Below, in pieces: positions 1-64,000 of a stretch of DNA of 64,000 nt; within the stretch, counting starts at the first letter, position 1; the number at the start of each line of letters is the position of its first letter. Made by a program: the position numbers and the translations under genes. Source of the stretch: Candidatus Saccharimonadota bacterium (GTDB taxonomy: Bacteria; Patescibacteriota; Saccharimonadia; Saccharimonadales; HK-STAS-PATE-42); contig DAISWL010000001.1 in the NCBI GenBank assembly GCA_036826375.1, positions 40,201 through 104,200 on the forward strand, written 5' to 3'. Under the pieces are notes generated by a model. It searched no databases. It was not told the origin of the DNA and saw only the letters and a list, made by a program, of their open reading frames with translations.

Positions 1-428
1 GAAAGTACAAACAAACCACCAAATAAGAATATTACAAAACTTAGGTTTTGAATCATTATTTTAGTTGTAATCACGGAGGTAGAGATAGATGCCTTAGCTT
101 TTTCACGCATCCTAACCGCTAAATAGCTGATTACCGATACTCCCGCTGTTGGCAGAACGAACCCAACAAAGTTAAGCTCTAATGCCAACTTTAATGATTG
201 ATTCTGGCTTATATCTACGCCAAATATCTTGTAGATACTGCGGTACAAATTGCCAGTTGAACGATAGTTCCAATACTGCAAAAACGGAATAATGGCTAAA
301 ATAAAATAATCGGCATTCTTGATGTTTTTCAGGGTTTCTAGTATATTACTGCGTAAAGAATAAATAGTAGCCCCTAGCAACAGCAACGTAACCAAGTTTA
401 TAACCATTTTTAGTTTAGATGTTTTCAT
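1..428 (-). CDS. integral membrane protein, N-terminal part (gene runs off left edge); possibly UPF0104/flippase-like
   Basis: Own minus-strand translation from the ATG at 428..426 (MKTSKLKMVINLVTLLLLGATIYSLRSNILETLKNIKNADYFILAIIPFLQYWNY...) stays open to position 1. It contains hydrophobic helices. It is absent from the ORF track because no stop lies in the window. Confidence 0.5.
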   Translation of the reverse strand, partial: MKTSKLKMVINLVTLLLLGATIYSLRSNILETLKNIKNADYFILAIIPFLQYWNYRSTGNLYRSIYKIFGVDISQNQSLKLALELNFVGFVLPTAGVSVISYLAVRMREKAKASISTSVITTKIMIQNLSFVIFLFGGLFVL

Positions 429-602
429 GCAAATATCAACTCTCAGTTAAAATATATCACCCGATAAAATCAACTTAATCAAAAGTTAATTATACCATCA
501 AGACGCTAATTAAAGTACCCCCAGTCTCGTTTGAAGTAGGGCACTCTCATGTAAAGAATTAAAACTACTTTAAATAATAATATTAATACAACAAAAATTA
601 TA

Positions 603-632
603 TTGACATACTAATGTTATTTATGCTAGTAT
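603..632 (+). promoter_or_regulatory. sigma70-type promoter TTGACA-N18-TGcTAGTAT for the 687 ORF
   Basis: TTGACA lies at 603-608 and TAGTAT at 627-632, preceded by TGC (extended -10). The string tatattgacat...ttatgctagtat recurs upstream of the 35897 ORF and at 33448-33476. Confidence 0.6.
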
Positions 633-686
633 GTAAGCGGTAGACGTAAGTAAAACACAAAAATAATTTGAAAGGAATATACCTCA

Positions 687-1280
687 ATGAGTGCGGAAAA
701 TGAATTTGCGACTAGGCCATCACCTAAACATTTACACTGTGAACAAGAGCCCGATGCGCTAACAAGATTACAAGATGCGGTAGACTCCGGGGAATTAGAA
801 AGAGTAGATTCGAGTTTTGTGGCTCGAGGAGCAAGCATGGCAGCCCGCGAAATAGCCAGAGTGTCATCCAATAGTATAATTGGGGCGAACGTTCACTACG
901 ATACAGCTGAATCTAGCTCCGGGCTCAGACGTTTAGCAGGGGAAGTTGGGAAAAAATTAATGAGTCGCCTGTTCCCCGACAGATATCCCCCTCATGTTTT
1001 ATATGTGATGCACAGTCTTATCGATAATGTGTATTTACCTAAACCTGGGGAAATTAAAAATCATGGGGCACCGACGACCTTATTAAGAGGTTCAACCGTG
1101 CTTGGATTTGATGACAATGGCACAGATTTCGGTATGGCGCAGGTCGAACGAGGAGCCGGGGTTAGCGATTCTACCGTTTTTGGGCCCGTTAAGATAGGCG
1201 AAGGTGCCAGGGTTACGAATTCCGTAGTATCCTACGTTTGCCCACAGCCTGTACCCATAGTTGGCGAAGACGCTGACTAA
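687..1280 (+). CDS. G+C-rich hypothetical protein; C-terminal part looks like a left-handed beta-helix/hexapeptide-type repeat; possible 3' frameshift
   Basis: 197-aa ORF with its own promoter and a weak SD. A +1-frame ORF at 1282-1398 (SDVGYLNRGEKLRLPGHADEATVTRIPNGGTLFEANAK*) continues the same style of sequence. Confidence 0.55.
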   Translation: MSAENEFATRPSPKHLHCEQEPDALTRLQDAVDSGELERVDSSFVARGASMAAREIARVSSNSIIGANVHYDTAESSSGLRRLAGEVGKKLMSRLFPDRYPPHVLYVMHSLIDNVYLPKPGEIKNHGAPTTLLRGSTVLGFDDNGTDFGMAQVERGAGVSDSTVFGPVKIGEGARVTNSVVSYVCPQPVPIVGEDAD

Positions 1281-1408
1281 CTCAGATGTTGGCTATTTGA
1301 ATCGTGGAGAAAAGCTTAGATTACCCGGGCACGCTGATGAGGCAACAGTTACACGCATTCCAAACGGGGGGACACTCTTTGAAGCAAATGCCAAATAGTA
1401 GTTATTAC

Positions 1409-1762
1409 CTAGCTGTTATCAACAGCGCTAACAACAGCTTCAAAAGCTTTTGGCTCGTTAACAGCAAGTTCAGCTAAAGTTTTTCTATCCAAAATAATTT
1501 CAGACTGATTAAGCTTAGCAATAAACTTGGAATAACTATTGGTAGGATCCAACTGCCTTAGGGCTGCGTTGATTCTAACAGTCCACAAACGGCGGAAATC
1601 ACGCTTTTTGTTACGTCTATCGCGGTAAGCATACTGCAGTGAACGGATGACTCCTTGTTTTGCCAACCTGAAAGATGTACGACGAGGATGACTCATCCCT
1701 TTCGCCATCTTTAAAATTTTCTTGTGCTTAGCTCTTTTGGTTACGCCTTTTTTAACACGCAT
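1409..1762 (-). CDS. rplT: 50S ribosomal protein L20
   Basis: Typical L20 sequence ([36 protein letters not shown]) in the infC-rpmI-rplT order. Confidence 0.95.
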
Positions 1763-1790
1763 TGTTTTCTCCTAGTATTATATCTTTAAA

Positions 1791-1991
1791 TTAAAGCCCT
1801 AGAGCCCTTTTAATTGTTTTTTGGTTGGTAGAATCTACCCCTACATCACCAGATTTCCTACGCTTGTTAGCGCCAGATTTCTTGGCCAAGAAATGGCTCA
1901 TGTATGCCGAGCCGCGCAACATTTTTTTGCTACTGCTAAGCTTAATTCTTTTAGCAATAGACTTTCTGGTTTTTAACTTAATCTTAGGCAT
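1791..1991 (-). CDS. rpmI: 50S ribosomal protein L35
   Basis: MPKIKLKTRKSIAKRIK... is a basic 66-aa protein lying between infC and rplT. Confidence 0.95.
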   Translation of the reverse strand: MPKIKLKTRKSIAKRIKLSSSKKMLRGSAYMSHFLAKKSGANKRRKSGDVGVDSTNQKTIKRALGL

Positions 1992-2524
1992 TATTTAGAT
2001 CTCCTTACTGTCATTGATAAGTTGTTCCCGGCTAGAGTTGGCTGCTGCTCAACTATAGTATCATCACTCATCTGAGCAATGATGCTTTCAAACAGTTTAA
2101 AGCCTAACTCTTTGTGGGCACGTTCTCTTCCTCTATATAGTAACACAAATCTTACCTTGTTGCCAGCATCTAAAAACTTATTAATTTTGTTAAGCTTAAC
2201 ATCGAGGTCGTGCTGACCTATTTTAAGGCCGATACGCATCTGCTTAAGCTCTTGAACTACCTGATTTTTCTTACTCTCTTTAGCTTTTTTGGTTTTTTGG
2301 TAATTATATTTACCCCAATCGGCAATTCTGGCCACAGGAGGATCAGCGTTGGGCGAAACTTCTATTAAATCTAGGCCTGCTTGTTTGGCCATACCAAGAG
2401 CTTCATCACGGTCAAGGATGCCAACCATTTCACCCTCATCATTTATCACCTTAAGTTTAGGCGCACGAATGAATTGGTTGATCCTGGTTCTGGGCTCAAA
2501 TTTTCTAGAGCTTTTTTTTCTGAT
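1991..2524 (-). CDS. infC: translation initiation factor IF-3, probably starting at a non-AUG (ATC) codon
   Basis: The track ORF (from 2449) lacks the conserved N-terminus. The frame stays open upstream as SAIRKKSSRKFEPRTRINQFIRAPKLKVINDEGE..., with no ATG/GTG/TTG. An ATC at 2524..2522 lies 9 nt after AAGGA. Confidence 0.85.
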   Translation of the reverse strand: MRKKSSRKFEPRTRINQFIRAPKLKVINDEGEMVGILDRDEALGMAKQAGLDLIEVSPNADPPVARIADWGKYNYQKTKKAKESKKNQVVQELKQMRIGLKIGQHDLDVKLNKINKFLDAGNKVRFVLLYRGRERAHKELGFKLFESIIAQMSDDTIVEQQPTLAGNNLSMTVRRSK

Positions 2525-2595
2525 AGCTGATTATCCTTAAAAATGGGGTTGTTAATTTTACTTTATAAGTTAGTATAGCAGATGTTGGGATGATT

Positions 2596-4119
2596 TCAAG
2601 CATCTTTCTTGCGGTATTGCAAAGCTTCGGCTATGTGGTTAAGTTTAACATCTTCACTCTGTTCAAGGTCAGCAATTGTTCTGGCTACTTTAACCGCCTT
2701 CATGTAAGCACGGGCTGAGAGGTACATCTTATTGGCGTAATCATCTATAAATTGCTTAGCTTCAGGGGTGATTTGGGCTAGCTCGCGGGCATCTTTATTG
2801 CTCATGTGCGAATTAGTTTTCGAACCTGAACCGTAACGCTTTTTCTGAGCCTCTCTAGCTATTAAAACCCGAGTTAGTATCTCGGCTGTAGTTTCTTCAT
2901 CGCTAGCCTTTTTAAGCAGCTTTTCATGCTCTACTCTTTTAACAAAAACTATTAGATCTATCCTATCTAAAAGCGGACCTGAGATTTTTTTACTATAGTT
3001 TTGAACTTGAAAATTAGAGCAACTGCAATCGTGATCTTCATCTCCAAAGTAACCACAGGGGCACGGATTTTGGCTGGCAACCAACATAAAATCTGCCGGG
3101 AATTCTACGCTTTCATTAACCCTGGCAATTGAAACTATTCTATCTTCTAGCGGCTGGCGCAGAGCTTCAAGATTCTGACGAGGGTATTCTGGCAATTCAT
3201 CCAAGAATAGAACTCCGCGATGCGAAAGGCTAATTTCACCGGGTTTAGGTATTTTACCCCCGCCGATTAATGCAGCCCCTGAACTGGTGTGGTGCGGGGC
3301 GCGAAACGGTCGCTGGCTTAAAACTTCGGTAGATTTACCTGCCAAACTGTGCAATTTAGTAACTTCCACAATTTCATCTTGAGTAAGGGGCGGTAAAATC
3401 CCAACCAAAGCTCTGGCCATCATCGTTTTACCAGCTCCGGGAGGCCCACTCATCAAAACATTGTGATGCCCCGCCGCAGCAATTTCTAGCGCTCGTTTAG
3501 CTTGTTTCTGACCATGGATGTTACAAAAATCTATCACATTTTTGAAATCACTGAGTTCATCGTTAGGCTTATATTCCTCTGTTAAGCTTAACTTCTCAAT
3601 ATTCTTCAGATGCTTAAACACTTGCTTTAAGTTTTTAGCACCGTAAACTTTAACTCCACCTATAAGCGAAGCTTGTCCGGCATTTTCTTCCGGAACAATC
3701 AGATTAGTTTTACCAGATTTTTTAGCGATTTCAGCATAGCCGATGATTCCACGAACAGGCCTTAACGATCCATCAAGAGCTAACTCCCCTATTAGAAGAG
3801 TTTCCTCAACTGATTTGGGGTCGATTTCATCTGCGGCAATTAAGATTGCCACCGCCATTGGTAAATCGTAAGCAGTTCCATCTTTATAGATATCAGCCGG
3901 CGCTAAGTTTAAAGTGATATTTTTCTTCGGGAAGAAAAGATCACTGTTTTTAATAGCACTTCTGATTCTTTCTTTGCTCTCATCAATAGCCTTAGCGCCT
4001 AATCCGACAATTGTTATTCTTGGTTTTCCATTAGTGATGTCGCATTCAACTTCTATCAGCTGACCGTTGAAACCGATGTTTGCTCCGCTATAAACTAATG
4101 ATGTTCGTTTAATTGCCAT
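2596..4119 (-). CDS. YifB/ComM family Mg-chelatase-like AAA+ ATPase
   Basis: Lon-protease-like N-terminal domain, Walker A GPPGAGKT, and typical 507-aa length. Confidence 0.9.
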   Translation of the reverse strand: MAIKRTSLVYSGANIGFNGQLIEVECDITNGKPRITIVGLGAKAIDESKERIRSAIKNSDLFFPKKNITLNLAPADIYKDGTAYDLPMAVAILIAADEIDPKSVEETLLIGELALDGSLRPVRGIIGYAEIAKKSGKTNLIVPEENAGQASLIGGVKVYGAKNLKQVFKHLKNIEKLSLTEEYKPNDELSDFKNVIDFCNIHGQKQAKRALEIAAAGHHNVLMSGPPGAGKTMMARALVGILPPLTQDEIVEVTKLHSLAGKSTEVLSQRPFRAPHHTSSGAALIGGGKIPKPGEISLSHRGVLFLDELPEYPRQNLEALRQPLEDRIVSIARVNESVEFPADFMLVASQNPCPCGYFGDEDHDCSCSNFQVQNYSKKISGPLLDRIDLIVFVKRVEHEKLLKKASDEETTAEILTRVLIAREAQKKRYGSGSKTNSHMSNKDARELAQITPEAKQFIDDYANKMYLSARAYMKAVKVARTIADLEQSEDVKLNHIAEALQYRKKDA

Positions 4120-4121
4120 TT

Positions 4122-5024
4122 CTAAATTCCTTTATTTATTTTCTTTATCCAATCGGAAAAATCAGCTCCAACATCTGGATGCTTCATCCCATACTGCACA
4201 ACTGTTTTTAAATACTCTAGCTTATCTCCACAATCATGGAATTTAGCATTGTTGATTTCAACCCCCAGGCAGTTATAACCCTTTTTGATTAGTATATCTA
4301 GGGCGTCTGTGTACATCAATTCTCGCTTGCCAGATAAGACATCTGGCCTCTTTGATAATTCTTCAATCACTGGGAATATCATGGGAGTCCATAATGAACC
4401 ACCAGGAACCGCGAGTTTGCTATCGGTGTTACCGTAGCCCGGCTTTTCTAAGATTCCACTAAGCTTAATCAAGCCATTATCTAGCTCTTGCCCACTTATG
4501 TAGCCGTATTTATCATAATCTTGCGGCCTATCTGCCTTAAAAGCTGATATTACAGCAGCGGCATCTGGGTTATTTTGGTATGCCTTGATGAGTTGCATGA
4601 CTCTTGAAGGCTTAGATTCCATAAAATCATCACCCCACATTAATATAAATGGTTCATCACCTATTAAATCTTTAGTGTTAAGTATGGCAGTAGCATTGCC
4701 GATTGGGCCTTTTTGTCTAACGTAATAGAAATTAGCCATGTTGGCGATAAGTTTAACTTCTTTTAATTGCCGATGTTTGTTGGCCGATTCAAGCCTTTGT
4801 TCCAATTCGAAACTATGGTCAAAATGATCTTCAATCGCTCTTTTATGATAGCCAGTTACGATAATAATATCTGTGATACCAGCCTCAACTAATTCTTCTA
4901 CAACATATTGAATTATTGGTTTATCAACAATCGGCATCATCTCTTTTGGCATCGCCTTAGATTGCGGTAAAAATCTAGTGCCGTAACCAGCTGCAGCAAT
5001 TATGGCTTTTTTAATTTTTTGCAT
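4122..5024 (-). CDS. galU: UTP--glucose-1-phosphate uridylyltransferase
   Basis: AAGYGTRFLPQSKAMPKEMMPIVDKPIIQY motif and the overall GalU pattern. Confidence 0.9.
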   Translation of the reverse strand: MQKIKKAIIAAAGYGTRFLPQSKAMPKEMMPIVDKPIIQYVVEELVEAGITDIIIVTGYHKRAIEDHFDHSFELEQRLESANKHRQLKEVKLIANMANFYYVRQKGPIGNATAILNTKDLIGDEPFILMWGDDFMESKPSRVMQLIKAYQNNPDAAAVISAFKADRPQDYDKYGYISGQELDNGLIKLSGILEKPGYGNTDSKLAVPGGSLWTPMIFPVIEELSKRPDVLSGKRELMYTDALDILIKKGYNCLGVEINNAKFHDCGDKLEYLKTVVQYGMKHPDVGADFSDWIKKINKGI

Positions 5025-5214
5025 ATGACTTTTGTATTTCAGCTTTTAAAGATGAGCTCTCATTTTGCTCTCTCGTACTAATTTCAATTTTATATTCATG
5101 AGCCATTCGCTTAAATATACCTGCAAAAACTTTACCACTAAGATAAACACTGTTGACCGTTAGCCCCGAATACCCCACGAAGCCTACCTCTAAATTTATT
5201 GTATAATCTGACAT
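5011..5214 (-). CDS. small hypothetical protein
   Basis: 67-aa ORF overlapping the galU start by 14 nt. No family recognised. Confidence 0.35.
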   Translation of the reverse strand: MSDYTINLEVGFVGYSGLTVNSVYLSGKVFAGIFKRMAHEYKIEISTREQNESSSLKAEIQKSYAKN

Positions 5215-5344
5215 AATTTTAGTCTCCGCTTTTTTAAAATTTAAAGCCTATTACTATCTATTATTATACCACCGCTTTTAGGAGAGCCCTACAGTGTTTA
5301 CGCGCCCAAACAATTACTCAATATATAGAAGAAACCCGAATATA

Positions 5345-6079
5345 TTAAAAGCCCAAAACCTCTTGTTTGGCACGAATATCATCGATATCTTGTTGATGCT
5401 TAGCCCAATCTTTTGTCGAGCAAGATTCAGTAACCGCTAAGGTGCTTTTACGAGTACTCTTAACTAGGTACCTCATACGGTAAGGAACTCCATCGTTGCT
5501 CTTATAGTTGTAAACGGCACCCTGTAGGTTTATTTTTTGACCATCTTTCTTTTGAATTTCTACCGTAATTTCATCTAGTTTCTTAATGTTAGACTGGTCA
5601 TTGACATATGTTTTGAGCTGATTAACGCCATTATTTATAGCCTCTTTATTGCTCAAGAGAAGATTATTATAAGTACTGGCATAAGAAGCTCTGCAGGTAG
5701 AATCTGAAAGCTTAAACTCTCTTGCATAAGATCCGCCGTCAAATGACACATCCCATTTTGGGCCATAATAACTTTTATCTGACTTAAACGAAAAATAATA
5801 TTCAACATAGGCATCATCACCTATAATTTGAGAATCGGCAGAAAGTGATGACAGCTCGCTAGATCCGAGATTATCGCGTTGGCCGTAGAGCCATACTCCA
5901 AGAAAAATGAGGCCCGCTAAAATAATCAAAACCAAAGATACCAAGGATATAATTAAACCAGCTAAAAAACCACTCTTTTTCTTCGCTGGTTGATTTAACT
6001 GAGGACTATAGGGGCTTGGATTATTGTTATTTATACTACTGGGTGCATCTTGGTTAAATTGATTTTGTTGATTTTCCAT
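5345..6079 (-). CDS. hypothetical membrane-anchored protein
   Basis: Q/N/P-rich N-terminus, a single TM helix (FLAGLIISLVSLVLIILAGLIFLGVWLY), then a soluble domain. Confidence 0.6.
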   Translation of the reverse strand: MENQQNQFNQDAPSSINNNNPSPYSPQLNQPAKKKSGFLAGLIISLVSLVLIILAGLIFLGVWLYGQRDNLGSSELSSLSADSQIIGDDAYVEYYFSFKSDKSYYGPKWDVSFDGGSYAREFKLSDSTCRASYASTYNNLLLSNKEAINNGVNQLKTYVNDQSNIKKLDEITVEIQKKDGQKINLQGAVYNYKSNDGVPYRMRYLVKSTRKSTLAVTESCSTKDWAKHQQDIDDIRAKQEVLGF

Positions 6080-6391
6080 CTGTTAGAAGTCTCCCTTATC
6101 GTTGTTAAAGTTATTTTCAGTTATTATTGTGATGAGACGAATTGTTTATTATTAATGAACTTTTTCGAAATACCTGTATGAATCTTAGAAGATTATTGTT
6201 ATTAATCTTAGCCAGAACAACCGCCTTTCCACCCTAAAGCTTAAGCATTATTTTTATATATTATACACCTAAGAATACTTAAACAAAAATATATTTAGAA
6301 TGAACCATAAATGTAATCAGATTTCACTTCAAAACATTAGGGTTTTAGTATTTATTTTGATTGTAATGATAGAGATACTGATTCTAGCCAA

Positions 6392-8086
6392 CTACATTCT
6401 ATCAACCACTTCAACTCCTAAAAGATTTAGACCTAGGCTCAAAGTATTAGCATACTTTCGCACCAAGCTTAAACGTAATTGTTGACGGCTATCTCCTATA
6501 ATGCGTGTTTTTTCATAAAATCTATTGAATTCTTGCGCTAATGAATAGAGGTAGTTAGCAATATAATGAGGCATCGCCTCCTTTGCTGATTTCCCAAATG
6601 CCTCGCCCCACTCACTAAGCTTAAGCACCAATAGTCTCTCCTCTTCATCGAAACTATTTCCGTCAATACTAAGGTTGAGATCTTGTTTTGTTGAATCTGC
6701 TTTTCTCATAATTGCCATCGCCCTCGCATAAGCATACTGCAAATATGGCCCACTATTGCCATTCAAACTAACTGATTCTTGAACGTCAAAGTTGATATCG
6801 CTGCCAACTCTGTACTTCAAAAATTCATATTTAATAGCTCCTAGCTGAATCACTTGAATCTGATTCTGATCACTATTATTAAGCTTAACCTTTTCTTCAA
6901 CCGAAGCAAGAACATCAACCGCCCGAGTAACATTGCCGAGGCGTGAGCTCATTTTTTTGCCATCGCTAAACTTAACGGTACCGTTAGCTAAATGATGATT
7001 AAGCCCTTTAAGTTTAGAATCTAACTGAGAAACCGCCGTGAAAACTACCTGCATATATTCTTTCTGATCGTTACCGGTGAGCAATAAACGCTGATCGAAA
7101 TTATAATCTTCAATTTCTTGAAATATTACTCCTACATCTTTAGTTTCATAGGTTGGTAAGCCTTCCGAGTTGATGAAAACCCTAGTGTGATTATTCAGAT
7201 TTTCACCGCCTTCAAAAATAATTGCTCCATCAGATTTTTTAAAGATGCCCGCCTCCAAACCTTCTTGAACTTTTGAGATGCCTAAATCTGCCACGCTACT
7301 CTCGGGATAATAATGCATTTGGTTCACCTTAAGCTTAGCGTAAAAAGCCTTGAAATAATCAAAGCTCCAATCACGGCAGGTAAAATAGATTACCGCCAGC
7401 GGATCATCTTTTTTGATTTCACCAGAATGAAACTGGTAGATTTTTTTATTGAGCTGTAAAATCTGCTCTTGGGCTTGATCTTCTTTATCGGCACTGGCTC
7501 CGTTAACATAGCATTGAGAGATGAAGTTGGCCCGCTCTATAGGATCTTTAGAAATGTCATTAAGCTTAAGCGGATGCTCCCCGCCAAGTTTCTGTAGAAT
7601 TCCCCACATCGCCCTAGCCACGTGACGACCAACATCTCCACCAAAACTAGTTCTGTTAACTCTTGCTCCGGCCGCCTCAAAGATTTTGGCAATGCTATCT
7701 CCCAATAAAGTGTTGTAAAGATGCCCAGTGTGAAGCTCTTTAAAAGCATTCGGACAGCTGTATTCAATAACCCAATTTTGGTTTTGATAAATTTGGGGCA
7801 AATCTTGATTTGCCAAGTTCCAAAGCAAGTCATCTTTAAGCTTAATATTGATGAAGCCCGGGCCAGCAATCTCAACCGAACTGATTGCTTTATGATCCTT
7901 AAGTTTATTGTAGATTTCCTCCGCTATCTCTCTAGGATTTTTTTTAATTTGACCAGCTAACTTCATAGCGATGTTAGTTGAAAAATCGCCAAATTGAGGA
8001 TCCGGCCTAGTTAGCTCTACATCGGCATCTAAGCTAAATAGTTGATTTACAATTTCAGAAATAATTAAGTTTAAATTTGCTTCCAT
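6392..8086 (-). CDS. argS: arginine--tRNA ligase
   Basis: Class I motifs HTGHLYN and KMSSRLG, with typical ArgRS domain order. Confidence 0.95.
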   Translation of the reverse strand: MEANLNLIISEIVNQLFSLDADVELTRPDPQFGDFSTNIAMKLAGQIKKNPREIAEEIYNKLKDHKAISSVEIAGPGFINIKLKDDLLWNLANQDLPQIYQNQNWVIEYSCPNAFKELHTGHLYNTLLGDSIAKIFEAAGARVNRTSFGGDVGRHVARAMWGILQKLGGEHPLKLNDISKDPIERANFISQCYVNGASADKEDQAQEQILQLNKKIYQFHSGEIKKDDPLAVIYFTCRDWSFDYFKAFYAKLKVNQMHYYPESSVADLGISKVQEGLEAGIFKKSDGAIIFEGGENLNNHTRVFINSEGLPTYETKDVGVIFQEIEDYNFDQRLLLTGNDQKEYMQVVFTAVSQLDSKLKGLNHHLANGTVKFSDGKKMSSRLGNVTRAVDVLASVEEKVKLNNSDQNQIQVIQLGAIKYEFLKYRVGSDINFDVQESVSLNGNSGPYLQYAYARAMAIMRKADSTKQDLNLSIDGNSFDEEERLLVLKLSEWGEAFGKSAKEAMPHYIANYLYSLAQEFNRFYEKTRIIGDSRQQLRLSLVRKYANTLSLGLNLLGVEVVDRM

Positions 8087-8113
8087 ATTATTTATTATAG
8101 CAGTTTAGTGATA

Positions 8114-8386
8114 TTAGGCTTGGTATCCGCCAATATTTTCTGCATCATTAAATCCGGCTGAATTCAAGATTTGTTTTGCCGCTTCTGCTCTGCCTCCGCT
8201 TCTGCAATAAACTTCTATTTTGGCATCTTTTGGCAGATTTGGTAATTCGCCCTGCATCATTAAGTTTAAATCAAAATTGATAGCGCCCTTATAGTGGCCT
8301 TGGTTGAATTCCTCAGGGTTTCGTACATCGATTAGAATAGTTTTCTGATTCGTATGATCTATACTTACCTTTTTAAATTTGAGCGT
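8114..8386 (-). CDS. single-domain rhodanese-like sulfurtransferase lacking a canonical start codon (ACG at the expected ATG position)
   Basis: Own translation: (T)LKFKKVSIDHTNQKTILIDVRNPEEFNQGHYKGAINFDLNLMMQGELPNLPKDAKIEVYCRSGGRAEAAKQILNSAGFNDAENIGGYQA*. The active-site loop CRSGGR is intact. There is no ATG/GTG/TTG between the upstream in-frame stop and the domain. Confidence 0.6.
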   Translation of the reverse strand, partial: TLKFKKVSIDHTNQKTILIDVRNPEEFNQGHYKGAINFDLNLMMQGELPNLPKDAKIEVYCRSGGRAEAAKQILNSAGFNDAENIGGYQA

Positions 8387-8402
8387 ACTTATTGCCTAAA
8401 AA

Positions 8403-9440
8403 TTAAGCTTCATTTATCACGTCAAAACCTTTTTTACTGCCGACCAAAGCCAGGCCATAAATTTTAGAATCAGGCTCAAGATTGTTCAACATCTTAGCAA
8501 CCTCATTGAAGCTAGCTCCTGAACCAACTGCATCATCAATGATTAAGATGTTCCTTCCGTTAACTTGTAAACTTTCACCCACAAATACTGTTTGATTAAT
8601 ATTAATTATTCTATCTTTAAGTTTTGATAGGGTTTTTTGAGGCGTGATAATATCTCCAACTATCTTGCTAAGCTTAATCCTTGGAATATTAATAGCTAAG
8701 TGATTGTTCAGATAACCCATTAGCTGTTGTTGTCTTTTTACGGTTGGGGGGATGAAACAAACTACCTCAATTTTATTAAGTTTAATGAAAGTATTTATTT
8801 TAGCCTCGGTTAAGCTTAGAATCTGCTTAAATAGCTTTTTATCTTGAGCTTGCTTAGCATAAAGAACCAGCTGACCTAAAGATGTTTTTCCAAATATCTC
8901 ATCTGCATAAAAATCTACATATGCAGTTTTTGCAAGGCAGTAATCAGCAAAGGTTTCTCGCATTTCTTTATCTGCAGAAATTAAGCCTGAAGAATCTTTA
9001 AACTTAAGATTATTTTTTTGTAAATCTTTATATTTTTTAAGATAAGTATCACGATCGTAATCTCTTTCTTGACACCAAAAAGTGAAAGCCTCATCGCCTT
9101 TCAGTAATTGGCCGGAGGGAGTTATTTGGATGTAATCGACCAAAACACTCTCTATCTTAGCACTGGTTGAACTAGTTTTAGGCTGATCAATTTTTATTGA
9201 ATAATACACTTTTGGAGGTTTACCGAACTTGGCTATTGCATTGGCGTCTAAAAGAGGTGTCAGATAGTGCTTATACAAAGCCTGACGGCTGATACCTAGC
9301 TCTTCTATTATCTGATTTACGCTAGCCTTGCCCCTTTTTTCAATGAAAGTTAGCAGGGTACCCACCCTATCACTATTTCTGTGGTTATCAAGATTAAGCA
9401 TCCCGCTGGTGCCATCTGTAGCTGTTTTTTGGATATTCAT
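8403..9440 (-). CDS. winged-HTH plus phosphoribosyltransferase-domain fusion protein (PurR-like / ComF-like)
   Basis: N-terminal HTH (SVNQIIEELGISRQALYKHY) and a C-terminal PRPP-binding loop (ILIIDDAVGSGASF). No ComF-type zinc finger. Confidence 0.7.
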   Translation of the reverse strand: MNIQKTATDGTSGMLNLDNHRNSDRVGTLLTFIEKRGKASVNQIIEELGISRQALYKHYLTPLLDANAIAKFGKPPKVYYSIKIDQPKTSSTSAKIESVLVDYIQITPSGQLLKGDEAFTFWCQERDYDRDTYLKKYKDLQKNNLKFKDSSGLISADKEMRETFADYCLAKTAYVDFYADEIFGKTSLGQLVLYAKQAQDKKLFKQILSLTEAKINTFIKLNKIEVVCFIPPTVKRQQQLMGYLNNHLAINIPRIKLSKIVGDIITPQKTLSKLKDRIININQTVFVGESLQVNGRNILIIDDAVGSGASFNEVAKMLNNLEPDSKIYGLALVGSKKGFDVINEA

Positions 9441-9448
9441 ATGTTAGT

Positions 9449-9486
9449 ATATTAGCACAGTTGACAGTTGATAATCAACTGTCAAC
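9449..9486 (-). promoter_or_regulatory. promoter plus 27-bp palindromic operator candidate of the HTH-PRT gene
   Basis: GTTGACAGTTGAT-a-ATCAACTGTCAAC lies at 9460-9486. The extended -10 TGcTAATAT has its hexamer at 9454..9449, only 8 nt before the ATG at 9440. Confidence 0.6.
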
Positions 9487-18517: not shown

Positions 18518-18844
18518 ATGAGCCTTAACACTCTAAATATAGGCCCGATAGAAGAGCTCGTGGGCCCCGGATCGGTTATCATTGATGGTGATGGCCGAGT
18601 AAAATATAAACCAGATACCATTAGCCTGGCAACTCACGATTTAGATGTGGCTAGGGGCAAGATGATTGTTAGTTTAGTCGTGTGGCCAGACGACCCAGAA
18701 GCGACAGCTGGCGCAATAAGACTTGTTGGTTCAGAACGATTAAAAGCTGTAGCTAGGCACGTTATGGGTGACGGGGAAATTAACCTAGATGCACCAGAAG
18801 GTACAGTAACTTATCTAAAACCAGCGCCGGATAGTCCAAATTAA
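18518..18844 (+). CDS. G+C-rich hypothetical protein (108 aa)
   Basis: ORF with strong SD (AGAAGGAG N6 ATG) and its own promoter. No family recognised. Confidence 0.6.
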   Translation: MSLNTLNIGPIEELVGPGSVIIDGDGRVKYKPDTISLATHDLDVARGKMIVSLVVWPDDPEATAGAIRLVGSERLKAVARHVMGDGEINLDAPEGTVTYLKPAPDSPN

Positions 18845-18902
18845 CCAATAAAATCTTTCTTGATTCCCCTTTTTACCCGCCAAACTACTATCTTGCTTAA
18901 GC

Positions 18903-19307
18903 TTAATTAGCTAACTCAACTTTTATTTGTTTATTGTTTTTATATTTTTCATATAAATTTTTATCAAAGGTTATAAACTTATCACAGTCACTTCTGATTG
19001 CCACCGCTAACTGCAGGGCATCTTCAAAATCATTACCCAAACAATTTTGATAAGCCCATTCAAAGTCTGTATCCGATAAACTATTCATATTAAAATCTGC
19101 CAAAAATTGTTGCAATATGTTCAGATCGTACACCTTGAGCCCAAAATGGATCACTAAATGCCCTGTCAAAGTTGATATATTGGCATTTCCATAATGTTTA
19201 CGCATTATTTCTTCGGCAGTTTTTTTAGATTTTCTATCTAAAATTAATTCCAGCAATACATTAGCATCTAAAAATATTGAATCTGAATTAGCTGTTATAT
19301 TTTTCAT
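18903..19307 (-). CDS. vapC: PIN-domain toxin VapC
   Basis: FLDANVLLE... start with the acidic PIN residues. Overlaps the upstream antitoxin gene. Confidence 0.8.
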   Translation of the reverse strand: MKNITANSDSIFLDANVLLELILDRKSKKTAEEIMRKHYGNANISTLTGHLVIHFGLKVYDLNILQQFLADFNMNSLSDTDFEWAYQNCLGNDFEDALQLAVAIRSDCDKFITFDKNLYEKYKNNKQIKVELAN

Positions 19308-19548
19308 TTAAAGATTCACCGTAAAGTTGCTTTATAGATTTACTATTATCGTACTTAAAATTTTTCCTGGGAGCAGAATTAAGAGCATCTAAGCCGGTAA
19401 CCGCCTTTTGTTCGCGCTTAGATTTTTGAGGTACCAACCTCACTGGGTTTGAGTTTCTATAAGTCAGCAGAAATTCTTCGCCGGCGCTAACCCTTGCTAA
19501 CACATCGCCCATATTTTTTCTGAATTCTAAGGCTGTAATTGTTTTCAT
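19288..19548 (-). CDS. Phd/YefM-type antitoxin (VapB partner)
   Basis: MKTITALEFRKNMGDVLARV... is a typical Phd/YefM N-terminus. 20-nt overlap with vapC. Confidence 0.75.
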   Translation of the reverse strand: MKTITALEFRKNMGDVLARVSAGEEFLLTYRNSNPVRLVPQKSKREQKAVTGLDALNSAPRKNFKYDNSKSIKQLYGESLNEKYNS

Positions 19549-19618
19549 GGTTTAAGTTTAACATGAAGTTTAACTTAAAGTCAATAATTTTATTCTTAAA
19601 CTTAAATTAGCACCTGCT

Positions 19619-20461
19619 CTAGTTTGATTTTGTCAGAGTTAACCAGTAGAATCTTTCTTGATTACCCTTTTTGCCGCTAATCTGATTATCACGCTTAAAC
19701 TTAATTACTAAGTTGTTAAGCTTGAGCCAATCTTCTAAATTTTTGAGAATTTGACGACGAATAGCACTGTTTTTAACTACGCCGGAGTTGAGATCGCTAG
19801 CCTGACCTTCAAATTGAGGTTTGGCCATAGCTAAAATATCGGGGTTAGAATTTGTAACTTTACTTAAGTTTAGTAAACTTGGCAAAATTTTAGTTAAAGA
19901 TATAAAACTGACATCAATTACAATTACATCAATTTTTTGGCTAGTTTTGAAATCTCTAATATCAGTTTTCTCATGCAATTCAACCTGTTCATTGAATCTG
20001 AGCTCGGGCACCATCTGATTGGTGCCAACTTCAACTGCAACTACTTTTTTAGCTCCGTTATTAAGTGCATATTGAGTGAAACCCCCGGTTGAGCTGCCAA
20101 CATCTAGCACAACTTTTCCGTTGAAGCTGAATTTGAAAGCCTCGGAGGCATCGGATAGCTTATCGCCAGCTCTTGAAACTGTTGAAGAATTTGCCCCAGC
20201 AACTAACTTAAGCTTAGCTATATGATTTTTATCAATAGTTTTTGAAGGCCTTAGTACTGGACGATTATCAAACTTAACTAAACTTCGCCGAACAAGATCG
20301 GCTCCGTGAGAACGTGAACGTGCCAAACCCAGAAGGAACAAGGCCTCATCCGCCCTTATGTAATCTGGGCTTGAACTATCCGTTTGATTAAAAACAGATT
20401 TACCTCGTTTCTTTTCAACATAAGTTTTATTAAGTTTAAGTTTACGGTAGCGATGTTTCAT
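19619..20461 (-). CDS. tlyA: TlyA family rRNA 2'-O-methyltransferase
   Basis: S4-like N-terminus (IRADEALFLLGLARSRSHGADLVRR) plus an FtsJ-type SAM domain (LDVGSSTGGFTQ). Confidence 0.85.
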   Translation of the reverse strand: MKHRYRKLKLNKTYVEKKRGKSVFNQTDSSSPDYIRADEALFLLGLARSRSHGADLVRRSLVKFDNRPVLRPSKTIDKNHIAKLKLVAGANSSTVSRAGDKLSDASEAFKFSFNGKVVLDVGSSTGGFTQYALNNGAKKVVAVEVGTNQMVPELRFNEQVELHEKTDIRDFKTSQKIDVIVIDVSFISLTKILPSLLNLSKVTNSNPDILAMAKPQFEGQASDLNSGVVKNSAIRRQILKNLEDWLKLNNLVIKFKRDNQISGKKGNQERFYWLTLTKSN

Positions 20462-20526
20462 TATCCCTAGTTTAACACGCTCTAGCTACTTGACTAAATA
20501 TGCCTACATAATATATAATTTGTAGT

Positions 20527-20784
20527 ATGAGTAAAGTAATATCAGTTAGATTAGATGATAGCGTTCGAGATGATGCCAAAAAACTAGCTGCAGATTTAGG
20601 CTTAAGTTTAAGTTCAATAATTAATTCTTACCTGAAGCAAGTTAGCGCCACCAGGCAGATTACCCTGTTTGCTCCAGAGGTATTAGATTCTCGAACAAAC
20701 AGAATGCTTGTAGAAATAGATAGGGAGAAAACTTCCAAAAGTTTTAGTGATGTAGATGATTTGATGACCGATTTAGAGAATTAA
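20527..20784 (+). CDS. RelB/DinJ family antitoxin
   Basis: RHH-type N-terminus VISVRLDDSVRDDAKKLAADLGLSLSSIIN, located 3 nt upstream of the toxin gene. Confidence 0.75.
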   Translation: MSKVISVRLDDSVRDDAKKLAADLGLSLSSIINSYLKQVSATRQITLFAPEVLDSRTNRMLVEIDREKTSKSFSDVDDLMTDLEN

Positions 20785-20786
20785 GC

Positions 20787-21044
20787 ATGGATATATCCTA
20801 TAAGCCCAGCTTCAAAAAGCAATTCAAAAGGCTAGATTCAAAAACCAGAGATAAGTTTAAACAGAGGCTAGAACTTTTTATGGAAGATCCGAGGCAACCA
20901 GCCCTAAGGCTTCACCCACTTAAAGGAACTCTCGCTGGTATGTGGAGCATCAATGTAACTGGTGATATTAGAGCAGTTTTTAAGTATGATGGCCAATCGA
21001 TAGTTATATTCTATATGATAGGCACGCATTCTCAGCTCTACTGA
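20787..21044 (+). CDS. RelE/YafQ family mRNA interferase toxin
   Basis: LHPLKGTLAGMWSINVTGDIRAVF...IGTHSQLY pattern. Confidence 0.8.
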   Translation: MDISYKPSFKKQFKRLDSKTRDKFKQRLELFMEDPRQPALRLHPLKGTLAGMWSINVTGDIRAVFKYDGQSIVIFYMIGTHSQLY

Positions 21045-21134
21045 TGAATACAAAATTCGTTACCTTTTATACCTGAAATCACTTTTTAAGCTCTCAAGAT
21101 AGTAGACATAGAACATAATTTTACAAAAACTCTG

Positions 21135-22622
21135 CTACTTGGCGTACTCTACTGCCCTAGTTTCCCTGATCACATTAACCTTAATTGTTCCAGGGTAGCT
21201 CATAGTACTCTCAATTTTGTTGGCGATATCCCGAGCTAATTTTATTGCGCTTAAGTCATCAATGTCACCAGGGCGAACTATCACCCTAATCTCGCGTCCG
21301 GCTGAAATTGCGTAGGCTTTATCAATGCCTGGGAATCCGGTGGCAACGTTTTCAAGATCTCGCATTCTTTCTGCAAAATTTTCTGCTGAAATGTTGCGCG
21401 CTCCGGGTCGGGCGGCAGAGATGGCATCTACAATTCTGACTACTAGTGCTTCGGGGGTTGTGGCTTCCATATCATCGTGATGAGCCTCAATTGCGTGAGA
21501 AATCTCTTCACTTAAACCATATTTCCTGGCCAACTCTCCTCCAATATGGTGATGCTTGCCTTCTAGTTTATGGCTGAGGGCTTTGCCGAAATCATGCAAA
21601 AGAGCGGCGGTTTTGGCAATTTTTACATCGGCGCCAACTTCTTCGGCTATCATAGCGGCTAAATGACTCATTTCGGTACAGTGCTTTAGAACATTTTGGC
21701 CATAGCTTGTTCTAAACTTAAGCTCACCTAAGTAGCGCATTATTTCAGCGGGAACGCCAACTACTCCGGCTTCCCTACAGGCATCTTCGGCGGCTATATC
21801 AATTTCTTTATCAATCTGTTTTTCAGCTTTTTGAACAACTTCTTCAATTCTGGCTGGATGTATTCTCCCATCTTTAATCAACAGTTCCATTGTCTGCCTG
21901 GCAACTTGCCTGCGAACAGGATCAAAACTGGAAAAAACTATCATTCCAGGGGTATCATCTACTAAAATATCTACACCTGTTGCTCGCTGAAGAGCTTGAA
22001 TGTTTCTACCTTCTTTTCCGATGATTCTACCCTTCATTTCTTCATTTTCAAGAGGTATGGCAATTGTTGTTCGCTCAGCCGTAACCTCGCTAGCCATTCG
22101 TTCCATGGCTGTTAAAAGAACTGTTTGAGCTCGCTCTTCGGCATCTTTTTCTGCAGTTTGCTGCAACTTTGCAATTAAGTTTTGCAAATCGTTAGATGTA
22201 TCTTTTTCTACCATTGCAAGAAGCTTTTCTTTGGCTTCCTCTTTTTTTAATCCCGCAATTTTTTCTAACTTTTCTTGCTGTTTCCCTCTTATTGTTCGGA
22301 TTTCATTTTTGAGATCCTCTAGTTCATCTTCTTGGGTTCTGACTTTTTCTGTACGCTTATCCAGCTCCTCTAATTTTTGATCTAGCGTTTCTTCACGCTT
22401 CGATATTCTATCTTCCTTTTCTTTGATTTCCCGCTTGGCCTCTTCGCTAAGCTTAAGGGCATCTTTTTTTGCCTCTATCAGAGTTTCATCGGCTTCTCTT
22501 TTGGCTTTTTCTTTTGCCTCTAGGGCCTGCTTTTCGGCTGAGCCAAGCTTCTGTTTTTGTAGAATCTGAGATCCGAAAAATCCAGCTACAAGAGCTCCAA
22601 CGGCGATTAAAATTAGAATCAT
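21135..22622 (-). CDS. rny: ribonuclease Y
   Basis: N-terminal TM and coiled coil, KH domain (GRIIGKEGRNI) and HD domain (LLHDFGKA). Confidence 0.95.
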   Translation of the reverse strand: MILILIAVGALVAGFFGSQILQKQKLGSAEKQALEAKEKAKREADETLIEAKKDALKLSEEAKREIKEKEDRISKREETLDQKLEELDKRTEKVRTQEDELEDLKNEIRTIRGKQQEKLEKIAGLKKEEAKEKLLAMVEKDTSNDLQNLIAKLQQTAEKDAEERAQTVLLTAMERMASEVTAERTTIAIPLENEEMKGRIIGKEGRNIQALQRATGVDILVDDTPGMIVFSSFDPVRRQVARQTMELLIKDGRIHPARIEEVVQKAEKQIDKEIDIAAEDACREAGVVGVPAEIMRYLGELKFRTSYGQNVLKHCTEMSHLAAMIAEEVGADVKIAKTAALLHDFGKALSHKLEGKHHHIGGELARKYGLSEEISHAIEAHHDDMEATTPEALVVRIVDAISAARPGARNISAENFAERMRDLENVATGFPGIDKAYAISAGREIRVIVRPGDIDDLSAIKLARDIANKIESTMSYPGTIKVNVIRETRAVEYAK

Positions 22623-22890
22623 TTTTTCTCCTTTGTTACGGAATAGGTTTTTTAATTGAGAACAGATCGCGCCATCTTTTAATTAAATTTAAGATAAGAA
22701 CCAGTATTGAAATCGGGGATCTACTCTGTTTTTTTAAAAAATCCTAATAAAATTATTAAAACTACGATTAAACTTAAAAACTTACAAGCTATAAAATAGA
22801 TTTAGAATTGAAAAAGATTTATCAATGTCCCATCAACTTTATTACTAAATTAAGATACAAAATAAAAATGATTTTTTAAGTTTAATTAAA

Positions 22891-22966
22891 TGGTGGGGCT
22901 GGCTGGGTTCGAACCAGCGACCAATCGGTTATGAGCCGACTGCTCTAACCACTGAGCTACAGCCCC
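22891..22966 (-). tRNA. tRNA-Met (CAU) elongator type (or tRNA-Ile2 if lysidinylated), CCA encoded
   Basis: Minus-strand GGGGCTGTAGCTCAGTGGTTAGAGCAGTCGGCTCATAACCGATTGGTCGCTGGTTCGAACCCAGCCAGCCCCACCA has a perfect 7-bp acceptor stem. Confidence 0.9.
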
Positions 22967-23038
22967 CTAAAATAGCAATCTGACCTTATAAAGTATAAAC
23001 TATTTTTAAAAAGTTTAAAAGTGATATAGAATTATAGA

Positions 23039-23401
23039 GTGCTAAAAGTAATAAAACAAAAACTATTGATATTTTATAAATACGCTCGTACTAAAGAAGG
23101 GCTAATTTTACTGACCTGTGCGCTTATAGGTTTTACGATGATGGCGCAAACATTAGGCGCAATTAGGCATAATAAAAACCTTGATGCCCTAGTAGTTAAG
23201 CTTAATAATGAAATTGAGGTAGAGCAACTCAAAAAACAGAATCTAGAATTCAAAAAAAAGTATGCATCTAGCCCCGAGTATGCCGAATTAACTATGAAAG
23301 AAAAGTTCAATAAGGCCCTACCAGGAGAGCATGTGATACTAGTGCCAACTATTAAACCCTGGGTTGCCTCCGGCTTTGAAAATAACGTTGAAGATTTTTA
23401 A
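23039..23401 (+). CDS. FtsB/DivIC family septum formation initiator
   Basis: N-terminal TM, a coiled coil (NNEIEVEQLKKQNLEFKKK), then ...EKFNKALPGEHVILV. Confidence 0.65.
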   Translation: MLKVIKQKLLIFYKYARTKEGLILLTCALIGFTMMAQTLGAIRHNKNLDALVVKLNNEIEVEQLKKQNLEFKKKYASSPEYAELTMKEKFNKALPGEHVILVPTIKPWVASGFENNVEDF

Positions 23402-23427
23402 GAAAATAGATTCTTAACCTTAGAATA

Positions 23428-23460
23428 AAAAAGAACCAGCAGCGCAGGTTCTTTTTTTTA
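23428..23460 (+). terminator. rho-independent terminator
   Basis: AAGAACC-agcagcgca-GGTTCTT followed by a T-run. Confidence 0.7.
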
Positions 23461-23479
23461 TTCTGTTTTAAGCTTAATT

Positions 23480-23554
23480 TGGTTGCGGGGGAAGGATTCG
23501 AACCTCCGACCTCTTGGTTATGAGCCAAGCGAGCTGCCACTGCTCCACCCCGCG
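23480..23554 (-). tRNA. initiator tRNA-fMet (CAU), CCA encoded
   Basis: Minus-strand CGCGGGGTGGAGCAGTGGCAGCTCGCTTGGCTCATAACCAAGAGGTCGGAGGTTCGAATCCTTCCCCCGCAACCA shows the C1:A72 mismatch typical of initiator tRNA. Confidence 0.85.
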
Positions 23555-23604
23555 ATCAACTTTAAGTTTAGCAAAACTTAGATCTTAAAGCAAATTACTA
23601 GAAT

Positions 23605-24219
23605 CTATCTAGTGACCAACTTAATCTCTTTTGAGCTTCCCTTTCCATTAACCTCAAAAACCACAAACTCACCTTCTTTAAGCTTATAAATTGGCAATTC
23701 CGGATCTCCAAACCCCCTAAGCTCCTCTTCGACTTTCAACCAATCTATGGTTTCATCGGCTTCATAGTGAGGAATAAATTTTATTGGCAATATCCCACTA
23801 CCTATCACGGGGCTCTTCCAATCAATATTCCAACAACTGCTTGAAAAGTAATCCGAGCTAGCAGAATTGGTAACTAAAACTTTCCCATTAAACAGGCTGA
23901 AATCAAATTTATCCATCCAATATGCAAACAGGTGGTCATCGCCACCATTAAAATAAATTATATCTGCATCTTTAATTTGATTAGCAAAATCATCGGGCAT
24001 AGCAAGCGTGAAACTTAAATCATACTCAGGTAAATCCTCTTTAATTGAAGCTGAGTAACCCGGAAATTTTCCCTCCCAAAATTCTCTGCCCTGAGCAAAA
24101 GTGCAGATCAAAATGTTAAGTTTAAGAGATAAGCCCTTAACCATTTCTTGATGAAACTGTTTTTTTAGGTCTTCCCTACGTTTTACGCCACCTGAATTTA
24201 AAATAAGTTTAGTTTTCAT
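23605..24219 (-). CDS. hypothetical protein, possibly peptidase S51 / class I glutamine-amidotransferase-like fold
   Basis: Weak resemblance only (KLILNSGG..., ...IIYFNGGDDH). Confidence 0.35.
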   Translation of the reverse strand: MKTKLILNSGGVKRREDLKKQFHQEMVKGLSLKLNILICTFAQGREFWEGKFPGYSASIKEDLPEYDLSFTLAMPDDFANQIKDADIIYFNGGDDHLFAYWMDKFDFSLFNGKVLVTNSASSDYFSSSCWNIDWKSPVIGSGILPIKFIPHYEADETIDWLKVEEELRGFGDPELPIYKLKEGEFVVFEVNGKGSSKEIKLVTR

Positions 24220-24238
24220 TTAAGCCTCCAGCACATTA

Positions 24239-24640
24239 TTAGTTTAAATATTTGGCGCCATCTACTTGGCTTGCGAGTTTTTTATCGAAAGTGTATAGTG
24301 GCTCGGCATTATTAAGCTTAGCGTAAACCGCTAGCATGCAATCTTCTAAACTTAACTTCGGATGTTCAGTAAAATAATCTAGAGATTGAATCAAAAGCAC
24401 CCTGTTAAAATTTAAATTATCGATATATAAAAGGTTTTCCAAAATTAGTTTCATATCTAATCTACTCAGATTGTAATATCTATCCAGCACAAAAGAAATT
24501 TCCGCCAAAGATATATCCGCCACATGGAATGTTGGACCCGTATCAATCAACTTTTTGGCTAATAAATATTGAGCCTCGCTATCTCGTAACAATAGCCTTA
24601 AAACTACGTTTGTATCTAAACTGCCGCCTACTGTTTTCAT
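24239..24640 (-). CDS. vapC: PIN-domain toxin VapC
   Basis: LDTNVVLRLLLRD... N-terminus, 133 aa, 4-nt overlap with the antitoxin gene. Confidence 0.8.
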   Translation of the reverse strand: MKTVGGSLDTNVVLRLLLRDSEAQYLLAKKLIDTGPTFHVADISLAEISFVLDRYYNLSRLDMKLILENLLYIDNLNFNRVLLIQSLDYFTEHPKLSLEDCMLAVYAKLNNAEPLYTFDKKLASQVDGAKYLN

Positions 24641-24888
24641 ATTCTCGGTTCTCTGTTTTTATAGAATTCCCTAGGGTTTTCAAGTGGTTTTTTCCCTTTA
24701 AGTTTAGGCGCTAGGTACCGATGAAGATCTTCTAAATTACCCGGTTTTAGCATAACCGCGCTACCATCTTGATTAAGCTTAAGTCGGAGCTTATCTCCTG
24801 GTTTATCAATCTTAAAGATTCGCCTTAATTCTACCGGTATTGTAACCTGACCCTTGCTTGAAACTGTTAGTGTGTAGATTTTGCTCAT
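24637..24888 (-). CDS. AbrB/MazE/SpoVT family antitoxin
   Basis: VSSKGQVTIPVELRRIF is a swapped-hairpin motif. Confidence 0.8.
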   Translation of the reverse strand: MSKIYTLTVSSKGQVTIPVELRRIFKIDKPGDKLRLKLNQDGSAVMLKPGNLEDLHRYLAPKLKGKKPLENPREFYKNREPRI

Positions 24889-24951
24889 ACCTACATTTTA
24901 ACATAAGTAAAGATTAATTACAACATACTTACTTTCTGTAATTAGTTTTAC

Positions 24952-25341
24952 CTAATCAAGTTTAGCATAAATCAAATATCCAACCACCGAGGCTATGGTA
25001 GTTAAGATGCCGCCCCACGCGGTATCCAGAATAACCATTTTCCAACTCCAATTCGCTAGTGTTGCCATGTTTGTGAGCTCGTAAGTTGCGTAAGCTAAGA
25101 GGCCGATTCCAAACCCTATAAATGCAGCTTGTTTTGGAGAATTACTAAGCTTAATTGTAAATGTTAAAACTCCAGCTAGATAAATAACGTAGAATAGAAC
25201 TGCTGCAACAGTATTTGGCTGAATTTTCAAATAACCACTAGCTATTTTTTCTAGCTCTGGTTTAGCGATAAACTTAATCCAAATAACATCTAAACCTAAA
25301 AATGTTAATGCTGATCCTAAAAAAGTAAAAATATAGTTCAT
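24952..25341 (-). CDS. DUF2177-like small membrane protein
   Basis: Four predicted TM helices. The family assignment is from memory only. Confidence 0.5.
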   Translation of the reverse strand: MNYIFTFLGSALTFLGLDVIWIKFIAKPELEKIASGYLKIQPNTVAAVLFYVIYLAGVLTFTIKLSNSPKQAAFIGFGIGLLAYATYELTNMATLANWSWKMVILDTAWGGILTTIASVVGYLIYAKLD

Positions 25342-25342
25342 G

Positions 25343-25885
25343 TTAATTTCCCTCCAAAAATTCCTTAAGCTTAGCCACTGCTTTGTTGCGTGGTGAGTAT
25401 TTTGAATATTCTACTTCATTCATCTCTCCGAAAGATTTATCCGAGCCCTCTGGCATAAATAATGGATCCCAACCATGGCCAAAGTTCCCTACGGGATTAA
25501 CGATTTTACCTGCGGTTACACCTTGAAACATTCTAAACTGATCTCCATCATATAGGCAATACACCACCTCTGCCGTCGCCGTTTTATCTTCGAAAGAACT
25601 AAGTATTTTATATGTCCCCTCTTCACCCAGGCTTTTTAAAAACCACTTAATGAACGGACCCGGCAACCCAGATAGCGCATTAAACTTAAGGGAAACATCT
25701 TCAATTAATACTGCTTTATTGGCAAATTGATAAGCCCTCACGGCTTTATCTTTTACAATTTTTTCTTGATCTAAGCTTTGTATTTCATCCAAATCTATAT
25801 CCGCAGATTCTACCCTGTAACCAATAAACTTTTCTAGCCACTTAAGCTTATGCTGGTTGCCTGTTATAAATATAAAATCTTTCAT
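25343..25885 (-). CDS. rdgB: non-canonical purine NTP pyrophosphatase (HAM1/RdgB family)
   Basis: FITGNQHK..., GLPGPFIKWF and HGWDPLF motifs. Confidence 0.85.
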   Translation of the reverse strand: MKDFIFITGNQHKLKWLEKFIGYRVESADIDLDEIQSLDQEKIVKDKAVRAYQFANKAVLIEDVSLKFNALSGLPGPFIKWFLKSLGEEGTYKILSSFEDKTATAEVVYCLYDGDQFRMFQGVTAGKIVNPVGNFGHGWDPLFMPEGSDKSFGEMNEVEYSKYSPRNKAVAKLKEFLEGN

Positions 25886-25889
25886 TTTA

Positions 25890-27083
25890 TTATAACTCCT
25901 TCTTGTCTTTTAGGTCTCTAAAAGATTTTAAATAAAATGGCAGGCTCAAAATAACAAGGCTCAAAGATGCAACAAGCGAAACCCTAACTCCAAATCTATC
26001 TATCATATACCCAAACGGAATTATGAACCCAGCAAATACTAATGAAGAAATAAAACTGATTATCGAATTCACCGTTGCTCTTTCTCTATCTGGTATAAGC
26101 TCTTGCTTTTCTGAGCCTATCGATAAATCACTTGCAGCGCCAAATATGCTTGATGCCCCCATCAGTATCGGAGATGCTACCCCCTGCAAAAATACAGCCC
26201 CTACTTGCACCGCCCTATCAAGGATCATTCCTTTATAAATGCTTTTATAAACCCCGCCCATTCTTGCAATTATCTTTCTAGATTCTGAAGTAGCGAAACC
26301 ATTCATGATATTATCGAGAGCACTAGAAAAACCAATTGCCCATACCGGCCAAATCATCTGAACAAACACTGCCCTATATTGCCAGGATGCCTCGCGAAAT
26401 ACTCCTGCAATTATTTCGGCTAAAGCAAAGGATCCTAACTTATCACTCTTTTTTATTTCTCTAAATCCATTCCTTGCTAAAGCAATTAAAGTTATGTATC
26501 TATCCTCCGCGTTTAAAGAACGTACATCTTTGAGCCTAAAAGCCAAAAATGCACATAACACTCTGGGGATTAAGCTTAATATGGCCACCGCAAAAAAAGA
26601 TTTGCTAGCAATGATTCCGCCCAAAACTGCTGATACCCCAGAAGCATAGAAAGCCAGCTTGCTGTACTTAGCCAGATGATCTAAAAAATGTTTATCTGTT
26701 TTAGATGAGCTATCATACAAAAGCGATTCGTTATTTCCGCTGTACGCCGCCGCGGAGAAACCCTGCAATAACACTCCAGCCGCCAAAACAAAAAAGCCGG
26801 TATACCAACTAAGCGCAATCAAACTGAATGCTACTACGTTAACAATCGCCCCTATCTGGGTTGTTTTAGCTCTGCCGAATTTATCGGAAAAAGCTCCTAA
26901 CGGTATCTCGAAGAATGATGTTGAAATAGTCAAAACTGAGAGCAATATCCCGGAGCTTGCTACAGACCCCCCAACCTTTATGTAATATAAAATTATAATC
27001 GGCCAGAGCATAATGAAGGAATCTATCAAATTAAATAGATTAAGAGTTCTAACATTATTCTCTGCAATCGATCTACTATTCAC
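25890..27083 (-). CDS. MFS transporter
   Basis: About 12 TM helices, with a GAFSDKFGRAKT loop motif. Confidence 0.8.
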   Translation of the reverse strand: MNSRSIAENNVRTLNLFNLIDSFIMLWPIIILYYIKVGGSVASSGILLSVLTISTSFFEIPLGAFSDKFGRAKTTQIGAIVNVVAFSLIALSWYTGFFVLAAGVLLQGFSAAAYSGNNESLLYDSSSKTDKHFLDHLAKYSKLAFYASGVSAVLGGIIASKSFFAVAILSLIPRVLCAFLAFRLKDVRSLNAEDRYITLIALARNGFREIKKSDKLGSFALAEIIAGVFREASWQYRAVFVQMIWPVWAIGFSSALDNIMNGFATSESRKIIARMGGVYKSIYKGMILDRAVQVGAVFLQGVASPILMGASSIFGAASDLSIGSEKQELIPDRERATVNSIISFISSLVFAGFIIPFGYMIDRFGVRVSLVASLSLVILSLPFYLKSFRDLKDKKEL

Positions 27084-27116
27084 TTTTAAACCTAAACCTC
27101 CTTAAACTTAATTAAC

Positions 27117-27842
27117 TTACTTTCCTTTTATCTCATATCCCCCGTCTACTAGCCACTCTGAACCTATGACATAGGAGGCTTTGTCACTGGCTAAAAACAT
27201 TACTACTTCTGCAACTTCTTTTGGTGAGCCCATTCTGCCTAAAACCGTGCCCTCGTTAATCCGTTTGAAGGTTTCTTCATTCCAATCTGCAACTTGATCA
27301 GTTTCAATATACCCAGGAGAAACTACGTTAAACCTAACCCCCTTAGAAGAATAGACCTTAGCCAGACTTTTAGTTAATGAAATGATTGCCGATTTAGTAC
27401 CGCCGAATGTTAGGGTTGATAAGGTTGAAAGGTTAGATCTGCCCTTTATGGATGCGATGTTAATAACTGAACCCGATTTTGCCTCAAGCATATAAGGCAT
27501 AGCGGCCTTAGTAACATTGAGAGTTCCGAGAACATTTGTTTTATATTCAGTTAAAGCCTTTTCATTATCAAGATCATTGAGATCCTGTAAAAAATTTTTT
27601 GCTACACCGGCATTATTAACTAAAATGTCTATTTCTAAGCCCTGAATGGCTGATGTTACGGCATCCGAATCTGCTACATCAAAAAACACTTTTCTGGAAC
27701 CCTTAAGCTTAGCGTGAATATCGTTAAGTTTAGATGAATCTGTTCTGCCGTGGACAATTACATCATAACCTTGCTCATGGGCTAACTCAGCTATAGCTTT
27801 GCCTATACCCCTACTTGAACCTGTGATTAATATCGTTTTCAT
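27117..27842 (-). CDS. SDR family oxidoreductase (FabG-like)
   Basis: TGSSRGIG, NNAG and the catalytic S...Y..xK region. Confidence 0.85.
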   Translation of the reverse strand: MKTILITGSSRGIGKAIAELAHEQGYDVIVHGRTDSSKLNDIHAKLKGSRKVFFDVADSDAVTSAIQGLEIDILVNNAGVAKNFLQDLNDLDNEKALTEYKTNVLGTLNVTKAAMPYMLEAKSGSVINIASIKGRSNLSTLSTLTFGGTKSAIISLTKSLAKVYSSKGVRFNVVSPGYIETDQVADWNEETFKRINEGTVLGRMGSPKEVAEVVMFLASDKASYVIGSEWLVDGGYEIKGK

Positions 27843-27845
27843 TCG

Positions 27846-29567
27846 TTACACCTCCCCAAACTTAATCAACTTACTACCCTGCTCGCTTCTAAGCTTAATC
27901 TCAACGGAACCAGATTCCAAAGTTTTAGGGCTAACAACTAATCGGATTGGGCATCCAATTAAATCGGCGTCAGCGAACTTCTCGCCAGGGCGAACGTTTA
28001 AGCGGTCATCCCACAGAACCTCATCCCCACGTTGAACAAGTTTTTTGTACAGTTCTTCTGACTTTTTGTAAGATTCGTCATCTTCACTGCGAGCAATACT
28101 AACAATATGGTACTTATAAGGTGCTACTGATTCTGGCCAAGCTACGCCATTTTCATCACCAAAAACTTCAGCCAGAACTCCCATCACCCTACTTGAACCA
28201 ATCCCATAACATCCCATATAAACTGGCTGCTCGGTTCCATCTTCACCAGTTATCTTAAAGTTGAAGGCATCGCTAAACTTAGTTTGCAGTGGGAAGATGT
28301 TCCCAATCTCGCAAGCCTTAAAAGTTTTATAAACTTCACCAGTTTCTGGGTGGATGTCCCCTTCTTTAGCCACTTTGATATCGTGGAACAATTCTGGTAC
28401 TTGAACATCCCTGCCCCAATTAACATTTTTGTAGTGCACCCCAGCTTTATTGCCGCCCATCTCAAAGTTATTTAAGTTTTGGCAAGATTCATCCACCACA
28501 ACCCTAACTTCAGGATTTAAGTTTAGTAAGCCAGCGTATCCGATTGTAGATCCGGTCATCTTTTTGACCACTTCTTCACTAGCCAACTTAAGTTTAGCTA
28601 AACTGATTCCTAAAACTTTAGCTAATTTTCCTTCATCCATCTCACGATCTCCACGAACTACCGCTGCAACCATTTGATCTTCTTCAGAGCTGCTGTTTTG
28701 AAAGAACAGAGTTTTGGTAGTTTGTTTAGGATCTATTCCCATTTGGACAGAAAGAGCCTCCACGCCAATTACACCATCGCCCGCAATCTCCTCTAAACTT
28801 AATTGCTCGGTTGGTTGGCTAAATTCTGGTGCCTTAGCCGGAGCAACCTCTCGGTTAAAACATTCACCTGTTGAAGGAACTTCAAAGATTAAATCTTCCC
28901 CAGCATCACATTTAGTTTGAAACTCGTGGGAAAAATCTTCAGTGAAATCGCCTCCACTTGCAGCCGCAATTATAGTTTGCTCACTTAAGCTTAGTTTATC
29001 GAAAACCGCCCAATAGGCTTGCTTAGATTTCTCATAATAATCTTTAAAATCATCTTGGCTTAAATGGAAGCTGTATAAATCTTTCATTCGGAATTCTCGC
29101 CCACGCAAGATGCCCGATTTAGCCCGTGGTTCATTGCGGAATTTAGTTTGGATGTGATAAACCGCCAGAGGGAAATCTTTATAGCTAGTTACTAAATCGC
29201 GGACTAGTGGAGTTACAACATCTTCATTGGTTGGGTTCATAACATATTCTGCGTTGTGCCGATCGGCACTATTCTCGTTAGCTGGAACTGCTTTTAAAAG
29301 TACATCCACCGTATCGTAACGGCCAGATTGCTTCCAATTTTCAACGGGAGAAAGGTTGGTCATTAAAAGTTCATCGCCAATTTTATCCATCTCTTCGCGA
29401 ATAATGTTTTCTATTTTAGATAGAACTCTTTTGCCTAGCGGTAGAAAGGTGTAGGCACCCGCCATTAGCTGATCTATAAACCCAGCCCTGATTAGTAAGG
29501 TTGCATTTTTGCTGGCTAATTCTTTGCTCCCTTTTCTGGTTTTTCCAAACAGTTTTGAATATCTCAT
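27846..29567 (-). CDS. proS: proline--tRNA ligase
   Basis: Class II motifs (FRNE.RAKSGILRGREF) with ProRS architecture. Confidence 0.95.
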   Translation of the reverse strand: MRYSKLFGKTRKGSKELASKNATLLIRAGFIDQLMAGAYTFLPLGKRVLSKIENIIREEMDKIGDELLMTNLSPVENWKQSGRYDTVDVLLKAVPANENSADRHNAEYVMNPTNEDVVTPLVRDLVTSYKDFPLAVYHIQTKFRNEPRAKSGILRGREFRMKDLYSFHLSQDDFKDYYEKSKQAYWAVFDKLSLSEQTIIAAASGGDFTEDFSHEFQTKCDAGEDLIFEVPSTGECFNREVAPAKAPEFSQPTEQLSLEEIAGDGVIGVEALSVQMGIDPKQTTKTLFFQNSSSEEDQMVAAVVRGDREMDEGKLAKVLGISLAKLKLASEEVVKKMTGSTIGYAGLLNLNPEVRVVVDESCQNLNNFEMGGNKAGVHYKNVNWGRDVQVPELFHDIKVAKEGDIHPETGEVYKTFKACEIGNIFPLQTKFSDAFNFKITGEDGTEQPVYMGCYGIGSSRVMGVLAEVFGDENGVAWPESVAPYKYHIVSIARSEDDESYKKSEELYKKLVQRGDEVLWDDRLNVRPGEKFADADLIGCPIRLVVSPKTLESGSVEIKLRSEQGSKLIKFGEV

Positions 29568-29658
29568 TTCGGTCTCCTTTTTTAAATCTTAAAAGATTAT
29601 TAAACTTAAACTTATTATAGCGTAGATACTGTACTTTTAGGGGATAAAAACTAGTTTT

Positions 29659-29822
29659 ACTCGACTTACGCAAAAATTGTAATTCTTCAGGTTTTGGTTC
29701 GGATGAGGAAAAAAGTAGTTTTATCTGAAAGAGGTGAAGCCGTAGCTTCATAGAAAGAAGAAAAACTAGTTTTTACCGGCCGAGCGGAGGCTGGGGGTTG
29801 GAAGTTTTTGCGTAAGTCGAGT
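29659..29822. repeat. 164-bp element bounded by perfect 18-bp inverted repeats (MITE-like or structured RNA)
   Basis: ACTCGACTTACGCAAAAA at 29659-29676 pairs with TTTTTGCGTAAGTCGAGT at 29805-29822. Internal sub-hairpins include GAAGC-cgta-GCTTC. It contains a G-rich gcggaggctggggg motif. Confidence 0.7.
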
Positions 29823-29845
29823 TTACCTATCCAAAAATAGAATCA

Positions 29846-30580
29846 TTAACCAATTGTAGTCCCCGCTTTAGATTCTAAGACCAACTCCAACGGCTCACCA
29901 GCATGAGCAACGTAAGATTTAGATTCAGCACGATGTGATGCAAAATCTCTAGCGGCCTTAAGTTTAGTTACCATACCGCCTCCGCGATCAGATTTGCCTG
30001 CGTGAGGGCTCAATTCATCTAGCTTATCCAAACTAAGTTTAGATTGAATTCTTCCATCAACCATAAACCCATCTGCATCTGTGTATAAAACTAGGTGCTT
30101 AGCGCCCAAAAGTTTCGCAATCTCAGCCGCCAAGCCATCATTGTCGCCACCATATATTAGCTTCTTAAGCTCTTCATCACTAAGTGCATCATTCTCGTTG
30201 ATAATTGGCACTACACCTAAGTTTAAGCTGTTGTTTAGAACACTTAAAAGTCGAGCTCGTTCGGTATCAATCCCCAATTCTCGATGTGTAACCAGAACCT
30301 GCGAAGAAGTAACGCTAAACTCACTAAAAGATTGTTGCCAAATTCTAGCCAGAGCAGGATTCCCAATTGTTGCTAGAACTGCAGGATCTTTAATTTCGGG
30401 AGCCAAAAGTTTACCGCAAAAAACCGCACCAGAAGCAACCACTACTAACCTGTCTGAATATTTAGCAAGATTCTTAGAAAAACGCTGGATGTTACTCTCA
30501 AGGTTATCTAAACTGTTATCTTCGCCAGTCAAAGCCCTGGAGCCAAACTTAACAATAATTAAATCACTCATCTTATACAT
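29846..30580 (-). CDS. proB: glutamate 5-kinase (no PUA domain)
   Basis: IVKFGSRALT, VVASGAV, PIINENDA, GGDNDGLAA and GGGMVTKLKAA motifs. Confidence 0.85.
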   Translation of the reverse strand: MYKMSDLIIVKFGSRALTGEDNSLDNLESNIQRFSKNLAKYSDRLVVVASGAVFCGKLLAPEIKDPAVLATIGNPALARIWQQSFSEFSVTSSQVLVTHRELGIDTERARLLSVLNNSLNLGVVPIINENDALSDEELKKLIYGGDNDGLAAEIAKLLGAKHLVLYTDADGFMVDGRIQSKLSLDKLDELSPHAGKSDRGGGMVTKLKAARDFASHRAESKSYVAHAGEPLELVLESKAGTTIG

Positions 30581-30597
30581 AATAATATTTTTCTCCT

Positions 30598-30632
30598 TAA
30601 AATCAAAAACCCCTCGCTTTTTGTTGGCGAGG
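30598..30632 (-). terminator. rho-independent terminator abutting the proB Shine-Dalgarno
   Basis: The minus strand reads CCTCGC-caacaaaaa-GCGAGG-GGTTTTTGATTTT, followed immediately by AAGGAG. Confidence 0.65.
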
Positions 30633-30776
30633 AGCGTATTTTTACTTAAACTTAAATTCTATTAAACAGCAAAATTTACACCCCTGAGGGTGGCATCGGC
30701 GAGAAAATTAGGAACTGATTTTTGAATTTCTTCATATCAACCTTAAGTTTAGCCTGTTTGACAGAATATATCAAAT

Positions 30777-31613
30777 TTATTTTAAAAACAAAATATAAAA
30801 AGCGATGGAATTTTTAACAAAGTGCATCGCCATTGATGAATAAAGCGAACCAGTTTTTTCAACCGCAAGAGCCATAAACATCCCTAAAATAAAAGTATCT
30901 ATCCCTACGTTGATTTGCCCGTGGTAAGTTGCAAACAACAAAGAGCTACAAATTGCAGCTGGCCAAAATCCAACCAAACGCCTTAAGTTTAAAAAGCCCA
31001 GCCCTCGGAAGATGAACTCTTCGATCACCGCAGGCACAATCACGATCACGATAAAGATCTGTATTAAGCCAAGTGCGTTTTGCTGTTTAGTAAACCCAAC
31101 TTCTTGAGCTTGTTGTAAAACATCTTGAGGAATTAAATTTAACCTTGTAGCTATTAGAATTATCGATCCGGTTAAGATTAAATAGCCTGTATATATCACA
31201 ATAACTTTAACCCATTGCTTAAAATTGAGATTTTTAAATGGGAGAATTTTGTTCTTAGGCCAAGCGTAAACATTAATTAAAAAGTTAACCATGTAGATGG
31301 TTAGTGGAACGCTTGATACGTAAAGAATGAATCTGATAACTGATTCTGGAACTGATAACGCCAACATTGTTACGCCCAAAAACTTTAAAAAGAACGGGAG
31401 AAAAACGCTCATAATTAAAACTGGAGCCAGTATCGCGCTCAAAAAACTGATTACTTTTTTGACATCTTGCCTGTCGAAAAATGCCTTAAGCTTAAGCGCT
31501 TTTTCTACTGGTGGAATGATTTTAGCCAAGCTCTTTTGTAGATCGTCTAGAGATGAATTCTGAGTCGACTGTCTGACTTTGACTTTTAGCTTTTCCGGCT
31601 TTTTGCTGTTCAT
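30777..31613 (-). CDS. CPBP family intramembrane glutamic endopeptidase (CAAX protease-like)
   Basis: EEFIFRG and the later H...H motifs in a polytopic membrane protein. Confidence 0.8.
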   Translation of the reverse strand: MNSKKPEKLKVKVRQSTQNSSLDDLQKSLAKIIPPVEKALKLKAFFDRQDVKKVISFLSAILAPVLIMSVFLPFFLKFLGVTMLALSVPESVIRFILYVSSVPLTIYMVNFLINVYAWPKNKILPFKNLNFKQWVKVIVIYTGYLILTGSIILIATRLNLIPQDVLQQAQEVGFTKQQNALGLIQIFIVIVIVPAVIEEFIFRGLGFLNLRRLVGFWPAAICSSLLFATYHGQINVGIDTFILGMFMALAVEKTGSLYSSMAMHFVKNSIAFYILFLK

Positions 31614-31633
31614 CTTATTTAAATTGTAAGAGT

Positions 31634-32749
31634 TTATCTGCCTATTATTCTCTGAACATCAAAGAATGATATAAATAATATCAAGCCAATAAGTACCAGC
31701 ATACCCCAGCCGTGGATTCTCTCTTCGATTTCTTTAGTCAGTTTTTTCTTCAATACATAAACGTAGAATAATGTTAAGAATAAGCGACCACCATCAAGCG
31801 CCGGGATCGGCAAAATGTTCATAATGCCTAAACTTAAAGATATCAAAGCAATTAGTAGAATTAAGTTATTGATACCCTGGTTAGATGAGCTGACGATTGC
31901 ATCAACAGTGGCAACTGGCCCGCCAACAGAGCTTTTCGCCTCTTGAGTATTGCCTTTGAATAAGTTTGAAAAAGTATATCCTAAACCTTTAAAAGTAAGC
32001 TCACTATACTGGTACATTACTCCTCCGGCTACAATTGGTGCGCTCCAGGTATAACGAGAGATCTGAGAGACTCCCGGCACAACCCCGATAGCGCCTTGGG
32101 CTTGAGCTTTTTCGCTACTGTTAAGTTTAAATTTCTTTTCTTCCACTTTTCCTTGGTGTCTAACTTTGATAGAAATTTCCTTATCGATATTTTTTTCTCC
32201 AGCGTTTCTGACATCTTCAACACTACGCATTGGCTGACCGTTAATTTCTAATATGTCATCTAGGGCTTTTATGCCAGCATTCTCGGCGGGAGAATCTTTA
32301 GTTACAAACTGCACCTTAACTACGCTTTTAGTGACGTACTCATCAGATTTAACCGTATACTGCTCTTTATTGTAAAATGGGAGATCTTGCAAGTTAAGCT
32401 TAGGCAAACCGAAAACAGCTAAAGCCAGAAGTAGCAAGTAGGCTGTAATTAAGTTCATTAAAACTCCAGCTACTACAATTTTAAGCTTATTCTTCATTGA
32501 TGCTGCCCCATAACTACCCTTTTCAGTAGCGTCATCATGTTCGCCTTTAAGCCTAACAAAACCACCTAGTGGTAGCCAGTTCAGGGTATACTCTGTCCCA
32601 TTTTTTTTAGTGATTGTTTTAGCTTTTGGAGGAAAACCGATCCCGAACTCTTCTACCTCAACACCGTTTCTTTTAGCCGCAACAAAATGGCCAAACTCAT
32701 GAACCACAATTAATAATATGAATAGAACAATTCCTAAAAATATCAACAT
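31634..32749 (-). CDS. rseP: RIP metalloprotease RseP (site-2 protease, M50)
   Basis: HEFGH in TM1, a PDZ-like middle region and the LDGG motif. Confidence 0.9.
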   Translation of the reverse strand: MLIFLGIVLFILLIVVHEFGHFVAAKRNGVEVEEFGIGFPPKAKTITKKNGTEYTLNWLPLGGFVRLKGEHDDATEKGSYGAASMKNKLKIVVAGVLMNLITAYLLLLALAVFGLPKLNLQDLPFYNKEQYTVKSDEYVTKSVVKVQFVTKDSPAENAGIKALDDILEINGQPMRSVEDVRNAGEKNIDKEISIKVRHQGKVEEKKFKLNSSEKAQAQGAIGVVPGVSQISRYTWSAPIVAGGVMYQYSELTFKGLGYTFSNLFKGNTQEAKSSVGGPVATVDAIVSSSNQGINNLILLIALISLSLGIMNILPIPALDGGRLFLTLFYVYVLKKKLTKEIEERIHGWGMLVLIGLILFISFFDVQRIIGR

Positions 32750-32851
32750 AATGAATTAAGTTTAGCATAAATATACTATTACTTGCTATAAATTGATTTT
32801 GGAACCCCAAATTTATCATTCTGAATAGCCAGCTCACCTCTTCTATCAAGG

Positions 32852-33075
32852 GATCCTGAATCAAGTTCAGGATGACGCCCACCACCAGGTCATCCTGAAC
32901 TTGATTCAGGATCCCCCAAGAGAAGCCACTGCCCGTCATCCTGAACTTGATTCAGGATCCCCCAAGAGAAGCCACTGCCCGTCATCCTGAACTTGATTCA
33001 GGATCCCCCAAGAGAAACACACTGTCGTCATCCTGAACCGCCAGCTGGCGGTTGATTCAGGATCCCCCAAGAGAA
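32852..33075. repeat. REP-like hairpin array: one inverted plus four direct copies of a 25-nt palindromic unit (46-bp period)
   Basis: GTCATCCTGAACTTGATTCAGGATC units start at 32889, 32935, 32981 and 33027, with an inverted copy at 32852-32876. The fourth unit carries a nested palindrome CCGCCAGCTGGCGG (33038-33051) in its loop. Confidence 0.9.
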
Positions 33076-33102
33076 ACAGATCGAACTTAAGCTTAACCAA
33101 AT

Positions 33103-33132
33103 AAAAACCACCCATTTTACTGAGTGGTTTTT
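33103..33132. terminator. bidirectional AT-rich hairpin terminator
   Basis: AAAAACCAC-ccattttactga-GTGGTTTTT is flanked by A/T runs on both strands. Confidence 0.55.
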
Positions 33133-33447
33133 ATTAAAAATATGCGTATGTTTTTAATTATTTTTAATCAAAATATCTGATTTTAGCATTTAACTTATTT
33201 AAAATCGATTTATAGTTTAGTTATAAATGTTTGATTTATAGTTTAGTTAGATATAGCTACTTTTAAAGTTTAATCGCATAAATTTAAATCAAGTGTCAAC
33301 TAGCTTGGTTTAAACTATTCAACAAAAGTTACTTTGATTTTAGTCATTTTTTTCTTCATTTGACTATTTACTACCCTTCTTTTTTATTAAAATTATTTTT
33401 TGTTTGTTGATTTTTTTGTTTTGAGCTCTTTCTCGATCAACAATACT

Positions 33448-33476
33448 ATTCTAGCATAAGCATTGTTTAATGTCAA
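33448..33476 (-). promoter_or_regulatory. orphan promoter TTGACA-N17-TGcTAGAAT pointing into an ORF-less AT-rich region
   Basis: The minus strand reads agTTGACAttaaacaatgcttatgcTAGAATagtattg. This is the same module as the promoters at 603-632 and 35947-35975. Confidence 0.55.
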
Positions 33477-33536
33477 CTATTTTATTTAAATTACTTATTA
33501 ATTAAGCTTAAGATGCTATAATCTACCCTAGTATTC

Positions 33537-34706
33537 ATGTATTTATATTTTTTAGGATCCAACCACCAGTTAAGCTTAGCCGAGCTAGAATCTTTGCTCG
33601 GCTATCGTAACGTAAGCTTTTTCGATGAATCTAGCGGCATTGTTGAATCGAACTCTAAACTTAATTTGAAGCGTCTTGGTGGCGTTATCAAGATAGCCGA
33701 AGTTATCACTAAACTTAATATTGAAGCCAATCTGGAAGATGAACTCCCCCGTTTAATCTCTAAACTTAATCCCAATCAACGTAATAAGTTGAATTTAGGA
33801 ATCAGCGTTTACGGCAAAAAGATGCCACCCCCCGCCATTAGTAAATTGGCTTTTAGCATTAAACATGCCATGAAACAAAACTTAAGTTTGAGGATCATCC
33901 CCAATAAGAATCAAGATTTAGGAAGCGCTCAGTTGGCTCATCTGAAATTAGGATCTGGTGGCTTAGAGCTAAACTTAATCTTTAAGAAAAGTAACGTCTA
34001 CGTTGCTAGTACACTAGAGAGCCAAAACCTGAAGAACTATACTTTGCGTGATTATGGCCGTCCTGCCCGAGATGCCCGCGTTGGGATGCTCCCCCCAAAG
34101 CTTGCCCAAATAATGCTAAACTTAAGCGTTAAAGATGAAAAAAGTGGAACCGTTCTTGACCCTTTTTGCGGAACTGGAGTTTTACTGCAAGAGGCCGCAT
34201 TAGCCGGTTTTGATTTTATCGGCTCAGATATTGAGCCCAGAATGGTTGAGATGACCCTCACCAACCTAGAGTTCATCAACTATAAGTTTAAGCTTGAGCT
34301 TAGCCCTCAGCAGTTGAAAGATAGAGTTTTAGTTGCCGATGCTACCTCTGGCAAATGGGCAAACCCAAATTTTGTAGTTAGCGAGGTTTTTTTAGGGAGG
34401 CCTCTAACTAAATTACCGGCTGGTGAAAATCTGAAAGAAATTATTGAAGATGTGAACACTATCACTAAAAAATTTTTGTTGAACTTGAAATCTCAAATCA
34501 AAAATGAGGCGAGAATATGCCTAGCTGTACCCGCTTGGAGAAATGGAAATAGATTTATTGACCTACCACTTATTGACCAGTTAGAAGTTTTAGGCTACAA
34601 TAGATTAAGTTTAAAGCTAGTTACAGATAGCGATCTGCTCTATTTTAGAAAAGATTCTATCGTTGCTAGAAGAATATTATTACTTAAGCTTAAGGAGAAT
34701 TATTAG
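33537..34706 (+). CDS. SAM-dependent RNA/DNA methyltransferase (Trm11/RlmL-like UPF0020 type)
   Basis: The DPFCGTGVLLQEAALAGFDFIGSDIEPRMV motif I region. Confidence 0.65.
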   Translation: MYLYFLGSNHQLSLAELESLLGYRNVSFFDESSGIVESNSKLNLKRLGGVIKIAEVITKLNIEANLEDELPRLISKLNPNQRNKLNLGISVYGKKMPPPAISKLAFSIKHAMKQNLSLRIIPNKNQDLGSAQLAHLKLGSGGLELNLIFKKSNVYVASTLESQNLKNYTLRDYGRPARDARVGMLPPKLAQIMLNLSVKDEKSGTVLDPFCGTGVLLQEAALAGFDFIGSDIEPRMVEMTLTNLEFINYKFKLELSPQQLKDRVLVADATSGKWANPNFVVSEVFLGRPLTKLPAGENLKEIIEDVNTITKKFLLNLKSQIKNEARICLAVPAWRNGNRFIDLPLIDQLEVLGYNRLSLKLVTDSDLLYFRKDSIVARRILLLKLKENY

Positions 34707-34982
34707 ATGAGTAAAGTTAAATCTGGTGGTAGTACTAAAAATAACAGAGATTCAGCCGGAAAACGTCTCGGTGTTAAAAAATTTGGAGGCCAAAAAGTAA
34801 CAACTGGTCAGATTATTGTACGTCAAGTTGGCGCCAACAAAGTTGCCGGCGAAGGTACTTTCATAAGCCGTAACTTCACTATTCACGCCGCCAAAGATGG
34901 CGTAATTAAGTTTAACAAAAACCGTAGATTCAAAAAATTCACTGGCAAAAGCGCACCTCGCACCGAAGTTACGGTTGTATAA
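34707..34982 (+). CDS. rpmA: 50S ribosomal protein L27
   Basis: KSGGSTKNNRDSAGKRLGVKKFGGQKV..GQIIVRQ.G is a typical L27 sequence. Confidence 0.95.
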   Translation: MSKVKSGGSTKNNRDSAGKRLGVKKFGGQKVTTGQIIVRQVGANKVAGEGTFISRNFTIHAAKDGVIKFNKNRRFKKFTGKSAPRTEVTVV

Positions 34983-35024
34983 TAGCAACTGATTTTTTCT
35001 ATCTGATATTAGCGTATATTAACA

Positions 35025-35897
35025 CTACCGGCTAGCTTCTTCTATTGCGGCCTGCAATTGTGCTAGTTTATGCTTATCGGCTTGGTATGATTCGTAATCG
35101 GGATGCTTCGTCATTCTCTGATAAATAGGCCCCCGCTCTCTTTGTAGTTCATTAGATATCCTTGCCTTGTGTTCATCTTTAGGGTCGTACTCATAATCGG
35201 CGCTCCAGTTATCTTCCATTTGGCGCTCGAGGCTAGCGATTTCTCTCTCTAGGTCGGCGATGAACAGATAGCCTGGATCGCTGGCAAATTTAGCCACTAG
35301 GTTTGTCGCCTCTTTGCGCATTGGCTCGATATCATCGGGGGGGGCAGCCTCAACTGCGCCTCTGACAGCGGCGGCAGCGGCGGCACGCATCCCCTCAGTT
35401 ATAGGCCTACGACGTTCTAGTTCAGGGCTAAGGCCTCTACTTCTTAATCTAGCGTCTTCTTTAGCATCAATCCTATCCCGTATCTCAAGCTGCATTTCCA
35501 TGAAAGGACCGAGTGAATAGATTTTAGTCAAAGTTACTCCCCCTTCACCGGAATTTAATGCCTGAACGGTAACCTTATCTGATTGGCCATCTGTACCACG
35601 CTCAGCATTCACTATCTGCCATCCTGCCTCAACTGTACGATCAGTACGAATAACTAGAGCTTCGTCACATAACCTAAGTCCCTGCGGCAAATTACCTTCA
35701 GAATCAATCCTCCACCGATTCCTGTCTTGCTTACTAACCACACCATTAATTTCTACTAACATGCTCTTTACTTCTTCGGGTTTAAACTCTATTAACTCAG
35801 GTTCGGTGAGTTTAGGTACCTTAGGTCCTTCTTCTACTCGTGCTTGAAGATCTAAAGGGACTTCGTTTATAAATTGTGGTGCTAATTGTTCTGCCAT
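35025..35897 (-). CDS. G+C-rich hypothetical protein (290 aa) containing a C8 homopolymer
   Basis: Long ORF with SD AAAGGAG and promoter TTGACA (35975..35970) N17 TAGTAT (35952..35947). Acidic, Ala/Arg-rich; no family recognised. Confidence 0.65.
   Translation of the reverse strand: MAEQLAPQFINEVPLDLQARVEEGPKVPKLTEPELIEFKPEEVKSMLVEINGVVSKQDRNRWRIDSEGNLPQGLRLCDEALVIRTDRTVEAGWQIVNAERGTDGQSDKVTVQALNSGEGGVTLTKIYSLGPFMEMQLEIRDRIDAKEDARLRSRGLSPELERRRPITEGMRAAAAAAVRGAVEAAPPDDIEPMRKEATNLVAKFASDPGYLFIADLEREIASLERQMEDNWSADYEYDPKDEHKARISNELQRERGPIYQRMTKHPDYESYQADKHKLAQLQAAIEEASR
35337..35344. repeat. G8 (plus) / C8 (coding strand) homopolymer inside the 35025-35897 ORF
   Basis: Read directly: atcatcGGGGGGGGcagcc, encoding ..EAAPPDD.. 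. Confidence 0.95.
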
Positions 35898-36098
35898 ACT
35901 TTTTTCTCCTTTGTGGATTTTTTATTATGTTTTTATTGTGTATACAATACTAGCATAAGCTCAATAAAATGTCAATATAAATTACGATTTAAACTACAAA
36001 TTACAATCATTATCCCCGAGAAACTTACTAGCTGATAATTATTAAGCTTAGCCTAGTAATTAAATCAAGGTGGCTGCCAGAGGTTAACCCGAAATGTA

Positions 36099-36203
36099 AA
36101 ACTTAAGCTTAATTGTCAATCATATAATCACGCTTTAGGTAAATAAAACTCCTCTTCCGGCGTCATACCCGGCGGGAACTTGGGCATGTACTTTTTTCTA
36201 TCA
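36099..36203. repeat. 105-bp direct repeat, copy 1
   Basis: 101/105 identical to 36766-36870. It begins at AAACTTAAGCTTAATTGTCAA. Confidence 0.9.
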
Positions 36204-36259
36204 GAGGCGTGCTTAGAGTTGAGATCTAATTATAAACTGCATTACACTTTATTTCGCCC

Positions 36260-36715
36260 CTAATTCATCTGTAACTGCCTGTCATTATGTTCTTTTGCCT
36301 CAGCAGCTCTTGCTGATAAGACCCTTTCGCGTAAATCTTCATCCGTAATTAAAACCCTAATAACTGCTTGTGGGTCTTGTAGATATCCATCTTTTTCTTT
36401 CTTCTTGTATGTGCTATAAGCACATAGCAAATCAGCCATTCGTTTGGTAAGGCCTTCCCTTTCCTGTTCTGGCGTAAGTTCCTCTCTAGCGCAATGGGGT
36501 GCTGATGATGACGTGTCCCCAAAGTTGGGCATTCCTAATATATCTAGAATTTCACCGCCATTTGTAGCGAATTCTTCTAATGTATAGTCTTCTGTTCTAT
36601 TAGATTCTGCTACTCCTGGTGGGTTTCCAATGGTGAATTTTTCATTCATAAAGAAAAAGAGGGGCTGGTCTATGGTTGTTTCTGGGCTCGGTTGTTTTTC
36701 GTTTGACATTATCAT
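36260..36715 (-). CDS. G+C-rich hypothetical protein (about 149-151 aa)
   Basis: ORF with SD AAGGAG and promoter TTGACA (36786..36781) N17 TATGAT (36763..36758). No family recognised. Confidence 0.6.
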   Translation of the reverse strand: MIMSNEKQPSPETTIDQPLFFFMNEKFTIGNPPGVAESNRTEDYTLEEFATNGGEILDILGMPNFGDTSSSAPHCAREELTPEQEREGLTKRMADLLCAYSTYKKKEKDGYLQDPQAVIRVLITDEDLRERVLSARAAEAKEHNDRQLQMN

Positions 36716-36765
36716 CTCCTTGTTAATACATGCTTTAATTCTTACTGTTACACAACAATCATAAC

Positions 36766-36870
36766 AAACTTAAGCTTAATTGTCAATCATATAATCACGC
36801 TTTAGGTAAATAAAACTCCTCCTCCGGCGTCATCCCCGGCGGGAACTTTGGCATATACTTTTTTCTATCA
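36766..36870. repeat. 105-bp direct repeat, copy 2 (carries the -35 of the 36715 ORF promoter)
   Basis: See copy 1. The two copies are spaced 667 bp apart. Confidence 0.9.
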
Positions 36871-36886
36871 CTAGCCTCGCTAAAAC

Positions 36887-37462
36887 TTAAACCTTTTTAA
36901 ACTTTTGAAAAATCAGCACCATCCCACCAACTATTGTATTTATAATTAGTAAGTAGATTACAAATACCTGATCAACAGATATCTCCCCGGAGGCCAATAA
37001 TGCGAATAACGCTCCGGCGGCCCCTGCAAGCCAGAACCAAAATACTTCGTCTCTTGGTTTCTTCCAAATTGCAACTATTGTTGGTAGGGTCGCAAAAAAA
37101 TCGGCCAAACAAATTAGCATAAGACCACTGAGGGCTTGGCCAGATATACTCCATACAATAAGGCTTAGAGATAGTAATAAATAACAAATTATATCAACTG
37201 GCCCCAAGCCACCCTTGCCGTTTTTTATTGAAACTACGCCAACCAAAATACATACGATGAGTTCGCTTAAGTTTAGCCAAATAGCCCCCGAACCAGATCT
37301 TAAGCTTAGTTGCTGGGCCAACGAAACTGCAAGCAATAGAATATACATCAACCTAGTAGCCCTCTCCGGTGTAACCGATCCAGAAATAATACTCCTTATA
37401 TAAGATATAGATGCCAGTATCGGGACTAAAAATGCCAACGTTCTGTATATTAATTCCGTCAT
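36887..37462 (-). CDS. polytopic membrane protein, function unknown
   Basis: About six hydrophobic helices. No motif recognised. Confidence 0.6.
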   Translation of the reverse strand: MTELIYRTLAFLVPILASISYIRSIISGSVTPERATRLMYILLLAVSLAQQLSLRSGSGAIWLNLSELIVCILVGVVSIKNGKGGLGPVDIICYLLLSLSLIVWSISGQALSGLMLICLADFFATLPTIVAIWKKPRDEVFWFWLAGAAGALFALLASGEISVDQVFVIYLLIINTIVGGMVLIFQKFKKV

Positions 37463-37520
37463 AATAAATCATCTTCCTTGTAGCAACAATTCTAGCATCT
37501 AGATTTTATCTTTCATAAAG

Positions 37521-38345
37521 TTGTCTAGATTTACGGACAACTATGTTATAATAAAGACTATGATTGAATCAGATTTTTCATCCATCAAACAAGTTTTGCA
37601 AGATCTAAAACTGAGCGATGAAGCCAGCGAGGTCTACATTTATCTCTGTAAAAATGGCCATTCTTCCGTTTTAAACATTGCGAGCAAAACTGGGATTAGC
37701 CGCACCCAGGTATATCGGCATTTAGATGCCCTCACTAAGCTTAATCTAGCAAGTGAAGAAAAACCCTATTGGGGAACCTACTTCTACGCCCTACCCATAT
37801 CTAACTTAAGCGGCGAGATTGAGCTTCAAAAACAGAGCCTAGAAGAAGCCTCACTTAAGCTTAAGGCCGCGGAAAGTGTTTTTGATAACCTATTCCAGAA
37901 CAATAATTCCGCTCAAACCATAAATTACCGAGGGGTTTCTGGCCTTAAGCAGGCTTTGTGGAACATTACAAAAGCCGAAAAAGAATACAAAGTTTTTGAG
38001 GTTGATCATATCTCTAACCTGTTAGATCTTAAGTTTAGCAAAAGTATACGCCAGAAGCAGATTGATAAACAAATTAAAAGTTACGATTTATCTAACCAAA
38101 AGCTTCATAAAAAAGAAGAGCTAGAGCCATTTGATCCAAATTTCAGCAAACTCAAGTTTATAAGGCCAGAGGTTTTAAAAATTAAGTTTGAAATTATTAT
38201 CTATAACGATATCATTACCCTGATTGATTACTTCAAGCCGGAACCTGTTGCCATGGAAATCAAAAACCCAGCCCTAAACTTAATGATGAACCAAATGCAC
38301 GATGCCTTCTGGGCCATGGCCGAGGAGGTTGAGTGGGAAGGCTAG
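37521..38345 (+). CDS. TrmB family transcriptional regulator
   Basis: N-terminal wHTH (LSDEASEVYIYLCKNGHSSVLNIASKTGISRTQVYRHLDAL) with a TrmB-like C-terminal domain. Confidence 0.7.
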   Translation: MSRFTDNYVIIKTMIESDFSSIKQVLQDLKLSDEASEVYIYLCKNGHSSVLNIASKTGISRTQVYRHLDALTKLNLASEEKPYWGTYFYALPISNLSGEIELQKQSLEEASLKLKAAESVFDNLFQNNNSAQTINYRGVSGLKQALWNITKAEKEYKVFEVDHISNLLDLKFSKSIRQKQIDKQIKSYDLSNQKLHKKEELEPFDPNFSKLKFIRPEVLKIKFEIIIYNDIITLIDYFKPEPVAMEIKNPALNLMMNQMHDAFWAMAEEVEWEG

Positions 38346-38416
38346 GTTTTTAAGCTTAGGCTTAAGATCTCAGCAACAAGAGAACTAAACCAATGCATTT
38401 ATATTTTTTGCTTGGT

Positions 38417-38611
38417 TCAGAATTTGCAATATGCATATTTTGCATATTGCTCTTTAGGCCATCTTTCTATCTTCCAACTATCCGGAAATTCCGGATAGTT
38501 GGATCTTACTTCAATCTCTCTTATGTAAATAGCGGCCTTCGCATGATCGTCCACCATCCCCACCGCTTGCATAAATGCGTAGCAAATTGTTGGTCCAACA
38601 AAGTCTTGCAT
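38417..38611 (-). pseudogene. 3'-end fragment of a DNA-3-methyladenine glycosylase I (tag) gene
   Basis: It starts ..FVGPTICYAFMQAVGMVDDH, matching the C-terminus of the intact tag at 39480-40043. 38553-38604 is 50/52 identical to 39517-39568. Confidence 0.7.
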
Positions 38612-38634
38612 TATATGTAGACCTTTGGTATACT
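38606..38634 (+). promoter_or_regulatory. promoter TTGCAT-N17-TATACT of the membrane-protein/PadR cassette
   Basis: TTGCAT lies at 38606-38611 and TATACT at 38629-38634. A strong SD (AAGGAGG) lies before 38673. Confidence 0.55.
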
Positions 38635-38672
38635 ACGTTAGGTAAGAAATAATTTGAATAAGGAGGTTACGT

Positions 38673-39125
38673 ATGTCAAAAGAACTCAAAAACACTCAAG
38701 AAATCAACTCTAAATCAATACTACTGCCCTATTTTATATGCCTAATTATTGGATGCTTACTTTTGCAGACATTTATCTCTTTTAACGATCATGAAATATC
38801 TCTGGCCTCCAACATCCTACTAGCCTTAGTTGCGCTATCTAGCGCGCCTTTTCTTATAGCGAACAAAACTAAACTTAATAAAATAAGATTTGGGTACTTA
38901 GTTTTAAGCTTAGGAACTTTTGTAATAGTAAACGGAAGTTACCATCTTCATGCCTACTACTTGGCGGTAATAAAATCACCAGCACTAGTTAGCGGAGCTG
39001 ATTATTTACCGATTAATAATGGTTGGTTTGGTCTTATTTTTGGAATGCCAGGATTTTGGGCGCTAGGTTTAATTGTTCATATAATAGCTAGTGTAGTCCT
39101 CAGAGGCTTTGAAGAAAGAAGATAG
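38673..39125 (+). CDS. small polytopic membrane protein
   Basis: Four hydrophobic helices, upstream of and adjacent to a PadR gene. Confidence 0.6.
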   Translation: MSKELKNTQEINSKSILLPYFICLIIGCLLLQTFISFNDHEISLASNILLALVALSSAPFLIANKTKLNKIRFGYLVLSLGTFVIVNGSYHLHAYYLAVIKSPALVSGADYLPINNGWFGLIFGMPGFWALGLIVHIIASVVLRGFEERR

Positions 39126-39133
39126 CGTATTTT

Positions 39134-39472
39134 ATGCTCTCAGAAATTGAAGAATATATCGAGGAACTAGCTCAAAGCTGGTCAGAAGTGTACAAAAAAA
39201 GTATCACCACTTACTTACTGCTAAGTATTTTAGAGAAATCAGAAATGTGGAGCAAACAAATCCACGAGGAGTTGAGCGCACTTTCTTTTGGTAAGCTAGC
39301 TCTAGATGGAAAAAGCCTCCACAGAACCCTAAGAAGGCTCGAAAAACAAAGCTTGGTTACGTATAGATTAGAATCCGGTGATAAAACCGGCGCAAAACGC
39401 AAAATCTACTCAATAACCCCAGAAGGCAGTCATCTGCTAAGAACCGTCAAAAATAAATATTTAATTGCTTAG
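39134..39472 (+). CDS. PadR family transcriptional regulator
   Basis: wHTH pattern (TYLLLSILEKSEMWSKQIHEEL...SLHRTLRRLEKQSLV). Confidence 0.8.
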   Translation: MLSEIEEYIEELAQSWSEVYKKSITTYLLLSILEKSEMWSKQIHEELSALSFGKLALDGKSLHRTLRRLEKQSLVTYRLESGDKTGAKRKIYSITPEGSHLLRTVKNKYLIA

Positions 39473-39479
39473 GTAAGCA

Positions 39480-40043
39480 CTAGCTTTTAAAGTAGCACGT
39501 ATGCTCGTGGTCATTAACCATCCCCACCGCCTGCATAAATGCGTAGCAAATTGTTGGGCCAACAAAGTTGAATCCTGCCGATTTTAAAGCTTTGCTCATA
39601 GCTTCAGATTCTGGGCTCTGGGTTGGAATATCACTTAAACTTAAGTTTAGATTATTAGATTTTACAGGGGCGAAGCTCCATAGAAACTCAGAAAAATTAG
39701 TTCCCTGACCCTTAAGCTTAATGTAGGCCTGAGCGTTTTGAATAGCCGATTCTATTTTTTTACGATTCCTAACAATTCCAGAATTTTGCATTAAACTTAA
39801 TACTTCGCCCTCACCGATCGCGGCCATCTTTTTGGCATCAAAATTATAGAAAGCCTTATCATAATCATCAAATCTTTTAAGCACCGTTAGCCAACTGAGG
39901 CCCGCTTGAGCTCCTTCTAAAATCAACATCCTAAATAGTTCTTTAGGATCTCGCACTTCCCTACCCCAAACCTCATCATGATACTGAATATAGAGCGGGT
40001 CGCTTAGGCACCAGGTGCATCTTTTTAATTCTGGGTGATTCAT
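39480..40043 (-). CDS. tag: DNA-3-methyladenine glycosylase I
   Basis: MNHPELKRCTWCLSDPLYIQYHDEVWG... The zinc ligands are present at both termini. 187 aa from the ATG at 40043; the track ORF starts further upstream. Confidence 0.9.
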   Translation of the reverse strand: MNHPELKRCTWCLSDPLYIQYHDEVWGREVRDPKELFRMLILEGAQAGLSWLTVLKRFDDYDKAFYNFDAKKMAAIGEGEVLSLMQNSGIVRNRKKIESAIQNAQAYIKLKGQGTNFSEFLWSFAPVKSNNLNLSLSDIPTQSPESEAMSKALKSAGFNFVGPTICYAFMQAVGMVNDHEHTCYFKS

Positions 40044-40098
40044 ATTCTGTTTAATTCTAACATTATTCAGAGATATTACGCTTAAATAAATATATACC

Positions 40099-40127
40099 TT
40101 GCATTGCAATGCACATGGTGATACAAT
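40099..40127 (+). promoter_or_regulatory. promoter TTGCAT-N17-TACAAT overlapped by a 14-bp perfect palindrome (PadR operator candidate)
   Basis: TGCATTGCAATGCA lies at 40100-40113, the -35 at 40099-40104 and the -10 at 40122-40127. Confidence 0.6.
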
Positions 40128-40150
40128 CTGTATCAGAAAGGTAAAATATA

Positions 40151-40489
40151 ATGGATGATGACAATATAAAAAGTTTTGAAACCCAGCTTCGAAAAGGCCT
40201 GCTAACTTACTGTATCTTAAGCTTAGCGCTTGGTGGCCAAGTTTATACCTCTAAAATTATTGAGGAACTTAAATCTGCCAATATGATAGTTACCGAAGGT
40301 ACCCTCTACCCTCTTCTCAACCGTCTTTCAAAGAATGGTTTTCTGAACCATGTTTGGGAAGAATCTAGTGGCGGTCCGCCAAAGAAGTATTATTCTATCA
40401 GTAAAGATGGCCGGCAATACCTAAAAAAGCTAGATTTAGCCTGGAAGAACATCTCAGTTAGTATAAATAAAATAGCAAAGGAGAAATAA
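40151..40489 (+). CDS. PadR family transcriptional regulator
   Basis: GTLYPLLNRLSKNGFL and ...KKYYSISKDG motifs. Confidence 0.85.
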   Translation: MDDDNIKSFETQLRKGLLTYCILSLALGGQVYTSKIIEELKSANMIVTEGTLYPLLNRLSKNGFLNHVWEESSGGPPKKYYSISKDGRQYLKKLDLAWKNISVSINKIAKEK

Positions 40490-40491
40490 TT

Positions 40492-42021
40492 ATGAAGAAA
40501 ACTGAAAATATAAGCCTTGCATCTACCCCTGTAATCATAGATTCTGATGCTTATTCAAATTTAGATAAGTATCTTAAAAAGATTGACCTTAAGTTTAATA
40601 AAGATGAACTCGATGAACTTAAAAAAGATGTCGAAGTTCGCGTTTTAGAGCTTTTATACGAACAAGGCTGGAAGCCAGAAAGAAGCATATCTGCAGCTCA
40701 GGTTGAAAGAGTTATTGATCAAATTGGCGAAATTGAACCAGATAATGATAATTCAGAAATAAACACCGAACAGAAAACCAAGCTTAATAAAAAACTTTTT
40801 AGAGATCAGAAGAACGGTCAGATATTTGGAGTTTGTCAGGGCTTAGGAGAATATTTTGGCATAGATCCTGTTTGGCTGAGATTGCTATTTATTATTCTGA
40901 CATTTGTTACAAGTGGTGCATTTATTATTATCTATCTCGTAGCCGGATTTATTATTCCAGAAGCCAAAACTGAATTTAATCGTGCTCATTTAAGAGGTGA
41001 ACCCCAAGACCTAGTATCTGTACTCAGTAATATTAATGATGAAGAAAAAACTCAGCGGTTTTTAAAAAATACCAATAATATCTTAAGAGGGATAACAAGG
41101 ATTGCGCAGAAGGTTATAGTTACTATAATTAAGTTGTTTTTACATTTTATTAGATTCGTTTGTTTAGCAGCGGCAATATTCATGATTTTTTGGCCAGTGA
41201 TATTTATATGGTCCGATAATTACCAAAAAGAGTTAAATATCTTCCTAACACCCCTTAACTTAAGCGAAAAAATCGGTTTTTCGTTGCTACTACTGAGTGT
41301 CGTATCCTTATTAATATTAGCCTTTTTAGGTCTAACTAAACTACTTAGTGGTAGCAAAAATAGATACAAATTTAGGCTCGCCCCTGCATTATTTACCATT
41401 CTGGCGCTAACTATGATACAACTACCTCCTGCTGTTTTGTGGGGCAAAAACTTTAGTTCCAGGAACCAAGACTGGGAAGTTATGAGTAAAAGATATTTCA
41501 GCCCAGTGCAATATAAAAATAACTTAAGCCAAACTAAACTTAATATAGAAGCCAATGGCAAATTTACCTACGCCATAGAATTTTCAGATGATAATACATT
41601 TTCCCTAGAGGCAAATGTTTATAAAAATCTAAGTGATGATTTTAGGCTTGGAATAGTTAACCAGAATGAGGCCAAGCTAACCTCTCCTACATATACCAAG
41701 GTATTACAAACACGTGATGATATCTGTTTAACATGTAGCCAGGCTAGATTTTCCCATGAAGATGGATCGATAGCTGGATTAATTACGCTACGTGTACCCA
41801 GAACCTTAAAGACCATAGATATTAGCAACAACGGAACTGATTTTACGGTTAATACTCAATTTATTGTTAGCCCAGATGTGCTCAATAGCGGATTAATATC
41901 GGGTATAAATAATGATAATGGCGACTATGAAACGAACCAGTTTATAATTATTAATCAAAGAACTAATGAAGTTATCTATCCAAAATTTATGACTAACAAG
42001 GGCATCGAAATCATTCACTGA
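40492..42021 (+). CDS. PspC domain-containing membrane protein
   Basis: LFRDQKNGQIFGVCQGLGEYFGIDPVWLRLLFII is a PspC domain, followed by several TM helices. Confidence 0.8.
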   Translation: MKKTENISLASTPVIIDSDAYSNLDKYLKKIDLKFNKDELDELKKDVEVRVLELLYEQGWKPERSISAAQVERVIDQIGEIEPDNDNSEINTEQKTKLNKKLFRDQKNGQIFGVCQGLGEYFGIDPVWLRLLFIILTFVTSGAFIIIYLVAGFIIPEAKTEFNRAHLRGEPQDLVSVLSNINDEEKTQRFLKNTNNILRGITRIAQKVIVTIIKLFLHFIRFVCLAAAIFMIFWPVIFIWSDNYQKELNIFLTPLNLSEKIGFSLLLLSVVSLLILAFLGLTKLLSGSKNRYKFRLAPALFTILALTMIQLPPAVLWGKNFSSRNQDWEVMSKRYFSPVQYKNNLSQTKLNIEANGKFTYAIEFSDDNTFSLEANVYKNLSDDFRLGIVNQNEAKLTSPTYTKVLQTRDDICLTCSQARFSHEDGSIAGLITLRVPRTLKTIDISNNGTDFTVNTQFIVSPDVLNSGLISGINNDNGDYETNQFIIINQRTNEVIYPKFMTNKGIEIIH

Positions 42022-42703
42022 TTTCATACTCCCCTATTTTAGTGCGACGGAGTTCGCTCATATACGCCCCACATTTTAGAATCTGACCAATATCGTTAAT
42101 CAAACTACGGATGTAGGTCCCACTCGAAACATGAACCTTAAACTTAAGCTTAGGGTAAGCATATTCCAAGATTTCTAGAGAATAAATTTCAACTTGACGA
42201 GGCTTAAGCTTAGGAGTCTCACCTTTTCTGGCTAAATCGTAGGCTCTTTTGCCATCAACTTTTATAGCACTGAAAATTGGCGGGGTCTGTTCAATTTTGC
42301 CAACAAAAGATTGGCATGCCCGCTCAAGCTCTCCCCTCTCCAACTGGAGAGGGGCTGGGGGTGAGGTTGAATCGGAAGGCAGAGTTGTTAATTCCCCTTC
42401 ACCATCATAAGTTGTAGAAACTAAACCTAGCGTTGCCTCGGCAATATAAACTTTATCTTTTTTGAGGAATGTATCGGCCTGTTTGGTCATTTTACCAGTT
42501 AGCAGAATTAGTAGACCCGTTGCTATCGGATCCAAAGTCCCAGTGTGACCAACCTTAATTTTGCGCCCAGATTGCACCTTAAGCTTAGCGCGAACTACAG
42601 ATACAGGGTAAAAAGATGATTTCCCCTTTGGCTTATCAAATAAAACAATTCCCTCTTCGGGAATCTCAATTTGATTAACATTTTCCATATTTACAACTTG
42701 CAT
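42011..42703 (-). CDS. truB: tRNA pseudouridine(55) synthase
   Basis: GHTGTLDPIATG catalytic motif and ...PPIFSAIKVDGKRAYDLAR. Confidence 0.9.
   Translation of the reverse strand: MQVVNMENVNQIEIPEEGIVLFDKPKGKSSFYPVSVVRAKLKVQSGRKIKVGHTGTLDPIATGLLILLTGKMTKQADTFLKKDKVYIAEATLGLVSTTYDGEGELTTLPSDSTSPPAPLQLERGELERACQSFVGKIEQTPPIFSAIKVDGKRAYDLARKGETPKLKPRQVEIYSLEILEYAYPKLKFKVHVSSGTYIRSLINDIGQILKCGAYMSELRRTKIGEYEISE
42333..42366. repeat. 34-nt GC-rich palindromic element inside truB (in frame)
   Basis: CCCCTCTCCAACTGGAGAGGGGCTGGGGGTGAGG is 32/34 identical to the intergenic copy at 56789-56822. Confidence 0.85.
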
Positions 42704-42762
42704 AAAACTCCATTATTTGCTATGATTTAGTTATCACGACGAAAAGGGCTCCAAAAGGCTAA

Positions 42763-43293
42763 TTACCTACGGACCCTTTTTCTTTTTTCTATCTTAGATT
42801 TTACATCTCTATTGCTAAGGCAATCATAAAACACGGTTCTAATAGATTTATATAGTGAAGACGCCCTGGCGCTTGGGAATAGAATCTTCTTAAACTTATT
42901 TTGCTCTATCAAGAAATCAACTAGCATTTTGTAATCACCATCACCAGATACCAAAACAATTTTATCGAATTTTTCTTTAAGATAAAGCCTCTTCATAATA
43001 TTGAAGATTATATCAGAATCAACATTGCCTTTTTTATTAGAGATCATCGCCTTGCTGTGCTGGCGAAAAACTAATATGAATCCGGCAGATTGGATATCTT
43101 CATATAATTCTTCTGCTTGCTCGCCCTCCTGAACATATCCAAGATAATAATAAGCCTTTTCTACTTTATACTTTTCTTTTAGATAAACCCTAAAACGTGC
43201 TAAATCTATATACCAGACAGGCTCACCTTTGGTTGTTCCAAGGTGTAAGTTCTGCCCATCAATATAAGCATAGTTACATTCTGTTCTATTCAT
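42763..43293 (-). CDS. NYN-domain (LabA-like) protein
   Basis: YAYIDGQNLHLG... and ...LVSGDGDY motifs. Confidence 0.75.
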   Translation of the reverse strand: MNRTECNYAYIDGQNLHLGTTKGEPVWYIDLARFRVYLKEKYKVEKAYYYLGYVQEGEQAEELYEDIQSAGFILVFRQHSKAMISNKKGNVDSDIIFNIMKRLYLKEKFDKIVLVSGDGDYKMLVDFLIEQNKFKKILFPSARASSLYKSIRTVFYDCLSNRDVKSKIEKRKRVRR

Positions 43294-43345
43294 TTCTTAA
43301 AATCCATATTCCTTTTTTGCCCATACATTAAGTATAGCGTAAGTT

Positions 43346-43566
43346 TTAGCTTTTCAGATGTAAAAACCCGCTCTGAACATTTAGTTCATTAAGCTTAATA
43401 AATTCCTGGACCCTAAACGCTGCTTGGTTGCAAAAAGATGCACTAATCCCCTCGCCTATTTCAATTTCAGAAAGCTCCCCTAAAAACTCTGGCCTACTAA
43501 ACTTAAGCCAGCAAGTTCGAGAAACTGTTCAATATTTTTATTAGTGCGGAAGCTGTAGATGAGCAC
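43346..43566 (-). pseudogene. frameshifted remnant of a small unknown gene
   Basis: Own translation gives two overlapping frames, (V)LIYSFRTNKNIEQFLELAGLSLVGQ and EFLGELSEIEIGEGISASFCNQAAFRVQEFIKLNELNVQSGFLHLKS*, joined at a T5/A5 run near 43482-43486. Confidence 0.3.
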
Positions 43567-43567
43567 G

Positions 43568-44116
43568 TTAGCCTATAGTATATTCCCAGCCTGGTTGCCA
43601 GGCTTTGGTTTTCCGCCAATCTTCAGCCAGAGCCTGCTGCCAGGTTTTTCCATTAGTAATAACTTCAAAAGCTATCTGAGGAGCCTTATGAGCCACTATT
43701 GCTATATGCTTACCGTCGTATTCTTCTTTGATATCATCCAAAAAGCTTTGAATTCTTTTTTTTACATCCTCATAACTCTCGCCATTTGGAAAAGGTTTAT
43801 CTATGCATTCTTCTTCCTGCATATTTTCAACAATGTCAGATGAGGCTCCGTTTAGATCTCCGTAATTGCATTCTCTTAATCTTGCATCCTCTATTATAGG
43901 GTACATTCCTTCCCACGTTATATGAGTGGAATCAACTGCGCGCTTTAAATCTGAACAGAAAACTACATCAAATTTCTTATCATTTGATTTCTCTTTTAGT
44001 TCTTCTGATTGTCTTATACCAAGTTCTGACAACTCAATATCCTTCCAGCCAGAAGATAAATTAGCCTCATTATCGACCGTCGTTCCGTGCACAAAATAAG
44101 TTATTTTTACTGACAT
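43568..44116 (-). CDS. histidine phosphatase family protein (phosphoglycerate-mutase-like)
   Basis: N-terminal ITYFVHGTT and a later ...IVAHKAP motif. Confidence 0.75.
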   Translation of the reverse strand: MSVKITYFVHGTTVDNEANLSSGWKDIELSELGIRQSEELKEKSNDKKFDVVFCSDLKRAVDSTHITWEGMYPIIEDARLRECNYGDLNGASSDIVENMQEEECIDKPFPNGESYEDVKKRIQSFLDDIKEEYDGKHIAIVAHKAPQIAFEVITNGKTWQQALAEDWRKTKAWQPGWEYTIG

Positions 44117-44117
44117 T

Positions 44118-44579
44118 TTAATTCCCTTTCACCTCTTCCAAAATTTCTTTAGCGTTATCATCTGGTTTTACTTTGCGGTAGATTTTATGAACTTTGCCTT
44201 CAGGATTTATCAGAATGCTGTCACGGCTGATGCCCATATACTTTTTACAGAACATCGATTTTTCTACCCAAGCTCCGTAAGCTTCAATCGCTTGGTGATC
44301 AGGATCGCTAAGCAGATTAAACTGCAAGGAGTGCTTATCTGCAAACTTCTGGTGCGAAGATGTTGAATCCCGGCTGATTCCCAGAATCACGGCGTTGTTT
44401 TGTTCTAATACAATTCTGAGGAGCTCGAACTCGCAGGCTTCTTTGGTGCAACCGGGAGTGGAATCTTTAGGGTAAAAGTAAACTACTACCCATTTGCCCT
44501 TAAAATCATCTAGGGAGATTTCCTCCTCGTTTTGATTCTTAAGCTTAAACTGCGGTGCTTTGTCTCCGGTTTTTATCAT
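44118..44579 (-). CDS. bcp: peroxiredoxin (Bcp type)
   Basis: VVVYFYPKDSTPGCTKEAC active-site region. Confidence 0.9.
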   Translation of the reverse strand: MIKTGDKAPQFKLKNQNEEEISLDDFKGKWVVVYFYPKDSTPGCTKEACEFELLRIVLEQNNAVILGISRDSTSSHQKFADKHSLQFNLLSDPDHQAIEAYGAWVEKSMFCKKYMGISRDSILINPEGKVHKIYRKVKPDDNAKEILEEVKGN

Positions 44580-44599
44580 ATAATTACCCTTCTAATTTT

Positions 44600-45892
44600 T
44601 TAAAGTTCAATATCCTCAATTTTCACTCTCACCTGCTCCATCGTATCGCGATCTCGAACCGTAACGGTATCATCTTCTAGGGTTTGGAAATCGATGGTGA
44701 TACATTTTGGAACTCCAATTTCATCTGCCCGGCGGTAGCGCTTACCAACGTTACTATTATCATCATAGAGGATGCTACCGTACTTAAGCTTAAGGGTTCT
44801 GTAAACCTCTTGAGCTTTAGTAGCTAGTTCTTGTTTGTTTTTCACTAGGGGAGAAACAACAAACTTTATCGGCGCAATCTCGTTATTAAACTTAAGGTAG
44901 GTTCTTTTATTTTCACCTTCACCATCTTCTTGGTAAGCAGATACCAATGCCGCCATTAAGGACCTCTCCACACCGAAGCTAGGTTCTATAACATGAGGAA
45001 CAAACTTTTCAGATGTAAACTTATCAGTATATTCCATCTTCTTTTTACTAACTCGCTCAATGTTGGAAAGATCGAAGTTTGTTCTATAAGCTAAACCGCT
45101 GATTTCATCGCGACCATGTGGGTAATCAAATTCAAAATCGATGGTTCTTTTGCTGTAGTGAGCCCTATCTTCTGCCTCAACTTCAAGTTTATGAATATTT
45201 TCTTCTGGCAGGCCTATAGCTTTGAAGAAGTTTTCACTAAGCTTAACCCATTTTTCAAACTCAGATTCCCAACCTTTAGGGTTGATGAAGTATTCTATCT
45301 CCATTTGTTCAAATTCACGAGAACGGAACACGAAATCACGCGGGCTGATTTCATTCCTAAAAGCTTTGCCCATTTGCGCAATACCAAACGGCATGTTGGG
45401 ATAAAAAGTATCTACTACATTTTTAAAATTAGTGAAAATACCCTGAGCAGTTTCTGGCCTTAAATAGCTGATTGAATCTTCGTTGGTCAGAGGCCCTACA
45501 TTAGTTTTAAACATTAAGTTAAACTGCTTAGGTTCTGAGAAAGAACTTTTTGCCTTACAACTAGGACACACTTCTTTGTTTTCCAGCTTATCTTCACGAA
45601 ACCTTCCCTTGCATTCACTGCACTCTACTAACGGATCAGTGAATGTATCTACATGCCCACTTGCCTGCCAAACTTTTTGATTCATTAAGATTGCGGCATC
45701 CACACCGTACATGTTATCCATTTGTTCTACAAACATTTTCCACCAAATATTTTGGATGTTCTTTTTTAAAAGAACTCCAAGCGGACCATAGTCCCAGGTT
45801 CCACTTAGCCCACCGTAGACCTCGGAACCCTGAAATATAAATCCTCTACGCTTGCAAAGGCTCGTCAGTTCATCTAAACTAATATCTTTCAT
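44600..45892 (-). CDS. glyQS: glycine--tRNA ligase (homodimeric GlyQS type)
   Basis: KRRGFIFQGSEVYGGLSGTWDYGPLG start and FRNEISPR motif 2. Confidence 0.95.
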   Translation of the reverse strand: MKDISLDELTSLCKRRGFIFQGSEVYGGLSGTWDYGPLGVLLKKNIQNIWWKMFVEQMDNMYGVDAAILMNQKVWQASGHVDTFTDPLVECSECKGRFREDKLENKEVCPSCKAKSSFSEPKQFNLMFKTNVGPLTNEDSISYLRPETAQGIFTNFKNVVDTFYPNMPFGIAQMGKAFRNEISPRDFVFRSREFEQMEIEYFINPKGWESEFEKWVKLSENFFKAIGLPEENIHKLEVEAEDRAHYSKRTIDFEFDYPHGRDEISGLAYRTNFDLSNIERVSKKKMEYTDKFTSEKFVPHVIEPSFGVERSLMAALVSAYQEDGEGENKRTYLKFNNEIAPIKFVVSPLVKNKQELATKAQEVYRTLKLKYGSILYDDNSNVGKRYRRADEIGVPKCITIDFQTLEDDTVTVRDRDTMEQVRVKIEDIEL

Positions 45893-46035
45893 TTTTATTC
45901 TCCTAAACTTAAGTTTTAAAATTAGTATTCTGTTTGAGACGTCTACGAAATAGGCCCTAGGCCAATGCCCATTCCGCCAAATGATTGAAAATTAAGTTTA
46001 AAGTTTTTATCAAGTTTCATATTAATTTAATTATA

Positions 46036-46722
46036 TCATGAATTTAAAACGCTCTCGAGATAACCGCTAAAGGTATCTAACAATCTGTAATAATCTTCTA
46101 TATCTTTAATGCGAGTGATGTAACTGATATTCTGAGCTTGTATCAGACGTAAAACTTTTATTGTTGGAGCCTTGAAAATACCATTGGCAGATTCAGCAAA
46201 TTTCATATCGTTTATATCGAAGTAGTATGATGAATCTTTTTGTAACCGCTTTCCTCTATCATCGGTAAATAGGTTTGGCTGGCGACCAGTTAGCTTTAAC
46301 AAATTGAATAAAAAATTTATACGTATTAAGCTTAAATGATAACTAAAATTATTCAATTGATCTAAAGATTCATTCAATAAGCCAAAGTAATCATCTGCCG
46401 TATCGTCTTCAGTTACTTTATCAATTATCTTCATAAATTCATAAGCCTGCATCATCCTGGGGAAATCTTTAATGATATTCCCATAGTGAATTTTTAGCTT
46501 AGCCTGAATAATTCTACATAGCTCTCCCCTAGTTTTAATAAAAGTGATTTCCGAGACACTGAACAACTCTACGCCAGCCGCCAGTTTAGATTTAGATTTC
46601 CTAACCCCACGAATTAATGCGGAGATCTTGCCCGACCGCGAAATAAAACTAACAACCTTATCAGATTCCTGATAGTTGGTTCTTCTGAGAATGATGGCGT
46701 TTGTAGTTATTTGTTCTGGCAT
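46036..46722 (-). CDS. recO: DNA repair protein RecO
   Basis: OB-fold N-terminus (AIILRRTNYQESDKVVSF) and typical length. Confidence 0.8.
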   Translation of the reverse strand: MPEQITTNAIILRRTNYQESDKVVSFISRSGKISALIRGVRKSKSKLAAGVELFSVSEITFIKTRGELCRIIQAKLKIHYGNIIKDFPRMMQAYEFMKIIDKVTEDDTADDYFGLLNESLDQLNNFSYHLSLIRINFLFNLLKLTGRQPNLFTDDRGKRLQKDSSYYFDINDMKFAESANGIFKAPTIKVLRLIQAQNISYITRIKDIEDYYRLLDTFSGYLESVLNS

Positions 46723-46787
46723 AATATGATTTTAAGTTTAAGTTTAAATGAGCATCAGAGCGATAATAGTTATGAATTTGGTACTAA

Positions 46788-47168
46788 CTAAAGCCTTAAA
46801 TCTATTCTTTCTATTCTGCTTATTAGTTGATTAATATCTGTTGAGGGTGCATAAACTACATCTTTAATTCCGTAAGATGATTTCAAACCTCCGCTCAGCA
46901 TTTGCTCTAACTCTGGGATGAAGGTATAAAAAACTATTGGTATATCTTTTGTATCTGGGTAAGATGATAATATCGACATCATCTTAATGGCATCGGAATC
47001 TGGCAAAAAATAATCGGTGATGATTACATCCGGGTAGAAGCCATCATCTATTAAATCTAACAATTCAGATGCACTGTAAGCTGATACAAGCCTGTGCCCT
47101 TGATTTTTAAAAGCCAATTCTAGTAATTGACCCTGCCACTGACTCTCGCTGACAAAAATTATATTCAT
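46788..47168 (-). CDS. stand-alone receiver-domain protein with a degenerate phosphorylation pocket
   Basis: CheY-like fold. By-eye alignment gives D57-equivalent present (IITDYFLP), the DD pair replaced by SE, and the conserved Lys position occupied by Ala (VVYAPS). Confidence 0.65.
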   Translation of the reverse strand: MNIIFVSESQWQGQLLELAFKNQGHRLVSAYSASELLDLIDDGFYPDVIITDYFLPDSDAIKMMSILSSYPDTKDIPIVFYTFIPELEQMLSGGLKSSYGIKDVVYAPSTDINQLISRIERIDLRL

Positions 47169-47174
47169 ATTCAG

Positions 47175-47930
47175 TTAGTAATTCTCCATATCAAACAGTG
47201 GTTGTTGCTCAGAAACCGGCAATAATATATTAAAGCTACAGCCCTTTTTAAACTTAACTATATCAAACACCCCGTTGAGGTTAGTAACGATAGTTTGGGC
47301 GATAAAAACCCCTAACCCACTATTGGAGGCGAACGTTCTGGTCGGACTGCGCATCGTAGCGAACTGCTTAAGTAATCGTAGTATTTCTATTTTCGATATA
47401 TATAACTTTTCTGATTTAAGGCTAAGCTTAATATGATTTTTAGCCCTACTAAGCTTAAGCCTCACCAGACTTTCCGTTGGGCTGTACTTGAGCAGCATTT
47501 CAACAAGATTATAAACAGCAAGAGACACAGCCTTTCTATCCCCAATAGCTAGAGGTAACCTTTTTGTAGATTCTAAACTGAGATGCTGACCGTAATGGAC
47601 GGCTGCAACTTGTAAATCGGAAATTATATCACTGGATAGCAAAAACATGTTAGTCGGCTCTAAATTAAGCTTAAGGCTAGATTGATTCCATTGATAGCTC
47701 TTCACTATACCATCTATCAGGTACATGCAGCTCTCAGTCTGTATGTTGATTTTCTGTAAATATTCTACTAGTTGCTTTCTGGTCAGTTTTTCGTGATTAG
47801 TGGCAATGAAATCTGATGCATCATGCATAAATTTGAGTGGGGCCTGTAAATCTTGTGCAACACTAACTAAAGCTTTGAAACTTTGTTGGTTTAAATTTGA
47901 TGTTGCAAGAAAATCAGGCCTGCTCGACAT
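47175..47930 (-). CDS. cytoplasmic histidine-kinase-like protein lacking the phospho-accepting His
   Basis: The H-box reads SVAQDLQAPL (Q where H is expected). An N-box-like NLVEMLLKYS and G2-like SGLGVFIAQ are present, but no clear DxGxG. Confidence 0.6.
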   Translation of the reverse strand: MSSRPDFLATSNLNQQSFKALVSVAQDLQAPLKFMHDASDFIATNHEKLTRKQLVEYLQKINIQTESCMYLIDGIVKSYQWNQSSLKLNLEPTNMFLLSSDIISDLQVAAVHYGQHLSLESTKRLPLAIGDRKAVSLAVYNLVEMLLKYSPTESLVRLKLSRAKNHIKLSLKSEKLYISKIEILRLLKQFATMRSPTRTFASNSGLGVFIAQTIVTNLNGVFDIVKFKKGCSFNILLPVSEQQPLFDMENY

Positions 47931-48028
47931 AAGTATCTACCCTCCTTACTTATATCTAAATTATAGTTTAGTTTGGAACTGTTTACTATAACAAAAATAA
48001 CAACGAGATTCTAAACGCTAATGCTTGC

Positions 48029-50602
48029 CTATAAGCCAATTTTTTGATCCAGCCATCTTCCATTAATCTCAATTCCCTCAATCCCCTGTTTTATGCTTAG
48101 GCTTAAGCAAGGCTCTTTGTTTTCTTCCCAGAACTTCACAAACTCATCTTTAAATTCTTTGAACCATAGGCTTCGCGATACATAAACTGGAACCCGAGCA
48201 ATAAAGTTTTCAGTAACTAGTAGTTCACGGATTTTAGGCCAATTAGCAGTTAGCCAATCCCAGTTCAAACGAGCCGAATATTTACCGGTTGCCATGTAGG
48301 CAATCCAGAAAACAATATCCTGAGTTCTAATTTTGTCATCCAGAATAAGTTGTTGGCATCTTTTCAAAAGCTTCTCTGATTTAAAACCGGTCATGGCCGC
48401 AGAAACTGTTCTTTTATCTTCATCTGATGTTTTATTATCAAAGTACCAATCTTCCATTTTATTGAAATCTTGCTCGCTATCTAATTTAGCTATTCCCGAG
48501 AGTATAACTCCCTTAAGTTCGGGGTCGAGCTCTGATACTTCATTCGCTTTATCAAAGCTAGATCTAACCCAATCGATAACTTGTTTATCTTTCACTGATA
48601 TTCGCATTGCTAAAATTGTAGCTCTAAGTTGAAAATCGTTTTCAGTTTCACCGTTTTTTGGTTCTATACCTAAGCGTTTGAAGTTGTGATCAGTTAAGTT
48701 TAATATTACATTGTTTAAAGTTTTAGATGTATTTTCTATATTGCCGTAAATCAACTTAAATTTAGTAATTGCGCGCGATACAGTTCGCCACACAACTTCA
48801 TCTTCTTCTTTGGCGAAGGTATTGGCTACCATCCAGAAATTTGCGTTATCAGTTTTGCCAGCTTGTGCCAACATGAAAATATCAAATAGTAAGCCCATCT
48901 TTTCTACGGAATTAAGTTTTGACATATTAGATACTAAATCGCGAACCAGCTCGGAACTATAGTTGGTAATGAAATAGCCTGCCTGATTCTGGTTAACGTA
49001 GATGCTATCCCCCAACTTAAGCTTAGCATTCCGGCCAGAATAGATTTTATTATCTATCGGCAGCTCCCACAGTTGGTGATTAACCTTTTCTGGCGGGTTT
49101 AAGAAGAACCTTTCTTGGGTTGCCCTTAGGTTGCCTTGTTCATCTTTTTGAACCTTAACTTCTGGGAAGCCCGGCTGCATGACCCAGCTATCCATAAACT
49201 TAGCTACATCTTTTTTGCTAACGGAACTTAAGGTTTTCCATAAATCAGATCGCTCAGCATTTTTGTAGGCAAAATCTTGCATATATTTTCTGATGCCAGA
49301 TCTGAACATCTCATCACCTAAAAATTGATGCAACATATTTATCATGTTGCTACCCTTTTGGTAAGTGATAATATCGAAATTAGTTCTAATATCACTTGGG
49401 CTTTTAATACTTACAACTATCGGATGAGTATTATCTAGGGCATCCATACCCATGCTAGGTTGCATATCGCTTTCTATAAACTGCTCAAAAACTTCCCAAT
49501 CGGGATGCATATGATCCATAGCATAAAATTCCATCCAGGCAGCAAAGTTTTCATTTAGCCATAAATCTTCCCACCATTTCATAGTTACTAAGTTACCAAA
49601 CCACATGTGTGAAAGTTCGTGGGCTATTACTAAAGATACGTATTGTTTGTGCGATATATCGCTGCTCTCATCTATTAAAAGAGATGACTCCCGAAAAGTA
49701 ATCAGACCCCAATTTTCCATGGCACCGCTTTCAAAATCTGGAACGGCCACAATGTCGCATTTCTCTAGCGGATATTTAATCCCAAAAAAATCATTATAAA
49801 ACTTAAGGTAACTTTCGGCCTCTACCATGGCAAGACTAAGATTTCCCTCCTTGCCTGGAGTTGCCCACGCCCTGAGCAGCGTTCCATCATCCAAAACTTT
49901 TTGCTGAGATTTCATCTTGCCAATTATTAAAGCCAGTAGGTAGCTACTCATTACCGGCGTGGGCTTAAACTTAAGTTGCACCAGCTTATCGGAGCTAGAT
50001 TCTGGCACCTGAGTTGGAGCATCTACAGCCTTAAGCTTAACAACTTCTTCCGGTTCGGTGTTGAATAAAATTTGATTTGCTTCGTGTTCATCTTCACTTA
50101 AAATTAAGCTGAAGTTGAAGATGGCCTTAGCCTCGGGTTCATCAATCATTGGGATTACATTGCGGGCGAAGTGAGATTCAAACTGAGTTGTAAGTAAATA
50201 ATCTTCTTTACCGTTTTCATCTACAAAAGTAGATTTGTAGAGGCCGTCTAATTCTTTTTCGGGGATTATGCCTTGATATTCAATTTCAATTTTATATTCA
50301 CCAGGGTAAATTGTGGAATCTGAATGCAAGCGGAGTTCTTGAGTGCTGGGGTGATGATAAATTCTAGAGATTGCAACTTCTGCATCTTCACCTTTTTTAG
50401 GCTTAAGTTTTATAATTTTTGCTGATGTTATTTTTAGGTATTTTTTTTCAGCGTGCAGAGTTAACCTCTGGCTAGGCTTGCCGATCCTGCGCCCAATAAC
50501 TTCTACCCTACCATTAAACTTAAGCTTAGCCTTGTTAATTGCCAACGTAATATTGTAAATGCTCGGCGCAAAATTTTTATAAAGCCTGTTAACTCCAGTC
50601 AA
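48029..50602 (-). CDS. pepN: M1 family aminopeptidase N
   Basis: GAMENWG and HELSHMWFGN...E zinc motifs. TTG start. Confidence 0.9.
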   Translation of the reverse strand: MTGVNRLYKNFAPSIYNITLAINKAKLKFNGRVEVIGRRIGKPSQRLTLHAEKKYLKITSAKIIKLKPKKGEDAEVAISRIYHHPSTQELRLHSDSTIYPGEYKIEIEYQGIIPEKELDGLYKSTFVDENGKEDYLLTTQFESHFARNVIPMIDEPEAKAIFNFSLILSEDEHEANQILFNTEPEEVVKLKAVDAPTQVPESSSDKLVQLKFKPTPVMSSYLLALIIGKMKSQQKVLDDGTLLRAWATPGKEGNLSLAMVEAESYLKFYNDFFGIKYPLEKCDIVAVPDFESGAMENWGLITFRESSLLIDESSDISHKQYVSLVIAHELSHMWFGNLVTMKWWEDLWLNENFAAWMEFYAMDHMHPDWEVFEQFIESDMQPSMGMDALDNTHPIVVSIKSPSDIRTNFDIITYQKGSNMINMLHQFLGDEMFRSGIRKYMQDFAYKNAERSDLWKTLSSVSKKDVAKFMDSWVMQPGFPEVKVQKDEQGNLRATQERFFLNPPEKVNHQLWELPIDNKIYSGRNAKLKLGDSIYVNQNQAGYFITNYSSELVRDLVSNMSKLNSVEKMGLLFDIFMLAQAGKTDNANFWMVANTFAKEEDEVVWRTVSRAITKFKLIYGNIENTSKTLNNVILNLTDHNFKRLGIEPKNGETENDFQLRATILAMRISVKDKQVIDWVRSSFDKANEVSELDPELKGVILSGIAKLDSEQDFNKMEDWYFDNKTSDEDKRTVSAAMTGFKSEKLLKRCQQLILDDKIRTQDIVFWIAYMATGKYSARLNWDWLTANWPKIRELLVTENFIARVPVYVSRSLWFKEFKDEFVKFWEENKEPCLSLSIKQGIEGIEINGRWLDQKIGL

Positions 50603-50731
50603 GATTCCCTCCTTAAAAATTATTTTCTTGATTTAAGTTTAATTATAACACGCACTCTGCTTAACCCGGGCTTAAGTTTAATTATGAACTCGGTGGTTAT
50701 AAACATAACTGAGGTAATAATAAGAAAATAC

Positions 50732-50774
50732 TTGACTTTTTTCCCTATTATTGATATATATATTAGCTTTTTGA
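50732..50774 (+). promoter_or_regulatory. promoter TTGACT-N17-TGaTATATA with the conserved 23-nt module
   Basis: TTGACT lies at 50732-50737 and TATATA at 50755-50760. 50752-50774 is identical to 18458-18480. Confidence 0.6.
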
Positions 50775-50842
50775 TTGAGTTTAGGCTATTCACATAGTCC
50801 TTAAAGCTCTCAAAATGCACTTTAGCAAGCAAGATCTTTCGT

Positions 50843-50930
50843 TTTTCAGGGGAGAACTTTGAGATTTAAGTTTTAGATTGCTATTTAAACTTAAGAATCT
50901 CCCCTGAAAAGGGTCAGCCGAAAGTCGGCT
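50843..50930 (+). promoter_or_regulatory. structured 5' leader of the 50954 ORF (two hairpins)
   Basis: A 13-bp perfect stem pairs TTTTCAGGGGAGA (50843-50855) with TCTCCCCTGAAAA (50898-50910), with an inner TTAAGTTT/AAACTTAA pairing. A second hairpin AGCCGA-aag-TCGGCT lies at 50916-50930. Confidence 0.55.
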
Positions 50931-50953
50931 ATTGAGAATGTGAGGAGACTCTC

Positions 50954-51340
50954 ATGGTACTGATTAGGGCTACATGCAATGATTGCGGGGATGTCGATCT
51001 CCGCCCTTCGAGCGTAACCGCTCGGATATGCACTAATGACCACGAAGTTACGTACCGATTCAGTTGCCCCATCTGTCAGATGACAGAAATAAAGGGGGCA
51101 GATGATAGGATACAGGGGTTACTCGCCCTCGCAGGTGTAAAGCGGGAAGAGTGGAGGCTCCCGCTAGAGCTGTGGGAGCGGCCGCCAGCGGGCAAGCCGA
51201 TAAACCATGATGACCTGATCGACTTTCATATCGCATTAGGAGGTTTGCCCGAGGCATGCCCTGAAAGAAGGGCTGATCCTCCCCGGTCTAGGGGGGTACC
51301 AAGAATTTGGGTTTTTCTCAAAAAGGTCTGCGGGCAATAG
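50954..51340 (+). CDS. G+C-rich Cys4 zinc-ribbon protein, hypothetical
   Basis: CNDCG...CPIC Cys pairs and SD GAGGAG. From memory it resembles a small actinobacterial protein family (C..CG...F.CP.C...LP.EL...DDL.DFH); this was not searched. Confidence 0.6.
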   Translation: MVLIRATCNDCGDVDLRPSSVTARICTNDHEVTYRFSCPICQMTEIKGADDRIQGLLALAGVKREEWRLPLELWERPPAGKPINHDDLIDFHIALGGLPEACPERRADPPRSRGVPRIWVFLKKVCGQ

Positions 51341-51360
51341 AATTCTATTGCCCGCAGACC
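51325..51360. terminator. perfect 36-bp palindrome; terminator for the convergent ABC transporter gene, overlapping the stop of the 50954 ORF
   Basis: GGTCTGCGGGCAATAGAATTCTATTGCCCGCAGACC. A T-run follows it on the minus strand only. Confidence 0.7.
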
Positions 51361-51430
51361 CGGCGGGGTTATTGCTTGCTAAATATTTTTAGAACCTTAT
51401 TTATATATTTATATGGTTGAGGGATACCAA

Positions 51431-53221
51431 CTATGCTTCTAACCCCCATTTACTTAAGGCTTTTTTGGTTACTTGCTTATCTTTATTGCTAAAATCTAGT
51501 AGCTGATTATATATGCCTCCGCTTTTTGCTAGTTCAGGAGGCGTACCTTGTTCTTGTACTCTCCCTTCGGCAATAGTAATAATTCTATCCGCCCCAGCAA
51601 TAGTAGAAAGACGATGTGCAATGATTATCGTGGTTCTGCCTTCCATTAAATTATCTAATGCAGCTTGAACTTCACTTTCTGAACGATTATCCAAGCTGCT
51701 AGTAGCCTCATCTAAAACCAAAATTGGGGCATCTTTTAAGATTGCTCGAGCGATGGCAATTCGCTGTTTTTGGCCTCCACTAAGCTTAAGGCCTCTTTCG
51801 CCTATTACCTCATCATAACCCTTATTAAACTTAATGATAAACCCGTGAGCATTGGCTTTTTTTGCTGCAGCTATAATCTGATCATCAGATGCCCCAATTT
51901 TACCGTAAGCAATATTTTCTTTTATAGTGCCACTGAATAATGATGGATCTTGAAAAACTACAGCAATACTATTCCTAATTTCGGGAGCATCAACGTCATT
52001 AAGTCTAGTTTTACCGATACTAATCGAGCCGTTCTGAGGACGATAGAATCCTAACAGTAAGTTGGTTATAGTACTCTTGCCTTCTCCGGATTCAGCGACG
52101 AAGGCAACTTTTTGGCCCTCTTCGATTGTAAAACTTAAGTTTTTTAGAATCTTGTTTTCTTCGCCATCATAGGCAAAATCGACATCTTTGAAATTAATAT
52201 CACCCTTAAGTTTTGTCATTGAATGGTTTTTATACGTAACTGATTCATACTTATCGTTTTCAAGATCCATAACGGTAAAATAATCTTGACTACCAGCAAT
52301 TGCGCTCTGAGTTTGCTCTACAATAAAGCCCATGGTCATTAGTGGGAATCTGAGTCCGGCTAGCATCAGAATTATTGTTGTTAGAGGTCCGGCAGTTATT
52401 TGACCCTGGTAAGCTTGATAGATTAAAAACCCGTACATGAGAGCGTAAAATCCTGTTATAACCAGTTTCCTTAAGACATCTTGGGTGTGCCACATCTTAG
52501 ATTGGGGAACATTAAGCTTAGCTATACGTTTAAACTTATTGGCAAAACTTTGGAGCTCGGTTGGTTCTTGCAAAAAACTCTTAGTAACTTTAATTTGACC
52601 GATAACCTCGGCGAATCTTCCAGTAGCTATATCGTGGTTCTGATTCTTCTCCATTTCAAATTTTATCCACTTAGTAGAAGTTTTTCTGGTCAGCCAAATG
52701 TAAAATGGTATTAAAATTGCCGCAGTTAGAGCCGTTTCCCAGGAATAATAAGCAATATATATGATACTAAACCCAGCTGTTAAAAAGAAGCTGATGAAAT
52801 TGTTGCTCATCATCTGGAGGAAACGAGTGATGACATCTATCGAGCGAGTTAGTCTGTTGATTACCGCTCCCGTTTTTTCATCATCAAAATAAGATTGGCG
52901 CAAATGCATTAGTTTATGGAAATAGTTATTGCTCAATAAGCCCTTAAGCTTAACTGTCATTTGATCCCCCAGATAACCTTGGTAATTGCCTATTATGTTT
53001 ACTGCTATATCTATAGAGAATATCACCGCAAAAGATATTATTAGCCCGCTAGCCACATCGGCTTTCTGACTTACCAGTTGAGTTAATAAAGCTATTACGC
53101 GGCCAGAAAAGATTGGCTGAATCATCATCATTAAAGATACAACAACGTTCAAAATAGCTATCGCTATATAGTACTTTTTAAGCTCAACTGTTGATTTTAT
53201 AATTTTTAGTATTGCGTTCAA
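51431..53221 (-). CDS. ABC transporter, fused permease/ATP-binding protein (MsbA-like exporter)
   Basis: Six TM helices, Walker A ESGEGKST, signature LSGGQKQR and Walker B ILVLDEATS. Confidence 0.9.
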   Translation of the reverse strand: MNAILKIIKSTVELKKYYIAIAILNVVVSLMMMIQPIFSGRVIALLTQLVSQKADVASGLIISFAVIFSIDIAVNIIGNYQGYLGDQMTVKLKGLLSNNYFHKLMHLRQSYFDDEKTGAVINRLTRSIDVITRFLQMMSNNFISFFLTAGFSIIYIAYYSWETALTAAILIPFYIWLTRKTSTKWIKFEMEKNQNHDIATGRFAEVIGQIKVTKSFLQEPTELQSFANKFKRIAKLNVPQSKMWHTQDVLRKLVITGFYALMYGFLIYQAYQGQITAGPLTTIILMLAGLRFPLMTMGFIVEQTQSAIAGSQDYFTVMDLENDKYESVTYKNHSMTKLKGDINFKDVDFAYDGEENKILKNLSFTIEEGQKVAFVAESGEGKSTITNLLLGFYRPQNGSISIGKTRLNDVDAPEIRNSIAVVFQDPSLFSGTIKENIAYGKIGASDDQIIAAAKKANAHGFIIKFNKGYDEVIGERGLKLSGGQKQRIAIARAILKDAPILVLDEATSSLDNRSESEVQAALDNLMEGRTTIIIAHRLSTIAGADRIITIAEGRVQEQGTPPELAKSGGIYNQLLDFSNKDKQVTKKALSKWGLEA

Positions 53222-53294
53222 GTTGAAACCTCCTATTTATTTTGGCTATCTTCTACCGTTTAAGTTTAACACAGTTGGGGCGTCCGATAAGAGT

Positions 53295-54005
53295 TTACTT
53301 ATAGGCTCTGGATCCTGCCAATTCGGCTACGGTAACGAACTGATAGCCGGATTCCCTAAGCTTAGGTATAAGTATTTTAACAGCTTCTACCGTCTTCGAC
53401 CTGTCACCACCTCTTGAATCAAAACCATCATGAAAAATAATAATCGAACCTGGCTTAATAATTTTAAAGGCCCTGTCTGCAATTTTAGCTGGATTAATTT
53501 GCAATATTTCTAGAGGGTGGCAGAATCTACCGCCAACTAGATTTAATTTTCTAGATCTAATGTATTTCACTATAAGTGGTGTTCTAAAAAGCCATGGCAA
53601 CCTTATGTAGCGTGGTTTATTGCCGGTGATCTTTTTAATTGTATTCTGCGATTTCTCTATCTCTAACGAAAAATCAAGGCTACGTAAATAATTACTAAAC
53701 TTATGAGATTGAGAATGATTAGCAATTTGGTGCCCATCTTTTAGCATTCTGTTGAGCAAACCCGGATGCTTTTCGGAGCACTTGCCAACTACAAAAAAAG
53801 TAGCCCTTACATTATTGGCAGATAGAAAATCAAGTATTGAGTCTGTATATGGAGGATTTGGTCCATCGTCAAACGTAATAGCGACTACCTTCTTGTTAGT
53901 TTTGATCATGCGAGGTATACGGTAAGGCCAATCGGAAAATTCTGAGAACATAAATAAGTACACAAAAAGCGCTACTGACCCCACGGTTATTGCGAAAACA
54001 ATCAT
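53295..54005 (-). CDS. polysaccharide deacetylase (NodB domain)
   Basis: ITFDDGP and HSQSH motifs, with an N-terminal TM anchor. Confidence 0.85.
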   Translation of the reverse strand: MIVFAITVGSVALFVYLFMFSEFSDWPYRIPRMIKTNKKVVAITFDDGPNPPYTDSILDFLSANNVRATFFVVGKCSEKHPGLLNRMLKDGHQIANHSQSHKFSNYLRSLDFSLEIEKSQNTIKKITGNKPRYIRLPWLFRTPLIVKYIRSRKLNLVGGRFCHPLEILQINPAKIADRAFKIIKPGSIIIFHDGFDSRGGDRSKTVEAVKILIPKLRESGYQFVTVAELAGSRAYK

Positions 54006-54011
54006 TGATAT

Positions 54012-54995
54012 TTAAGCCGCCCCTCTACGCATAATTTTATCTTTTATCTTTTTTAGCCTTGCTAATCTCTTGGGGTCAGTATTTATCAGTTCTTTGTACT
54101 TAATTTGAGAATCCTTGAGTAGACTAGCTACTCTATCGGGTCTAAGATTAATAAATTTATTTTTTATTAGTGATACTTTAGATATCATGTAAAAAAAGGC
54201 CCTTTCGGTAACTTTAGAATCATTAAAATGAGGGGCTGATCCTATTACAGACTTTTTGAATATTCTTGATAGGTTGTAATCCAAAAAGTAGTAAAAAAAC
54301 AGAGTTACAAATAAGTTATATATCAGCCCTCTATCCTGCCTTCTTGAGGATGTATAAACCGGATTATCCGCCTGAAAGGCAACTCTGCCGTGCTTTCTGA
54401 GTTGTTTTAATAAATATAGCTCATCTCCACCCTGAGTCAAGAAACTAGGGTAACCGCTCCAATGGCTTTTATAGAATGATATATTGGCGCCAGAAGCATA
54501 TAAGGTTTTACCGGTTAATTTATATATAGCATTAACTGCAGAAAACAATAACTTGCTATATATGTTTGTCCAGCGCGGCGCATCAACGTAAACGCAACTT
54601 CCCCCCACTGCGACGATATTATCATCTAAAATGAACCTAGAATTTATTCTTTTAAGCCAATTTTGGTCAAAGTAATTATCGGCATCTGTACTAACTATAA
54701 TTTGACCACTAGCCGCAACCGTTCCGGTATGCCTAGCCTTACAGACGCCTTTTTCTGGCTCATAAATCACCTTGACCCCCAAATTACTAGCTATCTCTGC
54801 AGTTCTGTCGGTGCTCGCATTATCTACTACAATTATTTCATAATCCCTAAAGCTTTGAGATAAGAGAGAAGTTAGGGCGAATTCTATAAAGTTCTCCTCA
54901 TTGTATGCAGGCATAACTACGCTAAATCTAGGAACATTAGTATGGCCCTCATCTTTTTCCCTAAGTGAATCGTTTTTACTATCCTTAAGATGCAT
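54012..54995 (-). CDS. family 2 glycosyltransferase
   Basis: SVVMPAYNEE... and DADN (DxD) motifs. Confidence 0.85.
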   Translation of the reverse strand: MHLKDSKNDSLREKDEGHTNVPRFSVVMPAYNEENFIEFALTSLLSQSFRDYEIIVVDNASTDRTAEIASNLGVKVIYEPEKGVCKARHTGTVAASGQIIVSTDADNYFDQNWLKRINSRFILDDNIVAVGGSCVYVDAPRWTNIYSKLLFSAVNAIYKLTGKTLYASGANISFYKSHWSGYPSFLTQGGDELYLLKQLRKHGRVAFQADNPVYTSSRRQDRGLIYNLFVTLFFYYFLDYNLSRIFKKSVIGSAPHFNDSKVTERAFFYMISKVSLIKNKFINLRPDRVASLLKDSQIKYKELINTDPKRLARLKKIKDKIMRRGAA

Positions 54996-55082
54996 TACTT
55001 GTCAATAATACTACACATTAGTTAATCTACTCAAAAATAATAGTGTTAGCATATCCAGACAGATATTTTAAATTATAGGCTT

Positions 55083-56021
55083 TTAATAGACCTTGAATCT
55101 TATGTATTTTCTAATAGCTAGAGAAGCGGAAAATACTCCTATGAATATACCGGCAACCAATATCAATAGCAGGCACAACCACCAATATTCCTTAATAAAA
55201 TCTGCTACCGGTATAATTTCTATGAAACTACTAAGCTTAGAAGAGTTCTTAATTGATCCGTATGTTATTCCCATAGTGAAAATCGAAGCAACAAAAGCGT
55301 AGAGTGATGCCTCCACTAAAAACGGCCCACGAATGTACCACACGCTCGCTCCTATTAAACGCATAATCTCAATTTCGTCTTTGCGGTTGAATATAGTCAT
55401 TCTGATAGTGTTAAATATTAATATAACTGAAATTACAACAAATATTAAACTTATTATCAACCCAAACTTACGCATAAAACTAGCGATTCTAGTAACGTTG
55501 TTAATTGTTTCGTTTTGCTTGGCACTACTTTCTGAATTGGTTTGATCTAGAATATCCGCATATTCTTTTTTACCTAGCTGATCTTTAATCGGCGTTAAAT
55601 TTTTAGGATCATCAGTCTTGACCTTAATAGTCGAATAGACGCCATCTATACCAGATAGTTCGTAGCCACTAAGCTTAATTTGATCTTTTCTGGCTTTAGC
55701 ATCTTCAACCTGTTGGTTATAAACAGTTTGCTTATCTAGATATTCTACAGATGTAACCCCTTCTATCTGTTTAATTTGTTCTGAAACTCGCTTGGCATCG
55801 GCATCAGTAACGCTATCTTTAACAAAAAGGGTTATATCTATCTTTTCAGCTACCTTCTTAATTGTTAAATTTGATGCCTGAAATGCAATTGCCGTAAAAC
55901 TAACCATTACCAAGGTAATTGTCATAACTAGTATTGCAGCAGAACTAAGCCACGCATTACGCAAAAAGTTTTTAGATCCAGATACTAATATTCTTTTGAA
56001 AGTTATTAACTGTCTTTTCAT
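55083..56021 (-). CDS. ftsX: cell division permease-like protein FtsX
   Basis: Four-TM FtsX topology, directly downstream of ftsE. Confidence 0.85.
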   Translation of the reverse strand: MKRQLITFKRILVSGSKNFLRNAWLSSAAILVMTITLVMVSFTAIAFQASNLTIKKVAEKIDITLFVKDSVTDADAKRVSEQIKQIEGVTSVEYLDKQTVYNQQVEDAKARKDQIKLSGYELSGIDGVYSTIKVKTDDPKNLTPIKDQLGKKEYADILDQTNSESSAKQNETINNVTRIASFMRKFGLIISLIFVVISVILIFNTIRMTIFNRKDEIEIMRLIGASVWYIRGPFLVEASLYAFVASIFTMGITYGSIKNSSKLSSFIEIIPVADFIKEYWWLCLLLILVAGIFIGVFSASLAIRKYIRFKVY

Positions 56022-56023
56022 AA

Positions 56024-56704
56024 TTACCTCTTAAACCTTGTTGCCGATCTATCGAAAATAACTTTGCCATCTTCGAGATTAATAATTCTTCGTTGTAATT
56101 TACTGACAATCTCTTGATTATGAGTTGTCATGATCACGGTAGTACCGTACTGATTAATCTTCTCTAGAATCGAAACTATATCCCAGCTATGTTTAGGATC
56201 TAGGTTACCAGTTGGCTCATCAGCTACTAAAATTTTAGGCTGCCTTACAACAGCTCTGGCGATTGCCACACGCTGCTGTTCACCTCCACTAAGTTCGTGA
56301 GGGAAACTCTTTTCTTTTCCTTTTAAGCCTACTAACTCTATAACTTTTGGGACGGTTCGTTTAATCTCTTTATTAGTCATTCCAGATACCTCCAGGGCGA
56401 AGGCAACATTTTCAAATACATTTCTGGTTGGAAGGAGTTTGAAATCTTGGAACACTACCCCTATTTTACGTCTGAGCAGGGGTATATTTCTATCCGGTAG
56501 CTTATCGTAATCTATTCCGCCAACTATAATTTTGCCAAAAGATGGTTTTTCCTCGCGAGTCAAAAGCTTCAGAAAAGTAGATTTCCCCGCCCCGCTAGTT
56601 CCTACCATAATAACGAATTCTTTAGGTTCTATCCTAATACTGACGTTATCTAAAGCTTTGCTTTTTTTATTGTATTGCTTGGTCACTTGATCAAATGTAA
56701 TCAT
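56024..56704 (-). CDS. ftsE: cell division ATP-binding protein FtsE
   Basis: Walker [10 protein letters not shown], signature LSGGEQQR, and FtsE length. Confidence 0.9.
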
Positions 56705-56788
56705 AACTAAACTTAATTATAACATAAGCGGAAATAGAATCTAAAATTTTAAACTTAAGATTAAGCTTAATCTGAAATGAGCGCCGTC

Positions 56789-56822
56789 CCCCTCTCCAAC
56801 TGGAGAGGGGTTAGGGGTGAGG
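56789..56822. repeat. intergenic copy of the 34-nt GC-rich palindromic element
   Basis: CCCCTCTCCAACTGGAGAGGGGTTAGGGGTGAGG. A second G-rich motif gcgggaggctgggagggg follows at about 56875-56895. Confidence 0.85.
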
Positions 56823-56998
56823 CGATCCGTAGCTAAGTTTAAGGCTTGAAATGGGATCTGGAGCTTCCTCCTCTGAAAGCGGGAGGCTGGGAGGGGCTAA
56901 ACTTAAACCCTAACAGAGGTACTTTAAAAGAACTGCTTGACAAATAATGAATATATATATAATTGGTTTACAAAATTAAGTTTTAAGGAGTACGAAAC

Positions 56999-57427
56999 AT
57001 GAAAAGAAGTTCGATAACACCAAGACCCAAAGGTACTTTAGATACATTAGAAGGAGAAATCCAACTAGCTCAACACTTAGTCGATCATGCTAGGTGGCAA
57101 GATAGCAAAGGGAAAAACCCTTCAGAAACTGGGTTTGGCACACAAAATCCAAGACTTGCACTTGAAGCCGCGAGGGGGCTTCTGAAGTCAGCCGTAGAGG
57201 TTAGGGTTGACTCCATTGGTCGGCTTATTGATCCCTCCTCAGCGAGTCGTGTAGCGTTGTCACTGCTAAATCTTGAAGGTATTCGTGCTAGGGAGGGCGG
57301 GGAATCAGCCTCTGAATCAGCTGGTCACTATACTTATATTACTGTTACCGGTGAAGCTGGAGAGCAAGTAAAGCTAGGCGATACTCTAACAGCGGAGCAA
57401 GTGGTAGCTTACTCACTACAGAAATAG
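56999..57427 (+). CDS. G+C-rich hypothetical protein (142 aa)
   Basis: ORF with SD TAAGGAG. TTGACA lies at 56937-56942, followed by an AT-alternating -10 region. No family recognised. Confidence 0.6.
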   Translation: MKRSSITPRPKGTLDTLEGEIQLAQHLVDHARWQDSKGKNPSETGFGTQNPRLALEAARGLLKSAVEVRVDSIGRLIDPSSASRVALSLLNLEGIRAREGGESASESAGHYTYITVTGEAGEQVKLGDTLTAEQVVAYSLQK

Positions 57428-57439
57428 ACCCCTGAACAG

Positions 57440-58483
57440 TCAAATCAACTCAATCTCCCCCTCCAAAAACCTCTTAACATCCCCCGTCTCCTTACCTGTT
57501 CGCTGATCTTTCACTAGCGTATACGGGTGCAAAACATAATTTCTGATTTGGTTGCCCCATTCAGCTGATTGATTCGGCCCTTTGAGCTTAGCTAAATCCT
57601 CTTGGTGTTGTTCCTCTTTAAGTTTAGTTAGCCGAGATTTCAATATTTTCATAGCCGTAGCCTTATTTTGAAGTTGTGAGCGTTCATTTTGAATTGAAAC
57701 CGTGATACCGCTCGGCAGGTGAGTAATTCTAACTGCGGAATCCGTAGTGTTAACACTTTGCCCGCCGTGGCCGCCAGCTCGGAAAACATCAATTCGTAAA
57801 TCTTTTTCATCTAGTTCAAGTTCGCCCTCAGATTCTACCTCTGGCAGAACATCAACTTTCGCAAAACTAGTTTCCCTGGTTCCTCCGCTGTTGAATGGGC
57901 TGATTCTAACTAGGCGATGCACTCCGTGTTCTTGCTTCAACTTGCCATAAATGTAGCTCCCGCTAATTTCAACTGTTGCAGATTTTATCCCAGCCTCGTC
58001 CCCGCGAGATTCTTCAATTAAGCTTAGCTTGGCATCATTTTTTTGAGCCCAACCAGCGTACATTCTGAGTAGCATCTCGGCCCAATCTTGGGCATCAACT
58101 CCCCCGGCACCAGCGTAAACTGAAAGGATTGCATTGTGGTCATCCAGCGGATCTAGGAAACGATAATCTTTTTTTATTGCCTCAAAATTAAGCTTAATGC
58201 TTTCTAGTTCTTTTTCAGATTCCTGCATTAAAGATGCATCATTCAAGCTTAATATCTCTTCAAAATCAGCTACTTGAGCCTTAAGCTTAGCTAGCGGATC
58301 TAAAAATTTTTCTAGCTTAGCTTGCTTCTGGCTGACTTTTTGAGCTGATTGAGGATTCGCCCAGAAATCATCTTTTTTTATTTCCTCATTAAGATACTTG
58401 AGAGCTTCTAGCTTTTCTTCAAAATTAAGATTACCCAGAAACTGACTCAGCTCATCTTTAAGTTTAGTAATGTCATCGTTCAT
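57440..58483 (-). CDS. prfB: peptide chain release factor 2 (single uninterrupted ORF)
   Basis: SPF tripeptide (RISPFNSGG) and GGQ (GGHGGQSVN). No in-frame UGA frameshift site near codon 25. Confidence 0.9.
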   Translation of the reverse strand: MNDDITKLKDELSQFLGNLNFEEKLEALKYLNEEIKKDDFWANPQSAQKVSQKQAKLEKFLDPLAKLKAQVADFEEILSLNDASLMQESEKELESIKLNFEAIKKDYRFLDPLDDHNAILSVYAGAGGVDAQDWAEMLLRMYAGWAQKNDAKLSLIEESRGDEAGIKSATVEISGSYIYGKLKQEHGVHRLVRISPFNSGGTRETSFAKVDVLPEVESEGELELDEKDLRIDVFRAGGHGGQSVNTTDSAVRITHLPSGITVSIQNERSQLQNKATAMKILKSRLTKLKEEQHQEDLAKLKGPNQSAEWGNQIRNYVLHPYTLVKDQRTGKETGDVKRFLEGEIELI

Positions 58484-58614
58484 TCTAACTTAATTATACT
58501 ACTATTTTTTAGATAAACTTACTTAGAAGGACGGCCGAGACCTTCCGCCCTACGCTATACCCAATTTAAGCTGCACAAAATGTAATGCGGAATTGAGGCC
58601 AGTGGTTTTTTTGG

Positions 58615-58644
58615 TTACTTTTTTGTCCATAAACAAAAAAGTAA
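58615..58644. terminator. AT-rich perfect hairpin downstream of the M48 peptidase gene
   Basis: TTACTTTTTTGT-ccataa-ACAAAAAAGTAA. Confidence 0.5.
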
Positions 58645-58675
58645 TAAATAAGATATATTAACCTAAGGTTTTATT

Positions 58676-59566
58676 TTATCTTCGTGTAGCCTCCGGTTTT
58701 TCTATTCCAACTTTAACTGCCCATTCATCCAAATGTTTTAAACGATGTACCCAAAACGGATGAGAAACTAAAGATTCAGCAATTAAGTTCATGCCTCCCC
58801 TACTTTCGTATTGCTGCCAAGCCTCAGTTTTTTTATCGATATATTTAGCTCCATCAGGGCCAACATGCACTACGCTTAAGGCCTGTTGAACTAATATTTT
58901 ATCGCCAGTGTAGCAAAGAGCCAACCTGTCACAAGCCAGTTCGGCCCTTCTCCAGTAAAAATCGACTATCCACTGTACGAAACTACCTAGCACGGGGATG
59001 ATCCCGGTAACAGCCATTAACGGCATTAAAAATATACCAATTACTGTATGCTTAAACTTAATATGACCCATTTCGTGTACTATAACAACTTTAAGCTGCT
59101 CCTCTGTTAAATAACGGATCGATCCAGAATTAAGCACTATATTAAAAGGTTTATAAAATCCGAATGCATAGGCGTTAATGTATGGATCTTGAGTGATGAA
59201 TATTTCAACATACGGCAAGCCTAAGCTTAAGGCAGTCTCATTAACCCAATCTTTCATATGAGCATATTGGCTATATTTTAAGTTTAGTGAATTTGCTAAG
59301 TTCATCTGGCGTTGGATTCTGGTTATAAAAATTCCTAGGCCGAAAATAACTAACATTATAACAACATAAATGGCGACATTGATCAGCTCACTAAAAAACC
59401 TTTCTTGATCTATAAAAAAGCCAACTATTAAATTAATTATGAAGAAAATAAGAATTGAGATACTAAAAAGAACCACGATTCCGGCTAGAATTCCGGTGTC
59501 GGAATCTCGTTTAGCAGCTTGATAAGCCCACTGTCCACGGGATTGCTTATTGTTCTGATTATCCAT
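58676..59566 (-). CDS. M48 family zinc metalloprotease (HtpX-like)
   Basis: HEMGHIKFKH motif, with TM helices at the N-terminus. Confidence 0.85.
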   Translation of the reverse strand: MDNQNNKQSRGQWAYQAAKRDSDTGILAGIVVLFSISILIFFIINLIVGFFIDQERFFSELINVAIYVVIMLVIFGLGIFITRIQRQMNLANSLNLKYSQYAHMKDWVNETALSLGLPYVEIFITQDPYINAYAFGFYKPFNIVLNSGSIRYLTEEQLKVVIVHEMGHIKFKHTVIGIFLMPLMAVTGIIPVLGSFVQWIVDFYWRRAELACDRLALCYTGDKILVQQALSVVHVGPDGAKYIDKKTEAWQQYESRGGMNLIAESLVSHPFWVHRLKHLDEWAVKVGIEKPEATRR

Positions 59567-59606
59567 TTACTTTTACCCCTTTAAAATTATTAAGCTTATG
59601 AATAAA

Positions 59607-60905
59607 TTATAGCAGAATATCGAATGCCTTATCGTAATCGTACAGTTCATTATAATCGAACTTAGATTCCGGCACCCCGAACTTAAGTTTAGAGATTTCA
59701 TCCCCCCATCTTTTCTGGGCCATATGATAAGCTAACCTCAGTTCATCAATCTCTCCAACGCATTCAAACGGCTTCATTACGCCATCAATGCCAAGAAGGC
59801 CTTTGAAGGTTTCCTCCATTTTTTCATCTGCTATCATGTCTGAACCCATGACTGAATTTAAATCATTGGGCTCAACAAATGGCGCAAAAAGCAAATAGCT
59901 ATTAGCGCATTTCGGGCAATTTGCGCACCACTTAAGCTTAGTGTTACTTGCACCTTGTTGATAATTAGCATTATTGCAAGATGAAAAACTAGTAGAATAT
60001 TCAGCCCAACAATACTGCACAAACAGCTCAGCTACTTTAAGTTCACTGTATTTTCTGATTGGTGAACCCACCACAATATCTTTAGCTACATAACTATATA
60101 TATACTCAGAAAATAGTTTTTCGGCCTGCCAAGTTTTTGACCATTGGTGGTTAACATCAAGATCACCAATTTTAGCATGGGGTTCATCGCCTTCATGGGC
60201 AATTGAAAGTAGTACCCAGTTTTGGCCATGAAGAATGGCATCCACAATGGCAATGCTGGCCGTAATGTAAGTAATTGGAATGTGGCCGTTGAGGCCTCCT
60301 TTTTCAGAAGCAATCTTTAAACTTCTAGAATCTATTTTTCTATCAGCGTAGCTGGTCGATCTATCAAACTGATCTAAAATCGCCGGGTGATTTTCCCCGT
60401 AGGGCATGTTAAAAGGCTTAAACTTAATATTTTTCTTCTTTAATAAAGTGGCTGTTAGCAAAGAATCTTTACCCCCGCTTTCTAGAGCCAGTATATCTTT
60501 TACCTCTAACTGGTGGCTACTTTTTTGCTGATTTTGCGCGTTATAAGTTTTTAAGTAGTAATCCAAAAAAGGAATCACATCTAAACTTAAGTTATTTTCA
60601 TAGATGAATTGGCTCAGACCATCTCGATAGATGCTGGCCATGAAGCTCATTTGCTCTTCCGTTGGGTTGATAGAATTAAACTTAATATTAGCGGTTGGAA
60701 AAGCTTTAAAATAAGATGTCCCAGCCACCAAAAAAAGAAGCTCTAAAGCCCCATTAAGCTTAGCCCTGTCATAGTCAACAAGATTATCTTTTGAAAATTT
60801 TATAACCTCTTTGAAGCTTATATCCGGATTTTGGTTTTGATAATACAGGCTTAGTTCTAAACTGTCTTCATCAAAAATAAACTTATCAAAAATAAAACTA
60901 TTCAT
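59607..60905 (-). CDS. PP-loop (SGGKDS) ATP-pyrophosphatase-like protein; candidate MurL-type UDP-MurNAc-L-Ala-L-Glu epimerase
   Basis: LESGGKDSLL PP-loop and a C-terminal Cys cluster (CANCPKCANS). 4-nt overlap (ATGA) with the upstream murD-like gene. The family assignment is a hypothesis. Confidence 0.45.
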   Translation of the reverse strand: MNSFIFDKFIFDEDSLELSLYYQNQNPDISFKEVIKFSKDNLVDYDRAKLNGALELLFLVAGTSYFKAFPTANIKFNSINPTEEQMSFMASIYRDGLSQFIYENNLSLDVIPFLDYYLKTYNAQNQQKSSHQLEVKDILALESGGKDSLLTATLLKKKNIKFKPFNMPYGENHPAILDQFDRSTSYADRKIDSRSLKIASEKGGLNGHIPITYITASIAIVDAILHGQNWVLLSIAHEGDEPHAKIGDLDVNHQWSKTWQAEKLFSEYIYSYVAKDIVVGSPIRKYSELKVAELFVQYCWAEYSTSFSSCNNANYQQGASNTKLKWCANCPKCANSYLLFAPFVEPNDLNSVMGSDMIADEKMEETFKGLLGIDGVMKPFECVGEIDELRLAYHMAQKRWGDEISKLKFGVPESKFDYNELYDYDKAFDILL

Positions 60906-62278
60906 AATTTATTTATTATATCCTTAAACCGATTTCCCCGCTCTTCAAAATTATTAAACATATCAAAACTCGCCGAACCTGGGCTAAAAATTAACACCTC
61001 TTCGCCTTTTGTATCCGCAATTACGGATTTGATTATCTCTTCAAAATTAGAAGAGTTCGAAGATCCTAAAACTACATAATTACTGTAGCCTTCTTTATCG
61101 AAAGCATCTTTAATTTTTAACCTATTTTTACCATAAATAAAAGTCTTGATTCTCTCTCCGCCAAGCTTAAGTACTTCGGCCAGTTCACCGAACTGAACGC
61201 CTCTATCAAAGCCGCCCAACATTAAAACTATTTTTTTATTGAAAGATTTAACCGCCGCTAACGTTGCGCTAGGGTTTGATGAATAGCTATCATTGTAGAT
61301 TTCCAGACCATCGATAGTTTTTACAAATTCCATTCTGTGCGGCAGACCCTTGAATTTTTTGATTGCGGCCGCTATTGAATTTGAACTTAAGCTTAGAGCT
61401 TTAGCCGTATTCACAGAAGCCATTACATTTTCTAAATTGTGAGCACCAATTAATTTTACATCTGTTGTTGAACAAATTATTTGATCATTAAACTTAATGT
61501 TTTGATTAGAAATATGAGCAAAATTTTTATTTGGGTAGGGCACTTTTTTGCCAGCTGGTGAGTTGATTCCAAATTTGGAACTGATTTTATTTTCGCTAAA
61601 ATAGATTAGCGAATCTTCTTCATTCTGAAACTTGGTGATATTAAACTTAGCATTTCTGTAATCTTCAATATCGTCGTGGACATCTAGGTGATCTTCGGTA
61701 ATCATCAAAATTACCGCCACCTGCGGGCTAAACTTAATATCCCACAGTTGAAAAGATGACAGCTCTAAAACTACATAATCTTCTGGCTGAATCTCGGAGA
61801 TTAAACTTAAAGCCGGCTTGCCAATATTGCCAAGCAAGTGAGATGCTCGGCCATCTTCAATTAACATCTGGTGAATTAAGCTAGATGTTGTCCCCTTGCC
61901 TTTTGTGCCAGTTACGCCAATTAAGTTTTTAGATTTAACTCTGGCAAAGAATTCGTTGGTGCCACTCCAAATAATAGCGCTAGATTCTATTAGCCTAGGG
62001 TTAATTGGTGGTGAGCGAAATATTATCTGAATATCACTATTTTGATTAAGTTTAGATATATAACTTTCGCCACTCGAGAATTGATAGTTCCCCGGAATTT
62101 CGCCGGCGAGATTTTCTTTAGCATCGTAAATAGTTATTTGATTAGAATCCAAACCCTGCTTAGTTAAGTAACTTAGAGTTGCTCTACCTTCTAAACCGTA
62201 ACCAAGAATTGCAACTTTCCCCTTAAACTTAGACCATTCAAATGTTGGCGATTTTAAATCATCCAAACTCAAGACCAT
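60902..62278 (-). CDS. murD: UDP-N-acetylmuramoyl-L-alanine--glutamate ligase (MurD; D-Glu or L-Glu specificity undetermined)
   Basis: Mur ligase P-loop GVTGTKGKGTT with MurD domain order. Confidence 0.85.
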   Translation of the reverse strand: MVLSLDDLKSPTFEWSKFKGKVAILGYGLEGRATLSYLTKQGLDSNQITIYDAKENLAGEIPGNYQFSSGESYISKLNQNSDIQIIFRSPPINPRLIESSAIIWSGTNEFFARVKSKNLIGVTGTKGKGTTSSLIHQMLIEDGRASHLLGNIGKPALSLISEIQPEDYVVLELSSFQLWDIKFSPQVAVILMITEDHLDVHDDIEDYRNAKFNITKFQNEEDSLIYFSENKISSKFGINSPAGKKVPYPNKNFAHISNQNIKFNDQIICSTTDVKLIGAHNLENVMASVNTAKALSLSSNSIAAAIKKFKGLPHRMEFVKTIDGLEIYNDSYSSNPSATLAAVKSFNKKIVLMLGGFDRGVQFGELAEVLKLGGERIKTFIYGKNRLKIKDAFDKEGYSNYVVLGSSNSSNFEEIIKSVIADTKGEEVLIFSPGSASFDMFNNFEERGNRFKDIINKL

Positions 62279-63561
62279 AGTTTTAAGAATTCCTTTTCTA
62301 CTTTTTTGGCGACATCTTGGTGGCTAGGCAAACCGAGAATTGAAACTGCTTGAGAGTTATTGTTTATAAACTTATTTAAGATGTTAGTGATATCTGTTTT
62401 TGTAATGACGTTGATTTTGTTTTTGTAATTTTGGTAATCACGGATTTCATCATCTTCGTAGAAATCGCTAGCGAAATAAGATATGTAGTTATTTGGCGTT
62501 TGCAGTGCTTTCTGGAAGCTACCTAGTGCAAACTGTTTGGCGCCCTTAAGTTCTGAATCTTTAAGCCCACCAGCTGCTATTTTTTTAAGCTCAGAGGTTA
62601 CTAACCTCATAACATTAACTGCGTTTTTATCGCTAACTTGAATGAAGAACTCAAAGCCAGGATATTCTCGCCAATTACCGCAACCGGAGCTCATATCGTA
62701 GACCCAGCCTTTTTCGCGAGCTTTTCCGAAGATGCGCGAATGCAGGGTTCCGGTAATAATGTTGTTCAAAATTTTCATAGCTAGATGTTCTTGCTTGGTG
62801 ATTGGATTTTGCAGGAACATTTCTGCCTCTATACTGAGGGCGCTGGCATCATCTTTTTTAATGAAGAGCAGTGGTTTTTTAATAGGCTTTCCACCCTTAA
62901 TAATATCTAATCGCTTGGTTCCTGAGCTGAGTTTAAACTGATCTACTAAACTTAAGATTGCTTTTTTACGGGGTGCGGAAATTTTACCGGCAATTATGAA
63001 CCGCATATTTTTTTGAGTATGAGTTCGTTTGTAATGCTCTGTAATATCAGCGTGAACTACGTTATCCATTAAGCTTAAATTATCTTTAAAGGTTGTTTTA
63101 GTTAAACCTACATTTTTATTATGGAGCTGAAATAAACGTACGGTATCGTAGTTCCATCTTAGAGCCAACTCTTCTTTAACATTGCCGAATTCTGCCTTAA
63201 ATTCGTTTTCTAAAAACTGTGGCGATTCTAACTGCAATAGAAGATGAGAGAGTACTCGTTTCCATTCGAAATCAGCACAATTGGCATAATAAGCTAGTGA
63301 GGTATGGCTGGTGTAGGCGTTAGTAGATGCCCCATTTTTCTGCAAAACCGCGTTATTTTTACGCATTGTTTTATACTTAGCGTTTGCTCCAAAAGCAAGA
63401 TGCTCCATAATATGAGCTGTCTCCACTTTTTGTTCGCTGATTGCATATCTATCACCCGCTCTGAATTCAAATTCAAAAGCCATTGTATTGGCTCCGGGTA
63501 CATGAATTATTAGGCCCTTAGCGCCGCCTTTTGTTTTAATTTCTTCTACCTTAAAACCCAT
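62269..63561 (-). CDS. M16 family (pitrilysin/insulinase-like) zinc peptidase
   Basis: Inverted zinc motif HIMEH. The promoter TATAAT lies 8 nt before the ATG. Confidence 0.8.
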   Translation of the reverse strand: MGFKVEEIKTKGGAKGLIIHVPGANTMAFEFEFRAGDRYAISEQKVETAHIMEHLAFGANAKYKTMRKNNAVLQKNGASTNAYTSHTSLAYYANCADFEWKRVLSHLLLQLESPQFLENEFKAEFGNVKEELALRWNYDTVRLFQLHNKNVGLTKTTFKDNLSLMDNVVHADITEHYKRTHTQKNMRFIIAGKISAPRKKAILSLVDQFKLSSGTKRLDIIKGGKPIKKPLLFIKKDDASALSIEAEMFLQNPITKQEHLAMKILNNIITGTLHSRIFGKAREKGWVYDMSSGCGNWREYPGFEFFIQVSDKNAVNVMRLVTSELKKIAAGGLKDSELKGAKQFALGSFQKALQTPNNYISYFASDFYEDDEIRDYQNYKNKINVITKTDITNILNKFINNNSQAVSILGLPSHQDVAKKVEKEFLKLWS

Positions 63562-63583
63562 TAAGTTTAATTATAGCACTTTA

Positions 63584-64000: not shown

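Follow-up and report, generated by a model that had tools for sequence, protein, structure and literature searches.

The locus considered here lies in a stretch of 64,000 nucleotides from an uncultured member of the Saccharimonadales (the window, to which all positions refer unless a relative is named) and is built around an intact tag gene, which encodes a DNA-3-methyladenine glycosylase I of 187 aa (39480-40043, minus strand). The product matches the Pfam Adenine_glyco profile at 8.6e-71 over profile positions 1-175 of 177, and it aligns end to end with E. coli TAG 1LMZ (1LMZ residues 2-179); residues C9, H22, H179, and C183 fall on the four zinc-ligand positions of 1LMZ, which we take to be its Cys/His/His/Cys positions. 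The protein ends in NDHEHTCYFKS*, and the last part of this, EHTCYFKS* (39480-39507, minus strand), is called tail A below. Immediately before the tail is a segment found by self-comparison to be repeated (39508-39568, minus strand), encoding (N)FVGPTICYAFMQAVGMVNDH; it is the most conserved DNA stretch of tag, with about 90% identity even to L048, a relative whose Tag is 71% identical. A Tag scan of genome contigs recovered only relatives at 52% identity or less, in Proteobacteria and others.

Convergent with tag, with 7 nt between the two stops, lies a gene for a PadR-family regulator of 112 aa (39134-39472, plus strand; Pfam PadR 1.7e-09, domain score 38 bits against a cut-off of 27). It is the second gene of a two-gene cassette; the first encodes a small membrane protein of 150 aa (38673-39125, plus strand), multi-pass to judge from its hydrophobic segments. 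The membrane protein has no Pfam, NCBIfam, or PADLOC match, its homologs among 5.8 billion proteins are confined to two other clusters from the same population, and it is 33% identical to the syntenic protein of L048. The PadR protein is 59% identical to its L048 ortholog and 28% identical to a second PadR encoded at 40151-40489. A putative cassette promoter can be read from the sequence (38606-38634, plus strand), with TTGCAT at 38606-38611, a 17-nt spacer, and TATACT at 38629-38634, followed by the ribosome-binding site AAGGAGG at 38660-38666. A consensus scan did not list this promoter, whose -35 matches 3/6 positions. The first-pass annotation had placed the -35 at the same coordinates, inside the open reading frame (ORF) of a tag fragment, and conservation speaks for that placement, the element being identical in L044 and present as TTGATT-17-TATACT in the distant L048. 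Judged by its gene families and their order, the cassette most likely forms a PadR operon that regulates itself and the small membrane protein. The conserved ACCTTTGGTATACTAC region is a candidate for PadR binding. A megablast search of 36000-42000 against a phage collection gave no match, and an Rfam search of 37500-40500 found no RNA family.

As had been noted from the sequence at the outset, a 52-bp segment encoding the C-terminal part of Tag occurs twice, 964 bp apart (38553-38604 and 39517-39568; 50/52 identical within the window's own sequence), and the copies enclose the membrane-protein ORF and the PadR gene. The window contains exactly two sites with up to three mismatches to the 52-nt repeat, and the chance expectation from shuffles (n = 100) is 0.00. 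Ungapped homology reaches 61 nt (38544-38604 versus 39508-39568) at 90% identity, with the same spacing of 964 nt. The right edge of the repeat is sharp, at 38604/38605, and on the left the similarity fades gradually where two C-terminal tails part. Identity between the copies is lost abruptly at 38604-38605, where the tag fragment meets the cassette promoter in a non-homologous junction, and the same junction is present in L044. With the distant L048 as proxy parent, at most about 2 nt (GT) of microhomology can be proposed for this joint.

The repeat copy on the far side of the cassette (38544-38604, minus strand) aligns with the tag 3' end of L042, a relative that lacks the cassette, and window positions 38602-38478 correspond to L042 6478-6603 at 84% identity. 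The copy runs into a decayed tail of its own, tail B (38511-38543, minus strand, with a TGA stop at 38511-38513), which is recognizable from the L042 alignment. Its lesions relative to L042 are a 1-nt deletion and a TGY->CGC change (Cys->Arg) at a zinc-ligand position; once the frame is repaired, the tail becomes DDHAEGRYLHKRD*, where L042 has DDHAGGCYLYKRD*. It is thus a decayed DDHA.G(C>R)YLHKRD* tail, of a type carried by L042 and L051. Just beyond the tail B stop is an inverted repeat forming a hairpin with perfect 15-bp arms (38473-38503; RNA fold -23.8 kcal/mol, z = -5.55), terminator-like on the plus strand. It is kept behind the intact tag of L042 and, standing where the tag and TrmB-like genes converge, is probably their original terminator. 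The native downstream flank of the resident tag allele occupies 38360-38510, of which 38426-38360 matches L042 6605-6671, the DNA immediately after tag in that relative. Beyond it stands the ancestral convergent neighbor of tag, a TrmB-like regulator gene (37560-38345, plus strand; Pfam TrmB) that is syntenic in L042, L044, L048, L051, L052, and L084. A metagenome contig scan with a TrmB alignment recovered only relatives 24-45% identical, none with tag beside TrmB.

Over the fragment runs a 64-aa ORF (38417-38611, minus strand) that we judge not to be a gene. It is Tag-like at residues 3-27 only, matching profile positions 150-174 and thus not a full-length domain; the remainder consists of the out-of-frame tail and the terminator, and the L044 counterpart is disrupted differently. 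The frameshift, the Arg at the last ligand position, and the partial domain agree with the initial description of the fragment as dead. Because its tag 3' end, stop, hairpin, and downstream DNA all align in the cassette-less L042, the fragment is the resident, orthologous gene end: the decayed 3' end of another tag allele, still joined to its own hairpin and TrmB-like gene.

The same features bear on the proposal that a whole second tag, derived from a tandem duplication or an imported block, once stood between the cassette and TrmB and later lost its 5' part. An imported second gene would be compatible with the fragment being a diverged allele rather than a fresh copy. However, the fragment runs without a break into the native terminator hairpin and the TrmB flank, just as in cassette-less relatives, and no 5' or middle tag sequence lies beyond 38605, the promoter -35 beginning 1 nt on. 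Furthermore, a terminal piece only (44-105 nt) is also what is left at tlyA, at TrmB, and at the tag of L052, unlike the expectation from independent random decay. We therefore regard a decayed paralog as unlikely. Such an origin had been named in the first-pass annotation as the finding that would speak against a duplication linked to the cassette; the fragment is instead orthologous to the gene end of cassette-less relatives.

Comparison of C-termini sharpens the allelic reading of the two copies. Tail A has counterparts in the cassette-bearing L044 (NDHEHSCYFKS*) and L048 (NDHVVGCEFKSD), and the cassette-less L042 and L051 end in DDHAGGCYLYKRD and DDHAKECFLHKRD*, respectively; the intact tag of the window aligns with L042 only up to 39508. 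Tail A is thus co-inherited with the cassette. Tails can also be swapped by crossing over at the conserved segment, as in one Tag protein (P0001) that is 97% identical to that of the window yet has the tail of another (P0004). On these alignments the two repeat copies are different tag alleles with different tails, not a duplicate made on insertion, and the original idea that the tag end was duplicated when the cassette arrived has to be given up. Gene conversion holding the fragment similar to the gene was also considered and rejected: the window and L044 fragments differ at about 5/52 positions, near the neutral expectation at 12-14% divergence.

A search of relatives for empty sites had been suggested, and two were found, in L042 and L084. 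In L042, the DNA that lies beyond the fragment in the window comes straight after tag, and a single copy at L042 6478-6536 aligns with both window repeats. The simplest arrangement is that of L084, TruB-tag><TrmB, with 10 nt between tag and TrmB. In other alleles the tag-TrmB interval holds MetK, FG-GAP, NYN, or Fic genes.

The window shares its junction with L044, where the promoter/GACTTT joint is identical and the fragment tail differs (DDHTEECYLAKKD*), with lesions of its own. Mismatch density between the two is low only from about 39600 to 38551; it is high in the tag body, and homology is gone beyond 38550. The unit between the repeat copies is thus closely similar in the two alleles while the flanks are not, and the event is therefore old, the unit having later been exchanged among alleles of one recombining population. 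L048 has an orthologous cassette in the same place behind tag, with the fragment absent and no repeat. A recent acquisition of the cassette by the genome of the window does not fit the same junction in a divergent L044 allele and an orthologous cassette in L048. The window, L042, and L044 are 100% identical over 44000-41000 and only 65-92% identical across 41000-38300, and they are therefore alleles within one recombining population. The tag-TrmB interval is an accessory-gene hot spot in a recombining Saccharimonadales population.

A locus hypervariable within its population might invite the suspicion that two strains were mixed in metagenome assembly. We give this next to no credence, since the same joint of promoter and fragment recurs in >20 independent contigs (JGI, ENA, Logan) from different samples and assemblers, L044 has the structure with lineage-specific mutations, and a chimeric join inside the 52-nt repeat could not produce a duplication.

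Recurrence is evident both at tag itself and elsewhere in the window. In L052, tag positions 5499-5564 are repeated at 7877-7942 around an FG-GAP gene, and the fragment abuts the TrmB stop; this duplication of the same tag segment around an unrelated gene is independent of that in the window. Within the window, a direct repeat of 105 nt (36099-36203 and 36766-36870; 96% identity by self-comparison) surrounds an ORF of 151 aa (36260-36715, minus strand). L002/L012, L001/L011, and L016 lack this 667-bp unit and have one repeat copy in its place. The difference is a recent one: over 18 kb only 4 SNPs separate L012 from the window, two of which lie no more than 500 nt from the indel. At tlyA (minus strand, 18834-19675), the gene (19619-20461) is followed by vapB/phd (19288-19548), a PIN-domain vapC (18903-19307), and a tlyA 3' fragment (18834-~18900) that belongs to a diverged allele and ends in a tail of its own, LIKLKQDSSLAGKKGNQERFYWLIWTIRRWF*; every contig found to encode the identical TlyA protein has vapBC as well, leaving no empty site among them. 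At the rhodanese locus (8255-9570, minus strand), an N-terminal segment of 88 nt is repeated at 77% identity around a gene of 345 aa combining HTH and PRTase domains (8403-9440; PADLOC PsyrT 1.3e-14). A fifth repeat-cassette locus is TrmB. The view that one logic is shared by the rhodanese, tlyA, and 36.1-36.9 kb loci can be kept for the repeat-cassette-repeat architecture and has to be dropped for the gene end at rhodanese, where a 5' segment is duplicated.

The 36.1-36.9 kb repeats are informative about the origin of the copies, which are 3.8% divergent while the genomes differ by 0.02%; one copy therefore arrived with the insert. This matters for another explanation, a true long target-site duplication, in which tag was broken with widely staggered ends, foreign DNA was ligated in, and fill-in synthesis doubled 52-61 bp of the target. 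Repeats of more than 30 bp, an insert without mobility genes, and a single-copy target in relatives are all as described for such cases (criteria in PMC2853133). At tag, however, the insert would have to start with an in-frame functional tail A, implying a homologous source, and the copies run into different allelic tails. Together with the divergence at 36.1-36.9 kb, this makes fill-in of a staggered break quite unlikely.

The first-pass annotation had remarked on the lack of a recognizable recombinase, and this holds for the 64-kb window and for related loci: among ORFs of 90 aa or longer, neither Pfam scans of the window nor the gene tables of related loci revealed an integrase or transposase domain. 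An integron-type cassette was rejected, since IntI is absent and the repeat pairs have no attC-like element in common. The five pairs (tag, tlyA, rhodanese, 36.1 kb, and TrmB) show no sequence relationship and vary in length from 44 to 105 nt, and no common core was detected across them apart from an 8-mer found genome-wide. This 8-mer, TAAG[C/T]TTA, has about 3 sites per kb, and the joint coincides with it at three of the parallel loci.

These results weigh on site-specific integration, which would make the cassette what is left of an integrative element that targeted the tag 3' end and supplied a replacement, the copies being attL and attR and the integrase now elsewhere or lost. Elements targeting gene ends leave an intact gene with a supplied end and displace the original end to the far side; phage 21 in icd and tRNA-targeting islands enter a gene 3' end in this way. 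The tag locus has just this architecture, intact gene with supplied end and original end beyond the insert, and two different inserts (window/L044 and L052) use the same tag segment. Unlike such elements, however, the insert is only some 0.9 kb long (~900 bp) with two ordinary genes, and neither the window nor the related loci provide an integrase or transposase. Furthermore, L048 carries the orthologous cassette in the same place with no repeat, the five repeat pairs have no att core in common beyond the genome-wide 8-mer, and the junction positions differ between the window and L052. We consider site-specific integration improbable.

We favor instead, with a probability of roughly 0.6, the reading that the tag-TrmB interval is a recombination scar, produced by a homologous crossover and an illegitimate joint and followed by homologous spread, with no dedicated recombinase. 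Two versions of the locus would have existed beforehand, one with the membrane-protein/PadR operon behind tag and tail A abutting the PadR stop, the other with no cassette and with tag ending in tail B, followed by the hairpin and the convergent TrmB-like gene. Homologous exchange within tag would have joined the two versions, with cassette-bearing DNA entering an empty allele or the reverse. The 52-61-nt segment encoding FVGPTICYAFMQAVGMV.DH has the best DNA-level conservation in tag. An illegitimate joint at 38604/38605 would then have connected the start of this segment to the cassette promoter. The outcome would be a complete tag composed of body, segment, and tail A, with the resident segment and tail B stranded beyond the cassette as a non-functional relic that later decayed. 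Lying between two copies of a conserved segment, the cassette could subsequently have been moved into other tag alleles, or had its flanks replaced, by homologous recombination, most plausibly after natural transformation. Observation covers the anatomy of the locus, the allelic origin of its two copies, the empty sites, the shared junction, the mosaic of identities, and the recurrence; how the DNA recombined, which way it moved, and what part transformation played are what we infer from them. The window has genes for a ComM/YifB-type protein (2596-4119) and for RecO, and natural competence has been reported for cultivated Saccharibacteria (PMC10633639, PMC10187176).

Several points are counted against the scar reading. 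The illegitimate joint offers only the 2 nt or so of candidate microhomology read from a distant proxy, neither an excision product nor a circular form of the cassette was seen, and the search for recombinases covered 64 kb of the genome. L042 is no direct precursor, its tail B region being only 84% identical to the window fragment. The two independent tag junctions (window/L044 and L052), although they differ in position, fall within about 20 nt of each other, which is not obviously expected of random joints. Their near coincidence may reflect survivorship, if long duplications are unstable and short ones cannot recombine, or an unrecognized site preference.

Among described phenomena, the best reading is that the tag locus matches "insertion with long target duplication" (Nobusato et al. 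2000; Furuta, Abe & Kobayashi 2010), in which an insert of <20 kb is flanked by direct repeats of >30 bp and variable length (PMC2853133). In a related genome one copy aligns with both repeats, mobility genes are lacking, some repeats overlap gene 3' ends, and most cases come from naturally competent species (PMC2853133). The cases described involve restriction-modification (RM) genes of Proteobacteria and a few further phyla, for which the authors suggest DNA breakage by the RM enzymes (PMC2853133). At tag, the insert is absent in L042 and L084, the repeats measure 61 nt (90%) with a spacing of 964 nt, and no mobility gene is present. The locus departs from the class in having no restriction or modification genes, the cargo being a membrane protein and PadR, and in that the repeats do not both come from the recipient target, the cassette-side copy being co-inherited with the cassette. 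The host also differs from those of RM cargo, being a member of the candidate phyla radiation (CPR), and other loci and alleles here carry toxin-antitoxin, PRTase, NYN, Fic, and FG-GAP genes.

Homology-facilitated illegitimate recombination during natural transformation, reportedly described by de Vries & Wackernagel in 2002 and by Prudhomme et al. in the same year, offers a second point of comparison. Through one homologous anchor and one non-homologous joint, it adds foreign DNA beside a conserved gene with no recombinase, usually with deletion of recipient DNA. The tag locus resembles it in having a homologous anchor, and the identity mosaic puts exchange points in or next to the conserved tag segment. 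In contrast, tag retains the gene-end fragment. The described process uses a microhomology of 3-10 nt at its joint; for the sharp joint at tag, about 2 nt can be proposed from the distant proxy L048. Subsequent spread recalls the minimal mobile elements of Neisseria, said to have been introduced by Saunders & Snyder in 2002, in which cassettes are swapped between conserved flanking genes by transformation and homologous recombination. The fixed tag-TrmB interval, cargo that varies among strains, and crossovers in conserved flanks are all shared with these; their definition includes no duplicated gene-end fragment, however, and the scar at tag records an extra illegitimate step.

What is new here is what looks like a known kind of event in a new lineage, the uncultured Saccharimonadales of the CPR. 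The CPR, or Patescibacteria, have tiny genomes and few recognizable mobile elements, and the ways in which they acquire and trade accessory genes are poorly understood. Taken alone, the tag locus is a modest result, an old scar with a dead fragment beside an intact repair gene. With its parallels in 64 kb, it presents cassettes bracketed by gene-end relics and polymorphic within a population, which supports recombinase-free exchange by general recombination, probably following transformation, as a regular means by which gene content comes to vary in Saccharibacteria. The locus further provides a concrete, testable explanation for the long-target-duplication class, whose mechanism was left open by its describers.

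A broader extension is possible but doubtful for now, namely that the cassettes of this clade, including toxin-antitoxin and defense-like ones, travel by a general recombinase-free route in which short conserved segments of core genes serve as portable homology arms, a first illegitimate joint, often at TAAG[C/T]TTA, builds a segment-cassette-segment unit, and spread proceeds by transformation and RecA-dependent recombination. If so, long target duplications would consist of one donor copy and one recipient copy. The abundant 8-mer itself (TTAAGCTTAA) could be a candidate DNA-uptake-type signal.

The 3' segment of tag that the first-pass annotation described as duplicated occurs at 38553-38604 and 39517-39568, with 2 of 52 positions mismatched; a search allowing up to 3 mismatches placed it at these two sites only (0 expected, from 100 shuffles). 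Similarity without gaps extends to 61 nt (38544-38604 and 39508-39568, 90% identity, spacing 964 nt) and includes a longest perfect block of 26 nt; identity is lost abruptly at 38604/38605 and fades gradually at the opposite end. The right-hand copy belongs to the intact tag (39480-40043, minus strand; 187 aa; Pfam Adenine_glyco, 8.6e-71), whose product can be aligned to residues 2-179 of E. coli TAG (1LMZ), Cys/His/His/Cys positions included, and the left-hand copy to a 64-aa ORF that is Tag-like at residues 3-27 only. Between them lie the ORFs of the proposed cassette, a 150-aa membrane protein with no family match (38673-39125, plus) and a PadR gene (39134-39472, plus), together with the promoter assigned to it (TTGCAT at 38606-38611, 17 nt, TATACT at 38629-38634, then AAGGAGG and ATG), which is kept in relatives and is missing from consensus-scan output because of its weak -35. 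The feature is real and was correctly described; its interpretation headed in the right direction and needs correction.

What has to be given up is a duplication linked to the cassette, as the copies represent two alleles with different tails. A related locus without the cassette, L042, has a tag that matches the intact window gene only down to 39508; its last ~60 coding bases, stop, hairpin and following DNA align to the window fragment and beyond (window 38602-38478 with L042 6478-6603; window 38426-38360 with L042 6605-6671). Tag C-terminal tails group into types, each read to its stop: NDHEH(T/S)CYFKS in the window and L044, NDHVVGCEFKSD in L048 (cassette present), and DDHAGGCYLYKRD and DDHAKECFLHKRD in the cassette-less L042 and L051, respectively. 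The window fragment reads DDHA before it leaves the frame; once one deleted base is put back, the reading is DDHAEGRYLHKRD to a stop, with Arg at a zinc-ligand Cys position, and this frameshift and substitution uphold its description as dead. From the L042 alignment and the tail types, the fragment is the decayed 3' end of a cassette-less-type tag allele, still attached to its hairpin (38473-38503; -23.8 kcal/mol, z = -5.55) and to the TrmB-like gene (37560-38345, plus). A copy of the present gene's end was rejected on the L042 match at the 3' end and downstream, the differing tail and the lost frame; an independent decayed paralog, the alternative that the annotation had set against its own reading, was rejected because the fragment is contiguous with the resident allele's hairpin and TrmB-like gene.

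Among named Tag homologs, the nearest (85% identity) belongs to a MAG, 'Candidatus Saccharimonadales bacterium', and an identical Tag protein is found on more than 20 contigs from sewage and other metagenomes, all with the cassette and both repeat copies. Over 44000-41000, L042 (Tag 85%) and L044 (Tag 79%) match the window at 100% identity, beside just 65-92% across 41000-38300; they are therefore divergent alleles of a hypervariable segment within one recombining population rather than separate species. The segment covers the 5' end of a PspC-domain gene, its padR, tag and the cassette, and L042 and L044 have one common divergent allele across 41000-40100. Two palindromes could be PadR operators: TGCATTGCAATGCA (40100-40113), overlapping the probable promoter of padR-pspC, a divergent operon, and ATGCATATTTTGCAT (38431-38445), between TrmB and the hairpin.

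L044 has the same junction as the window (...TACATATAATGCAA / GACTTT...), with different lesions in its fragment: a 1-nt deletion within the conserved segment and an altered Tyr codon, after which the fragment runs into another tail (DDHTEECYLAKKD, stop) and then a Fic gene insertion. Mismatches between the window and L044 are few only from ~39600 to 38551, a unit consisting of conserved segment, tail of the intact gene, padR, membrane-protein gene, promoter and conserved segment; outside it, the tag body is rich in mismatches, and beyond the opposite edge homology gives out. The shared junction, the different lesions and tail, and the confinement of low mismatch to the unit show that the fragment-promoter junction formed once and that the unit then moved between tag alleles or had its flanks replaced, which are equivalent descriptions. 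Exchange points lie at or near both copies of the conserved segment, and tail swapping there is also visible in P0001, a protein 97% identical to the window Tag with the tail of P0004 (the 79% allele). The Fic/RhuM gene of L044 (7532-8497), just beyond the tag fragment, matches the PADLOC candidate defence family PDC-S23 (5.7e-103).

Empty sites, which the first-pass annotation had suggested seeking in relatives, do exist: L042 lacks the cassette, and in L084 (Tag 67%) tag converges directly on the TrmB-like gene across an empty gap of 10 nt. Elsewhere the interval holds MetK (L051), an FG-GAP protein (L052), NYN (L042), the cassette plus a Fic/RhuM gene (L044) or the cassette alone (L048). 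The comparison points to a hot spot, with the L084-type convergent pair as the probable ancestral arrangement. The L048 cassette is orthologous to that of the window (PadR 59%, membrane protein 33% amino-acid identity) and has no tag fragment alongside, so the association of cassette and tag end is old and the fragment is not an obligatory by-product. In L052, the same tag segment (5499-5564) recurs at 7877-7942 (79%) beyond the unrelated FG-GAP gene, its own tail (DDYTQDCEFKAA, stop) abutting the TrmB stop; the upstream edge of this fragment differs, making the event independent of the window's.

The absence of a recognisable recombinase claimed for the window is borne out: neither its ORFs of at least 90 aa nor the gene tables of the related loci contain an integrase or transposase domain. 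That the tag cassette is a site-specific integrative element is accordingly very improbable: no integrase was found in the window or the related loci, and repeat pairs across loci are unlike in sequence and length. The structure would require a single homologous exchange within tag plus a single non-homologous joint (38604/38605). A donor with the cassette could have entered an allele without it, or the other way round, with an identical product; intact tag would survive because the homologous anchor is tag itself. Thereafter, we infer, the two conserved-segment copies would allow movement by homologous recombination alone, most plausibly after delivery by natural transformation. Cultivated Saccharibacteria are reported to be competent (PMC10633639, PMC10187176). 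The window encodes RecO and a ComM/YifB-type Mg-chelatase-like AAA+ protein (2596-4119, minus; Pfam Mg_chelatase, 1.8e-91). The Mg-chelatase-like family takes in ComM, the branch-migration helicase of transformation.

In its working the tag locus resembles homology-facilitated illegitimate recombination with subsequent minimal-mobile-element-type exchange. It is a known type of event in a lineage new for it, and to our knowledge such events have not previously been described there. In anatomy it falls within 'insertion with long target duplication' as operationally defined, a class known from restriction-modification genes, chiefly of competent bacteria, and with no established mechanism (PMC2853133); it differs in its cargo and in that its two copies are alleles, not duplicates.

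The wider pattern and an abundant 8-mer hold more interest than tag alone. The repeat-cassette-repeat logic also proposed for the rhodanese, tlyA and 36.1-36.9 kb loci holds, with repeats bracketing genes at all three. At tlyA (18834-20461), the gene is followed by a phd/vapC pair, beyond which lies a diverged 3' fragment of tlyA that has a tail of its own; toxin-antitoxin pairs lie on both sides (upstream ParE/YafQ-type with a DUF6364 partner, downstream phd/PIN). At the rhodanese locus, an 88-nt N-terminal segment is duplicated around a 345-aa HTH-PRTase gene (PADLOC PsyrT, 1.3e-14). The region (8114-9600) comprises, in order, the N-terminal fragment (~9483-9600), this HTH and phosphoribosyltransferase gene, which resembles PsyrT/ShosT defence toxins, and a rhodanese copy interrupted early by an in-frame stop (MKLNF*AIS...); the rhodanese gene may be inactivated. 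At 36099-36870, a 105-nt intergenic repeat surrounds a 151-aa ORF of unknown function. The 667-bp unit of this ORF and one repeat copy is found in L003 and L005 as well as in the window, and is absent from L002/L012, L001/L011 and L016; L002/L012 have one repeat copy at the empty site, and 18 kb of this contig show only 4 substitutions relative to the window, two of which fall no more than 500 nt from the indel. Within the window, 4 of 105 positions distinguish the two repeat copies, which does not fit a fresh in-situ duplication and, set against 4 substitutions in 18 kb, means that one copy arrived with the insert or that the pair is old. In L042 (7232-8177) and L020 (1-1100), the 3' end of TrmB is present as 67-72-nt copies on both sides of an NYN gene. 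L020 (a 99.6% strain) seems to lack most of TrmB and part of an upstream 191-aa gene, which could reflect deletion or a contig-end artefact.

The 8-mer, TAAG[C/T]TTA, is in huge excess across the whole window: the palindrome TAAGCTTA has 85 sites (~2 expected), and TAAGTTTA and TAAACTTA have 61 and 68 (~3.3 expected each). Density is 3.3 sites/kb overall (3.0/kb within genes, 5.2/kb in intergenic DNA), and both orientations occur. The word is present also in L048, L051, L052, L083 and L084, reaches equal enrichment in relatives whose Tag is 66-76% identical, and is absent from the distant Saccharimonadales-like loci and unrelated bacteria compared. It resembles a DNA-uptake-sequence-type word; a literature search returned no paper connecting DNA uptake sequences with Patescibacteria. 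At the 36.1-kb (36099/36766), tlyA (18898/19696) and TrmB/NYN (L042 7303/8177) loci it stands on the junction side, at the edge of the duplicated segment; it nearly reaches that edge at the rhodanese repeat and is at neither tag junction. Given its position at three repeats against a chance of ~6% per edge (estimated by hand from word density), it may provide scattered, short homologous sites at which the illegitimate joint forms.

Other repeats in the window include a 46-nt unit in four tandem copies, two of them identical and the next two at 83% and 67% (32889-33085, in the gap 32749-33537); every copy has the inverted repeat CCTGAA...TTCAGG. A 34-nt GC-rich palindromic element (CCCCTCTCCAACTGGAGAGGGG...) has two copies with 94% identity, one (42333-42366) within the truB ORF range (42011-42703) and the other (56789-56822) just upstream of the gene at 56024-56704. 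This Saccharimonadales genome also carries a heliorhodopsin gene (12432-13223, minus; Pfam PF18761, 1.6e-85).
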